Source of the DNA: Mytilus californianus
Lineage: Eukaryota
Direction of reading: 5' to 3'
DNA: 64,000 nt
NCBI RefSeq assembly: GCF_021869535.1
Contig: NW_026262581.1
Coordinates: 111,848,001 to 111,912,000, forward strand
Part shown: positions 1-64,000 of the stretch, piece by piece
Layout of the letters: each line of letters opens with the position of its first letter
Numbering within the stretch: position 1 is the first letter of the stretch
Made by a program: the position numbers and the translations under genes
Notes under the pieces: generated by a model
Database searches by the model: none
Seen by the model: the letters and a program-made list of their open reading frames with translations, nothing else
What the model was told of the DNA's origin: nothing

Positions 1-75
1 CATGCGTACTTGGTGAATGTTGCAGATGACAAAATTATTTTGAAAACATCATAAGAACGACACGTGCACTCTCAC

Positions 76-418
76 CTGGAAATCATATAAAAAAAATCAT
101 AAAGGTAAGTGGATATTGCCTTCTTTTGTAAATATAAAGAAAGAAAAATCTCTGTATTCTTTTCATATGTGTAATACCTTTTATCTTGCCCAAATAACAC
201 CAAAATTAACATTTTCAAGACTCTTGTGACCCTGAGCATTGTCAAAAGAAAATACGGTAACTTTATTGAAAAGGCCTGAGAACTCCGAAAGTACAATGTA
301 ATGTTGAAATATAAAAAATCATAGGTAGGTGCACCAACCAAATGACCAAACTTGAATTTAGTGCTCCTTAGAAGGAGGAATTTACATATAACTAAAAAAC
401 ATATTGCAGGCATTTCGT
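76..418 (-). CDS. Possible internal exon of an unidentified gene continuing off the window start
   Basis: 343-nt open frame (DEMPAICF...DFFYMIS) flanked by acceptor tgtgtttgcag and donor CAG|gtgaga; no family recognised. Confidence 0.2.
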
Positions 419-1077
419 CTGCAAACACAGTTGAAGTATTTGAAGTAAAATACCAACTTACACTTCTTATTTTCCTCTGGAAATGTGTTTGAGATTAGAA
501 AAATGTATGTTTTATCAATCTAGATTGTTGTCATTGATTTTTTTTCTGCCAGATATTATAATATAGTGCTGTTTAAAATTATGTCCATACTTTGCTCGTT
601 TGACCCGTAAAACCAGGTCACTCAAATCTTACTAAAGTATCCTTACATGTATAGAAAATAATGTAGGTTATAATTCAAAATAAAAAGCCGTCATACATCT
701 TAAATTCTATGGTACTTTTAATTCAAGAAAAGTATTATACAAACAAACAAAATTAATCAAAGTCAAAGTTGAAAAACTATTCGTAATTGTTTCCGGTGAG
801 GCTATATATCAATCAAATATGACTGATTCTGCCACAAACACATTTAGGTGTGAAGACAGGAAACACAACTATATTTTTTTGGCCTGACAGAATTCAATCA
901 TTCATGAAATATATCAGAGTGTGTATACAGTATACAGGTATATGCAGTCATCTAACGTTACATTGTCTTTAGCATTATAGGTTTTTCATTTGATTTTACA
1001 CCTAACTCATCACTTCAACTTCTACCATCCCATCACCTTCGACTTTTAACACGAGAAAGACCTACTGTATACTCATA

Positions 1078-1260
1078 AATTCGCCTTTTCAGAATCTAAA
1101 GGACTATGGGTAATCTCATTGTTCGTACACCAAAATGAAAATAACGTTACATCATTGGTTGAATTTCCATTGTTTAGAACGTTTTAAACCAATCACAACG
1201 TTTTGGTGTACGCTTTTGAAAATATTAACCAGAATGCATTAGATTCTGAAACGGCGAATT
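1078..1260. mobile_element. Palindromic MITE (~183 bp)
   Basis: 22-bp TIR aattcgcc(t/g)tttcagaatctaa with one mismatch; inner inverted pair gtacaccaaaa/ttttggtgtac. Confidence 0.75.
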
Positions 1261-2229
1261 ACCAATATTCTATATAATCGTATTTACAACTATTGTCTAA
1301 TGGGCGCAGACATATTGGGAAAGGCTAAAACATGGATTTTACGGAGGGTTGCACTAATGACAGGACGGGCTTTCATGTCGATCCGGCCCCAAGCCGATCC
1401 ATCCAAAGTCGTTTCGTCCCAAGTCGATCCAGCCCCAAATTAAAAAGTATCTATATTATAAGGAATAGAAATATATATATATATATATATATGAATTGTA
1501 ATACATAAATGTTTATGAATTTTATAATAATATAAAAGGTGGACGGTAATTATCAATTCATCACACTAAAATAAATTAAAATGGCCTTTCAAGACGAATC
1601 CGGGTCCGTTCGCCCTGATTCACGTTCGCCCTAGTACCTGTTCGCCCTAATACCTGTTCGCCCTGGGTCCGTTCGCCCTAATTCATGTTCGCACTGAGTC
1701 CGTTCGCCCTGATTTCTATTTTATTTTGTTGTCTTGTATAGTATAAATTATTTGAATTAATTATGTTAAAGTTTGTTGAGAATCTCGCCGAATATTTACG
1801 TTGTCACGGTATTGCTGCTACCAGATAATTATTTTTCTTTTGATTTGCATTAAATATTCTTGCCAGAATATTCATCATGTTGAATGTGGGCAGTATTTTG
1901 AAGAAGAAGAAAAAGTGTTCAGAAACTGGAGACTAAGTTATCTGTATGGATTTATCTTTTTTGAAACCTTGTAACAATTTCAAAACAATCCAAATAGGTA
2001 TAACAAGATCCAACTCACTCAACACCATGAGATCAAAGAAGTCAAGCGGCGAAAACAATTTCCCTTTAATGTCTTACAATTCTTACATCATTGTTTTAAC
2101 TCATTCCAAGCTGACTTGTTTATTTAAAAAAAAAAAAAAACAATTTCATTATCAATCCATCAAAAACAATAACTACAACAATCAGTGAGACCAAAGACAT
2201 CGCAATCATATCTAATCAGCATTCTAAAT

Positions 2230-2462
2230 TACAAAACTTTGAATTTTCGGAATACTAAGCCTTTTCCACCTCAGGAATAGATTACCTTAGCTTACCTTTG
2301 GCAAAACTTTTAGGAATTTTGGGTCCTCAATGCTCTTCAACTTCGTACTTTATTTGGCCTTATTAACCTTTTTGATTCGAGCGTCACTGATGAGTCTTTT
2401 GTAGACGAAACGTATGTCTTGTGTACAAAATTTCATTCCTGGTATCTATAATGAGTTTATCT
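2230..2462 (+). mobile_element. Interspersed repeat fragment of Penelope-like pLTR/tail type, carrying a hammerhead core
   Basis: Contains gagcgtcactgatgagtcttttgtagacgaaacg; a degenerate inverted remnant of the same sequence lies at 18891-18951. Confidence 0.55.
2381..2424 (+). ncRNA. Degenerate minimal type-I hammerhead ribozyme
   Basis: gcgtca-CUGAUGA-GUC(uuuugua)GAC-GAAA-C(guau)G-UC-uugugu; core and stem II intact, stem I imperfect. Confidence 0.6.
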
Positions 2463-3206
2463 ATAATCAACAGTCATTAAAAGTAATTCTGAATAAAAAC
2501 AATTGTAACAAGGAAGCCAATTAGCCTGATTAATGCTCCAAAACAAAAACCTTTTTTTTTTTATTAATTTCCATGTTTATTCATGAATTTGGAGAGATAT
2601 ATATATTTCTAATATTTACCATTTGAATATCTGAATAAGATTATAAAACCTTAAATTATACCATAAATATTAATATTTGTTTTTAAATTAGAGCGAACGG
2701 ACCCAGGGCGAACGGACTTTATGGGCGAACAGACTCAGGGCGAACGGACACAGGGCGAACATGTAATTAGGGCGAACGGACCTTTCAAGACGTCATACTT
2801 TTTTTGGACTAACACAACTGTATAATCCAATCCCAAGCTGATGCATACAAAATTAGTTTTTGTTTGAAGTTATAAAAACTTCTCAAATTGATTGTGAATT
2901 AAAACTATTTTTTCCATGATATTCCAAGTTATCATGGAAAATAATTTCATAAATACATGCTGATGCTGCTTTACAAACAGTGCCAATCATATTCCTTTTC
3001 GTATCGATTTAAAATAAACCATCTGAATGTTCCTCTAATATCAGGCATACTTCACTTACCTGCTGTTAATCATCGATACTTTGTGCAAATTCTATCTACT
3101 AGAATCAAATATATCACCAAATCCTCCGATGTTAATATGAATTATTCATTATTTTTTCATGGGACCGCATCGACGTGGACGAAACGACTTGAGAAGGATC
3201 GACTTG

Positions 3207-3829
3207 GGTAGCAATACACAGTAAGGAAAAAACTTTAAACTGACACTCATAATTTTTAACCACCCTCTTTCCCTTGCTTTCTAACAAATAAGGCTTAATG
3301 TTTGTGTTATGTATGTGCATATGTATGGAAACAGCATTATCCATAGATTTGATTTCCAACAGTTAAAATGGTGAAATATAATCTCTTTTTGGTGTAACCA
3401 TGGCAACAATCTGCATTTATTTGATACAAAGGGAGGTGAAAATGTCACAAAAAGTCCCAAAAATTTGGTCCAAAGAAGAATTTCAATCCATTAGAGTGGT
3501 ACCTTTTCTGAAACCATAGACATTAATGTACCAAGAGGTCAAACAAAAAATCATATGCATTTCACCTCATTTTTCCATAAAATTGAATTGAAAGTTCAAG
3601 GGTCAAATCTTTGTGGAAAAACACTACAATAATTTCTGGCCCTATGGGTGGCATGCATGTCAAACAGAAAAATGGCCTATAACATGCAAAAACAATCTAG
3701 ATGATCATATAAACCCACTTGAAAGGCTAAATCATTCTTCAGCTATCTAAAAATCAATTTTATTGTACAAATACTTTCATATATAAAAAATGGCCAAAAT
3801 GCGAAACTAACTTTCTGTGTATTGCTACC
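3207..3829. mobile_element. PIF/Harbinger-like MITE
   Basis: TIR ggtagcaatacacag/ctgtgtattgctacc; 3-bp TSD ttg (3204-3206, 3830-3832). Confidence 0.75.
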
Positions 3830-3927
3830 TTGGGGCTGGAACGACCCGATACCTCAAGACGATATATGTGCGGTGGTGTTCGGTGGTGAAAAGACCTACC
3901 GCAAGACGATTGACCGGATAGTGACAG

Positions 3928-4266
3928 GATAATGACTGGATATATAAATGGTCATTACTTTTTTGCGATTTGGTAGATTTTTTTAATATTTAGAGACCTT
4001 TGAGATACTAAGCTATATTTTATGAAAATTAAAAAAAAGGGTGAAAAAAGAGATATTAACACTTTTTGTCGATCATTTCAATATATTCAAAGCCTAAATC
4101 GGCGACTGTGAAATCCGTCCGGTCAAATTTTTTTCCTCAAAAATATTTCTTTTTTTAATTTTCATAAAATATAATTAAGTGTCTCCATTAAAGGTCTCCA
4201 AATATTTAAAAAAATCTACCAAATAACAATAGGTAATGACCATTTATATCTCATCAGGTCATTATC
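3928..4266. mobile_element. MITE with ~110-bp TIRs
   Basis: gataatgac...ggtcattac...tttggtagatttttt...ttttatgaaaattaaaaaaa is mirrored at 4149-4266. Confidence 0.7.
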
Positions 4267-4334
4267 AAGGGGCCTGATGGGTTATTTTCGTTCTTCGTGA
4301 TCGGCGCATTTTCGCTATCGTGATCCGTTTTTCT

Positions 4335-4496
4335 ACAGAATTTTGAACAAACTTTAACATACTCTTTTCAAATAATAATCATTATACAACAAGACATCAA
4401 AATAAATAAAAACCAGAGCGAACGGACCTGGGCGAACGGACCAAGGGTGAACAGGTATTAGGGTGAACAGGTACTAGGGCGAACGGACCTGGATTC
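4335..4496 (-). mobile_element. Truncated second copy (left arm, inverted) of the 1596-2782 foldback family
   Basis: Reverse complement matches 1596-1790, including the array and the adjacent ttattttg..gtcttgt..tatgttaaagtttgtt sequence. Confidence 0.7.
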
Positions 4497-4789
4497 CACA
4501 AAATTGCAGCTATCACTCTGACTATTATAACATATTACTGTTTTTGAATCAACATATTTAAACATCATAAAAACTCAATAAAATTTGTTCATCTTCACTA
4601 TTGAAAGTTCTTTCTAAATATTCCAGATGTTTTTAATGATAAATACCAAGGATTCATCCTATTTATTTATAGTATATAAATCCTTGTAAATATCATCAGA
4701 GACATATTGAATTACCATTCATTTACCCATGGCCACTATATTATACCACCGACCGTGCAAGGGCTGTATAGCCAGTCAAGGTCGTTAAA

Positions 4790-7040
4790 AACTTCCATTT
4801 GTGGAATATTATACCATTATACAGGAAAGCAAATTGGAAAAATATGAAATTTGACCTAAATAACCTACATAAAGATATCACCTCAATGAATGAACAGAAA
4901 GCAGGATTAAATAGTTGTAGTTGTGGACACACTCTCAAACTAAACTGGAAGAAAGCATAGGTAAAAATGAACCAAAAAAGCCAGCCAGAAAGAAGGATGT
5001 TAGTTCCTGGATCACAACCGACATCAAACGTCTTATAAGAAAGAGGGATAGATGGTATAAGAGAATGAAAAAATCCGGAAATGGGGGGACAAAGACAAAT
5101 TTAAAGAACTAAAACGTTGTACACAGAGAGAAATCAGGAAATGTTACTGGAACTACATTGACAGTATACACCACCAGACCTGAACAAACCTCAAGAAAAA
5201 TCAAACTGCACGAAGAGATTCTGGACATTCATAAAGCACAAGATATCGGATGGGAGTAAAATACCACCCCTAAAGTCAAATGGAACTTTACGCTCAGAGC
5301 CAACAGAAAAAGCAGATATTATATACTCAACGGACAATTTCAGATTGCCTTTTCAGACAAAACCGACATGTCAAACCAAGAATTCCAACAGCAGTGTAAC
5401 CTGTCCGGAAACTTTCAAAATATCTCCGATATCAATATAACAGAAAATGGTGTGAACAAACTTCTGAAAAACCTAAGTCCGAACAGTGCAGCTGGACCAG
5501 ACAATATAACACCACGAGCCCTGAAAGAACTTGCATCAAATATAGCACCAATCCTGTCATAGGCGGATCCAGGGGGGGGGGGGGGGGCTGGGGGGCCCGC
5601 CCCCCCCCCCCCTTTCGTGGGAAAAATTTGGTTGATTATATAGGGAATCACTGAAGCATGACTGGAGCGGCCCCCCCCCCCTTAGGTCAGTCAGCGGGCC
5701 CCCCTTATGAAAAGTTCTGGATCCGCCACTGCCTGTCAACTATATTCCCCCGCTCATATCTTACAGGGGAAGTGCCAAGTATTTGGAAATCAGCTAACAT
5801 CTGTCCAGTGTACAAGATGGGGAAGAAATAAGATCCTATTAATTATAGACCAGTTTCTCTCACCTGTATATCATGCGAACCAAGGACGTATAACTAACAT
5901 CTAATATACGTCCTTGTGCAAACTATTGGAGCATATTGTAACTAGTCATATTATGTCTCATGCTGATACACAAAACATCATGTATCCACTTCAACACGGG
6001 TTTCAGAGGGGCCTATCATGCGAATCACAACTAATTGAATTCATCGATGCCGTAACTTACAACTTAGATCAAGGAAAACAAACAGATTGTCTCATAATGG
6101 ACTTCTCCAAGGCGTTTGATAAGGTAGGTCATAGCCTTCTGATCCACAAACTGAATCATTATGTGATAACAGGTAAAAAAATGAGCGGATAAAGGACTTC
6201 CTCAGTGAAAGAACACAGTCAGTAGTGGTGGAGGGTGAAACATCGACTTCCATACCTGTAGAGTCCGGCGTACCACAAGGATCTGTCCTGGACCCTAGTC
6301 TATTTCTGTTTTATATAAACGACATGCCCAGGGGATTCAATCAACTGTACGACTGTTTGCTGATGACACTATTGCCTATGTCACAATCTCATCAGATGGA
6401 GATTCAGCAAGCCTTCAAAGGGACCTTGACAAACTGGCTGAATGGGAATCGAAATGGCTCATGAAGCTCCATCCTGATAAATGTAACGTACTCACCATCT
6501 CCAAGAAGCGAACTCCAGCTAAATACAATTACATACTACATGGCCATAACCTTGAACACGTCACATAAGCTGAATACCTGGGATGTACCATTGCATCAGA
6601 TCTAAAATGGGGTAAACATATAACCACCATCTGCTCCATAGCAAATAATACCATCAGTTTTCTGGAAAGGAACTTAAACATCTCCAATAAGTCTATAAAG
6701 GAAAAAGCATACGTGTCCCTTGTCAGACCAACATTCGAATATGCCAGTGCAGTCATCTAGAATGGACTACCCTACAAGAACGAAGAAAACAGAGCCGCTT
6801 GTTAATGATGTATAAGCTTAATAACAACTATGTGAAAACTTATACATCAAATAAGCTGATACCAAATGAACGCTCTTCCAGAAATAACAACGAAAAAAAC
6901 ATTCAGAATGCCATCATGCAAAACAACAGTTCGGAAGGATTCGTTCTACCCTAGAACAATCAGAGATTGGAACACCTTGTCCCACTGTAAGGTCTCTGCC
7001 CCGAGTTCTGAATCTTTCAAGGCTCAGCTCCGTCATTAAA
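4790..7040 (+). mobile_element. Degenerate CR1-clade LINE ORF2 (RT) with an internal deletion near 6755
   Basis: Frameshifted motifs QHGF..GLSCESQL, MDFSKAFDKV, SGVPQGSVL, LFADD, YLGCTI, LVRPTFEYAS, then C-terminal SFYPRTIRDWNTL. Confidence 0.9.
5558..5731. mobile_element. GC-rich MITE inserted in the LINE
   Basis: TIR cataggcggatccag/ctggatccgccactg; TSD cctgt (5553-5557, 5732-5736); removal restores LINE APILSTIF. Confidence 0.85.
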
Positions 7041-7165
7041 TTAAATGACATGTTTTTACTTGCACCTGTATATAAACCTTTACAAACCTTAAGGAAATTT
7101 CTTACGGCCATTTTCATACAAAAGTTATACTGAGTCTTTATTTCATATTATTAATTTTTCGTATA

Positions 7166-7566
7166 TGTGAGAGAATGATCACCCCTTTCTTCGTGATTAA
7201 GTACCAGCGTGACTAAAACGACATTGGCGACGAGTACCATTACATTATGAATTGTAGAACATTTGAGTTAGAAAGAAAGAAATTTTTACCGCAATGCTGT
7301 TGGTCAAACCCTAATATCTATAAATTTGATCATCAAATATTGTAATATTAGAAAAATTATGTAAATTTATCAAAGTTATAAATGTGAAAGTCAGTCCTCC
7401 AAGTTAATTTCATTGTGTTTTTCACACATGCATGTAATAATTGTACATGATAGTTATGTTTATATATATTCTCTATAACTATGTTATTGTAGTTTTATGA
7501 GAAATAAAGTATTCGTATTCGTTAGCGAGTACTTATCATGAGGAAAGGGATGGTCATTCTCTTACA
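7166..7566. mobile_element. MITE with ~38-bp imperfect TIRs; contains a LINE-like tail ending aataaagtattcgtattcg
   Basis: tgtgagagaatgatcacccctttcttcgtgattaagtac versus gtacttatcatgaggaaagggatggtcattctcttaca. Confidence 0.6.
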
Positions 7567-8414
7567 AACTTAGAGTATTGTAAAGTGCTCAAGGCTCAAA
7601 TGATCTATCTCTTATTTGTTTTTATTCAAAAATTTGTTTCATTGTCAGTGCAATGTTTATATTTAATGGATGACTCCCTTCGTAGGTATTTCATTTATAT
7701 ATTAGTCTTAGTGATGTGAGGTCTTACTTTTAGTTTGGGAAATTCTAGTAAATTGTGTTTTAGACATTAGTTGACACAACAGTTCAATGAATGGTAGAAA
7801 TTGTATAAGTTTCGTAATTGTAAGTATGAGTGTAAAATATGTAATAATTCAATGAGTAATTATCTTTCTGTTTATTTACAGTTCAACTTAATAAATTCAA
7901 AATCAAAGTTACAACTAAATTGCATTCCACAACCAATTTTATTCCAGCATATTACGTAATTAACTAAATTTTAACAATTAAAAGAAAATGTTTTTTTTCA
8001 AAAGTTACATTTTTATTTTAATTTTGAAGTTGTAAATATTCACATAACATAAACGATACCAATTATACTGCACAAGTAAACTTCAAACTTATTGTTTTTT
8101 TGTTTTTGTTTGTTTCAAAATTCAACTTTCAATTAATAATCCTGTCAATTTGATAAATGTGCTTCGGGTAGATGTTCAGTCATTTATATAAGTTCTTTGT
8201 AAATAGGACTAAACAATAGGATAATCCCTTACTAAGAACATCATTTACATTCATTCTTCACAATTAAGGAACACTTTGATTGTTCGAAAGGACTTTGCTA
8301 TATTCTTAATAGTGATGTTTAGATGACCAGCAGTAGTTCTTATACAATACGATACTATCTAGCTTTAGAGTTGGTAATAGCCAAGTGTTAACTTTTAGGT
8401 GGTGTTTGGTGTTT

Positions 8415-9390
8415 GTTTCGATGTATTTGTAAAATTATATGAGAATAATACAATGTGGAGCAGGTATATGGGGTGTAAAAACATATTCCTGTATAAATTA
8501 CACACATAATAGGGCCTGTAGATTTTTTCTTGGAGTAGGAACATATGTATTATTCGTTTGTGGTGTAGATTAAATAACATGAGCTCAAATCGGTTAAATA
8601 CAAAAGTTCATAAGTGGGTTGATAATATGAGTACTAAGCATAAGCGTGTTAAAAATTGGAACTTTTTAGTAAAAAAAACCTTCTGTGAACTGAATTTAAG
8701 TCATTTATCGTGTCCTGAAAATATGGACACTAATTATGTTGTAAAACTTTTTATGTCAAAATTACACGATAAACATGTCGATAATTGGCATGCTGTTTAC
8801 GTTCTGATAAATCTATATCGGATGGAGGTGGCAATAAGGTACGAACGTACAAATTGTTTAAAGAAAATTTTGAACCCGAAGAATACTGCAAAATAGCTTT
8901 GCCTTTTACAGAAGTGCTTTCGCTAAATTAAGATGTGGTGTTGCCACTGAGGATTGAAACTGGGAGATACGAAAATATTGTTTTAGAAAACATATGATGG
9001 TTTTATTGAAGACGAAGCGCAAGTTTTATTAAGATGTCCCGCTCGTTATGACGATTTTAGAAACCATTTATATTATGTTGCTGAAACTTTTAATGAAAAA
9101 TTTAATGCTTTAGATGATAACCAAAAGTTAGTGTTTTTATTCTCAGATGTAAATATGATACGTGTGTGTGCCAAAACCTTTTATTTTATTTTATGAAGAC
9201 CTAGAAATTTTATATATTGTAAATAGTACTTTATTCCATATTGTTTAATGTATTATATCTATGCATTTTATTAGTCTCTTATAATTCTGTATAGAATGGC
9301 TCTCATTTTATTTAGTAATGTTTTACAATGTATAAATATCGACTGTACTTGTTGAGAGATGAGACTTTAATAAAACATTGAATTGAAATT
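8415..9390 (+). mobile_element. 5'-truncated non-LTR retrotransposon 3' end
   Basis: GAGIWG..YSCIN..HNRACRFFLGVG, GNKVRTYKLFK, AFAKLRCGVA.LRIETGRYE, VLLRCP; ends with aataaaacattgaattgaa. Confidence 0.8.
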
Positions 9391-9699
9391 ACAAAAGCTT
9401 TATTTAGATTCGGTATAGTTACAAATTACAAAACATAAGCTCTATAGAGCTTTTAACCGAATACAAACAAGCATATACAACAATATAAAATGCATAATCA
9501 TGCAAGAATAATATTTCTTATTCAGACTAAAGCTAAAGCCACTTATAAGCGAATTATTTTTTTTTAAATTAATATGTTTGTGAACTTAAATATTAAAACC
9601 CATGGAACACAAATTCGAAATGACACAAATTAAAATCACTCCAAAGGATAAAAAAATTTCAACCCAACTAAATCCGCAGACAAGATATTATTATAATAA

Positions 9700-9840
9700 C
9701 GCATTTTTAACAGAAGTACACCATAAAATTTCACCGACAATATCTGACTTGTTTTACTCATCAGTTAATACAGGCATAGTAGCAAACGACCGAAGAGAGG
9801 TCATTGTTAGACCAGTATTCAAAAAGGGAACAAAATGTTA
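9700..9840 (+). mobile_element. LINE RT fragment
   Basis: ISPTISDLFYSSVNTGIVANDRREVIVRPVFKKG resembles the pre-RT PxDWxxAxVxPxFKKG motif. Confidence 0.6.
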
Positions 9841-10239
9841 TTCTTTTAACTTTTAAAGATTGTAATTCAGATTTGTATAGTAGATCTTCATAAATTGCTA
9901 AATAGTCTTCATCCTTAAAGCACAAAGCGCCCACTCAGGTATTTGGGGACAGGATTTTTTTATGTGGCCCTCCCCCTTTTTTCCAAAATCCGTTTTTTTT
10001 CTTTCAATTTCAATTATTTTTGCGTTTTTCTTTTTTATATGACACATAAATATACTAGAAATAACATGAATTTACTATTTATTATCAATACCAAGTTAAC
10101 CGGTATCCACAGCGGTCACTGTTAAACCCAGATAGACATAATATGGAGCCAGCAGCCAAAACTGTGTAAACATAAATCACAGTCATACAAACACAACTGA
10201 CTTGCTCTTGAATATCGTATGAGTTGAATAACGTATACT

Positions 10240-10550
10240 TCATATATGCGGCTGAAGTTGGAATATTGCTGCTAAGGGGAGGGAAATGTATATAATTTCA
10301 AAATTAAAATCGTCCCGTTTGTTATATCTGTTGCTGAGATGACCACTGTAGTCAAATTCGAGATATATGTCTAAAAATGAGGCAGAGTATGCTATGTGGT
10401 TTCTTGTATCTTGTTCAGGGGAAGATATTAATGGGACACAATTAGAAAATTTTGGATGATTCAAAAATATCATCAATATACCCGTATGTGATAATACATG
10501 TTCCAGCTTCTTTGATCTTCTTGTTATTTTAAATATACGAAGGTACACCG
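10240..10550 (-). mobile_element. Penelope-like element RT C-terminal fragment
   Basis: SASFLDIYLEFDYSGHLS..KRDDFNFEII..SNIPTSAAY. Confidence 0.75.
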
Positions 10551-10939
10551 ACTCCTATGAAAATGAGAAAGGTCGACAAGGAGAGACTCACAGTTGTACA
10601 AAATGACAACAGACAAAAGGTACTCAAAGTTTCTGTTAAAAAACCACTGTCAACTAATAGATATACCATGTTTTACTAGAGTTAAATAAGGATCACATTT
10701 CTATACCCATGCAGTTAAACAAAATCCTTACTGTAGAATCAACAGGAAAAAAAATTGGTGGTGACTGAGATGGATGTCACTTTGCATTCTTATTTTAAGA
10801 TTTTAAAATTCGTTAATTATGTTATTGATATTGTCCATTTTCATTATTTAACGAGAAAAAGGCCATGTAATACAGAATCTAAAACAAAGTATTCGCCGAT
10901 GTCCTTTTTGATAGCATGATTTCCCGAAATCTCCGATTG

Positions 10940-11235
10940 GAGTAATAATGGAATAAAAGACTGGAACTCATTACCAGAAATAGTTAAAAGTTGCTCAAAG
11001 AAATATAATTTTAAAGTACAAGTGAAAAAAAAATTGATGGATAAATTTAAATCCATCTTTAATAGTGAATTTGTTTTTTATTAATTTTACTGAGGCTTTA
11101 ACCATTTATCTGTGATAATTTTTAAAGATTTTTGTTATTTTTTATGCGTCAACCTTTGGTGTGAACTGGAAGTCTCTTCTTAAAAGGACCACACTGGAAA
11201 TAAGTTCCAATAACTTTTGTGGGCCATCCTAGGGT
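10940..11235 (+). mobile_element. L2/CR1-type LINE 3' end
   Basis: GIKDWNSLPEIVKSCSKKYNFKVQVKKKL followed by a ggaccacactggaaataag 3'UTR motif. Confidence 0.55.
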
Positions 11236-13387
11236 ATTAGGCTGCAGTGATAATCTAGTCTATATAATTCACTCATTATAATCTAGTCTATTATCAAAAT
11301 ATCATGACAATTTTCATAATTTCATTTTTTAAATTATAATTTTTAGTACACATGTAAATCATTTTAATATTTGTAACTATTCATGTCTAGTGCTATATCT
11401 GTATGTCATTTTAATTTATTTGTGTCTGTCAAATTCATGCCTTTTATCTTGAATAAATATATATTCTTAACAAAGAGCACAGTCATGGAAACATTCAATG
11501 TAAAAATGTTGCCTTTGTTTAAATTTAACAATTTGAATTGTCCATTCCGTTTTTTTAAAGAACGAAACTGTGTGAAATCATGAAATTGTGTTACCAATTT
11601 TCCGTAAATAAGGTAAAATCTTGAGATTTACTGTCTTCTCGATGCATTTGCATTATTAAATGTATTATGTCGGAATAAGGTCCGTTTGAATGTACCTGGT
11701 TACTTAAATTCAACCTTTGCTGTTTTTCAACCGACTTGTTGGTATTTTAGAAGAATTGGTGTGTTCCTTTAATTCACATTTACACCCAGATGTCGTTAAA
11801 TGAAATTAGATACCCTGCATTTATCATGCTTTTCAATAACATATGGTCAAATCGCCGAAAGACCCCATCCTAAATTATTGAAAACTATCATTCTGCATTG
11901 ACAATTATATCTTGATGTAAAATCATATACCCATTCGGGCTAACGCCCTCAAGGTGTATCTAATACAGACAGCCAGTAAAATGATTAATTACCGATTATT
12001 GAAGAGCTCCATTTTTAGATTTCCCACTGATGCAATAGTTTAAATTGAGCACTGTTGTCTCACAACGGTGAGTGTTGAGGTTTTACTGGTGATTGATCAA
12101 CATTCATTCACTTCACATCATAAACAACTTCCTATTGTAAACATAATGTGTAGGTAAACATCTGTTGTTACTTTTCATTTTTGTCGAAAAGTACATGTTC
12201 CTGCATTTAATGACATAAAAAATTCATTACCCGCCACGCTGCATAATACATTAGATGACTTAGATCTATCAAACACCCACTTTAGAAACTTTCCGGAAAT
12301 GCAATATTGTAATACGTTTATATTTACAACAAAATTTTACTTAGTGACATTAATTTTTTATTACTCAGTCTATGAAAAGGTTGCTGATGGCATAGTATAT
12401 ACATGAATAATTTTAATATTCGTTGGGTGAAAGAGATTTTTCCTAGTTGATGTAACATTGATTTCAGAGGGCTAATTCTCCCAAATGGCCCTCTTATTAG
12501 CTATTGTTCTGCACATTGTTTATAGTTTTAGTTATCACAGGGTCAGTTTAGTCATGTAACAAAATTCCATTTGATTATGTTAATATTAAAGATAATACAA
12601 ATGTCAGATCACCCAATATAAAGCAAAAATTCACCACCAATTTATTATATATCAATTTTAATTATTTTCATGATAAACTGGTTGCAACATTTTGATACCT
12701 TTTAGGTGACGTAATTTCATCTCAATAATAGAATGTGATAGCTGGAATTTTCAGTTTCTTTTTCGTGTGACATTTTGATTTGAAATGGAGGGAACCTTTC
12801 TCTTGATACTTTTTACTCTTTCTCAAGGTAAGAAACAAACTGAAATATATTACGTTGTTGAAAACCGAAATACCAAGGATTTGTATAGTGAATACACTAT
12901 ACAAATCCTTGGAAATACTTACAATTAAAATGTACACTGCACAGTGCTGCTGTATTTTTTGGCTCCTGAAATGCATATTTTTATATTATTTCTTTTTTCA
13001 TATGAATCTAATTATTTTCGGTTTTAAACATTACGATCTTATTTTCAATATTTTCTAAAATATAACGCTTTTTACGGAACAAATGATGCCCTAGTTATTA
13101 CACAGGTAAAAAATATCACTAATTGCTAAAGATGAAGATATTTCCAAATGATTCTCCCAGCTATGAACATTTTTAAACGCCCCGTGGCTTTTTTCAATAT
13201 ATATATATATATACAATATCCATATAGTGTAGGAAAATATCAAATTTATTTGACGAGCTTTAGAAACAGAGAGAAACGCTAAGCTCGCCGAGCTTTTCTC
13301 CTTTTTCGTAGCGCGTAACAAACCAATTTTATATTTTCCTACACTGTACGAATATTGTTTTTATCCTGCAATTTAACATTGAGCTAT

Positions 13388-14928
13388 AGCCCCCGTCACA
13401 CTAGACCAAGACCATGAAGATCCCACTACGATCTATAAAAAAAATAAGATCGCGGTGATATCGTGGTACTAGTCGGCTTGAATATTCAATATTTCATAGT
13501 TTTCACGTTCATACCATGAATTTGCTATGAATCATTGATCCTGATAAGATCCTGCTACGATTCCGCTACGATAAAAACACGTTCTAGTTTCGATCTTGTC
13601 ACGCTCTTGCTACGTCTAATAAGACCTTACCACGACTTACACGACCTCTATACGCTTCTACCAAGACCTTCCATATCGCATTACGATCTCAATATACGAG
13701 TCGAACCACGACTCCACTACGTTTCCACTACGTTGAACTTGCGCTCTAGAATATGGCTTCATCAGATAAGTTCTCAATCAAAATGCGTCTTCTCCTTAGA
13801 TGAAGTACAGCATGTTCAGGTCGGCATTAGGTAAGGGATTTGACTCTGATATCCAATATCTTCCAAAAACTCCTTTAATTTTAATTTAATTTAAATAACA
13901 TGCTTTCCATCGAGTGCGCCACAAGCGTGTGGCACGTTCTATCTTCTCTGAAATTCCTCGGCAATAGCTCGCCATTCATTTGGATCTGTTGGACAGGATA
14001 TGACTTCATCTTTATATTCCAGTACAATTGCCTGGCAAACCACAGGAATAAAAGTACTTATAGTGTTGCGCGCGAATATGAAATCGTACTGAAGGGTTGG
14101 ATACATATCGCCAGAAGCTCAGTACCTTTAGGTAATAGCAACTTTCAGACCGGGATCTAGTGCCTTTCTGAATCGGGTGTCTATCTTCTGAATTCGAATA
14201 AACTTACTCTGTTTAAAAGTTCATCAAACTTTTCTGAAGGCATCCTTATAAAATTAAAAAATGACTTTGGATCCTCCATCCTTAGGCCTTTCATAAGTCG
14301 GTCGTAAAGCCTAAACTGAAGTCTTCTTTCAGCAGAAAGCCAAGGACGCAACCAACAGGACCTACGCTGTCTAATATGTCTTCTCCTGTTTCTTAACTAA
14401 AAGTGTAGCATGATCAGCAAAATCGATACAGTGCAGCTGAATTAAAAGATTGCAGAAGTAGGTTTTGCTCATGTGTGTCAATGGTTGAACTACAGATAGA
14501 AGTTATTGCATCCGTTTTTTTATATCAACAGAACGAGGTCGTGCAATTTTCGTGTCTAGGATGTAGTTGTATCGTAGTAAGGTCGTACTAAGAACGGCAA
14601 GCGCGTAGTAGCAGCGTACTCTTGTCTTCCTCATCGTAGTATCATCGTGTTAATATCGTAGTAAAAGCGTAATAAAGACGTAGTGAAATAGGGATAGTCG
14701 CAATGAAATCGTAGTAAGGTCGCAGTGAAATCGTTTCCATTGGCTTCCCGATTGCACCACGATTTCCGATACGGTGCTTCTACGCCCATTCCGATCTTAC
14801 TACGTCCTTACTACCACCTCCACGATCATGAAGACCTTGGCACGTCCTTACTACTACCTTACCACGACCACCACGATCTTACTACGACTTCCAAACTTTT
14901 TCATAATTTCTGAGGTCGTAGTGGGATC
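13388..14928 (-). mobile_element. Internally deleted PIF/Harbinger transposon
   Basis: Left end agccccgtcacactagaccaag; ctacgat/tcgtag-rich subterminal regions; inverted gatcccactacga/tcgtagtgggatc with truncated right tip; transposase remnant inside. Confidence 0.8.
13899..14375 (-). pseudogene. PIF/Harbinger (HARBI1-like DDE) transposase fragment with stops
   Basis: WLRPWL..YDRLM..EDPKSFFNFIRM..FDELL, FRKALDPGLKVAIT*RY*ASGD, W..IAEEFQRR*NVPHACGALDGKH. Confidence 0.9.
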
Positions 14929-15404
14929 GGTTATGGGTTATTAAACGTATAGTTTTTTCCCATCCACATCGTTGTTGAATGAAATCGGCATGATTTAAAC
15001 GCGGACCGCCATGAGGACCCATATTGAACTGTTATGTAAACAGCAATTTGAACATAACCGTTCGCTCGCAACAGAAGCAGAATACCAGGAGACTAGTTCA
15101 TGTTATCTGCGCAGCACCCTGTATTTGTAAAGTACAAAGGCCGATTGCAGGATAAATATAGATTCTTACATTGATACCAGTGGATTATCGGATTTATCCA
15201 TCGAGATAGTTAACTACCCTTCGAGTGCCTTCCACATTTCACAAAGTTGTCAATTTCATTAACACCTGTTAGCATATTTTCATTGATTAAGGTTATGACC
15301 CTTAAACTCTTCCAATCCTCTTCTGAGATCACCGACAACCACACGTTGATTTAATTTTTTTATACAATGAGTGCAGAAAGGTATAAATTGCCAAAGAATT
15401 AGAG

Positions 15405-15406
<2 letters not shown>

Positions 15407-15453
<47 letters not shown>
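15407..15453. repeat. (TA)n microsatellite
   Basis: About 23 perfect AT units. Confidence 0.95.
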
Positions 15454-15454
<1 letters not shown>

Positions 15455-18400
15455 CAGGGTTTAAGAACATCCGTTGTTCGACTTGCTTGTCAAATGCGTT
15501 TTCTTAAAATATTCTATTTCACTTTTTTGGTCTTTTGGAAAATGTTGTTTGTGCTCTACCAAAAAATGTGTTTTGCATGCACACGTATAAAAAATGCGGT
15601 TTTTATCCAACGCAATCGTAGGTTTGAAAGTTTTTTTCAATTTAGACTTGTATATTTATATATATATATATATACATTTTTATCTAAAATGGTATTTGGT
15701 ATAGAATTTAACGAATTCTCAATTTACATGGATTTCTGGCTCAGAATTTATTGATTCACAACAAAAGCCTAACAGTGTTGTAAACTCTTCAATTTGCTAT
15801 TTACATGCATTATTGTAAGCAACATAGATATTTGATCTAAACAAAATCATCAACTTTAACGATTTTTCACGTTTCAAATCTTTTCCAGTTGAAATTACGA
15901 TATATGTGACTAGCCACGATATTTCCAGGCTTACCTTGTCTAAAATTGGCTTTTTGCATATTTATCTAGTACATACTGAAACATAACACTCTGTCATACT
16001 ATTATGACCTATTTGTTGCAATAACAATGAAACGAGTCTTTCGAATATCGACATAATGAGACTATTCGATGACGACTTTTTATTATCGAAAGCACTAATT
16101 TATAAAATACTAAATTTTTGTATTTTATTGGCACTTAGTATTCTCAAACAGCGTGTTTGAATACAAATTTCAAATGAATAAAATTAACTACAATACAAAC
16201 AGTTCTTAGATATCTTTTAGAAAATGTAATTTAAACTTGTTGTAATGAAGTTAGTGTAAAATTTGTCAAAGAAAGCTTTTAGATTTTTTTTTAATTTGTC
16301 TTTTAACTTAGATTTATGATGCATGTCTCCTACCACATATCATGCGAAGCGTAACAGTTTATAAGTAGTTGTTCTCATATATATATATTTGATACGGTGC
16401 TTTTATTATAATATATTTTAGACTCTATTTATGAAAATTTATAGAGCACAGAATTTTGATTAGTTTTGTAACAATTTTATAAAAATTATGTAGATTCAAA
16501 TATTTTTCACTTCAAACAATAACGTAAAACTTCTTCAGAACTTATATAGGATGGATAGTTCAGTGTCAGCACAAAAAAGGCAGTGTAAAGTGTTCATCCC
16601 TTCTTTACAAATACCTACTCAATCCCGAGGAAACTGAAGGAACCATCTGAAAACAGTTATAAATTTGTAAACGATTGATTTACTTTCAATATATATATTG
16701 TTTTTACCGGGCTTCAACTTATGAAGTCAGAGGCAGATTTTTATATCTATTTCATTTCTTTTTTCTCCTTTTAGTTTTTTTTTTTTTTTTTGGGGGGGGG
16801 GGGGGGTGCTGGGCCGCAGCTGCATGTATGGTAAATGCATGAACTTTTTTCAAATGCCACTCTTAACGTTGTCATGTTACCCACCCTGGTCTTCTCTGTT
16901 TTCACTTATTTATTGAGTAACTGTACATCGCATACATTCACGTCAATCGTTTTATACCAACCGACTGTCCCTAGTAGAGATAAATGCATTTATTTCTTTA
17001 AAGTCAGATATTAAAACAAATGAAAGACTATATCGATAAAAGATAGCCAAAAAGCATTATAATAAAATAAACTACTCGAAAAACAGTTCATCTTATATTC
17101 AAATACAATACTGGTAACTCTTAAAAACCTTAAGACTATATGCCTTATTGTATGGAATGTGTTTAACTTTATTATTATTATTTGCTGTTCCTATGTTACA
17201 CATATATGTATGTATATATACATGTTATATTGAAAGCATGGTGAGGTTGTAATGATTATAAGAATGTTTGTGTATACAAAATTTTCATTCGAAAATGTAA
17301 TGTACAACGCCTCAAAGCATACAAAAGAATATATATATATTTTTTTAAATTTCATGCTTTTGAAACAGAGATTTTAAATGGTAAAAAATACAGAAGGTCC
17401 CATCTTCTTTTTGACGTTTATGATAAGTTTGCAGTTGTTTTTCATTCGTTTTATGTGTTTGAGCTTTTGATCTTGCCATTAGATAAGGGACTTTCCGTTT
17501 CGGATTTTCCTTGGATTTCGGTATTTTCGTTATTTTACTTTTTGCTTTAGCTAAAAGTTTTAAATTATATAAATTTTATATGCAATGGCAAAAAGCATCC
17601 AAAACATAAATTCAGTATAGAAATAAACGTGTATGTCCCCATACGAAATTTTACAATTAACGTTTATATATAGTTAACGGCGTTTTTCTCACAATGACTT
17701 TTTAACTCTAAGCCTGGAAATGTAATGGCGGGTCGCATATTTTACTTGCGTCTTATTGTTTGAATATCAGATAAGTCATGCCAGCACGCATAAAGTAGTG
17801 ACAAACATAGATTGCACCTAAACTTTGAAATCAAATTTCGATACATTTATAGTAAAGTTCTAATTTTGAGGATAACATAACATAAAGTTTTGTGTCCCTA
17901 ATTCTTATATGCTTCAACTGTAGTTTTTCTTAGCTATAACTATGTTTTGTTGGTCACAAGAATAAATCGACTACAATTTCGAAATGTCTTAACTATATAT
18001 ATTTATATGTTATAAGGACTACCCCAATTATTGATTGTTCATGTTGTAGTTTTTGGTTGCTTAACGTCCAGTGGCAAATATTTCATGCATGTTATGGACG
18101 AGCATGTTGTCATAAGTAATACTGTTCTCAAATATTAAAAGCTCTCTAACAAAGATAATTTCAGAGAATTACTATTTTGCTATTAATCTTAAGTATACAT
18201 AAAGTTGATTAAGAGGTTAATTGGTGGTTATCTTATCGGTTGTGATAGGACTTCCTCCAAAGGTGGCTGTTTTCTATCCAGTAAAATACAAGGTTACTAC
18301 GGGTTTCACTAATAGCAGTTTGAAACAAAAAACGGAATCACGAATCCAAATAGCTCTTTTAAATTATATGGTATTCTTGTACACGAAGCTCTAAAGTTGT

Positions 18401-19420
18401 GAAGCCAAATACCTTAACTATTGTGACATTGGTGACTGCAAATTATCAACTTCTAATCTATACAAAACTAAAAAAAACTATATAGCTTAACAAGTATATC
18501 ACATAATGTAAGACCTTAAGCCCACGGTTGTTTGAAGCATGGTCCCTGTATATCATTTTTCGTGTTACAGATATGTTCAATAAACTTTCTTTGTTAAACA
18601 GCTGAATTTTCCCTATTCAACGTGTATTAGTTTATTTTTTAAACAGTATGTGTGCCTATCCTACATACCGTGACTGCTTCCACGATACAGTTGTATAGAT
18701 TTGCGCAAGAACATGCTAAATAAGTGAAATGAAGTTTGTTATTGGAATGTCTGTAACAATTCAATAAAAAAAAACGGGTTCCAGTCCGAAGTGCCTTTGC
18801 TCCAGGCCAAAAAATGTACAAGATCATGCTGAATTAATTAACAGTAGTATTTGTAATAACAAGGTTTGTTTTATATGTTTCCTGGTTGTATATAAATTCA
18901 TCATATATGCCAATATTAAAATTTTGTATACCAGACGAGTGTTTCTTCTACGACGCATATTGTTGGTTTGTCCATACCGCTGTATCGCTGTTTTTTTTTA
19001 ATCTCATTTGTTTATTGTCAGGTATTTCTCAATCTGTTCATTTATAATTTACCTGTCTTGATATAGAAATAAGGAGATGCGGTTTTAACAACATTTCTAA
19101 CTGACAGTGACAAAATCAACACAATAAAGTAAGGGAAACTGTAAACGCATCAAATGATCAAATGTACATTGTGTGTAATTTTCTATTTATGATTCCGTGT
19201 ATTGCAACTGGGTTTTTAATCACTTGTCAAATAGTATTTTATGTGTCTACCTCCAATTCAAAACCCAAGTGTATTCAACCAAATATTTCAATTTTTCGTA
19301 ATAAATCACTTATCATTTCATATGAATGAATGACCAACTAATGCATGTATTGCCACGATAAACAACAATATATTGCAATTTTCAATCTATGGAACATTGA
19401 AACTGTTGCTGTATTTTCAG

Positions 19421-19483
19421 GTTTGTTCTTGGCTACCAGTTCCATTCATCATCACGATGCCGACAGTAATTCAACTTTACAAG
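19421..19483 (+). CDS. Gene 1 probable exon (end of signal peptide and linker: LFLATSSIHHHDADSNSTLQ)
   Basis: ttttcag|...AAG|gtaaat; 63 nt, phase 1-1; G+AT gives D of DPC in the next exon. Confidence 0.5.
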
Positions 19484-22400
19484 GTAAATATACATTTTAT
19501 GAAATTCCAAACATGTACTTATTTGAAAGACCGTTCATGTCAAACACCCGATAAAGTAAAGCGTTAACGTTTAACGCGATAAATACAGTTTAACGCGTTA
19601 AGAAATCAACGTATTTAAGAAATCTAACCTGTAAATGAAAAAAAAAATTATCGTGATAAAATACCCGTCGCACTTGCCATATATGTCATAATAAATAATT
19701 TTTAACTTTTAAGGCGTTCAATCTACATTTTATCCCGTTGATTCTACTAGTAATGGAGTGGGTACATTGGGGGTTCTGGGCCATTTTGTCTATTGTTATT
19801 ATGGGGAAAGGTAGCCTCCTGATATAGGTAGCCTCCCGACGTGAGGCTAATTCTATGACGTAATTTTTAGATATTTTGAGACTTATTAATTGGTGTAATT
19901 GATAAATGGTGTACAGGTGTTTATCACCTTTCGTGTGTATGTATATATGTATGTGTGTGTGTATCGATTTAAGGTTGTAGCCATGTAAATATGAGCAAGG
20001 GGTTATCCAATATGTTTTTAGTTTTTTACGACTGTGTGTTCTATATCTATTAGAATTGTTTAGATTATGTAATCATTATGTGTAGGTTTTGTTCAGTAGG
20101 TTAATAGTTGAATGACAAAACATGTTATCCCCGTCAATTTAGAGAGACATGGGTAGGAGAGCCATCCACATGTTGTCTTTACAATGCTAAAATCATAGCC
20201 TTATAGTTTATATATGTAGAAAACATGAATAAGAGTGTCATCTATCACCTAACAGTATATTCAATCTCACGAAAGGGCAAACAGTAAACATTCCTTTCGT
20301 GCAGGGGTGTTTACTGTTTGGGCTTGATGCTAGCCTTTCTAGGATAGTTCACACTCTCAAATGCCAGATAAATTGCGAAATTCAATCCTTTCTCACAAGT
20401 TTGTATAACTCAGGACCCGCAAAATCACAGGGATTAGACAGATTGTAATATATGGTTTACAAAAAAACTGCTCCCACGATCCATCTTCTTTGTACGAAGG
20501 TTTCAAATAGAATGATATATCTAGAGTTCTTTTATATACGCCAATCCTCCTCCTCCTATAATAGTTTTTCCCGACCCTGTAGGTCCAGCCAACATCATGG
20601 TAAACGGTTGCTGTAAAACTACATTCTAAGGCGGAGGCGGCGGCGGAGGTGGTGGTGGCGGCGCCAGCGGTGGGTACGGATGACTGCTCGGTGGATATGG
20701 TTGATTGATTTTGTGTCTTTTCCTGTTATGTCTCAACATAGCATCTTTGATTCTATACCACATTCTGGACATGTTGTATTCATCTTGTAGAGCTCTTTAA
20801 ACACGTTCGTCTTCTTTAAGTGTTCAAATGATAATTGATGGTTCGTTTACTGAAAGAAATTTTATATTCTCCAATGACCGTAAGCAAGATTACTCACACC
20901 ATCGTCTAAAATGTATCGTTTGTCATCAAATGGGGAGAGACCAAGTTGATAGTGATGTTATACAGTTGATGGTTATACGATCTCATCTGGTTCATTGTTG
21001 ACATATGCAATGTCTTTTCAAACAAGCAATGTTTATAGTGTTCATGTTTAGTGTGGTGTTTAACAACACTTTTTTTAATCCCCTTCACTGTCTTTTTTTC
21101 TTTTATTTGTCCGTTTTCTTCGTACATTAGGGAATACATCTTTGATTTAAGACCGGCGAATTCTTCAATAGGAATTTCGTGGGTCTCGTCTTCCATTTTG
21201 CCAAGTACTTTTTTTCCTATTGGTGATACTAAATAGTGGATGTCCCTGATCTTCCAGCAGGTATTTTGCATATGGTGACAGCATATCTTCTGTTGTCTTC
21301 ATTCTTTTGGGAGGCAGAGGATATTAATTATGGAGATCGTGTAATTCTATCGGGTAATCCATATCGACTTCTAAGATGTAGCCATTCTCACTGTTATCAT
21401 CAGTTGAATCTATATTGAGGCTATTCATCTCGTATTTGTCCAACCACCGAAAACCAGACACTGGGAGTGGCTGAGACATGACCCATCCGTAGAGGTTATT
21501 GGCGTCTAAATAAGTTACATGACTAGTTGACTTAACGATCATAGTGTCGTTCACATAATTGCTGTTTGCTTTAGCATGTCGGTGTGTTATCGTTGGTATC
21601 CTCCTCTCAAACCTTTCTCTATAAACAAATGCATATCTACATCTGTCAAAAGTTCTAGATGGACACCTTTCATTTTCAAAGCAGCTTGCCAAGTTAAACC
21701 GGGTGATGTATAAAAAGGAGCAGCATCCAGTCCGTAGTGATTAAGGCAAATCTCTTAAATTGAAATTTTCAAAGACATCAGCCTTTTTTTTTACCAAAAC
21801 GACAAGAACACCAGTGAGAACATATAGGTCTTCATAATCTCCAAGGTTTCTTATTCAAAACTCCCTCCACACTCTCGTTGCATGTGCATAATCTTCATCT
21901 GTTATTTTCTCAACTGTTAGGAAACTGTAAAAGGCCTCTTTTGGTGGAAGCTTTAGCTCTTTAAATCTTCCTACTGAATCAAAATAATCGTATGGGTATA
22001 CTTGTTTTCGTAACAACAACTCAATTCTTCCTTCTCCACAATGTTGTCTCATGTGTTTGAATTTGGTTGCACCTTCTTTGGCAAGATTCTCCAAAAGTTT
22101 TTCTAAAGACAAAGACATGAATTGAAACGAGTCAATAAAGTCCATGCATCCCAATGAAAAAGAAATATATTTCTCCATATTGTTGGAAATATATTTCAGT
22201 TGTTTCCCTTGAATTTTGCCAATGGCTTGCATGATCAGGTGACTATCATAGCCCCTTAGGTTATAAAATACAACCGTAATCCGACCGGTAAATTTATAAT
22301 TGATGTTACATTCGTTATGAGCCGCTCCTCTAAATGTTCTTGTCACGTGACATTGATCTATGACTCTTTCTTCTCCAAGATCTTTGAAAATAACCACGTA

Positions 22401-25400
22401 TCGTCTTCTGTTGGCATTTCTATTTTCTGTAGCCCATGTGTTTGGCAATATGGTGTGTGGTCTGTTAACAATGTTTCTTTGGTAAATCCATGTAAACAGT
22501 AGGGACAGTAAAAATATCTTCTTTTATGACTATGCTGGTCACCTAATAATCTATTCAAATCCTTAATCCAACAAGAGTGAGATTTTTTTGCCATCTGATA
22601 TCAATAACAGATTTACTTTTTGCTCATATCGAGTCTTTGTCACATGCAATGGCATTAGTTCTTTCTTTTCGTATCAAAAAAAATTGATAGAAACTTTGTT
22701 TTGAGTTTCAAATTTTGGTATATCAGCCAATTTCATAGGAAAATTTATGTTTTGAAACTTCAAATGAGATGCTTTGTCTGTATAATTTGAGATACGTTTA
22801 GCTCCTTAATCTACCGACCGTATGGGTTCCCAATTTTGTTATTTATATGTATATAAGATATCTTATATAAAAAATATTTATAAGATATCTAAGATATCGT
22901 ATATACTTTATAAGATATCTTATATACTTTATTAAGATATCTAAGATATCGTATATACTTTATAAGATATCTAAGATATCGTATATACTTTATAAGATAT
23001 CTAAGATATCGTATATACTTTATTAGATATCTTATAAAATTTAAAAGATATCTTCTAAAGTAAATGAGATATCTTATAAACTTTATAAGATATCTTATAA
23101 AACTTGATTATATAAGATATCTGATATATTATATGAGATATCTTGAATTTGGAATAAATATTAAAACGGCTTGCCTTAGAAATCACTATATAATATTCAT
23201 TATACTGAATTTAAATTGTAGCAAATGCGAAAGTCCGATGGCCTATGTAACTTATGTGGCAATTTTTTTGAAACCAAGAGCATCTATTCTATCATTGTTA
23301 TAAAATTCAAAACGTCATTGAAGAAATAAAAAGATTGATATCAATGTGCATAGATATAACGCTTAACTTTGATGTCCAAAACACGATTATTGGATATAAT
23401 CAAGATCTTGATAAAACGCAAATAAATATTGGAAATTTGATAGTGTTTTCGGGAAGATCTAGTATTTGGAAAGATTGGAACGACATTAAATTCAACAAAA
23501 CAGTATTTAATACATTTTCATCCTCCGTATTTCTAAGAAAGATATGAATGATTTTATCAAAATGATCGCTAAATCAAACAAAAAGAACTTATTCGGAATA
23601 GACAAACTTGACCGTTTATCTCAAATATTGTAATCACTATTAATAGTCGAATTTGCTTAATTAATTATCACTTGTTTATTCTTTATGCAGATATATATAT
23701 ATATATATATATGTTTAATTTCTACTTTCTTTTTGGCTAATTATTATATATTTAATTGATCCAACTTTTTGTGTACTATACATATGTGGATATCTATTTT
23801 TCTTTTTTTCTTTTTGGGCTGCTTGTTTGTTATCTATATCAACCACACTTGCAATAAAATGCATTAGTATTAAAAAAAACAACATACTATAGATTCTTTA
23901 TCTACGTATTCTTTAAGAACTTAAATAGTTCTCGTTTAACTTTTCTTTTTTTTATCTCATTGTTTGTATTGTATTATGAAAAATTATTGATGTTGTAATG
24001 TTTATGCCCTTTGGGGCCCATNNNNNNNNNNNNNNNNNNNNNNNNNNNNNNNNNNNNNNNNNNNNNNNNNNNNNNNNNNNNNNNNNNNNNNNNNNNNNNN
24101 NNNNNNNNNNNNNNNNNNNNNNNNNNNNNNNNNNNNNNNNNNNNNNNNNNNNNNNNNNNGTCTCAGTATTATAGTTAATTATATTTATCATCTGAATACA
24201 AAACGCACACTTTGAACTAGTATATTGTTTACACCTTCATTTACAAACAATCGCTATTATTTATATAAGTTAATTTTATAGTTTATATTTAATACATATT
24301 TATATTACATACTTTTTTGTACTAGTATTTTACTCACCACAGACTGTGTTTCTTCATAAGTGCACATACATTTATTTCACAAATAATCCTGCATCGAAAA
24401 TCCTGACCCTGTAACCCCTAGGTGTGTTACACGACAAGAAAAACCTTAACATATGCATTATCTGACTTTTATATTTACCGTCAAAAATATTATGTTTTGC
24501 AAAGCATGGACAAATCTACAGTCTGGCAAAGTATAAGAAAATTCTAAAGTGAAAATATATTTTACACAGTGGGCATGGCGGCATATCGGGTTTCATAAGG
24601 ATTTTAACCATAAACTTATTAAAGATTTTAGGCTTATAATTTCATACTCCTGGTATGTTTTTCGGTAGCATTACAAACACTAGCAGGCAATTTATAGATA
24701 TTTTATTATACGTGTTTAATATTCAGTTAACAAACTCACTACCACATATAAACCCAAGACAAATCCTGCTCTAGTACGCATTTGCAATTTTAAAAAATAC
24801 ATCATATATGGCGGTGTTTTCTTTCTTTTTTCTTATTACAATCATGAACAAAAGAGTCATTAAGTATGATCATATATAATGTTTACAAGTGTATATTTTC
24901 ATTGAAATATTATATAACTGGCATCAAAAACACCAATATGAAAAAACAAGGCGACAAGAAATATTTGTGTTGGCTTGATTTATATTACTGACCACAGGCG
25001 TTTGGTGCTTAAGGGGGTTAACCTTTTTTTGTAAATATTTGTTTTTTTCTTAAAACTTATTTTCACTTTTTTATGTGTTTTTGCTCTTATCCATACGATA
25101 TTACAACAACAATAGGTATAAATTTTGCCCCTCTATTCTTGTTATTGTTATATCGTTTGGATAAAAGTAAGAACACGTTAAATAAGTGAAAATCAGTTTT
25201 AAAAGATAAAAAATATTTACTAAAAGAAATTAAACTATACAAAAAAGGAAAAGATATCCGGGGTCCATGTAACTGATGACCTAATTTAGATAAGTGATGT
25301 CCTAGCCGACGCGTGATATCTCTGATTCTGAGCAGATGAGTCATTAAATCCATATTTTTGGTTGAAGTTTTTTACTTTATAAAAATTCCAGTTGTTATAT

Positions 25401-28400
25401 TCTAAATAGATTAAAATGTGTGAGGCAATAAATGTCTTAAGAAAACATGATTTAGTCAAGCTCGGATATTCTTTTTCGTGTCAGCACATTGCAAATATTG
25501 AAATCCCATAGGAATACTGGTAGTATTTTCTTGATATTCTGACCTAATAACATCTAATGTTAATGATGTACCGGAAATAGATTCTGAAGATGTAAGGATT
25601 TTGAAATTAAAAATTAACCTATACTTTAGAGAAAAAATGTTGATGTTTTTTTAATTAGAAAGTTTTTGCTATGATCTATATTAAACTTTTTGATCAAAGA
25701 TTTGTAAAAATAGTTATTGTATTTATTTTTTTACTTGAGATTGATTTCACTGACAGTTCTAAATAAATATTTGCCTCAAATCATATCAAGTAAAATGACA
25801 TTCAAACCATCCAGTGAAGGTGTCAATCAACATCAAAATAAATTTGTAAGTTTAAACTGCTTTTCCATATACAATATATCAATACATGGTTTACGAAATT
25901 CTATCCTTGCGAAGAGCCATAATACTGTAAGCTACAAAACTATCCACCTACCATACAATATTGTTTTTGGAAGAAAACGAGCCAATTTTTGATAAACCCT
26001 TATATTTCTCGATGACTATGAAAAAAACCACGTCAAACATCTGTTACGTAAGTTTTCTATAGAGAAATAAGGAGATGCAATATGATTGCCAATGAGAAAA
26101 CTATCAACCAGAGTTCAGATGACATAGATATAGGCAATTATAGGTCACCTTAATCTTTAAGAAAACCCATATATACCGTATAGTCAGCTAAAAGGTCCAT
26201 TTTACAGGTGCATGGGGCATTGTTAATTTATCCTTAATATTTCAACTTATCTTCCCTTATTTTATGTGTTCTGCCGTTTGCATATACAATCAAACAACAA
26301 CTATAGTTTATACTTGCTGCTCGTTTACTCATATTTTGAAAAAAAAGAAGTGAGTGCAGCACGTATACATAAACTGTCGTTATTGTAAGATTGTATGGGT
26401 AAAATGCTCTTTCTCGTTTGAGAACTGTAGTGTATTATAAGTTATTCTTATTTCTGAATGAGTCCATTTGATTACAGCATAATAACCCTGTTGGTCTAAG
26501 AGCACATAACTCTTGTTTTTATATTTTAACAATAGAAGACCACGTCCCTCTGAATGGTTAACAAATAAGCCATATTACTATGAAATGTAAAAATCTATTA
26601 TTTAGGCAATAAAGATAACATAAAATGATTAATATGAATCATATAAGAATAGTTAATTTCGAAGACTTCTATGTATTTTCGCGAATTTTGAAATTTTCGA
26701 ACAAATAAGCAGAAAATCCGGTGTAAGTCAAGCCTTGAATACAGAGAACAGTTAATCAAATAGACTCTCACTTTATTTGAACGCTTATAGATAGTTATTG
26801 GCAATCATACAACGTCTAATATTTATTTATATTCTGTTTTTTGTCAATTGTCATATATTCCTACATTATGACATTCATCAATTATGAGACAATATTTGTT
26901 ATAGAATATGTTATTAATAATTCAGATCCATGCGTATCATTCTCGATCATTGACGAAAACTGGAGGTATTTCAATAATACGGTAGAAGAGGATCATTGTG
27001 ATAAGAATATCACCGAAGGCTGGTATAGAATGGACATCAATGGACGACCTGCTACCATACCAACTGTTTGCATAAAGGTACAAACTTGTGTCTTTTAAAT
27101 ACTTAAAAATACAAGAATATCGATAACAAATGGGGTTATCACTAAGAGATAGTTTTAATCTGAAATAGAAAATTTTTATCTGAATATATCCATCCTACAA
27201 GTACGTTCCAGATCTAGAGTTTGGGAAACCTCTTTCATCAAATGTTTTCCAATTTCAAAATCAAAGGTCTCAACAGTTCTGAATTAAGCGCAAAATGTTT
27301 GATAAGAGTTTGAAAGACTGATGACAATTTCTTTCTCAGTGTTCTCAAACAAATATACCATATCGTCACTTCTAACCATAATGTCCTTTATCAGCTGGTT
27401 TATTCTGGTAACTGCGTACATACGTTAGGAGATAGCAACTGTCAAACAGACAGCTATCTAGTAAAATAATGAAACATGTGTTATTTAAGACCGCATGTCA
27501 ACTGAATTTACTGTATGGTCCGTTTATTCTAACAAGCATAGTTTCAAGTTTTAGTTTTGCTTCCAGTTGTGAATCTGTAACTAAAGTTAGAATAGAATCT
27601 TGCTAAAACCATACAACATTCCTATTGGTATTCCTATGGGAACGAACTGTGTGCCTCTCCTTGCCGACCTTTTCTTATTTTCATATGATTCGGAGTTCCT
27701 GCAGACACTTGTGAAAAAAAGAAGATCAAAGTTGCCAGATCATTTAATATCAATTTCAGATATGTTAAAGGGAAAATTCGCGATTTTTTACTTTTCATCT
27801 TATTATGTTCATAATACCATAAAAAACATATTTACCAAGTTTTATCTGGATATGAACACTAATAAAGAAGAAAATTGGGAATTAATAATTCAATTTATTC
27901 CAACTTCCTGACTTATGTGACGTAGTTTAAGTCTTTTTGCATGCCGGGAGTGAATAAATCTCGTTGTAAGTCTTGTTCGTTAATCATCTAATAACTCGAT
28001 TTAAAGCGCATCGACGACTTTTGGCGTAGCTATTAACCAACTAATAATTAAGAAAGTAAAGTGATCCGCCGTGCAACTTTCAAAATTAAAATGTACAATT
28101 TATATTTAAAGGATTTCTGATATGATTATAGTAATAAAAGTAAATCATACAATAGAATATATTTTCATGAATTTTTTTTCCGACGGATATTTTGAACAAA
28201 CATATATAACTGATATTGTTTTACAAATGCATGTTTGTATTCTCACCTGAAGGCTTTTACTTCAGTCTAGTACTGTGTAAATACAATGTGTATTGTACTG
28301 TGATACTAAGTGACCACCTGTTGAATGCGTGGTTAAATTCAAGGTAATTAAAAGATTAGCATTCTGTAATTCTATTCTTTTGATCTTCACTCAGTGAATT

Positions 28401-31400
28401 TTAGCCAACACGGTTCACCGTTACAGGTGTGAACAACATTTCGTATGAATGATAAAAACATTAATTATTTGGGGAGGAATATGGTGGCAAAATACCTGAA
28501 TCGCCGTTATATACATGTATATCTTTTGTATTTTGCGTAAGCTTAATTTTAAAATAGATAGGTGAGTATTTTGTTGTAACATCGAAATTCTGAATTACTT
28601 TCAATTAAATAATTTTACAAATAAAAATGGCCCACGAAAACGAGCGTATAAACCAAACACTGTACTTACTTTTTCAAATTATCATGGGTATTAACCGTGA
28701 AAATTTCAATGTTTAGAGAAAATTATCGCGGTTACATGATTAATATAGGTTGGTCCGTCCACAGCGATCTACATTTACCTAATCGGGAATGCCCTTATTA
28801 AAATATTTAAAATCCCACAACGTATACATACTTTAGCTATTTGACCAACGATGTTTAAAAAAAATAACAGAATCAATCTAACGTCAACTTTCCATTTTTG
28901 AATGGAGACAGACCGGAGGAATCAATTTTCAATGTGCTTTATATCTTGTACCTTTGCAACACTTATCATTCATTCATAAACCCACTTTATACCAGAGACA
29001 TATATGTCAGTCTTAACTGACAAGAATACACCTAAAGCGGACAAGCAGTATTTTCTTTAAGCTTCTGTGATTTAATACCAAGAAAGAAAAAAATCCCGAA
29101 ATTAATTTGATACTTTGATACTCAATATTTTTCCTGGAATATATTCATATCCTCGTTTGGTCTGAAAATAAGATAAGAATTTGGTATACAGAACATGCAG
29201 AAGTGTGAATGTCATAAAACCTTGTTATATCAGAAACCATTATAAATGTGAACCTGTATACGTAAGACCTCATGGGACGTCACCTAACCACATACAGGTA
29301 ATATACAAGTAGCTCTGTTATACCCGGAAATGTCAAGGTAAATCACTACCGATACAGAATGTACCAATGCAAAGAAAATTCTGATGATTGTGAAGCATGA
29401 CCATTCATGATTTTAGAGGAGTCTTAGGTGGAAATTGCCGGTACGATTTAAATTCTGACTATATTTTTTTCTCTCAATTTAAATCACTGAACTTAAAAAA
29501 AAAAGAATCAGAATTCTTCATGTAAATCTGAGACTACTATATTTTCTCTTATATTACTCTCATTTAATATTTTATGCATAAGTGCAATATTAGGAATGGT
29601 TTATCCCCCCTCCCTTTTAAGCTAACTAAATAAATTAATCAACCTTCTAGCTGACCAGACGTTAACACATCTACTATCAGTCAATTCGGAGTGAAGTTTC
29701 TTTATTTCTTCAAATAAGCTTTTTGGGGATCATTAGTGTACGTCCAGTGGCATATATATTACATGCATGTCGGAACAGGAAAATTGACATGAGGTATAAT
29801 AGAACCATGTTCACATTATTACATTATTATATATAATACACAACCATTGAGATGATGACGACTTTCTTAAACTGTTCAAAATAATCTTATGGAAATAAAA
29901 ATCTGTGATTTTACTATGTGCATAACTTTGATGAACCNNNNNNNNNNNNNNNNNNNNNNNNNNNNNNNNNNNNNNNNNNNNNNNNNNNNNNNNNNNNNNN
30001 NNNNNNNNNNNNNNNNNNNNNNNNNNNNNNNNNNNNNNNNNNNNNNNNNNNNNNNNNNNNNNNNNNNNNNNNNNNNNNNNNNNNNNNNNNNNATTTGATC
30101 AAACAATATATATATATACAACAATTCATAATAAAAACAGAGATCAAATATCCAGCCTTAGAACAGACTTATGAGACACTTAGATATCGACCTGTATTTA
30201 AACTGAGACTACTATAACACAGTAGTCTCAGATTTGAATCAGATTGGTTTTGGATGTTTCTCTCGTATATTCAATATACATGTATATATTCTAAATTGCG
30301 ACTATCTATAGTTCCGTAACCTTCTATCTAGGCGTATAATCCAATGATCGACAAGTGCGTACATTTTGTTAAATCAATATTTGTACGTTTCAAAATGTCC
30401 ATAATTATTGACAACGAGTAATTACTTACATTTTCCCCAATTTACGTTTGGAAAATATGTAAATATATTTTTATTTTATCAAATCTTTTTTTGGAATTAT
30501 TTAGATTTTCATAAATGTTCTTTACACCATAAATGTTATTTATAAACAAGCGTATGAGTTTAGTCATATATACAATGGCTATTATATCTATGGTTTAGTA
30601 AAGACTAGCATATCACTATCGGACACGCAAGCCAAAGATGTATATTCACCTGATAGTTTCAAAATGGAAAGTTACAAGTTATCGGCCGTGTACACTTCTC
30701 AATACCCTCAGAGGTGAAGTGATGCACGAACTTGCTTTATGTAATTGTGTAATAAGAGTTTTAAAGCCCGACAAGAAATCGCTTGAATACCTGGACGTGT
30801 CAACTCACAATACCTCTGGGAACAATTCCTTTAGCAATGCTGGTGATCAGATAAGGGAAGGTCCGAATTTATTTAAATAAGATTATTACATAAATTAATT
30901 ATGAACACACTAGATTTTCGAAAACATTTTTACACGGAACACTTAATTTATCACTTTGAACTTTTTAACTAATTTCCATTAACATTTCTTGTTTCAAAAA
31001 CTTAGTAAAAAAAACAGTTTCAAAACGACAGACCATAGTACTAGTTATGCAAAAAAAATTATATATAATTACATTTTCCGTATCAAGTTAGTTAGGAAAG
31101 GTTGCATGCACAACCATGTCTATTATAATCTTTTTTTGTGACCTGGGAAACTGTTTAGGCTTTCCTTGTCGGGTAAAACAACCGTACGCTTGACAAGATA
31201 TCGACACTCAATTACGGCTACGTTAGGTTACTGCTTGTTTTGGTCCTTTGTGGTTTATAGATATATCGTGGTTTCTATTCAGGGATGATGTCAAAATGGC
31301 CGCACGCGGAGAAGTGATACTCTAAATTTAAAATCGATGGTGATCTCTTATCTAGCAGAATTAAACTTTAATATTTATGAGTTTGTGGTTTTTTATACAT

Positions 31401-34400
31401 AATCAACATAATATCAATTTTTCATTTTTTTGCGAAGTTTCCCTTTAATGATGTTCTTTCCATTAACAATCCAAACTTTCCTGATTGGGTTCCATTAATA
31501 TATCCTCCAGAACTAGAAATTAATGAAACAACAGACACGACTTCCTCCGCCTCATTTTAGACTTGTACTTTGAATTTGACATTAGCGGTCATCTCAGTAC
31601 AAGAATCTATGACAAACAAGACGCAGGTAAAGTTGGTATATGGCTGCTAAGGTGGGGGAATTTCATAATTTCAAAATAAAACGTCAAAAGTGTCTGAGTA
31701 GGGAGATTGATGAACAAGGGTTATGTAAAAAAAAAAGCTTCGTCCTTTTTCTAAAAAAAAGTTCATCGGAAGATACCAAGACCTTGTTGATAAATATTCC
31801 GTATCAACTTCACAAATAATACATGAAGGTCTTGAAGTATAAATTCTAGGTACTGACGTTGTTTATCATCTTAATTACGTGTAATAGTGTTCTATTTATT
31901 TGCCTTGTATATTTTTAACCCTACTGTTTAGTCCTTTTTTGGTAATATCCTTTTGGCGTGGCTCGGTATGTATACATCTCATCATTGTGTAATTGTGCTC
32001 TGATCAATTTTTGTATTCGTATCTTTCATTCTTGCTTATGTGCTTTGTCTACAGAGTGTCTACATGCCATTGTGTTTATCTTTGTTGACATAGTTGTTTG
32101 TTTTTAAAGTGATTAAGATTTAAACACAATGTTGACTGCTGTATCCCTATTTTTAACATTTTTACCTATTATGTGTGTTTGTTTTGCTCGCACATTGTTG
32201 TCAATATAATGGAATTTCATGCGACTGTCATACAAGTGAAAGGTTTAGCTAGCTATAAAACCAGGTTAAATCCACCATTTTCTACAGAAGGAAATGCCTA
32301 TACCAAGTCAGGAATATGACAATGTTTTCCATTCGTTTGATGTGTTTGAGCTTTTGATTTTGCCATTTGTTAAGAGACTTTCCGTTTTGAATTTTTCCTT
32401 GGAGTTCGGTATTTTAGTTTTTTTACTTTTTACAGTTCATTTTATTTACTAGTATGTCTCAATTTGTTAGTTTTTAGACAAAGTTAACTGGTCTATTTCT
32501 GTTCTTCGTCTATACAAGTAAAAACTACACAAAACTGTAAGAAGAAGGCGAGATTTGGTGAAAATTGACACAAAAATGTGTTGTATTTTATATTTATGGA
32601 AATTTGCAGAATCTTTTATGCAAGTGATCGTTAATGTATCCCAGGTTTTCAACTTACATATATATTCCATGCATTTCATGATCTCCAACGTCAATCTAAC
32701 AAGCTAACGTCAATCTAACAATATTATCTTATTGTCATGATTCTGAATATGACAGATTTTAGTGGGGTTCGTGTTGATCAGTTCTTAGTTTTCCATGTTG
32801 TGTATTGTATGCTGTTATTTGTCTTTGCTTGGTCGTTCTTTTGGGTTTTTTTTTTGCCATGGCATTGTCAGTTCGTTTTCGATTTATGAGTTTGATGATC
32901 ACTTTGGTATCTTTCGCCTTCATTTTGCTATTTGATATGTTTTTCAGATGTGTATGACATACGAATGATGAATGCATAGTAGAAGACACTGTCCACGCAC
33001 TTGGTCTCACTTCGTTTGAATTTATGTGTGAATCGTTTTCACTCGCATGTTTGTCTTTTTTATCTAGGATTTATTAATTAACCTGGCACTGCCATACGAC
33101 TTTGATCGTTTAAAAAGTGATGGTGGCGTTGAGTAAACTGTACTAGATATACATAATATTTAAGTAAAAAGTGAAGCATTTGTAAGTAGTATTCTAAAGT
33201 ATTAGAAACGCCTTTTCTTATCCAAATGCCTGTAACGTAAACGCAGAAATACACACAATTAACCATATTTTTTTAATGTAGGGACCAGCATGTGGTGTAC
33301 GAGTACCGCTTCATATCGAGTTCATCTATGATGAACCGCTTCCTGGGCAAATTGAAGAGGCTTCTATTTGTGGATCACATCATATCGAAGGGAAATGGGA
33401 TTGCTGTGTTCTCAGACGAATGACCCAAGTTAAGCACTGCGATGGCTTTTATGTTTACAAATTGACACCACTAGACCGATGTAATGCTGTGTATTGTGTT
33501 ATAGGTATGTTGTAACTTCCCAAAATATAAAAGTTACTTTATTTCAACAACACCAGTATAAGATGTTGTTGTAAAAGTATTCTTTTGGTTTTCAAGTCCT
33601 GATGTGATGATTTTCGATTTTTGCCTGAAGTAGTCAAACCCAAGTCTCCATTATAACCTAGCTTTGCTAAAATCCATCTGCATGATACTATTTCCCTATC
33701 TTAGAAGCTACTCCTCCAGATTGTCTATGATCGTCATAGATTACTTGAAAATCCCTTTCGTGTTATTTTCACTATCTATCTAACACGTTTGATTGATTGA
33801 TTATGCCGATTTGTGTTGGTGATTTAATCAAAATCGGTATATTCCAAAGAATAATAAGTTTTGAAATTATTGAATAGAATAGATTGCATTTTGTTTTTCT
33901 TTCAGTATTAAAGTATAAAAAATTTATTTTCACGAAGAATTTATGTTTCGTATTGAAAACATCATGCACATTATCTAAAATTTAATCATAACTTTTGTTT
34001 TAATTATTTCTAACTAAAATTAAATTAGGAGACACAAATGATGTAGGACGTTTTACAGTCAAGACTGGAGAAACCGTTCACCCATCAGATTATGGCATGC
34101 ATGGTTTTAGCTACTCTTCACCTACCAATCCAGATCATGACTTACGTGACAATCATGACAATCTCAATCCTCCAATCCGGACACGTGACATTACATCGGT
34201 ATTGGAAGGTAAACATTAAATAGGAAATGCTTCAAATATATAAACATAGCATAGGAAAGCAAAATTTACAAAAGGTTGAACTAAAATCTGCCTTATGCTA
34301 TCAATGCTGGTGGTAGAAACATCTAAGTGTTTTTGAATAATTTTCCCATTTTTTTAACAGTAAATTACAGAGAATGACCATATCAATGATATTTGATGTC

Positions 34401-37400
34401 AGCATATGAGTGCTGACTACCACCAAGCTTATGATTCCATCGGGGGCACAATTTCCAGTAGCAGAAGCATCGACCCAGTGAATGTAATAACTCATTAGAA
34501 ATACCAGGTCTACGAAAGACTCGGGAGCGTTCGAAAAAAAAAATGGAATGCTAAATCAATTGCAAAGTTGAAGCAGAGAACTATATATGTCTGTGTTTGA
34601 AGAGTGTTCGAAAGCGAAGGTTCCAAAATGTTTTGCTATATCTTTTCCTTGCGATAGAAACACCTCAGTGTTTTCAATGATTTGCACATTAATTCAACAT
34701 TTAATTTACAGAAAATGACCGTATCAATGATATATATAAATATAATATAATAGATACAACAACGTCGTCTATTTTGTTGGTAAATCGAGTTACATAAGCT
34801 GTTTGATAATAGAAGTTAGTAATTTTTGTAATGACAATTTACTTGGAATCCCAACATATACTCTCATGACACCTGCGAAAGAGGAAATCATATCAGTCAT
34901 ATGTCTGTTCTATGTTCCTATGTTGGAACTACAACCAAAGATTACAAACTGGATCTTCCTTCAATGTACTGGATACCCAAATTGCATAAGGGTACTTGCA
35001 TTATTATATTGCTTGGTCTGCTAAATGCTCCACGAAACCTCTTTCCAAATAATTAACATCTATTTAATCAGCAATTAAAACCCGCCTACAGTGAATGGCG
35101 TGAATCAGATGTGGATACTAAAAAAATCTAAAGATCTGTTAGGACACGAAGTAAGTCTCTTTCCTCGTGCAATATTTCACTTCTATACCATTTACACTAG
35201 TGTTGATTATTCTAATTTATAAGACAGATTGAAAGAATCAGTCAAAAGTTAAATAACAAAAATACCGAACTCGAACGAAAATTCAAATCGGAGAGACCCT
35301 TATCAAATGGAAAAATCAAAAGCTAAAATCACTTCAAACAAATGGAAAACAACTGTCATATTCCTGACTTGGGTCAGACATTTCCTTATGTGGAAAATGG
35401 TGAATTAAACCTGGTTTTATAGCTAGCTAAACCTCTCACTTGCATGACAGTCGCATAAAATTCCATTATATTGACAACTATGTGTGGACAAAACAAACAG
35501 ACATAAGGGGTAAAAATGTCAAAAATAGGGGTACAGCAGTCAAAATTGTGTTATAATCTTAATCACTATGAAAACAAACAAATATGTCAACAAAAAAACC
35601 CAAAATGGCATATTGACATAAGCACATAAGCAAAAATGAAAGACAAGAATACCACAGCACAATTTCACAATGGCGGGATGTATAAGTACCGAGCCACGCC
35701 AAAAAGATATTACCAAAAATGGACTAAACAGTAAAGGTTAATAATTTACAAAGACAAATAAAAGAACACTATAACACGTAATTAAGATGATAAACAACGT
35801 CTGTACCTAGAATCTATATTTCATGACCATCATGTATTATTTGTGAAGTTGATACGAAATATTTATCAACAAGGTATGTTCTGATGAACTTTTTTTAGAA
35901 AAAGGACGAAACGTTCTTGGACATAAACCTGGTTCATCAACCTTCTGCTCAGACACTTTTGACGTTTTATAAAGACTGGGCAGCAGCTGCAAGCACTTGA
36001 ATACCGAATGAGTTGGGAAATGTATATAAAGGCAACAGTAGTATACCGCTGTTCGAAACTCATAAATCGATAGAGATAAAAACAAATCCGGGTTACAAAC
36101 TAAAACTGAGGGAAACGCCTCAAATATAAGAGGAGAACAACGACACAACAAAAACACAACATTAAAATGTAACACACACAGAAACGAACTATAATATAAC
36201 AATGGCCATTTTCCTGACTTGGTACAGGACATTTCCCATTGTATATCCCATATGCAGGTGAAGTTGGTATATTGCTACTAAGGTTGATAATTTCAAAATT
36301 AAAATCGTCTCGTTTGTCAAACTTTGTTTTAAAAAAATGGTCAACGTAGATACAAATATCTTATTTTAGGAAGGCTTAAATTATACCTTGTACAAAACAC
36401 TTTGAATCTAACAAAAAATTCTCTGAATCTGACATCATCCAGATTGTTTTTATTGACAACATATTTGTTACATTTGGAGAACGTGTTTTCCAACAGACAA
36501 TCGGGATTACTATGTGAACCAACAGTACTCCTCTTCGTGTCGAATTGTTCACCATCACGAATTAGAAGGCCGATACGATATGTGTATGTATCAACTCACT
36601 AGTGACATGTTTTTGCAGTCTTGGACCTTTAGGTACCAGAATAGCCGTCTCTTTTGTAATTATCCGATCATGTCCAACTCCCCATGGTGACGTTTTGACT
36701 GATTTGACCTTGTGGATTTGCATGACAGGTGATGCATGCATATCAGGAGACGCTTACCCTGCCAACGCCACAGTCTCGCTTCTTTTGAAGGTCATGATAT
36801 TCACTCAGTTTTTATTTGTTAACTTAATTCGTCATTTAATCGATTTATGAGATTTAAACATCGGTAAAGTACTATTCCTACATATTTATTTATTCATACG
36901 AAAAAATATTATACAGGAGCTTATCAGGAAGAATGAAAAGTAGCTAGCATTATCCTTTAACATGATGTCACCTCAATAAAAGAGAGGCGAAAGATACCAA
37001 AAGGATATTCAAACTCACAAATCGAAAAGAAACCAACAGTGCCATGGCAAAAAAACGAAAAACGACGAAAAAACATACACCAGTACACAAAAAACAACAA
37101 AGAAAAATAAAGACTGAGCAACACAAACACTACCGAAAATCGGCGGTGATCTCAGGTGCTCCGGTACAGTAAGCAGATCCTGCTCCCCAAATGTGGCACC
37201 CCTCGTGTTCCTTATGTAAGTAAATGTTAGTCAATAAATAATTCAAAATTTGGTGAATATGTTGAACGCATTTATCTCAACGAAATTGAAATAAAGGAGA
37301 CCAAAGATAAAATTAAGCTTGCAATATAACTTGATTTTCATCTAGAAATCGACAATAAGTGATAAAATCAGGTTTTTTTGGATTATAGTGAACTTTCTAT

Positions 37401-40400
37401 GTTGTGTAGCAACACTCTAGCAGCGCCTGCATTAGAAGTATATATCTCCCAGTTTATACGATATTCCCTTGAAAAATGTTGCTGCTTATAAGGAGTCATT
37501 GAACCAGGGTTTCCTAGTAGTGACATTGAAGTCATCTCTCCGACAGTTTTACAGACCCCATCATGATTTGATTGATCTTCATGGAATATATGTGTCACAT
37601 ACTAAAACGAATATGTTCCGATTATAATAACCACACTCTCGAATTCTTTTCTTCGCGGAATGAAACTTATTACCGAATTTCTACTTGCCATGTGCAACAC
37701 GACGTCTGTCACAAGTGGAGCAGTATCTTGATTTTACTCGTGATTTCCTGGTTTCAACATACACATTTAATTGTAAGAAATAAACGTTTCCTTTTAAGTT
37801 TATTGGAATGTAACGTGAAATGTTGATAGTGTTTTTTAGAAATTCAGTGCTTCATACAAAGCTTTTACATCCAATAAAGTAACGGGGGGAAAAAAGAAAC
37901 CAATTCTAAAATACAGAAGATGCATTTACCTGTATCAAAAAGGATGCAAGTGCTAGACATTATCAAATAATATTACAATAAGGGTTATTCCAGAGAAACA
38001 TGTCGCACTGATATCGGCATTAAATGATTATAATATCAGGTGAGCGGTATTTATTTATTACTTAGTATATTGTTGTTATTGTTATATAAAGATGATAAAA
38101 AATAAATCAAAAGAATACAATGAATAGCCTTTCATGCATTAGTTTTACGTTTAAGGGTAAAACAATGGGGAAAGGCGAGAGGTTTCCCCCATACGCCTGA
38201 ACAGTTACTTGCCAAATATACTGCAGCTAAATTAGGCTATAATAATAGCCATTTAAGTATTACAAAGAAAAGAAGCCTCTAAATGAGAACATGATTGTGA
38301 TTTAAATGTAAAATTAACTTGTTTCTATATTTTAAAAATAAAGACAACAGAAACTATAACAGGTGCTGTATTTAATGAGTTTATATGCATCAGTATTAGG
38401 CATAATCTGATTGAGAATATGTTTTTTATTGCAATTTATTATCATTACTAATTTTCATGTTAATCTATGCGTAAGTATCGACAGTACTTGGTGAAATTTA
38501 TCTCAAAATCACGTGTAGTGTGCATCAATTTAGTTTTAGTATTTGTTTATAATGCATTATCCGACAAAATCAGGTGAAAGTGCGATTTACGATCGTTGTA
38601 AACCAACACATTACTGTTAGAAAATGATATACATGGCAGATAAAGGATCTTCAAAAGAGAACCGGAACATTTAGCCTATAAGGATATCATTCAATAATCA
38701 GTACTTAAAACACAAATTATCGACTATAATGGGTTAGGGGCTTGGGCCACCTTGATTTGATCCTCCACAAGATCACAAGATACTAATTGCTATATTAACT
38801 AGTTTATAATTGGAATATAATAATTCTTATTAATAATGGTACATTTTTCTCATCAATTGTTTCCTATTTTATTTCAATAAGACTTCCTACATCATGACTA
38901 AAATTCAGTTATAACTGTTTCATCAAACGAACATCTAGAAACTGAATACTGTCTTAAAACTTGCATAAATCTGACTATAAGTGTTACACAATCATAATGT
39001 TAATCAAATTTATTTGCAGATCAACCTATAACTTGTAACGATGGATACTTCCCCTGTCGAGACAACAAAGAATGCTACCACAATGCCTCCAGATGCGATA
39101 ATGAGTTCAACTGTATTGATCGGTCAGATGAAATACACTGTCCACGTAAGAAAATATTTCTCGTCATTTTCTGTATTTCTATTTCTAAATTATTATATAT
39201 CTCACATTTCTGTGCTTGAAAATCGTCATTTTACTTTCGTTGTTTACTCAAATTCAGTTAATTCAAGATTTTACAATAAAAAGCGAGACTTCATTTTCTC
39301 CATACCGCAAAACTGCAAATAATGTATATTTATTTGTTTGCTACTCCAGCTGTCAACTATTGTCCAGAAGGTTCTTACAAGTGTGGCAATGGTAGATGTG
39401 CAGTAAAATCAGAAGACTGTCGACAGGCATCCTATAGTGAATTATCAACCAACATTATCAGTCCTTCAACAGCTTACAGTATCAATCCTCAAAAAACCAA
39501 AACTATCGATTCTACAACTTCCCAAAGTGTCAATCTTGAAACAATGTTAAGTTTTCATCCAACAACGGTTAAGCATTTCGAAGTCCAAACTTCTCACACA
39601 ACTTATCTAACAAATGCCGAGATAAGAACAAGCAGTTGGGGTACAAATATGCAAAGTGGCACACATAGAACCCCAAATCATAGCGATAGGACTTCTACCC
39701 AAGGTAATGTCATTTTTCATACCACAAACATAAAACTCCGAGCGTTATCGTGACACATGTTATCTAAAAAATCTTAAAATCAACAAGATATAAACAGGAA
39801 ATTATTTATCAACTTCTCCATTGCTATTGTCTTGTTGTCCCCTGGGCAACATGTTGCATGAGAAATATCGGGCGTCCGTCCGTCCGTCTGGTTTGGTTAG
39901 CGCTCTCACGTGTACAATTCTTGCCAGATTTTTATGAAACTTATATCATAGGTTTATATGAGCAATGTCTTGGATGAGTTCGAAAATCAGTGCCGATCAA
40001 TTATTTTTAAAAGAGTTATGCCCCTTGGAAACATTAATTGTATTGAAAATAGCATCGTTAGCGCTCTCATTTGTACAATTCTTGCCAGATTTTTATGAAA
40101 CTTATATCATAGGTTTATATTAGCAATGTCTTGGACGAGTTTGAGTTCATATTTCCGATATTAAGAGGAAAACATTTACAACTTGTTTTCATCGAAAACT
40201 TTGGTGTAATATTACTAATGAAGAATTGTGATTGACAACAGCATTTGGGTTACATCAAATTATACCACAGCATATTTCATACGTTTTATCATGCACTTAA
40301 CAAAGGTAACCAAAGAAATTTTTATAACCATTCTCTGCTGAAGTCGAAGGAGTCTGCTTATAAAAATTAAGCAGCAGAAAAATAAGAGACTAAGTAAAGC

Positions 40401-43400
40401 ATTTTAATATTTTGAAATCTATGTCAGCTACTATTTGTTTTCTTATGAATGGAAAAGTTATATCAAATTCAGAATGACGCCTCATTTGTTTTAGGAATTT
40501 TTCGTACCACAAGACATACGCCGATAACTTACACCTTTCCAATTAGGGGAAACGACCGTCGCGGATTACATACAACAGCTAGAACTACTGTTCAGTCTCC
40601 AGAGCTTCCATCTAATCCTAACAAACTATCGTCGTCAAAAATACCATTGTATTCAACATCTAGAAGTGAAGTTCAGTCCTTTAAAAGCTTAAAAACTCAG
40701 ACTATATTATCATCATCACTGTCACAAAACGTGTTGTCTTCCACAGGGACGAATTCGAGAAATATTCATCCAACTTCATCAATTACATTTCTGCCAACAA
40801 ATATTGCAGTTTTGTCTTTAGATCAGCCAATATTTTCATCAACACAAAATGTACCATCGGGTGAAACTTACATGGAAATTAAAAGAAATTCTCTTTTAGA
40901 GTCATCAACTTCATCAATTTTATTTGGCTCTCCTTTATCTTCGTCAGCCAATTCACATTTTCAACTGCTTCTATTTGATAGTTCTAGTTCAAATGCCGAT
41001 GCATCTTTAAGGACTGAAAATGAGGCACTAACTTTACTGAATGCAGCGTCTCAGAAAACTGTAATTTCAACCACTTCTGGTCAAAATTCAAATCAAACAG
41101 TTAGTCTAAGCAGCATACAAACAGATAACTGGAATTACTCGATATCTGTCGATAGTTCACTATTTTCGGAATCAGCAGAGCGGAAGGATGTATCTGACCC
41201 AATAACACCAACAGTTCGTGCACGTAAATACCAGTCTCGCATATCCAATGGAGACAATGTACATTATCAAACAAAAGACAGCATGTATCAGTTATCCAGT
41301 GCTACATACGCATCATCGGTTATGAATCATTTGACGTACGAAGAGAATGTAGTTTTTTCTGAAAATAAAATTCATACAGAGAGGCACTTTCCATTGCCTT
41401 CGATTTCTTCAGAAAAGACTTTGTCGCTTGCCAAATTGCAGTCATCGTTTTCTTCTCGGATTTCACATTTTTCTACAACATTAACAAAACCTAGTTTATT
41501 TGTACAAAAAAGAAGCAGTTCAACTATCAGAGAAAGTTCATTGGACTCTGTTTGGAATAATACAACTACAGTTAACTCGACTACCCCGCGTGCAAAAAGT
41601 ATATTTGTAGAAAATCTTGGACTATTTATCATTATCATAGTTATAAGTGTAGTATGTATTGTATGTGTTATTTGTGGTTATATCTGTATACGACGGAAAG
41701 TACAGTCAAGAAGTTGGACATGCCGACAAGAGGAGTATTATACGAAAGTATGTATTTATATATTAATTTTTAATCTTTTACTGATATCATATATATATAT
41801 ATTTACCTGTCTAGTAACCGCTCGACTCCGTCCGTCCGAAAGAAAGAAAGCTTTCGTCAAAGTTTGTTTGGCTTCTTTATAAGGGAACGATTTAATATTT
41901 GGTCTGCAGCTTGACAATGTTCAGTTGTAGCTAATAAGCAATTTTTACATCCGTCATGAAACTGCTTCCTGTTTGCCGATACTTTTTACAACACTCATTG
42001 CACAAGGAAAATTTTGGTCAAAGTTTTCATGGCTTCTCTGATAGGGGAATGGTTTAATATTTGGTCTGCACCTTGATAATGTTCAGTAAAAGCGAATAGG
42101 CAACTTTTTTACATCCGACGTGCATTCGCTTGCTGTTTGCCGATAATTTGAAATTTTATAACTCTCATTGTTCAATGAAAATTTTCGTTAAACTTTTCAT
42201 GGCTCTTACTGAAGGGAATGCTTTGATATTTGGTCTGCAGCTTGATAGTTTTAAGTTGTAACGAGTAAGCAATTTTTACATCCGCCATTTAGCCACTTCC
42301 TGTTTGGTGATAGTTATATATTTTATAATACCCATTGTACAAGAAAACTTTTTGTCAAAGTTTTCTTGGCTTCAGTAAAAGGGAATGGCCAGTTATGCTC
42401 CAGTATATATGTAACCTCAATCAACTGCACGCAGAGACGCAGGTGCAGACCCGGTATATGTTTTGTCAAGTGGTTGTCTTTGATTGCAGTCTGTCATATT
42501 TGTTTTTTTATACGACCGCAATTTTTTTTGCGTTCGTATTATGTTATGGCGTTATGTCTGCGTCTGCGTCTGAAGACATTTTGGTTTCGCAGACAATAAC
42601 TTGAGTGTAAGTGTATGGATCTCTATGAAATTTTAGAACAAGTTTCCATACCACTAAAGGATGGTTGGGATTGTTTTTGGGGTAATTGCCTTAGCGGTTT
42701 TGTAATTAGGGGTAAAAAAGGTCAGTTTTACTGGTTCATAGAAAATAAAATTGGTTAACAGACAATAACTTAAGTATAAGAGTATGGATCTGTATGAAAT
42801 TTTAGCACAAGATTCCATACCACAATAGTAGGGTTTGGATTGATTTTTGGAGTTAATGTAGTAGCTGTTATGTAATAAGGGAACAGAAAGGGGCCAAAAC
42901 AATTATTTGGCTGGTTCATGGAGAAAAACTTGAGTATAAGTGTATATATATATCTATTAAATTTTAGCACAAGTTTCCACACCACAACAGAAAAGTTGGG
43001 ATTAATTCTTGGGGTTATTGTTATAGCTGTTTAGGAATCAGGGGCCCAAAAGGGACTAACAAAAACAATTATTTGTCTGGTTCACAGACAATAACTTGAG
43101 TATAAGTGTATAGATCTGTATTAAATTTTACCACAACAGGAAGGTTTGGATTTATTTTGGGGATTATAGTCGTAGCTGTTTAGTAATTAGGGGCCAAAAA
43201 CAAGCATTTTTCATGTTTCAGGACAATAATTTGTGTAGAAAAGTATAGATTTCTTTGAAATTTTACCACAAGGTTCCATACCTCCAAAGGAAAGTTTTGA
43301 TTGATTTTTGGGGGGGGTCATAACCTAAACCGTTTAATAATTAATTCCAACCATGTTTTAGAATTTGGATATTGGACCATAACTGGTAAATGTCCAATTT

Positions 43401-46400
43401 TAAATTATTTAAGTACATAGACCACATTCATTCTGTGTCAGAAACTATGCTATATTAGATATTTAATCAGACTCTAAATTCATAGATGTATTGCACAATT
43501 GATAGAAATTTTAAGTTGAGTCATAGTTGAAAATAGATTTTGCTGATTCAGATATATTAATTTTAATGATTATTGTGTTATGCATTGTGTTCTTTTTAAA
43601 GATTGTTAACATTTATGAAATGATTTCTTATGGTTGAATATTCCATTTGAAATTAAAATAGACCTTTGTCCAACTGTTTAAGTGAAAGTATAGGTAAGTA
43701 AAGTTTTTAAATACTGTTTTGCCTTACATCATGTTATGTTACATCTTAATAAGAGTATTTTTAGTGGGTTATTTTAAGATAATTATCTATCTATTTATTA
43801 AATAATATATTTCATCACAATAGATAAAGTTGTTTACATTAATAGATTAGTTGTAGATAAGTTTGTGACAAATGGAAGAAAAATATTGGGAGACTATAAC
43901 TTGAGTATAAGGTTATGGATATCTATGAAATGTTAGCACAAGGTTCCATACGGCAATAAAAAGGTTCGGATTGATTTTTCGGGGGTATTGTCGTAGCCAT
44001 TTTGTAATTAGGGGCCAAAAAGGGACCAAAAACAAGCATTTTTACTGGTTCATAGACTGAATTGAATAAATTAATTCGCAGACAATAACTAGAGTATAAG
44101 TAGAAATAAAAAGATGTGGTATAAGTGCCAATGAGACAACTCTCCATCCAAGTCACAATGTGTAAAAAGTAAACAAATATAGGTCAAAGTACGGCCTTTA
44201 TGGATCTGAATGAAATTTTAGCACAAGGTTCCATACCACAATAGGAGGGTTGGAATTGATTTTGGGGGTTATTGTCGTAGCTGTTAAATAATCTTAATCC
44301 CAATTATATATATTCTATTTTTAGAAATTCCCTGTGACGTCACTTTTTGTGGCGTTGATACATTCGTGTGACGCTCAGTTCATAATTCTATTGTGGTGTA
44401 CTGATGAACTGTCGTAAATCAATGGGAGGTGTATTTTGTTATTCTGTGGTTTACATGTTGTGATGTACTATTATATTATTTATTTATGTATTTCTCTGTC
44501 CTGAGTGTTCTTGCGTTTATTAGTCCCATACCGACGAAGTCGAAGGGGACTTTAGGTTTGCACTCCGTCCGTCCGTCTGTCTGTCTGTCCGTCTGTCTGT
44601 CTGTCTGTCCATTTGTCAGTCCGGCAAATCAGTTTTCCAGACCCTTTTTTCTTCGTGCTTGAAGATATTCATTTGATATTTGGTTTATTGATTTATCATG
44701 ACAAGTTACAGGTCAAGTTCAATTTTCAGATTTTAGCTTTTCTCTTTGTTCAGTTAAAGCCCTTTCCCTAGAATTAAATTTTTGATGAAATACTTATTAA
44801 TTAGTAGATTTCTGTTCAAAGAGTACTAACTCATTTTTAAAAATAGACAAAATGACATTTTGGATTTTTTTCCTTTTCTTTGGTAAATTTAGTGGTAGGT
44901 TTGTTTGTCATCCTTGAAGATATTGATTTGATAATTAGTATATAGTTTTATTATGACAAGTTACAGATCAAGTTGGAATTTTGTTCCAATCTGATAATTT
45001 TGTGCAGAGTTATGGTCTTTGGACATAGAAAATTCACTTAAATAATCAGTTTTCAAAAGTTCTTGAAGATTTTGACTTGATATTTTTATGTAGTTTACAC
45101 CATGACAAGTTATAGATCAAGTTAGAATTTCGTTTCATTACAATGAATTTGTAACCGGTAGGGGACTATGTATTACCATACAATACTCACAGAATGCTTG
45201 TTTTTACTGTATTCCTGTCACGTAATGTTGTCATTTTAGCTGTATTTTTAACATTGCCATAGAAGCGGGAGGTTTGGATAGCCATAAAACCAGGTTCTAC
45301 CCGCCATTTTTTCTTTAAATGTCCGGTATCAAGTCAGGAATATGGCAGTTGTTATCAAATAGTCCGTTTCTATGTATGTTGGTGTTTGTTTTTGTATCAG
45401 TTCAGTGTTTCTGTTGTTCCGTTGTTTTCCTCTTATAGTTGATGTGTTTCCCTCGGTTTTGGTTTGTGACCCGGATTTGTTTTCGCTTAATCGATTTATG
45501 ACTATTGTACAGCGGTATACTACTGTTGCCTTTAGTTAAGTAATTAGGGACCAAAAAGAGCCAACAAAAACAATTATTTTTCTGGTTCACATACAACAAC
45601 TTGATCATAAGTGTATGGATCTCTATTAAATTTTAGCACTAGGTTTTATACCACAATAGGAAGGTTGGGATTTATTTGTGGGGGTTATTGTTCTAGCTGT
45701 TAGGAATTAAGGGCCAAAAAGGGGCCAAAAACTAGCATTTTTCATGTTTCAGGACAATAATTTGTGTATATGAGTATGGATCTCTATGAAATCTACCACA
45801 AGGTTATATACCTCAAAAGAAAGTTGAGATTAATTTTTGGGGTCATGGCCCAAACCGTTTAGGAATTAGGGGCCGAAAAGGGGCCAGAAAAACTAGGATT
45901 TTCTGGTTTCTGGACAATAACTTGAGTATAAGTCTATGAATCGCTTTGAAATTGTACCACAAAGTTTCATACCGTAAAAGGAAGGTTGGGATTGATTTTA
46001 GGGGTTATGACACTTACGATTTAGGAAAAAGGGGCCCAAAACAATACTTTTGTAATATTTTGTATAAATTGATTGTTTTCTTGACCAATTTCAATGGGGG
46101 TTTAATTCAAAGTCTTGAATTCTTGGGGTTCTTTTATATTCCGAATCTAACCATGTATTTAGAATTTGGTATTTGGCCCAGTTTTTGAATTGGCCCATTT
46201 TAAGTTCTAAGGGTCAAAAATTAAACTTTTTTGTTTGTTTTCATCAAAATTGAATTATTGCTGTTCTTTGATATATCGAATCTAACCGTGTATTTAGATT
46301 TTGGGACCGGTTTTCAAATTGGTCATCATTAAAGTCCAAAGGGTCCAAAATTAAACTTTGTTTGATTTAACAAAAAATGAATTCAAGGGGTTCTTTGATA

Positions 46401-48437
46401 TGCTCAATCTAAACATGTATCAAAATTTTTGATTTTGGGCCCAGTTTTCAAGTTGGTCCAAATTGGGGTCCAAAGTTAAAATTTATTTGATTTTAACAAA
46501 AAATGAATATAAGAGGTTCATTGATATGCTGAATCTAACCATGTATTTAGATTTTTGATTTTGGGCCCAGCTTTCAAGTTGGTCAAAATCAGGGTCCAAA
46601 ATAAAATTTTGTTTGATTTCAACAAAAAATGAATTTATAGGGTTCTTTGATATGCTGAATCTAACCGTGTACGTAGATTTTTTATTTTGGGGCCTGTTAT
46701 CAAATTGGTCTACATTAAGGTCCAAAGGGTCCAAAATTAAACTTTGTTTGATTTCATCAAAAATTAAAATTATTGGGGTTCTATGATATGCTGAATCTAA
46801 TCGTGTATTTATTTTTGGATATTGGACCATAATAGGTAAAAGTCCAATTTCAAAAAGTTTTATTTCATAGGTTTCTCTACTTGAGGAAGCGAATTTAACG
46901 CCCGCATTCATAACGGACGTGGCTGAGTATTTATTATAATACATCCCACACAGCCAAACGGAGACCCCTCTTTGGCAAGACTTTTACGGCCGGTTGGAAG
47001 AAGGCCAAAAGTGGTGTTTAAATTTATTTTATCATCGAAATATATATATAAGTTGGTAAGTCGAGATAATTTAATTGACGATGCATTGCTGACATAAAGG
47101 AGTAGAGCCCAGTAACCCAAATAAACGGCCCTGTAAAGGGGTATTTTTTTAAATTCGATTATTTGAGTAATTTAAAATGTGTATAAATTAATAAGTGTTT
47201 TATTTTTGAAAGTTTAATAAAAGAAAGTATATCTTCTTCATTTTTAAAAATATATTAGCCTAAAATATGCACAGATTTTATTTCAGTCAACTATTCTAGA
47301 AATCTGCCACTTTTTTTTTAGAACCATTTTCATGATTTCATATGTAGCGCCCCCCTCGCCCATTGAAAGTTTGATTGAAAAGTAAAGAATATATGGTGAA
47401 TAAATAATATTTCGGCAAAAATATTTGTGGGTGAGAGGTGTCGCAACTGTCAACTTTTCAGAAAATTGTCATAAAGGTTGCGAAATTATGAAAAAAAAAC
47501 CCAGGTTTTAACGAAATTATCCACATCTATGACGGCACAAGTAAATTACTATAATGATGCAATTTTTTCTCGTTATGATTTCACTTTGGGTTATTTTCAT
47601 TTAGAAATTATTTTAAAAGGGTGGTATGAGGGACGAATATCTCTCCTTTTCAGTTAGTAATACAAAGGATGAGTAATGTTTCATATATATTTTAAAGACA
47701 AAATATTTGTTAATTCAGAGTATATTTTAGTACCTTAGTTTAATAGTAAGAACAGGGGACTCTTAGTCCAACAGAAACTAAAATAATCTAGCTGCATTGA
47801 AGACCCATAGGTGGCCTTGGTTTGTTTTCTGCTCTTTGTTTGGATTGTTGTCTCTTTGACACATTCCATTCTCTATTCTGAATTAGATAAACATGTCTCG
47901 TCTACAATTTACCCTTAAATTAAATTTAAGCAAAAATAAAGACAAATCACATCACTTAATATATTGAATTTTATGTTGTATAAAAGAGGGAGAAGAAACC
48001 AGGGGGCAATCTAAATTCAAAAGTATGATAAAAACAGACAACAGGTAAAAAATTAAAACGACTAAAAGAATTGCTCATGACGTCAAATCCACGTAAAAAT
48101 TTGTTTTTGGAAACCCTGTTCCTGATAAATAGATGTTTGTTATATCACTTTCTTACGAATCACTTTCATTCCTCTTTTGCAGTGCGAGAAAGACTTGCTC
48201 ATGACGTCACATCCACGTAAAAGTTTGTTTTTGGAAAACCCTGTTCCTGATGAAGATATCCTTGATGACGAAAATCAAATGACAGAAAAAGATTCCTTGC
48301 GTTTATCTTTAGAAACAATTGATATAGGTTCAGCAACAACTGCTTCCTTACATGACAGTAGTGATGGATATGTTATCCCAATCAGTGAACTGGAAACTAC
48401 CGAACATCCAGATACAACAGAAGATACCAAATTCTAA
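19421..48437 (+). CDS. Type-I membrane protein: D8C/D10C domain, LDLa, half-LDLa, Ser/Thr stalk, TM, cytoplasmic tail; join(19421..19483,26926..27077,33282..33504,34029..34208,39020..39145,39350..39703,40495..41747,48183..48437); 5' start exon unresolved
   Basis: All junctions are GT-AG and phase-compatible (1,0,1,1,1,1,0); the joined frame is open to TAA at 48435-48437. Confidence 0.8.
20385..20484 (-). pseudogene. Polinton integrase N-terminal fragment
   Basis: MD.WEQFL..TIYYNLSNPCDFAGP..LYKLVRKD resembles the Polinton INT start (iYYdp..pgsfgG.dkLyk). Confidence 0.6.
20560..20783 (-). pseudogene. Polinton packaging ATPase N-terminus (C2H2 finger, poly-Pro linker, Walker A)
   Basis: MNTTCPECGIE/KDAMLRHNRKRH..PPPPPPPPPP*NVVLQQPFTMMLAGPTGSGKT; Walker A at 20563-20586. 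Confidence 0.8.
20862..22830 (-). pseudogene. pPolB: Protein-primed type-B DNA polymerase (pPolB) of Polinton, frameshifted and deleted
   Basis: CPYCLHGF, DQCHVTRTFRGAAHNECN (Endo VII-like insert), FYNLRGYDSHLI, FIDSFQFM, RKQVYPYDY, YLDANNLYG, GLKSKMYS, SPFDDKRYILDDG..LAYGH*. Confidence 0.95.
22851..23143. repeat. Tandem array of palindromic AGATATCT-containing units
   Basis: Four perfect 30-mers taagatatctaagatatcgtatatacttta (22881, 22933, 22963, 22993) plus variants and tataagatatcttata palindromes. Confidence 0.9.
23300..23620 (+). mobile_element. L1/Tx1-like LINE C-terminal fragment
   Basis: IIGYNQDLDKTQINIGNLIVFSGRSSIWK..NDIKFNK resembles the Tx1 C-terminal IWxxRN..F region. Confidence 0.5.
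24022..24159. other. Assembly gap (N run)
   Basis: 138 N. Confidence 1.
26926..27077 (+). CDS. Gene 1 exon: D8C/D10C domain, N-half
   Basis: ttcag|DPCVSFSIIDENWRYFNNTVEEDHCDKNITEGWYRMDINGRPATIPTVCIK|gtacaa. Confidence 0.85.
27620..27768 (+). mobile_element. Penelope-like RT core, left part (split by a Kolobok-like insertion)
   Basis: IGIPMGTNCVPLLADLFLFSYDSEFLQ...FRYV. Confidence 0.85.
27769..31444. mobile_element. Kolobok-like non-autonomous DNA transposon (3676 bp, contains a gap)
   Basis: TIR agggaaa(a/c)ttcgc; TTAA on both sides (27765-27768, 31445-31448); the flanks rejoin into one PLE RT motif. Confidence 0.75.
29938..30092. other. Assembly gap (N run)
   Basis: 155 N. Confidence 1.
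31445..32432 (+). mobile_element. Penelope-like RT right part plus its ~590-bp 3' tail
   Basis: DVLSINNPNF.DWVPLIYPPELEINETTDT..SASF, RIYDKQD, FLKKFIGRYQDLVDKYSVSTSQIIH.GLEV*, then tail ending ttttactttt. Confidence 0.85.
33282..33504 (+). CDS. Gene 1 exon: D8C/D10C domain, C-half
   Basis: tgtag|GPACGVRVPLHIEFIYDEPLPGQIEEASICGSHHIEGKWDCCVLRRMTQVKHCDGFYVYKLTPLDRCNAVYCVI|gtatgt. Confidence 0.9.
34029..34208 (+). CDS. Gene 1 linker exon
   Basis: attag|GDTNDVGRFTVKTGETVHPSDY...TRDITSVLE|gtaaac; 180 nt, phase 1-1. Confidence 0.75.
34800..35160 (+). mobile_element. Penelope-like RT N-terminal fragment
   Basis: GIPTYTL..KEEI, LDLPSMYWIPKLHK, GSAKCSTKPLSK, GVNQMWILKKSKDLL. Confidence 0.85.
35245..36330 (-). 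mobile_element. Penelope-like RT C-terminus plus 3' tail (same subfamily as 31445-32432), interrupted at 36030-36235
   Basis: DKRDDFNFEII..SNIPTSPAYGIY / ISQLIRYSSAC..KRQKCLSRRLMNQ; tail is the reverse complement of 31840-32432. Confidence 0.85.
36030..36235 (-). mobile_element. Short interspersed repeat, family C (also 45205-45535 and 61693-61915)
   Basis: aaaggcaacagtagtataccgctgttc...aaatccgggttacaaactaaaac...cctgacttggtacagg shared by three copies. Confidence 0.8.
36375..36900 (+). mobile_element. Penelope-like RT fragment with 3' tail
   Basis: FSESDII..FIDNIFVTFGERVFQQTIGITM*TN, HHEL..RY..LTSDMF; ends tcgatttatgagatttaaacatcgg. Confidence 0.8.
36975..37225 (-). mobile_element. Short interspersed repeat, family D (also ~32760-32920, 50560-50780, 55200-55330)
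   Basis: gagaggcgaaagatacc...ggtgatctcaggtgctccgg..gtaagcagatcctgctcc..atgtggcaccc. Confidence 0.75.
37240..37745 (+). mobile_element. Penelope-like RT C-terminal fragment with start of a family-D-type tail
   Basis: GEYVERIYLNEIEIKET, LDFHLEIDN, LCSNTLAAPALEVYISQFIRYS, LKSSLRQFY.HHDLID; then caacacgacgtctgtcacaagtggagcag. Confidence 0.8.
39020..39145 (+). CDS. Gene 1 exon: LDL-receptor class A module
   Basis: ttgcag|DQPITCNDGYFPCRDNKECYHNASRCDNEFNCIDRSDEIHCP|gtaaga; six Cys and a DxSDE motif. Confidence 0.92.
39350..39703 (+). CDS. Gene 1 exon: half-LDLa (4 Cys) plus start of the Ser/Thr stalk
   Basis: ctccag|PVNYCPEGSYKCGNGRCAVKSEDC...DRTSTQ|gtaatg; 354 nt, phase 1-1. Confidence 0.85.
39830..40150 (+). 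mobile_element. Helentron-type HINE fragment with two 161-bp core repeats (same family at 63820-64000)
   Basis: ttgtcccc start, (gtcc)n, tandem gttagcgctctca..tgtacaattcttgccagattt at 39896 and 40057. Confidence 0.7.
40495..41747 (+). CDS. Gene 1 large exon: mucin-like stalk, TM helix, juxtamembrane segment
   Basis: ttttag|GIFRTT...LGLFIIIIVISVVCIVCVICGYICIRRKVQ...EEYYTK|gtatgt; 1253 nt open. Confidence 0.9.
41800..42455 (+). mobile_element. HINE-like element with ~3.5 tandem 162-169-bp units
   Basis: (gtcc)n followed by units starting gtcaaagttt..tggctt at 41856, 42018, 42187, 42354. Confidence 0.7.
42505..46860 (+). repeat. HINE-borne satellite arrays (~165-170-bp and ~115-120-bp units), interrupted by other insertions
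   Basis: 5' hairpin atacgaccgca..tgcgttcgtat, then repeats of gacaataacttgagtataagtgtatggatct..; second unit type gaatctaaccatgtatttag.. at 46080-46850. Confidence 0.8.
44517..45205 (+). mobile_element. Complete DINE-1/HINE-type Helentron non-autonomous element
   Basis: subTIR tagtcccataccg (44521) with nearby IR ggggact, (gtcc/gtct)n, internal repeats, 3' subTIR cggtaggggacta (45156-45168), hairpin gtatt-accatac-aatac. Confidence 0.85.
48183..48437 (+). CDS. Gene 1 last coding exon: acidic cytoplasmic tail with a DGYVIP motif
   Basis: cctcttttgcag|CEKDLLMTSHPRKSLFLENPVPDED...SDGYVIPISELETTEHPDTTEDTKF*; phase 0 matches the upstream exon. Confidence 0.8.
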   Translation, partial: CEKDLLMTSHPRKSLFLENPVPDEDILDDENQMTEKDSLRLSLETIDIGSATTASLHDSSDGYVIPISELETTEHPDTTEDTKF

Positions 48438-48879
48438 AAATTGTGAGAATAGTGAAATTGGGAATGTGTAGATGAAAATTACATAATTCCATGAACTATA
48501 ATAGATCTCTGACAAATGTTTTAGCCATAAAAAAAACTGATGTCTCAGGAGTGTTTTCTTCAAAAATATTATATACTGAAGTATAGTGTTTGTCTCGCCA
48601 GACTTTTTGTTCTAAACGTAATCCTTTTTGAGTGTTTAATAGATTTTTTTTATAAGTATACTGTATTTTCATGTATGTTTGGATATTATAAGACATTGAA
48701 CAAAATAATGAATATATTGTTAGAAGATTTTTTTTTAATGATAAGCCATATCTAAAAAAAACTTTTTTTGACAAGAGTTATATTTTGCTTGCGAAATGAG
48801 CAAAACACATTACATAAGGATAACACAATCATAATTTTGTGTTCAATTTATTTTAATTATTTTAGAATAAGGCTGTTGT

Positions 48880-49062
48880 TCATCGTGTATAGTATGGATC
48901 CTTGCCATCACAGCATTTTTTAAAGCCTCCTCCTTTGCCGATATACCAATCACACTCGTAACCTATTCCTTTATGGTATTTATATCCATAATATTTTCTT
49001 TGGCATGTTGCATAATTGAAGTAACAATGCTTTGGCTTCTTAGGATTCATCTGGCATTTTTC
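48880..49062 (-). CDS. TIMP: TIMP exon 5 (C-terminal domain, Tyr/Lys/Gly-rich)
   Basis: ttttctag|EKCQMNPKKPKHCYFNYATCQRKYYGYKYHKGIGYECDWYIGKGGGFKKCCDGKDPYYTR*; AATAAA on the minus strand at 48847-48852. Confidence 0.85.
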   Translation of the reverse strand, partial: EKCQMNPKKPKHCYFNYATCQRKYYGYKYHKGIGYECDWYIGKGGGFKKCCDGKDPYYTR

Positions 49063-52000
49063 CTAGAAAAAATGAAATTATAATGAAGCATCTATATAAT
49101 CTGACTGCACTTTCGTGCTTCTAGCTACTACCTTTTTTAATTAGATTAAACCAAACATGTCTATAAAAACGGGTATTAAGACTTTTAGTTCAATTGAGTA
49201 AAAATCAAGATAATATCATAAATATGTGTAAATACTTTAGCATGAACAGATTATTATTGAAAGTCTATTCAAAATGGACATACCATACACCCAGACTGTT
49301 GTCTATATCTGTATTTCATTGCATTATGTTGGTGTGGTGTCACTTTTGTCCATTTCTTATTAAATCCACATTTATTGATCCAGTAGTCATTACCAATCAT
49401 GGTGCCTAATCGCAAAAATAGAAAGATTTCAACGGGTCATTTCAATTCTACCATACAAAATGAACAGTGTAGTTGATCGGAGTGTGATAAATAAAAACCG
49501 GAGTCTGTTATCATTCTTTGTAGTAAGTATACAATAACTACCCATTTATTTTTATTTCTTGAGCCGATATTGATCGTCGTTTTTAATACTTACATTTAAA
49601 TGAAAAATAGAAGAGTGCTGTGAAAAGATTGCTTATAAAAGGTTGTCCTCCGTTTGCGGTAAAACTATATTTGAGTAGAGGGACTGTATCCAATATTAAA
49701 TCTTGTCGTCGGGATAGGGGTTTCATACTACGAAAACATGTTAATTTAACGTTTCCCCCCGACTTAACGTTTACAGCGTACATAAGTTCATTCATAACTG
49801 CATATAGGTTGTAGCTTTTATCGAAATTGATGAAGTTTGTTTTTGGGGCACAAGTGAAGAACATAGTGTTATTGTCTTTCTTTTCAAACAATACTTGTTT
49901 GATTTGGTACTGAATATTTACTAAGAAAAAATATATATAACCGAAAGGTAAAGAATAGCAGTTGTGGTGTCAATAATATACATACCACATAGAAGATAAG
50001 TTTGTCCTACTTTTAAGTTCATACCACAATAACTGGTACATCCCTTTGACAAAATTTGCATGGTTGTATTCTTTTCACATGGGCCCTGTTTCAAAATGAA
50101 AAGCAAAAGCATGAATTTACTTGAAATAGAGAGGCGAAAGATACCAAAAGGACATTTAAACTCATTGAACTATCGTTGTCTCAAAAAGAGGTATGTTGAA
50201 TTTCCGTATAATTTGTTTCACTCATGGAGTCATAATTCGAATGTTAATGAAAACTGTTTAGATTTGAATGTAAAATATAAGCATCAACAGTATTAAATAT
50301 ACCAATAATTGAATAAAACAAAACGTTATTAAGCGTTGAATTAGGAAGCTGCTTACAAGGAAGCTATTGAACCAAGGTTTTTAAATATAAACTTGAAGTC
50401 ATTCAATCCAAATTTTCACGAACGTCGTCATAAATTTTTAGACTACAATCTCTATATTTCGGATGACAATGGATATGTTTCATTGTCACCAGAATCCTGT
50501 CCTCTTGTCTCTATTGTGACATCACCGAGTTTGACTTATCACCGTATTTTTACTTGCTAACAGCAGCACGACGTAATCCACTAGTGGAGCAGGAACCGAT
50601 TACCGTCGGAAGCACCCGAGTTCACCACCGATTTTTGATTGGGTTCTTCTTGCTAAATCTTTAGTTTCCTTTGTAAACATTTGTAGCTTTTTGACTGTCT
50701 TTTCGTCGTTTTGCTTTTGGCTATGCTGTTTGTCTTCGACTTGTGGGTTTTTATTAACCCCCTTGGTATCTTCTGTTCTTTGAACTATATATATTACCAA
50801 AATGGATTAGGTTTAATCTACCATTTTCTACATAAGGAAATGCCTGTACCAAGTCAGGAATATGACAGTTGTTTTCCAATCGTTTGATGTGTTTGAGCTT
50901 TTTTTTTGCACTTTCCGTTTTGAATTTTCCTTGGAGTTCGGTATTTTTGTTATTTTTCTTTTTTACTTTATACAATAAGGTGCTGTGGTATGATTTCCAA
51001 TGAAACAACTATCCACTAGAGACCAAATGATGTAAATTTTAGTAAATGTTCGTACAAAACAACAAACGGAAAACAAAAATGATATACAGCAAGAAACGAC
51101 AAACATTTAATTACAGACTCCTGACTTGCATGAGACCATGTATAGCGTTACTTCCGATATGTTTTTTGTTTCGGTTAACAATGCCCCATTTATATATTTT
51201 GGAGATAATTTGATATTTACATGTAGTTCCATGTTCAAATACATCACAACCTCTTAGTAAACACTTGTAGCTTCCATGCTGTTAATTTAAGTAATGATTG
51301 GAGACCTTTTTTAAACTAGTGTGGAATAAATTTAGGGGAATTCATCTACCATATGAAATAAAAGGCTTATGTTTTGAATTGATTCCCAAAAACTTATTAT
51401 CAGTCACAAACTTTTTTGTACAGTGAAATGTGTCGGTCGTTCTTTTAAATATTTCAAAATGATCTATTCTCCAAACAAATAGCTCATACAGTTACAGGAT
51501 ATTGTCCTTATCATTTATTAGTATATGTCACGAGAGTTCTTTTCGGCGTTCTATTTTTTTTTTTTTTTTTTTTTATTTTTATTGATAATACACAAAATGG
51601 ATCATGAACAGGAATTACCAAAACTTTGGGACATCACAGCAGAGAACATCAGCCATCAACACCTAACTCAAAAAGGATAAAAAAAGACGCAAAAACAGGA
51701 AAAAACAAACAATGAACAACACATAGTCCAGGTAACTTGACTTCGCACAGGCACAAAATGAGGTGAGTTGAAAGCAGTTAGGTACAACCCCTCCATTTCT
51801 CGAAAATTTGCAAATCTATTTTTGTTCAGCTGAATTTCAGACGTTGTTTTAGAAAAGTGTACAACGATACCAAAATTAACTAAAATAAATATTAGAAAAA
51901 AACCCACAAATATCAGCAAATAATTCGGAAAACAAATATCTTTCATCAGTATGTACTGATTGATGCAAAATGGCCCGTTTGTTATAATCGTCCAAAACAG

Positions 52001-52815
52001 CCCCCCGTTCGAAAGATTTCTTGGAATTATATAAATAATCAGCTTTAAATCCTAGAAATTTTTACTTTTAATTTCCTAGATTACTTGGATTAAATATTTT
52101 TTCAGCAACAAATGTAACCTCTGTGTGAAAGACACTTATATATTATAGAAATATCGAAACCAAAACATCAAAAGAAGAATATTGAATAAACCAATATATT
52201 TCAATCGTACAGACCATCAGAAAAATGTTGCCATCGTGCCAAGTTTAAAGTTTAAGGTCCTTACCTTCAGCACTTTTTTGACATACACGCTGTATTTGTT
52301 GTCATGCCTTTTATTTTCCAAATCTTTACCATGAGGTGCATCATCAATCCACACTTGTTTCTTCACTTTAACAGTTCCTTTGATGCCTATATAAATATAA
52401 ACGTAAATAAAATGTAATAAAACATAGTGTTTGAAAATAATGAATATACGCGGTTAATAAGTCACGAAATAGTTCTATGCACTCAAAAAGGCGAAGATGA
52501 CATCGAACTAGTTCGACCTATTGTTTAGTTTTATTTCAATCTATCGTCTTAATTCATTTATTTCCTCGTTTTTGCCTCATTTTATCATTTTTTTTAAACC
52601 AGCTGTTCTGTTTAATTCTTGTTTGGAATATTGTTTTCGGTTTCTTTTGGATAAAGAGCGTACCAAGTAAGCTCTATACAATAGATTTACTACTTACAAA
52701 AGTCTGAAAAGTCAAATAACGTCATTGGATGGTATGGTCCTGGGCATACACACTTGGTTTTCCCGGCTGATGCAGCCGTAAAACCAACAGCCATTAATGT
52801 CAAAAGCTGCAACAT
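48880..52815 (-). CDS. TIMP: Atypical TIMP (metalloproteinase-inhibitor-like), 214 aa; complement(join(48880..49062,49284..49405,49986..50085,52265..52386,52698..52815))
   Basis: Signal MLQLLTLMAVGFTAASA, CVC..HP..F.FSDF.IKG, YSVYVKKVLKG, YCGMNLKVGQTYLLCG, KC.F..KW..VT..Q...MKYRY...GC, C-terminal C..W; GT-AG junctions with phases 1,0,1,0. Confidence 0.9.
49284..49405 (-). CDS. TIMP: TIMP exon 4
   Basis: attag|GTMIGNDYWINKCGFNKKWTKVTPHQHNAMKYRYRQQSGCM|gtatgt. Confidence 0.9.
49986..50085 (-). CDS. TIMP: TIMP exon 3
   Basis: aaacag|GPCEKNTTMQILSKGCTSYCGMNLKVGQTYLLC|gtatgt. Confidence 0.9.
50790..50965 (+). mobile_element. Short fragment of the PLE 3' tail (family A; also 17430-17542 and 52925-53070)
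   Basis: aaatgcctgtaccaagtcaggaatatgacagttg..ggagttc(g/a)gtatttt is identical in type to 32280-32432. Confidence 0.8.
52265..52386 (-). CDS. TIMP: TIMP exon 2
   Basis: tatag|CIKGTVKVKKQVWIDDAPHGKDLENKRHDNKYSVYVKKVLK|gtaagg. Confidence 0.9.
52698..52815 (-). CDS. TIMP: TIMP first coding exon (signal peptide and N-terminus)
   Basis: gtacag|agtc ATG: MLQLLTLMAVGFTAASAGKTKCVCPGPYHPMTLFDFSDF|gtaagt; the acceptor implies an upstream non-coding exon. Confidence 0.9.
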
Positions 52816-55800
52816 GACTCTGTACAAAAAAGAAAATCTAAAATAGTGCCTTCTTCATTCGTGAAAAATACCTTCTTGAACTATAAAAATAGTTAATAAT
52901 AAAAATTAATTGTATAACGATATGAAAGAAAATGCCTGTACCAAGTCAGGAATATGACAGTTGTTGTCCATTCGTTTGATGTGTTTTGTCATTTGATTTT
53001 GCCATGTGATTAGGGAATTTCCGATTGAATTTTCCTCGGAGTTCAGTATTTTTGTGATTTTACTTTTTTCTCAATACAGAGGTGAAATGTTTTATGGTTT
53101 CTATTTAACCTGGACATCAATTTTCAGTTTGCTTGGTCTCATGTATGTTTGATTGATATATGAATATGAAATCACATGAAAACATATTACTTTGAATTAC
53201 AGACTACATTTCTGGCTATTGGTATTTCAGATGCAATAGTTGAGCTAGATCAAATTCTGCTTTTTTTATTCTTTTTCTTTCTTTTCCCCAAGAAGAAAGG
53301 TTATCGTTTGATAATTTGGTTTATATGGTCTTACCTTATGCTAGCTGATCTTCGTCTGAATTTAGTAAATTATGAATTAACTTTTCCTTTTTATACGGGT
53401 GTCTTCCATAAACATGACATATTGAGAACATAACGTCATTAGCACACATGTTTCTAATTAGAAAATAATGTCAATATACCACTAAAAAGTGAAAAACTCC
53501 TCCCAAAAACTAATTCATTCACACTCCTTTCAAGACATTATCATTTGCAAAAGGTGAACAAACTACTTAACGCGTTTAAAATCTATTCCTTTTTGAATTT
53601 GTGAAAAGGTTGACTTGTAGTTTATGGTAACGTATGCCTCAAATGATAATTTTCCAGTCAATTAGGTACCAGTCATAAGGCTGTAATTTAAACATTATTA
53701 ATGTTGATGAAATTGAAAAAGTGCGAATAGATCAAAGAAAGGGAGAAAAAATGTTCTGAGATGAGGGATCGTTTCACAAACAGGAAAGAACTGTAAAGTC
53801 TACAGATTTATGCAACGATACTGTTAAGATACAATAAAAAAATCATGAAATCGTATCGTATCGAAAGACAAAACAAAGATAAAACTTTTCCTTTAAAAAT
53901 GATATATAACTTCTCATAACACGTATGTAAACGTTTGAGGCCTTAAAAACCAAATTGGTCCAAACAACAACCCGAAAATATCTATGTGAGATACAATCCT
54001 ATCTTTTTAACGTATTCACATAACTTTATAAACTAGAAATTAACTAGCAAAATGTATCATTTACATGATGCCATTACCGAAATACTGGCTATACTGGGAG
54101 GCTGTTTCCCTTGATGATTGATAGTCCACGGGTAGTGGTACCGACCAAGTTGTGGGGAAAAATTATATCAAGTTTTGGTTTTTACAGTGGTAAAGGCTTA
54201 GTTGATGTCCTAGTGAATACTTTGTAAGAACATTTACAGTACGTATATCGAAGAATATATCTTTATCACTAAAAGAAAGTGTAGAAGAAAAATAGTTAAC
54301 CCGTCGAACCTTACAAAGAAAAAGGAAATCTAGACAATCCAGATAGTTTTCCTTCCGTTAAAAGTCAATCTATACTATTATACTGTTTTCATTTGTTTTC
54401 GTTTGGAATTTTGCCTAAGAAGAAGAAATGAAGTGTACTTAATTCAATTGCATATCCATAATTCAATATTCATTATAAATAGTTATATATATTAGTCTTG
54501 GAAAAATTATATATTCATTTAAAAACAAACTGCTTTGAACTAGCTTTTAGTAAATGTGAGTGCTCTTAGGTCTGCACTTTTTGCCTTTGTCTTTTTTAAA
54601 GTTTATGTGATTAGTGTCGATCTGATGTCAAACTCTTACTAACTGATTTTTACAGTTTGCTCTTGTATTGGGCTATTACACCACTATCTCAGGTTTGGAT
54701 TGGTAACTGCCACTCATAAACATTAAAAACCCCTGCAACATCATTTATAGGACAGTCCTGTGTCTGGAGTCTGTTATCAAGTGATTGTCCTTGATTCATT
54801 TCTGTCACTATCAAGTTCCGGCTTATTGTTTAGTAAAAGTGAGGTAGTTGGTTTTCTCTTTTGAATTGTTTCACATTTTGTCATTCCGGGGCGTTTCATA
54901 GCTTTTTTATATCTATACGGTATGAGTTTTTGGTCATTATTGAAGGCCGTATAGTGTGTAACTAGTTCACATCCTCATCCTTTGGACTTTGGTGGATAGT
55001 TGTCTCATTGGTAATCATACCACATTTCAATATTTTTACATTTATATTGCTCCATTTGTCAATCGCTCACGCAAATTCTTTTCGAAGTAGTTGCATGAAA
55101 TTTAGGTTCAAATTTAACTACTCGTAATGGTAAGGTGAATCAGATTTGCACTATGAAGATCCACCATTAAAAAGGGCAAACGTGATCAATGAGCCTTTCT
55201 TCTTCTTGCCCATGGAAAAAAAACGACGAAAAGACAAACAATAGTCACAAGACACTACACAGCACAGAAAGAAAACTAAAAAAATGAACAACACAAAACC
55301 CACTAATGGCACCCGTCTTGTTGTTCACGGTTAGTATTCGATTATTACACAATCGAGGAAAAGAGGAAAGGATTATGGCTACGATGAAAGGAGCATCAAT
55401 TCGTTGTAATCCGTGACACTAATATTCCATACTTAAAGATTTACAGTTTCTAACCGCTAAATGAGTTTTCGTGATTGAATATTCTGTGTTTTACGCAAAT
55501 TTTCTAAAAGGAATATTCTTGCTGTATTGACCTGGCCGTCTTTGGTATTTAAGTCAGCGTAAATAACTCTGACCCGAATTTGCCACAAATGAGGATTGAC
55601 TCATCTAGCGTTTTAAACCTAACTAAGTACTGCTATGACTATGAAAATAAAAATAACAATCTCGTAAATCAGATGTCTGAGAGAACATGGTAAAGTTATA
55701 AGTTGTGTTTGGCTTTGAAGTATTTGCGAGTACTCTTTGATTGGTCAAGCCATTTCAAACAGGTTTTTACAATTTGTTTGTATGTTGTTTTGTTACACTT

Positions 55801-57149
55801 CTTTCCCAGGTCAGGGCGAGATTTATAAACATAAACTCCACCAAATTCTTTATGTGTATGTCCCCTAATCAAGAGCCTGTATTTCTGTGGTTTTAGTTAG
55901 TTTCTGTCTGTTGTATTTTTTTTTCGTGTATGGTTTTGTTATAAATCATGTCAAGATTTTGACATTGTTTTTTCACAGACCAAAAATAAGGGTAAAAATG
56001 ATTTTTGAAGTTTTGTCCAATCCCTTTTACCTTGTTCTCTGCCTATATAAAACAATGACTTTTTGTTAATCTGAAAAAGAACATAAAAATAAGGTTCTCA
56101 GTTTTTTAAATACTTTATATTTTAAGGGTTAAAGTCAGCGTTAATAATTCTGACTCGAACTTGTCAGGGTTAAGGATAGTTTCATCTAATAAAACAAAAC
56201 AAAAATTAAAATTCCTCAAATTGATTAACAGATTTCTTAATGTAAATATCTTATAGTATCTGCTACTTATCACAATATTAAATCTCTTTTATTGTGATCT
56301 TCAACCGAAGACATTCAGAACCTTTATTTCAGATACAGAGCTGCAAAAGAAGTGTATTTAATTTGCTTTTGTTTTTGTAAAGAGTTTTGTGTCGTGTATT
56401 ATTACAACATATCCTTTCTTTTTTTTTAATTTCAACTACCATTGTAAGTAAAGCAAACAGCAAACAGCGATTTGGAAGTTTTTACTTTATCAATATACGG
56501 AAAGACAATTGGTCCTTATATGATACTACTATATTTTGAGACAATTAAGGCACGACAATTCAGCAAGGTCATGTGTATTCAATTAAACAAAGTCGAGCTT
56601 TATAATCAATACTCTCTCTAAAAAACAACGTTTTGGCCATGCAACTGATTTATAATACCTCATCTGCAAACTTCTTGTTCATAGAAAAATAAAACATTTC
56701 GTGCATTACAAAGATCAGGTTTACATAGAGAGAAGGGTTTCCCGATGCTTAACACAGCTAAACGTTAGTGGATCAAGTAATCCTCAACCCACATAGCTGC
56801 TGAGAACAATAAAATAAAGTTGTTAATATGACTGTCAAATGGAACAGTAACTCAACAATGGTAACAAAGACAGAAGGTAAAGGTATAATAATGAACAACA
56901 GCCGGTATCTTATGATAATAGTGATATAATTTGTTCATAACGTTAACTATAAACTTAATAGTTATTTTCAGAAAAACGTGAAGTTTTACAGTTTCTTTGA
57001 TTTCTTTCTTTCCGTAAATTCCTGGAAGGTTACTGATAATCTATCGATATTGATCCCTTTCAAGTTATGTCTTTGTGAGCAAGTTTTCATTCCAAAAACA
57101 TTTGATGGATATTGAAAAGAAATCAAGGAATGGTTATAAAGGAGACTGT

Positions 57150-57385
57150 GGTTCATAAGTGTTTCTCGTTTCTCGTTTGTTTTTTATATAGATTAGACCG
57201 TTGGTTTTCCTGTTTGAATGGTTTTACACGAGTCATTTTTGGGACCCTTTATAGCTTGCTGTTCGGTGTGAGCCAAGGCTCCCTGTTGAAGGCCGTACTT
57301 TGACCTATAATGGTTTACTTTTACAAATTGTGACTTGGATGGAAGGTTGTCTAATTGGCACTCATACCACATCTTCTTATATCTA
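57150..57385 (+). mobile_element. Short interspersed repeat, family B (inverted fragment at 44105-44200; related copies at 26060-26200 and 54890-55030)
   Basis: gaaggccgtactttgacctataatggtttacttttacaaattgtgacttggatgga..ttgtct..attggcactcataccacatct. Confidence 0.75.
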
Positions 57386-60305
57386 TGAAATAGTTATGTA
57401 GCATTTGTTTCAGTTTAAATCCACACACAAATTGCTTCCTTTTCAGACAGTGTTGTGTTTTTTTCATAACTGATTCAATCTTTTCATAAAAGGAAACCCT
57501 CTTTCAAATTTGAATGGGAGTCTGACATGTACACGTAATTCTTTGATATTGGTACAAGTCAACTTCACACAAGAATGTTCTGAATTCCTGAAATTCATTC
57601 TGATACTAGAACAACATGTTCTGATGAAAGTAAAACCCGAGACATAAAAGTCAACCTTAACAAGAGATAAAGAAAACTTAATGATGAAAAGATTATCATC
57701 AGAATGATGAACAGTTGACAGATATATACTTCCAACTACTTTAGTGTAAGTGTAAATTAAATAACTGCACACTGTGATAATTCGTCCATGGAAAAGTTTA
57801 TTTTAGTTATTTTTTCTTTTTAATTTTCTATGAAAATTATTTGTTCAATAAAAAAGATTCAGTCTAAATTTTAAAATTATTAAAAATGTATTACACAAAT
57901 TAAAAGCATTTAAAAGGGTTATCATTTTTACAACAATGCATGGTGTCAATCAATAAAAAATATATAAATGACAATCAATAATCAAATGTAAACTAAAATG
58001 ATCAAAGTAATGATATTTCGTCATTACGTAAACCATTACAATTCAACATATCAGTATTGAAAGGTTGACCATGATTTGTGGTTTAGATGCAGCAGTATTT
58101 TACCAGAAAAAGGAATAAAAATTCAACATTTTTTTTTATATATTTAATTTTTTTTTTATTTGAGCAGGCAGTGACATTTAATTTCAGTGTCAGTTGTTAC
58201 TGCTATTTTTTACATTTTTTTCATATATATAAATGATCTGTTTTGGTGTTGATAATGATAAATACTTTTGTAAAAATATGATTAGCATAGAACGGATCTT
58301 CACAACCCAAAGGAACTAAAAAAGTTGTGATCAGATGATGTTTTTTAAATAAAAGCAATCAAAAAAATGTATCACTTCATAAATAGATACCAGTCAAAAC
58401 CATCTACGTTTGGATTGAATAGGCATAATTTATAGAGAATTACAACTACAAACAACCTGGATTAAAACTGCCTGAATAAGTTAGTTGCTGAATATTAAAA
58501 CATCATGAAATTCAATAAGATGGAAATCATTTTGATAACTTTTCACCTTAAATAATTAATAATATTTCATAAATTTATGAAACAAATGTCTCACAATTGT
58601 ATGTTGAATGTGCATTATTACCCTTGTGTATTTGGTGTGATGGTTTACGCACAATATAATGTTGTCTATAATTTTACATTGTTCTTAAAGCTGATTTAAA
58701 AATTTACAACTTTTATTGATAAATCGTTAGAATAAAACTTACATACTACTTTCAATTTCAATGTTTAATTTTAGCGTTAACCATGTTTTAAAAACGGTAA
58801 TTTGTTTGTTTCTTCTCTTTCTAAGTTTTTTATTATTATTATTATCATTATTATTATTATCATTATCATTATTGTATCAAAATATAAATTGAATATGTTT
58901 TTTTTTATTTGAACAGCATTGAATGAAATGATCCTTATATGGCAATGTAATAAAAGATTAATATGTAGGCAATGTTAAACCTTTCAGAATATGTATTGCA
59001 CTTAGTACTTCTTTATGTCAAAATGACACACACAAGTTTTATGAAACACTCTTTCAATTGCAACTGTCAGTGATTCAATAAAAAAAATTTAAAATCTGCA
59101 AAAATTTCATGCACTGCAAATGAACATGAATGACATTTTTTGTTCAAGAATTAAGAATATTTGAATGTCTGTCAATGTGTGATTAATGACAGCACAATAT
59201 ACATGAATTTTTCTTGAAAAACAGGAACAGTTCAAAATGTCACGAACTGATTTTTTTCATTAACGGTTCATGAATATTGTCAAATCATGAATAAAAACTT
59301 GAAATTTGCTACCCATGAACCATTCTTGTCCATTTGCCTTTCATGAACACTTATAAAAGTATTCATGAATATACGTGTATCATTGTGTAATCGTGATCTT
59401 TTTCGGTGAACTATTGATAAATATTTTATGAACATTTAGTTATTGTTAATCACCTTGCAGAGGAAAGTCATCCCATGCATGTATTTATATAAACAACTTG
59501 TTTCAAGACTTTTTTTAACAGAAGCTTTTTATTTCATTTTCCACAGATTAAGAAAAATTAATGATAAGATTAAATTAAAAAGCAAAGTCATGATGAAAAG
59601 TTAGAGAACCCCAGGAATAGTAATGAAACCAAAGTAATGCAAGTTAAAAAAAAACTTGTTCGTCTGTATAACTAAAATATATCTACAATATTAAATATTT
59701 GAAACATCTGAATATGTAAAAAATGTCAAATACTGCTACAGCATAACCATTTTTGAATTTGAATTGGATTTTTATGTAAAGATTTAGAAATTTTTATTTC
59801 CTGGTGCTAAAATCTAAATATATTTCAATCGGAAAAGCTGCTGATAGTTATTAATATTATATTTAATAAATCTGTGTGAAATGCACCATGGAAAAGATCG
59901 ACAAAATTGGACATAAGATTGAATGAGATTAAAAGATTTTTTTGGGGAAAAAAACCGTAGAAGAAAGTGTTCTGAAAAGTTAGTACCATTTCTGTTGAAA
60001 ACTCTTTTTAATCTCTGAAAAAAGAAAAACAGATATGAAAATATACTTTTCATTTATAATGTCAAAACATAGTATTCAAATGTCAAAATTTAATTCTGAA
60101 TCAGATCTTCACAAAAATAAATATTTGTTCCGTCTAAACTCAAAACAAGAAAAAAAAAACTGAGTCTCTCTGTTCCGCTGTCGACACAAATATCTTAAGT
60201 TATCCAAAAGAGAATAAAAAGATATAATAAGGTTCAACTAACAATAGAAGTAAGAGGAAAGAGTAAATAATTTTGATTACAATTACTATCAAATTCTAAA
60301 AATGA

Positions 60306-60880
60306 TCAGAATGTTAGTGTCTCTGTATAAGCCTCTGTGAGATAATTTTTTGGTACCAATCCAAATTTACCATTTAATTCACCTACCCACCATGAGCGGT
60401 CATCAAAATCTCTATTTATAATATAAATAATATCACCCTTTTTAAAGGACAGCTCTTTATCATTATCCCCAGTACAATCCCATTTCCCAATATACATATT
60501 TTCAAAGTCATCCTTATTTCTGTAAGACTTTAGTTCCTCCTCCTCAACTGGTGGTGGAGGTGGGGGAAGTTCTTCTGTCTTTTTATATGGCTCCCTTATA
60601 GGTGGAAGTGGTCTGGATTGGTAAGGATCCTCATCAGGAACGGGTGGCGGCGGAGGACGTGCAATTCGAGGTGGAGGTACAGATGGCACAGAAGGAGTTG
60701 ATGCATCTTCATACAACTCATCTTGTATTGGGGCAGATGCTCCCTCATCATAAATATCTTCTTGTATAGGTTTTGGTGGATAAGCTACTGGTTCTGCTTC
60801 ATAAATATCTCCTTCTGTTCCATCATCATAAAGTTCTTGTGACTCATGTGCATCGTCTCCAACAGGCTCATATATATCAC
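60306..60880 (-). CDS. SKAP2: SKAP2-like last coding exon
   Basis: ttcattttag|GDIYEPVG...SH3...TETLTF*; 575 nt open. Confidence 0.9.
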
Positions 60881-63668
60881 CTAAAATGAATTAAACATCT
60901 TATTAACTCTTGGTTAAATAATTTGACCTTGGTAAAATTTTAATGTACTTTTTCGACTTTCAAAAGTAAGAATATTGATTCTTGGGATCGTTAATCATTT
61001 CTTTTAAGCATCGGTATTTACTAAAAAGATATACATGTGTGTTTCACACTTAATCTCTATTCAAATAGGTTTATTATTTCATACACATATAATGCAGTTG
61101 TAACAACAAGTGAAACGGCGAGCTATTGCTCATTGATGATATCCCCGCCGCAACTGGATAATTTTAATAGTGTAAAAATATGTAAGTGTTCGGTAAACAT
61201 GAAGTTGTTGAGTTGTGAATCTGAAAACGCATCACACGGTATAGCTGACTTATATAAACCCTGAAACCAAATTTCAGAAATCCTTATGATGTAGTTCCTG
61301 AGAAAGATGCGACGAAAAATATTCATGGGACGGACGGGCGGACTGACGGACCGACAGAGGTAAAACAGTATATCCCCGCTTTTTTAAAGCGGGGGTATAA
61401 AAAGCATTCTATACATACTCTAGATATTAGACAGCATTATTCTCTTTAAGTATTGTCTCTGTTCAATAACAATTGATAAAAGCGAAATAAATCTACTCTA
61501 TCTGCATTTATATTTGAATTCCTATGTTTGAAATGTTTCAAATAAGAAGGTTAATGCAGAAAATGTTCGCAGATCAGTGCGGATTGCTGTTGCTCTTAAA
61601 ACAGCAAAATGTTAACCTGAACTGCCTTATGCTCTTTGTAAGAGTACTTTCAAACTGAGCATACAATTTTTAGACAATAATATTCCATGGTTAATAAAGG
61701 CAACAGTAGTGAACCGCTGTTCAAAAGTCATAAATCGATTAACAGAAAACAAATCCGGGTTACAAACTAAAACCGAGGGAAACACATCAACTATAAGAGT
61801 AAAACAACGAAATAACAGAACACAGAAGTGCAACAACAAAAAAACAACAATGCAACATTCATAGAAACGAACTATTAAATAACAAGTGCCATATTCCTGG
61901 CTTGGTAATATTTTCAACTGAGCAAGAGGTCTGTAACATATAATCAATTTAACAAAGGATTAAAACCGAAGGCTAAAACTAACCAAATGATGAGCAATTG
62001 TATTTTCCTTAGGGAAAATACTAATCTTTAAAAAAAATTAATAAAAAGATTTAAAATAACAACACGAGAAATAAAGGGGTCATTTCAGTGCTTATGAATC
62101 TGGACATTTATTCGTGGATGTCTTATTTACTATTTGATATATGTTGATTCCACAATAAGGTTATTAAAGGATGAAATATAGCTGGCATCATTAATAAATT
62201 ATAATGACTATGGTGAATATTTTCACACCTACAAAGTGTTTACATATTGTTATAGACCACTAAATATTGAATGTTTAAAAAAGGTTGTAGGCGAATGCTT
62301 TAAAGCATATTTGTCTTATAAATACTTTAAATAAACATAGAATAAAGAATGATAATTTTCGAATAAAATAGATATCTGGAACTGTCCTTTCATAGTCTGT
62401 TATCAAAAAAAGGATATCCCTTATTTTGTAAATTGTGCATTAACTTGTCATGTCACATATTTGTTGACAATTATAATTGGCACCGTTGGTAATACTTGAA
62501 AATAATCATAAAAAACAGTTGAAGCAACAGAAACACTATCAATAGAGAATTACCAAATATTGGGATAATTTTGAAAAAAACAAAAATAGAAAATCGGTTT
62601 AGTTTCTGGTTGGAATACTTAAGTATTTGCATATATCATCACAATTAGTTCAAGAATTGTTTTCTTCTTTTGTAAAATTGAGAATGGAAATGGAGAATAT
62701 TTCAAAGAGACAATAACCCGACCAAAGAGCAGACAACAGCCGAAGGCCATCAATGGGTTTTCAACGCAGCGAGAAAATCCCGCACCCGGAGGTGGTCCTC
62801 AGCTGGCCCCTAAATAAAATTGTGTACTAGTTCAGCGAAAATGGACGTCACACTAAACTCCAAAACATATAAATGATCTAAAATTAAAACACATACAAGA
62901 CTAACAAAGGCCAGAGGCTCCTGACTTGGGACAGGCGCAAAAATGCGGAGGGGTAAACATTTTTAAATGTGTAATCTATAAATTATTCTTACTAGCGTTA
63001 TGCAAGTATACATTTGATTCATACATGTGAGTATTTTGGAAAAAGTGCTTAGATTACTGCCTTAGAAACGGAAAACTTATTAAAAACATACCGTTAAAAA
63101 TATAAAAGTAGAATGTTTAAATATTCTTAGTGCATTGTTGAGTTATCTAAAAACAATTAAATTGCTGATCAGTGATAAATGTTTCTTTTTAGTTTTGCAT
63201 CATATAAATCAAAATGTTTACAAATACATTGAACAAATAACAGAAGCACATACTATTTTCAGTGCACAATTTTCTTTTATAATTTTTGATAGTCCATGTC
63301 ATCCCAAAGTTTACCCCATCAATTATTTAAATAAAGAATTTCAATAGAATGTGCAAAAGTACATCATTTGAGTAAGATTAGGTGAAAGTTTCACAAAATT
63401 CTTTCAATTGGTTCAGGTGCAGTTGCGGATACAAAAATAGGACAAAAGGACGAACGAACATACAGACGGATGGTTTTACAATCACTGCATACCACTATTT
63501 AAAGCGCGGGGGATTAAAATGGTATGGCAAAAAGAAGTCATGCCAGCTACATAATCCCTTACCATCATCGTCGTTATCAAAATCTTTCATTTTTGTAGGA
63601 ACAACAGCACTTGCTTGTTGGACTGCAGTTTTCCATTCTTCGACATCACTTTTAGTTGTAGTCATCAA
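60306..63668 (-). CDS. SKAP2: SKAP2-like adaptor, 3' part (end of PH, Tyr/Pro-rich linker, C-terminal SH3); complement(join(60306..60880,63563..63668)); gene continues beyond the window
   Basis: SH3 FENMYIGKWDCTGDNDKELSFKKGDIIYIINRDFDDRSWWVGELNGKFGLVPKNYLTEAY resembles the SKAP-type SH3 as recalled; PH end LMTTTKSDVEEWKTAV; phase-1 junction. Confidence 0.8.
61150..61402 (-). mobile_element. HINE/DINE-like 5' fragment
   Basis: ttttatacccccgctttaaaaaagcggggatatac hairpin followed by (gtcc)-type microsatellite on the minus strand. Confidence 0.75.
62690..62955 (-). mobile_element. Short interspersed repeat, family E (fragment at 47775-47880)
   Basis: aaagagacaa..ccgaccaaagagcagacaacagccgaaggcca..aatgggt..ttcaa; contains cctgacttgggacagg. 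Confidence 0.7.
63563..63668 (-). CDS. SKAP2: SKAP2-like penultimate coding exon (PH C-terminal helix)
   Basis: ttccag|LMTTTKSDVEEWKTAVQQASAVVPTKMKDFDNDDD|gtaagg. Confidence 0.8.
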
Positions 63669-63819
63669 CTGGAATAAGTACATTTTTAAATAATCAAAAT
63701 AAGAAAATATCAGAACTTCCTCACCTCATACATAAATTTAGTTTTTAACCGAACAAATGTAACCACAGACATAGATTATGTAATCACAACAAGATACTTG
63801 CAGTTTTGTGCATTTTTTT

Positions 63820-64000
63820 ATTTTTGTCCCCCGCGCGACGCGTTGCGTGGACATAGAAATACCGGGCGTCCGTCCGTCGGGTCTTGGTAGCGCTCTCGTG
63901 TACAATTCTTGCCAGATTTGTATAAAACTTATATCATAGATCTATATCATCATTGTCTCGGACAAGTTCGAAAATCAGTGCCGATCAATAATTTTTGAAA
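63820..64000 (+). mobile_element. HINE 5' end, same family as 39830-40150; runs off the window
   Basis: ttttgtcccccgc.., gggcgtccgtccgtc, agcgctctc..tgtacaattcttgccagattt. Confidence 0.75.

Follow-up and report, generated by a model that had tools for sequence, protein, structure and literature searches.

A transcribed six-exon gene on the minus strand

The window, a 64,000-nucleotide stretch of Mytilus californianus DNA, contains on its minus strand a gene of six exons, five of them coding, whose 214-aa product is read with no internal stop. The gene comprises the following features.

53388..53395, minus strand: TATA box (TATAAAAA) of the gene's promoter
53335..53362, minus strand: exon 0, 5′UTR; 3′ end at 53335, followed by GTAAGA
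52815..52698, 52386..52265, 50085..49986, 49405..49284 and 49062..48880, minus strand: coding parts of exons 1 to 5
52698..52819, minus strand: exon 1; 4 nt of 5′UTR, then ATG at 52815; encodes signal peptide residues 1–17, ending A-S-A
52764..52753, minus strand: GKTK, in exon 1
52752..52744, minus strand: CVC, directly after GKTK in exon 1
52713..52711, minus strand: Asp35, in the position of Cys13, following HPM in exon 1
52265..52386, minus strand: exon 2; rest of Cys40 and N-domain strand A/B, Lys-rich
49986..50085, minus strand: exon 3; new Cys83, Cys96 and Cys113, and canonical Cys100 (TIMP-2 Cys72)
49284..49405, minus strand: exon 4; canonical Cys126 (TIMP-2 Cys101), Ser151 replacing TIMP-2 Cys126, and Cys153 (TIMP-2 Cys128)
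48880..49062, minus strand: exon 5; residues 155–214 and TGA stop; C-domain Cys157, 167, 174 and 191, with a conserved C-x-W-Y motif
48955..49002, minus strand: residues 175–190 (QRKYYGYKYHKGIGYE), between the last two canonical cysteines
48883..48951, minus strand: 23-residue C-terminal extension past Cys191, with GKGGG, vicinal Cys204-Cys205 (48915..48910) and PYY
48835..48879, minus strand: 3′UTR; AATAAA at 48852..48847; the RNA contig ends at 48835

All four coding introns have GT..AG ends, and in RNA run X1 one spliced contig (714 nt, depth 78) bridges every coding intron, differing from the window at three positions, all synonymous. The open coding sequence and this contig, which confirms every junction, bear out the original prediction of an intact 214-aa gene, while the predicted span, 48880–52815, proved too short: the 5′UTR exon ends at 53335, and the polyA signal lies at 48852..48847. 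Exon 0 was recognised from 18 loose letters of the X1 contig that exactly match 53337–53354, and its 5′ end is approximate, with RNA extending to at least 53354. The exon ends in ...CATAAG (...CATGAG in M. coruscus), so that an upstream ATG (MRVM...) is absent from the M. californianus genome. The block 53265–53600 shares 97.3% identity with M. coruscus, compared with about 91% for the introns. The Mytilus gene is intact, TATA-driven, spliced, transcribed and single-copy, and its product is a secreted, strongly cationic 23-kDa protein (net +22, pI 9.4).

Membership of the TIMP family

Profile, structure and gene-architecture comparisons place the protein in the TIMP family, with a predicted two-domain fold (an OB-type NTR N-domain followed by a C-domain). 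Specifically, the Pfam TIMP profile (PF00965) scores 63.6 bits against a cut-off of 23.1 on P0001, the 97%-identical M. coruscus ortholog, aligning residues 24–187 with profile positions 2–169 of 183; exon 4 is the sole single exon that matches the profile (20 bits, E 6.6e-4). Sequence matches to PDB entries of TIMP-2/3 reach E values of about 1e-7. The AF2 model, built from a 24-sequence alignment (pLDDT 76.7, pTM 0.71), finds as its best Foldseek matches full-length TIMP-2 (about 197 columns, E 2e-10) and TIMP-1, with a TM (target) of 0.68. Furthermore, exon 1 ends in phase 1 within the Cys40 codon, a position and phase shared with 12 paralog first exons, exon 4 ends just past the CxC position as in the paralogs, and the five coding exons match the molluscan TIMP norm of five exons. 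Profile match, model and gene structure are thus those of a TIMP, whereas no mature chain beginning at Cys1 is predicted and the canonical set of twelve cysteines is incomplete.

A conserved predicted stub in front of Cys1

The (−3,−1) rule was the sole guide to signal cleavage. The permitted signal-peptidase sites nearest Cys1 are ASA↓GKTK and SAGKT↓K, with xSA↓RKTK in M. edulis and M. galloprovincialis, and in the five orthologs no compatible site exposes Cys1; 1–4 residues stay in front of it, most consistently (G/R)KTK. The rule is consistent with the mature start predicted originally, GKTK ahead of the C-X-C motif. In the alignment with 20 other TIMPs, xKTK before Cys1 is exclusive to the Mytilus clade; KTK is invariant among the orthologs, whereas the signal peptide is variable. 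A small residue stands immediately before Cys1 in 10 of the 12 paralog first exons of the M. californianus genome and in 18 of the 20 other aligned TIMPs, the exceptions being a ...CKD↓CSC group and one ...YC↓CSC protein. The inhibitory tip of the Mytilus TIMP is, on these comparisons, probably capped.

The premise that an N-terminal extension abolishes TIMP inhibition agrees with published N-TIMP-3 data for MMPs, where 3–5 additional N-terminal residues abolish inhibition (Ki above 1 μM); inhibition of ADAM/ADAMTS enzymes is weakened, by ~100-fold or more (ADAM17/ADAMTS Ki 88–843 nM) (PMC3003256).

An altered cysteine set

The original counts of 15 Cys, and of 31 Lys and 18 Tyr after ASA, are exact. 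The cysteines are residues 22, 24, 40, 83, 96, 100, 113, 126, 153, 157, 167, 174, 191, 204 and 205, and the canonical columns kept are 22, 24, 100, 126, 153, 157, 167, 174 and 191. HPQxxFC is indeed replaced by HPMTLFD, with Asp35 in the place of Cys13; the reported loss of Cys13 stands, with the correction that a new cysteine, Cys40, lies five residues downstream and spans the exon 1/2 junction. The canonical partner of Cys13, TIMP-2 Cys126, is missing too, with Ser151 in its column, and Cys3 is followed by a one-residue insertion.

Relative to the 12-Cys Mytilus paralogs, two cysteines are lost, four are gained in the N-domain and one more is gained, giving 15, and the total is odd because of the vicinal Cys204-Cys205 in the C-terminal extension. 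This bookkeeping suggests one unpaired C-terminal thiol as a candidate, and two new N-domain disulfides, Cys40/113 and Cys83/96, are proposed from the sequence. The M. edulis RefSeq ortholog, with Arg at Cys96 and therefore an even 14 Cys, counts against a role in cross-linking. The Cys1-Cys72 and Cys3-Cys101 disulfides, which give the inhibitory wedge its shape, are fully conserved together with the C-x-C-P edge; this also fits a kept binding function and likewise counts against cross-linking.

The C-terminal part and overall composition

The last 60 aa contain 10 Tyr, 11 Lys and 8 Gly, exactly as first counted (17% Tyr, 18% Lys, 13% Gly; 10% Cys). In within-protein comparisons, the description of this part as Tyr/Lys/Gly-rich holds for Tyr (Fisher P = 0.03) but not for Lys (P = 0.53) or Gly (P = 0.32), and Lys/Arg-Tyr adjacency is not above chance (8 observed versus 6.6 expected from composition, P = 0.34). 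Instead of an adhesive-like tail, the model points to the folded second half of a TIMP C-domain with a 10-residue hairpin insertion and a 23-residue extension. In particular, the roughly 10-residue Tyr/Lys/Gly insertion within residues 175–190 is missing from all 20 other aligned TIMPs, and the model puts it at the tip of the last beta-hairpin. Searched as a profile against 1.84 billion representatives, the tail retrieved only its own clade and one unrelated sushi-domain protein, and no mussel foot protein. The TIMP C-domain homology, the predicted strands and the lack of an mfp match speak against a tail resembling mfp-3/5/6.

Across the whole protein, Lys makes up 15–16% and Tyr 9–10% in the Mytilus clade, compared with 5.5–11.5% and 2.4–5.8% in the 20 other TIMPs, about twice the family norm. 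The clade has a net charge of +20 to +22 and a pI of 9.35–9.44; Lys content and net charge are the highest among 24 TIMPs, and pI is among the highest, with two paralogs reaching 9.45 and 9.58. On these sequence comparisons, the xKTK, Lys and Tyr features exceed chance.

Expression and evolution

Run X1, the sole run with the transcript, is also strong in the foot marker mfp-1 (share 0.60). Five further runs of this species that are positive for mfp-1 (X25–X28 and X29, the last with an mfp-1 share of 0.32) lack the transcript, as do the genome project's raw-read RNA run and at least eight more RNA runs of the species, some of them belonging to the same study. A structural protein abundant in byssus would be expected in each foot sample, and this counts against a byssal role; with the transcript in one of six mfp-1-positive runs, that role is no more than a candidate. 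Neither a literature search nor the supplementary data of a byssus proteome study on M. galloprovincialis yielded a match to its accessions or peptides.

The orthologs from four other Mytilus species share 92–97% identity with the M. californianus protein. The stem branch of the clade measures 2.18 substitutions per site, compared with tips of 0.02 or less, and mature-protein dN/dS is 0.05 versus M. coruscus and 0.066 versus M. galloprovincialis, the C part being most constrained (0.035) and the N-domain at 0.075. These values suggest a burst of change followed by strong purifying selection (omega 0.05–0.07).

A probably capped TIMP as a candidate matrix cross-linker

We favour, tentatively and at a little under an even chance, a capped, probably non-inhibitory TIMP that acts as a cationic matrix cross-linker in the manner of Sbp8-1. 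The protein would be secreted with (G/R)KTK still in front of Cys1, and the retained stub would thereby make the Zn-chelating alpha-amino group of the TIMP wedge unavailable. The Cys13-Cys126 disulfide, the brace of the N-terminal segment, would have been swapped for two new N-domain disulfides, and the capped wedge and swapped disulfides would together turn the TIMP scaffold into a rigid carrier for three added features: a surface rich in Lys, a last C-domain hairpin lengthened by a stretch rich in Tyr, Lys and Gly, and an extended C-terminus in which the vicinal Cys-Cys would leave one thiol unpaired. Anchoring to an anionic matrix would be electrostatic, a covalent bond could form through the free thiol, either as an intermolecular disulfide or as cysteinyl-DOPA, and Tyr may be oxidised. 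The material is most likely byssus or foot secretion, and possibly periostracum or shell framework. Of the original proposal that a TIMP was co-opted as a structural or cross-linking byssus/shell protein, the family assignment, the capped start and the Sbp8-1 parallel are retained, while the mfp-like tail is not.

That the protein is a latent or still-active metalloproteinase inhibitor appears unlikely. In the latent form, (G/R)KTK would be a pro-segment, either cut after Lys21 by a Lys-specific endoprotease or trimmed by an aminopeptidase or dipeptidyl-peptidase; in the active form, the stub would shift selectivity from MMPs to ADAM, ADAMTS or astacin-type enzymes. In such an inhibitor the cationic surface would serve as a matrix tether, as in TIMP-3. 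Consistent with inhibition, Cys1-Cys72, Cys3-Cys101, C-x-C-P and the connector before Cys100 are invariant at an N-domain dN/dS of 0.075, the invariant KTK places a basic residue right before Cys1, a TATA promoter with sporadic expression suits an inducible regulator, and [-1A] and [-2A]N-TIMP-3 lose MMPs yet keep nM inhibition of ADAMTS-4/5 and ADAM17 (PMC3003256). However, N-TIMP-3 with extensions of three or more residues, or with Lys at −1, shows only 0.2–0.8 μM Ki (PMC3003256), KTK↓C is neither a dibasic nor a furin-type site, and the missing Cys13-Cys126 brace, the change of HPQ to HPM and the one-residue insertion after Cys3 also speak against inhibition, which leaves the Tyr insertion and the odd cysteine unexplained. 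Its zymogen-like version, a pro-TIMP in which the KTK stub silences a matrix-bound inhibitor until a Lys-specific protease or exopeptidase exposes Cys22, is a long shot; inhibition would be switched on locally, for example in byssus/shell-matrix maturation or wound repair. For the latent pro-TIMP raised as an alternative originally, the one pertinent observation is the invariance of KTK. We know of no precedent for a pro-TIMP, and this counts against a latent inhibitor.

Slightly less likely than the inhibitor reading as a whole is an inducible defence or wound-repair factor resembling oyster Cg-TIMP, a cationic protein secreted by haemocytes or epithelium under injury, infection or at a particular life stage, with the mfp-1 co-occurrence in X1 incidental. 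A depth of 78 in one run and none in the genome project's raw-read RNA run or at least eight others would fit such a factor, as would the high net positive charge and the roles in immunity and wound healing reported for bivalve TIMPs (PMC10755359), but a single copy under strong purifying selection (omega 0.05–0.07) is unlike typical fast-evolving immune effectors, and the capped N-terminus is left unexplained. An interfacial byssal plaque adhesive, with a DOPA-modified Tyr/Lys/Gly C-terminal part acting like mfp-3, mfp-5 or mfp-6, would be the co-option proposed originally in its strongest version and is improbable: the composition of the last 60 aa recalls mfp-6 (11 mol% Cys, as cited in the Sbp8-1 paper, PMC5975577) and mfp-1 accompanies the transcript in X1, but the segment is locked by disulfides and folded in the predicted model (strands 175–182 and 191–198, P0001 numbering), has TIMP C-domain homology (Pfam match to profile position 169 of 183), retrieves no foot protein in the tail profile search and pairs Lys with Tyr at chance level, and the transcript is missing from five of the six mfp-1-positive runs.

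Significance

In pteriomorph bivalves, TIMP expansion and co-option into byssus and shell are already known, and, to our knowledge, Sbp8-1 is the only non-inhibitory bivalve member of the family to have been characterised. The Mytilus-wide gene offers a clearer molecular route from inhibitor to another role, the marks of which are a conserved, probable N-terminal cap, the coordinated loss of an ancestral disulfide and proposed gain of others, a hairpin-tip insertion and a candidate surplus C-terminal thiol, apparently fixed during a burst of change and kept nearly constant since (omega about 0.05). If the preferred cross-linker reading is true, mussel-inspired materials could draw on the protein as a compact, folded, disulfide-stabilised scaffold bearing thiol, Tyr and Lys chemistry; a latent inhibitor would represent a new level of TIMP regulation and the first natural TIMP controlled by N-terminal unmasking.

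Comparison with known TIMP-family systems

Vertebrate TIMP-2 and TIMP-3 (PDB 1BR9, 2E2D, 3CKI) are the best sequence and fold matches of the Mytilus protein, at 22–25% identity, and share with it the C-x-C start, the Cys1-Cys72 and Cys3-Cys101 equivalents, C-x-W-Y at the last canonical cysteine, and five coding exons. Unlike them, the Mytilus protein has an N-terminal stub and HPM for HPQ with a one-residue insertion, and lacks Cys13-Cys126. TIMP-2 Cys138 has no equivalent, a C-terminal cysteine probably substituting for it as in other Mytilus TIMPs, and the tail is basic and Cys-bearing, whereas that of TIMP-2 is acidic.

A byssal metalloproteinase inhibitor-like protein of M. coruscus (P0019) is reported to take its name from the byssus proteome described by Qin et al. 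2016. It has genus, TIMP family and basic pI (9.45) in common with the Mytilus protein studied here, but is only 27% identical, lies in another clade of the tree, and combines a canonical ...VHA↓CSC N-terminus and 12 Cys with unremarkable contents of Lys (7.1%) and Tyr (3.3%); given this identity, clade, N-terminus and cysteine set, the studied gene is not the known byssal TIMP-like protein. Tensilin, a TIMP-like factor that stiffens collagen fibrils in sea-cucumber dermis, exemplifies a family member with a mechanical use in the matrix instead of inhibition, as proposed for the Mytilus protein, but is an echinoderm protein with another C-terminal region.

For the stub itself, the extended N-TIMP-3 mutants ([-1A] to [-8A], [-MK]) provide an experimental model (PMC3003256); their Ala stubs are engineered and the scaffold behind them is otherwise canonical, whereas in Mytilus (G/R)KTK is natural and conserved and the scaffold is also altered.

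Sbp8-1 of Chlamys farreri is, with Sbp7, an atypical scallop TIMP-like byssal protein with a full-length TIMP fold, like the Mytilus protein (PMC5975577). It is Lys-rich and basic, foot-specific and present in byssus, and its two extra C-terminal cysteines drive polymerisation in byssal thread and plaque (PMC5975577). The finding that Sbp8-1 is 'non-inhibitory' was made on an N-terminal Trx fusion (PMC5975577), and such a fusion would itself block a TIMP, which clouds the finding. Sbp8-1 keeps the 12 canonical cysteines and adds C164 and C186 (PMC5975577), whereas the Mytilus protein is without Cys13-Cys126, has gained four N-domain cysteines and a vicinal CC, and carries a 4-residue stub and a Tyr-rich hairpin insertion. 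The likeness is one of features, and the parallel originally drawn is real: extra C-terminal cysteines, high Lys and a basic pI are common to both, and the role proposed for Sbp8-1, a non-inhibitory cross-linker acting via free thiols (PMC5975577), is the one proposed here for the Mytilus protein.

Gene structure and transcript

The TIMP-like gene lies on the minus strand and encodes a secreted protein of 214 aa. Over 48700-53000 on that strand, one combination of GT/AG introns reproduces the 214 residues of the original prediction. One contig of 714 nt from RNA run X1 (depth 78) spans all four introns at exactly the modelled GT..AG sites; the gene model is settled, because RNA joins every predicted junction. 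The contig differs from the window at three positions, all synonymous, and its 18 upstream letters match 53337-53354 exactly.

Features of the TIMP-like gene (window positions)
53395-53388, minus strand: TATAAAAA, preceding the 5′UTR exon
53335, minus strand: 3′ end of the 5′UTR exon, ...CATAAG/GTAAGA, from the 18 upstream letters of the X1 contig
52815..52698, minus strand: CDS exon 1 of the 214-aa frame (GT/AG enumeration over 48700-53000)
52386..52265, minus strand: CDS exon 2
50085..49986, minus strand: CDS exon 3
49405..49284, minus strand: CDS exon 4
49062..48880, minus strand: CDS exon 5
48852-48847, minus strand: AATAAA; the X1 contig ends at 48835

Since the 5′UTR exon, the upstream box and AATAAA all lie outside the originally predicted span, the gene is complete and longer than that span. 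The same 5′UTR exon in Mytilus coruscus ends ...CATGAG (locus L015:10001) versus ...CATAAG here (53335-53340). The upstream ATG (MRVM...) of M. coruscus, M. trossulus and M. galloprovincialis is ATA in the window, so the orthologs start at MRVM... and the M. californianus protein starts three codons later; its signal peptide therefore begins three residues later, with an n-region that lacks its Arg. The promoter/5′UTR block 53265-53600 is 97.3% identical to M. coruscus, the introns of the gene being ~90–92% identical, and this difference suggests conserved regulatory DNA. Synteny is conserved as well, because a PH/SH3 gene neighbours the M. coruscus locus on the same side as in the window, where an exon at 60309-60716 (minus strand) encodes a proline-rich stretch and an SH3 domain (Pfam SH3_9, SH3_2 and SH3_1, E ~1e-11). 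The TIMP-like gene is single copy in the M. californianus genome, and a close tandem paralog was rejected on this ground.

Elsewhere in the window, two long plus-strand ORFs (39322-39753 and 40449-41882) have no Pfam match; one begins with a Cys pattern that looks LDL-receptor-class-A-like by eye, and the other is 477 aa, Ser/Thr-rich and mucin-like, with a hydrophobic segment at its end. Three adjacent minus-strand ORFs of 121–197 aa in different frames (20906-22448) look by eye like mobile-element polymerase remains; a Pfam scan of two of the three gave no match. Runs of N occupy 24022-24159 (138 bases) and 29938-30092 (155 bases).

A divergent clade of TIMPs

A search with exon 5 against 1.84 billion representatives returned P0001, the 217-aa M. 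coruscus ortholog (97% identical), which stood in for the spliced 214-aa protein in Pfam, PDB, AF2 and homolog searches. P0001 passes the Pfam TIMP cut-off of 23.1 with 63.6 bits (residues 24-187), and in the PDB it hits chains of TIMP-2 and TIMP-3 at ~1e-7; exon-by-exon Pfam and PDB searches were near-empty, exon 4 alone matching TIMP. Its 90% cluster holds the M. edulis, M. galloprovincialis and M. trossulus orthologs, none of them with an annotation beyond uncharacterised or NTR-domain protein. A word search from P0001 alone returned its own cluster only, and a second, to which an alignment with exon-1 fragments of paralogs contributed additional words, brought in 21 full-length TIMPs, comprising Mytilus paralogs, TIMP-2/4-like proteins of vertebrates and one cnidarian protein. 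Comparisons are based on a 24-row TIMP alignment and its statistics, with 20 sequences outside the clade formed by this protein and its Mytilus orthologs.

Five features of this alignment are found in the clade only. Specifically, xKTK precedes Cys1; Asp replaces Cys13 and Ser replaces the leading Cys of the C-x-C at the end of exon 4; extra Cys occur at 40, 83, 96 and 113; the interval between the final two canonical Cys is ~10 residues longer, the additions lying within QRKYYGYKYHKGIGYE; and a 23-residue extension bearing the vicinal Cys204-Cys205 follows the conserved C-x-W-Y. The loss of Cys13 that had been read from the sequence is thus borne out, with Asp35 at its position. The Cys replaced by Ser corresponds to TIMP-2 Cys126, the partner of Cys13, and Cys153 is the equivalent of Cys128, as confirmed by its 27-residue spacing from the Cys101 equivalent. 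Unlike the clade protein, P0019, named as a byssal metalloproteinase inhibitor-like protein of M. coruscus, has a canonical N-terminus, 12 Cys and an ordinary composition; it is a different paralog, 27% identical to the clade protein.

The mature protein is under strong constraint relative to M. coruscus (dS 0.12, dN 0.006, omega 0.05) and M. galloprovincialis (dS 0.38, dN 0.025, omega 0.066). By part, omega is lowest in the C part (0.035) and highest in the signal peptide (0.31). In the tree, the clade stem measures 2.18 substitutions per site and the tips ≤0.02, so that rapid change came first and near-stasis after it. The gene is spliced, transcribed and under constraint, and on these grounds we rejected the possibility that it is a pseudogene or an annotation artefact.

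The predicted N-terminal stub

The (−3,−1) rule of von Heijne describes permitted signal-peptidase sites. By this rule, none of five orthologs has a permitted site directly before Cys1 (residue 22), because Lys would hold both −1 and −3, and the only site common to all five is xSA/(G/R)KTK. The KTK is invariant among the orthologs, and the surrounding signal peptide varies. The rule therefore agrees with the original prediction of a mature N-terminus masked by GKTK before C-X-C. Among TIMP paralogs in this genome, 10 of 12 first exons place a small residue directly before C-S-C, followed by HPQ and Cys13, and four of 12, forming one cluster, read ...SYCKD/CSC. The first exons at 41.36-41.65 Mb of contig G000:C154 (L017, L019, L020 and L027) read ...SIQPSYCKD/CSC, and their cluster is probably a second group in the genome in which Cys1 is not N-terminal. 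P0023, an M. coruscus protein related to this cluster, has 9 Cys and is acidic.

In N-TIMP-3, a stub of one or two Ala eliminates the inhibition of MMPs, while that of ADAM17 and ADAMTS-4/5 is preserved; with three to five Ala, all Ki values climb to about 0.1–0.8 μM or beyond, and a Met-Lys stub gives 0.2–0.75 μM (PMC3003256). Because such extensions weaken or abolish inhibition, a four-residue stub ending in Lys should, by analogy, disable the canonical mechanism unless trimmed. A latent or re-targeted inhibitor, favoured by the preserved inhibition of ADAM-type enzymes and disfavoured by the effect of the longer extensions, is in our judgement unlikely.

Cysteines, composition and predicted fold

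Recounting confirms the originally reported figures: the chain after ASA contains 15 Cys, 31 Lys and 18 Tyr, and its last 60 aa contain 10 Tyr, 11 Lys and 8 Gly. Intron 1 interrupts a TGC codon, which places Cys40 five residues past the lost Cys13 position. Mytilus TIMP paralogs have 12 Cys, one near the C-terminus, and relative to these the M. californianus protein has minus two, plus four and plus one, giving 15; on this tally, one member of the Cys204-Cys205 pair is most probably the Cys left unpaired. Disulfides 40-113, 83-96, 153-191, 167-174 and 157-204 or 157-205 are proposed. In P0005, the M. edulis RefSeq ortholog, an Arg aligned to Cys96 leaves 14 Cys; it is an allele or an error, and would unpair Cys83.

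Lys content (15–16%), Tyr content (9–10%) and net charge (+20 to +22) in the clade each lie outside the ranges of the 20 other TIMPs. The C-terminal tail had been described as rich in Tyr, Lys and Gly; Tyr is indeed concentrated in the last 60 aa (P = 0.03), but Lys and Gly are spread over the whole protein, and Lys/Arg-Tyr neighbours are no commoner than in shuffled sequences. A 60-aa tail query of the representative library found no relatives outside the clade, which is weak evidence of absence because the query is short and the library collapses relatives above 50% identity.

AF2 with the 24-sequence alignment gives a model with pLDDT 76.7 and pTM 0.71 (N-domain mostly 84–95), which was used in preference to one from six near-identical orthologs alone (pLDDT 32). 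Foldseek matches the model best to full-length TIMP-2 and TIMP-1 (~197 aligned columns, E 2e-10), then to other NTR modules. In the model, the Tyr-rich stretch contributes both strands of the last hairpin as well as its tip, where confidence is lower. Because of this, the tail is predicted to be a folded TIMP C-domain with an insertion, and the proposed adhesive-like tail, a free chain of the mussel foot protein (mfp) kind, is not what the model contains.

Expression

Among the RNA runs checked, the TIMP-like exons are covered in X1 only; the raw-read RNA run of the genome project, the second run of the X1 study and a run of a third study show no exon coverage. RNA signal at 50698-51011 (intron 2) and 52896-53070 (just upstream of exon 1) is repeat-derived and not TIMP transcript: the two segments are copies of a short interspersed repeat whose coverage ranges from hundreds to tens of thousands across all RNA runs mapped, and many chimeric joints link the copies.

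The repeat exon of mfp-1 served as foot marker. A degenerate pattern of PKISYPPTYK, the M. californianus mfp-1 decapeptide repeat, has 22 in-register copies at one locus and 0 in a reversed control, which agrees with M. californianus as the species. This mfp-1 gene (G000:C99:70280295-70282124, minus strand, L029-L032) has at least 22 in-register units of the PKI(S/T)YPPTYK type and is useful for typing runs. X1 has 0.60 of the mfp-1 repeat-exon words, which shows only that this run, coded like all run and sample names, contains foot-type transcripts. The marker is also present in five more runs of the species, X25, X27 and X28 (one 2017 study), X26 (the X1 study) and X29, and none of the five was positive for the TIMP stretch, although complete presence of the transcript would correspond to ~0.18 of the words; small shares (0.05–0.07) in organism-B runs were not counted as expression. 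The gene is thus expressed in a sample with foot-type transcripts, yet foot tissue does not appear to make it constantly, because five mfp-1-positive runs lack it despite the expected share. An inducible defence or repair factor would be compatible with such sporadic expression, but we regard this reading as rather improbable. A true plaque adhesive, suggested by the Tyr content, is very unlikely, set beside the predicted folding of the tail and the five negative runs.

A proposed role for the TIMP scaffold in secreted material

Tentatively, we favour a reading in which the TIMP scaffold no longer serves as a canonical inhibitor. The scaffold would instead present an extra thiol and a Tyr/Lys loop at the surface of a cationic protein, and may cross-link or bind matrix in secreted material.

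The concept of TIMP co-option is already known (PMC10755359), and this gene, with its combination of changes, has no description in the searched literature. Searches by accessions and peptide strings gave no matches, the Mytilus and Perna byssus papers examined do not mention TIMP, and neither the supplements of PMC12607631 and PMC9957406 nor the M. californianus TIMP list of PMC10755359 (XP ids) holds an entry mappable to the gene. The inhibition assay of Sbp8-1, the atypical TIMP-like byssal protein of scallop, is weak evidence because an N-terminal fusion was used (PMC5975577). The cross-linking or matrix-binding role proposed for Sbp8-1 is the model that the Mytilus clade protein may follow.
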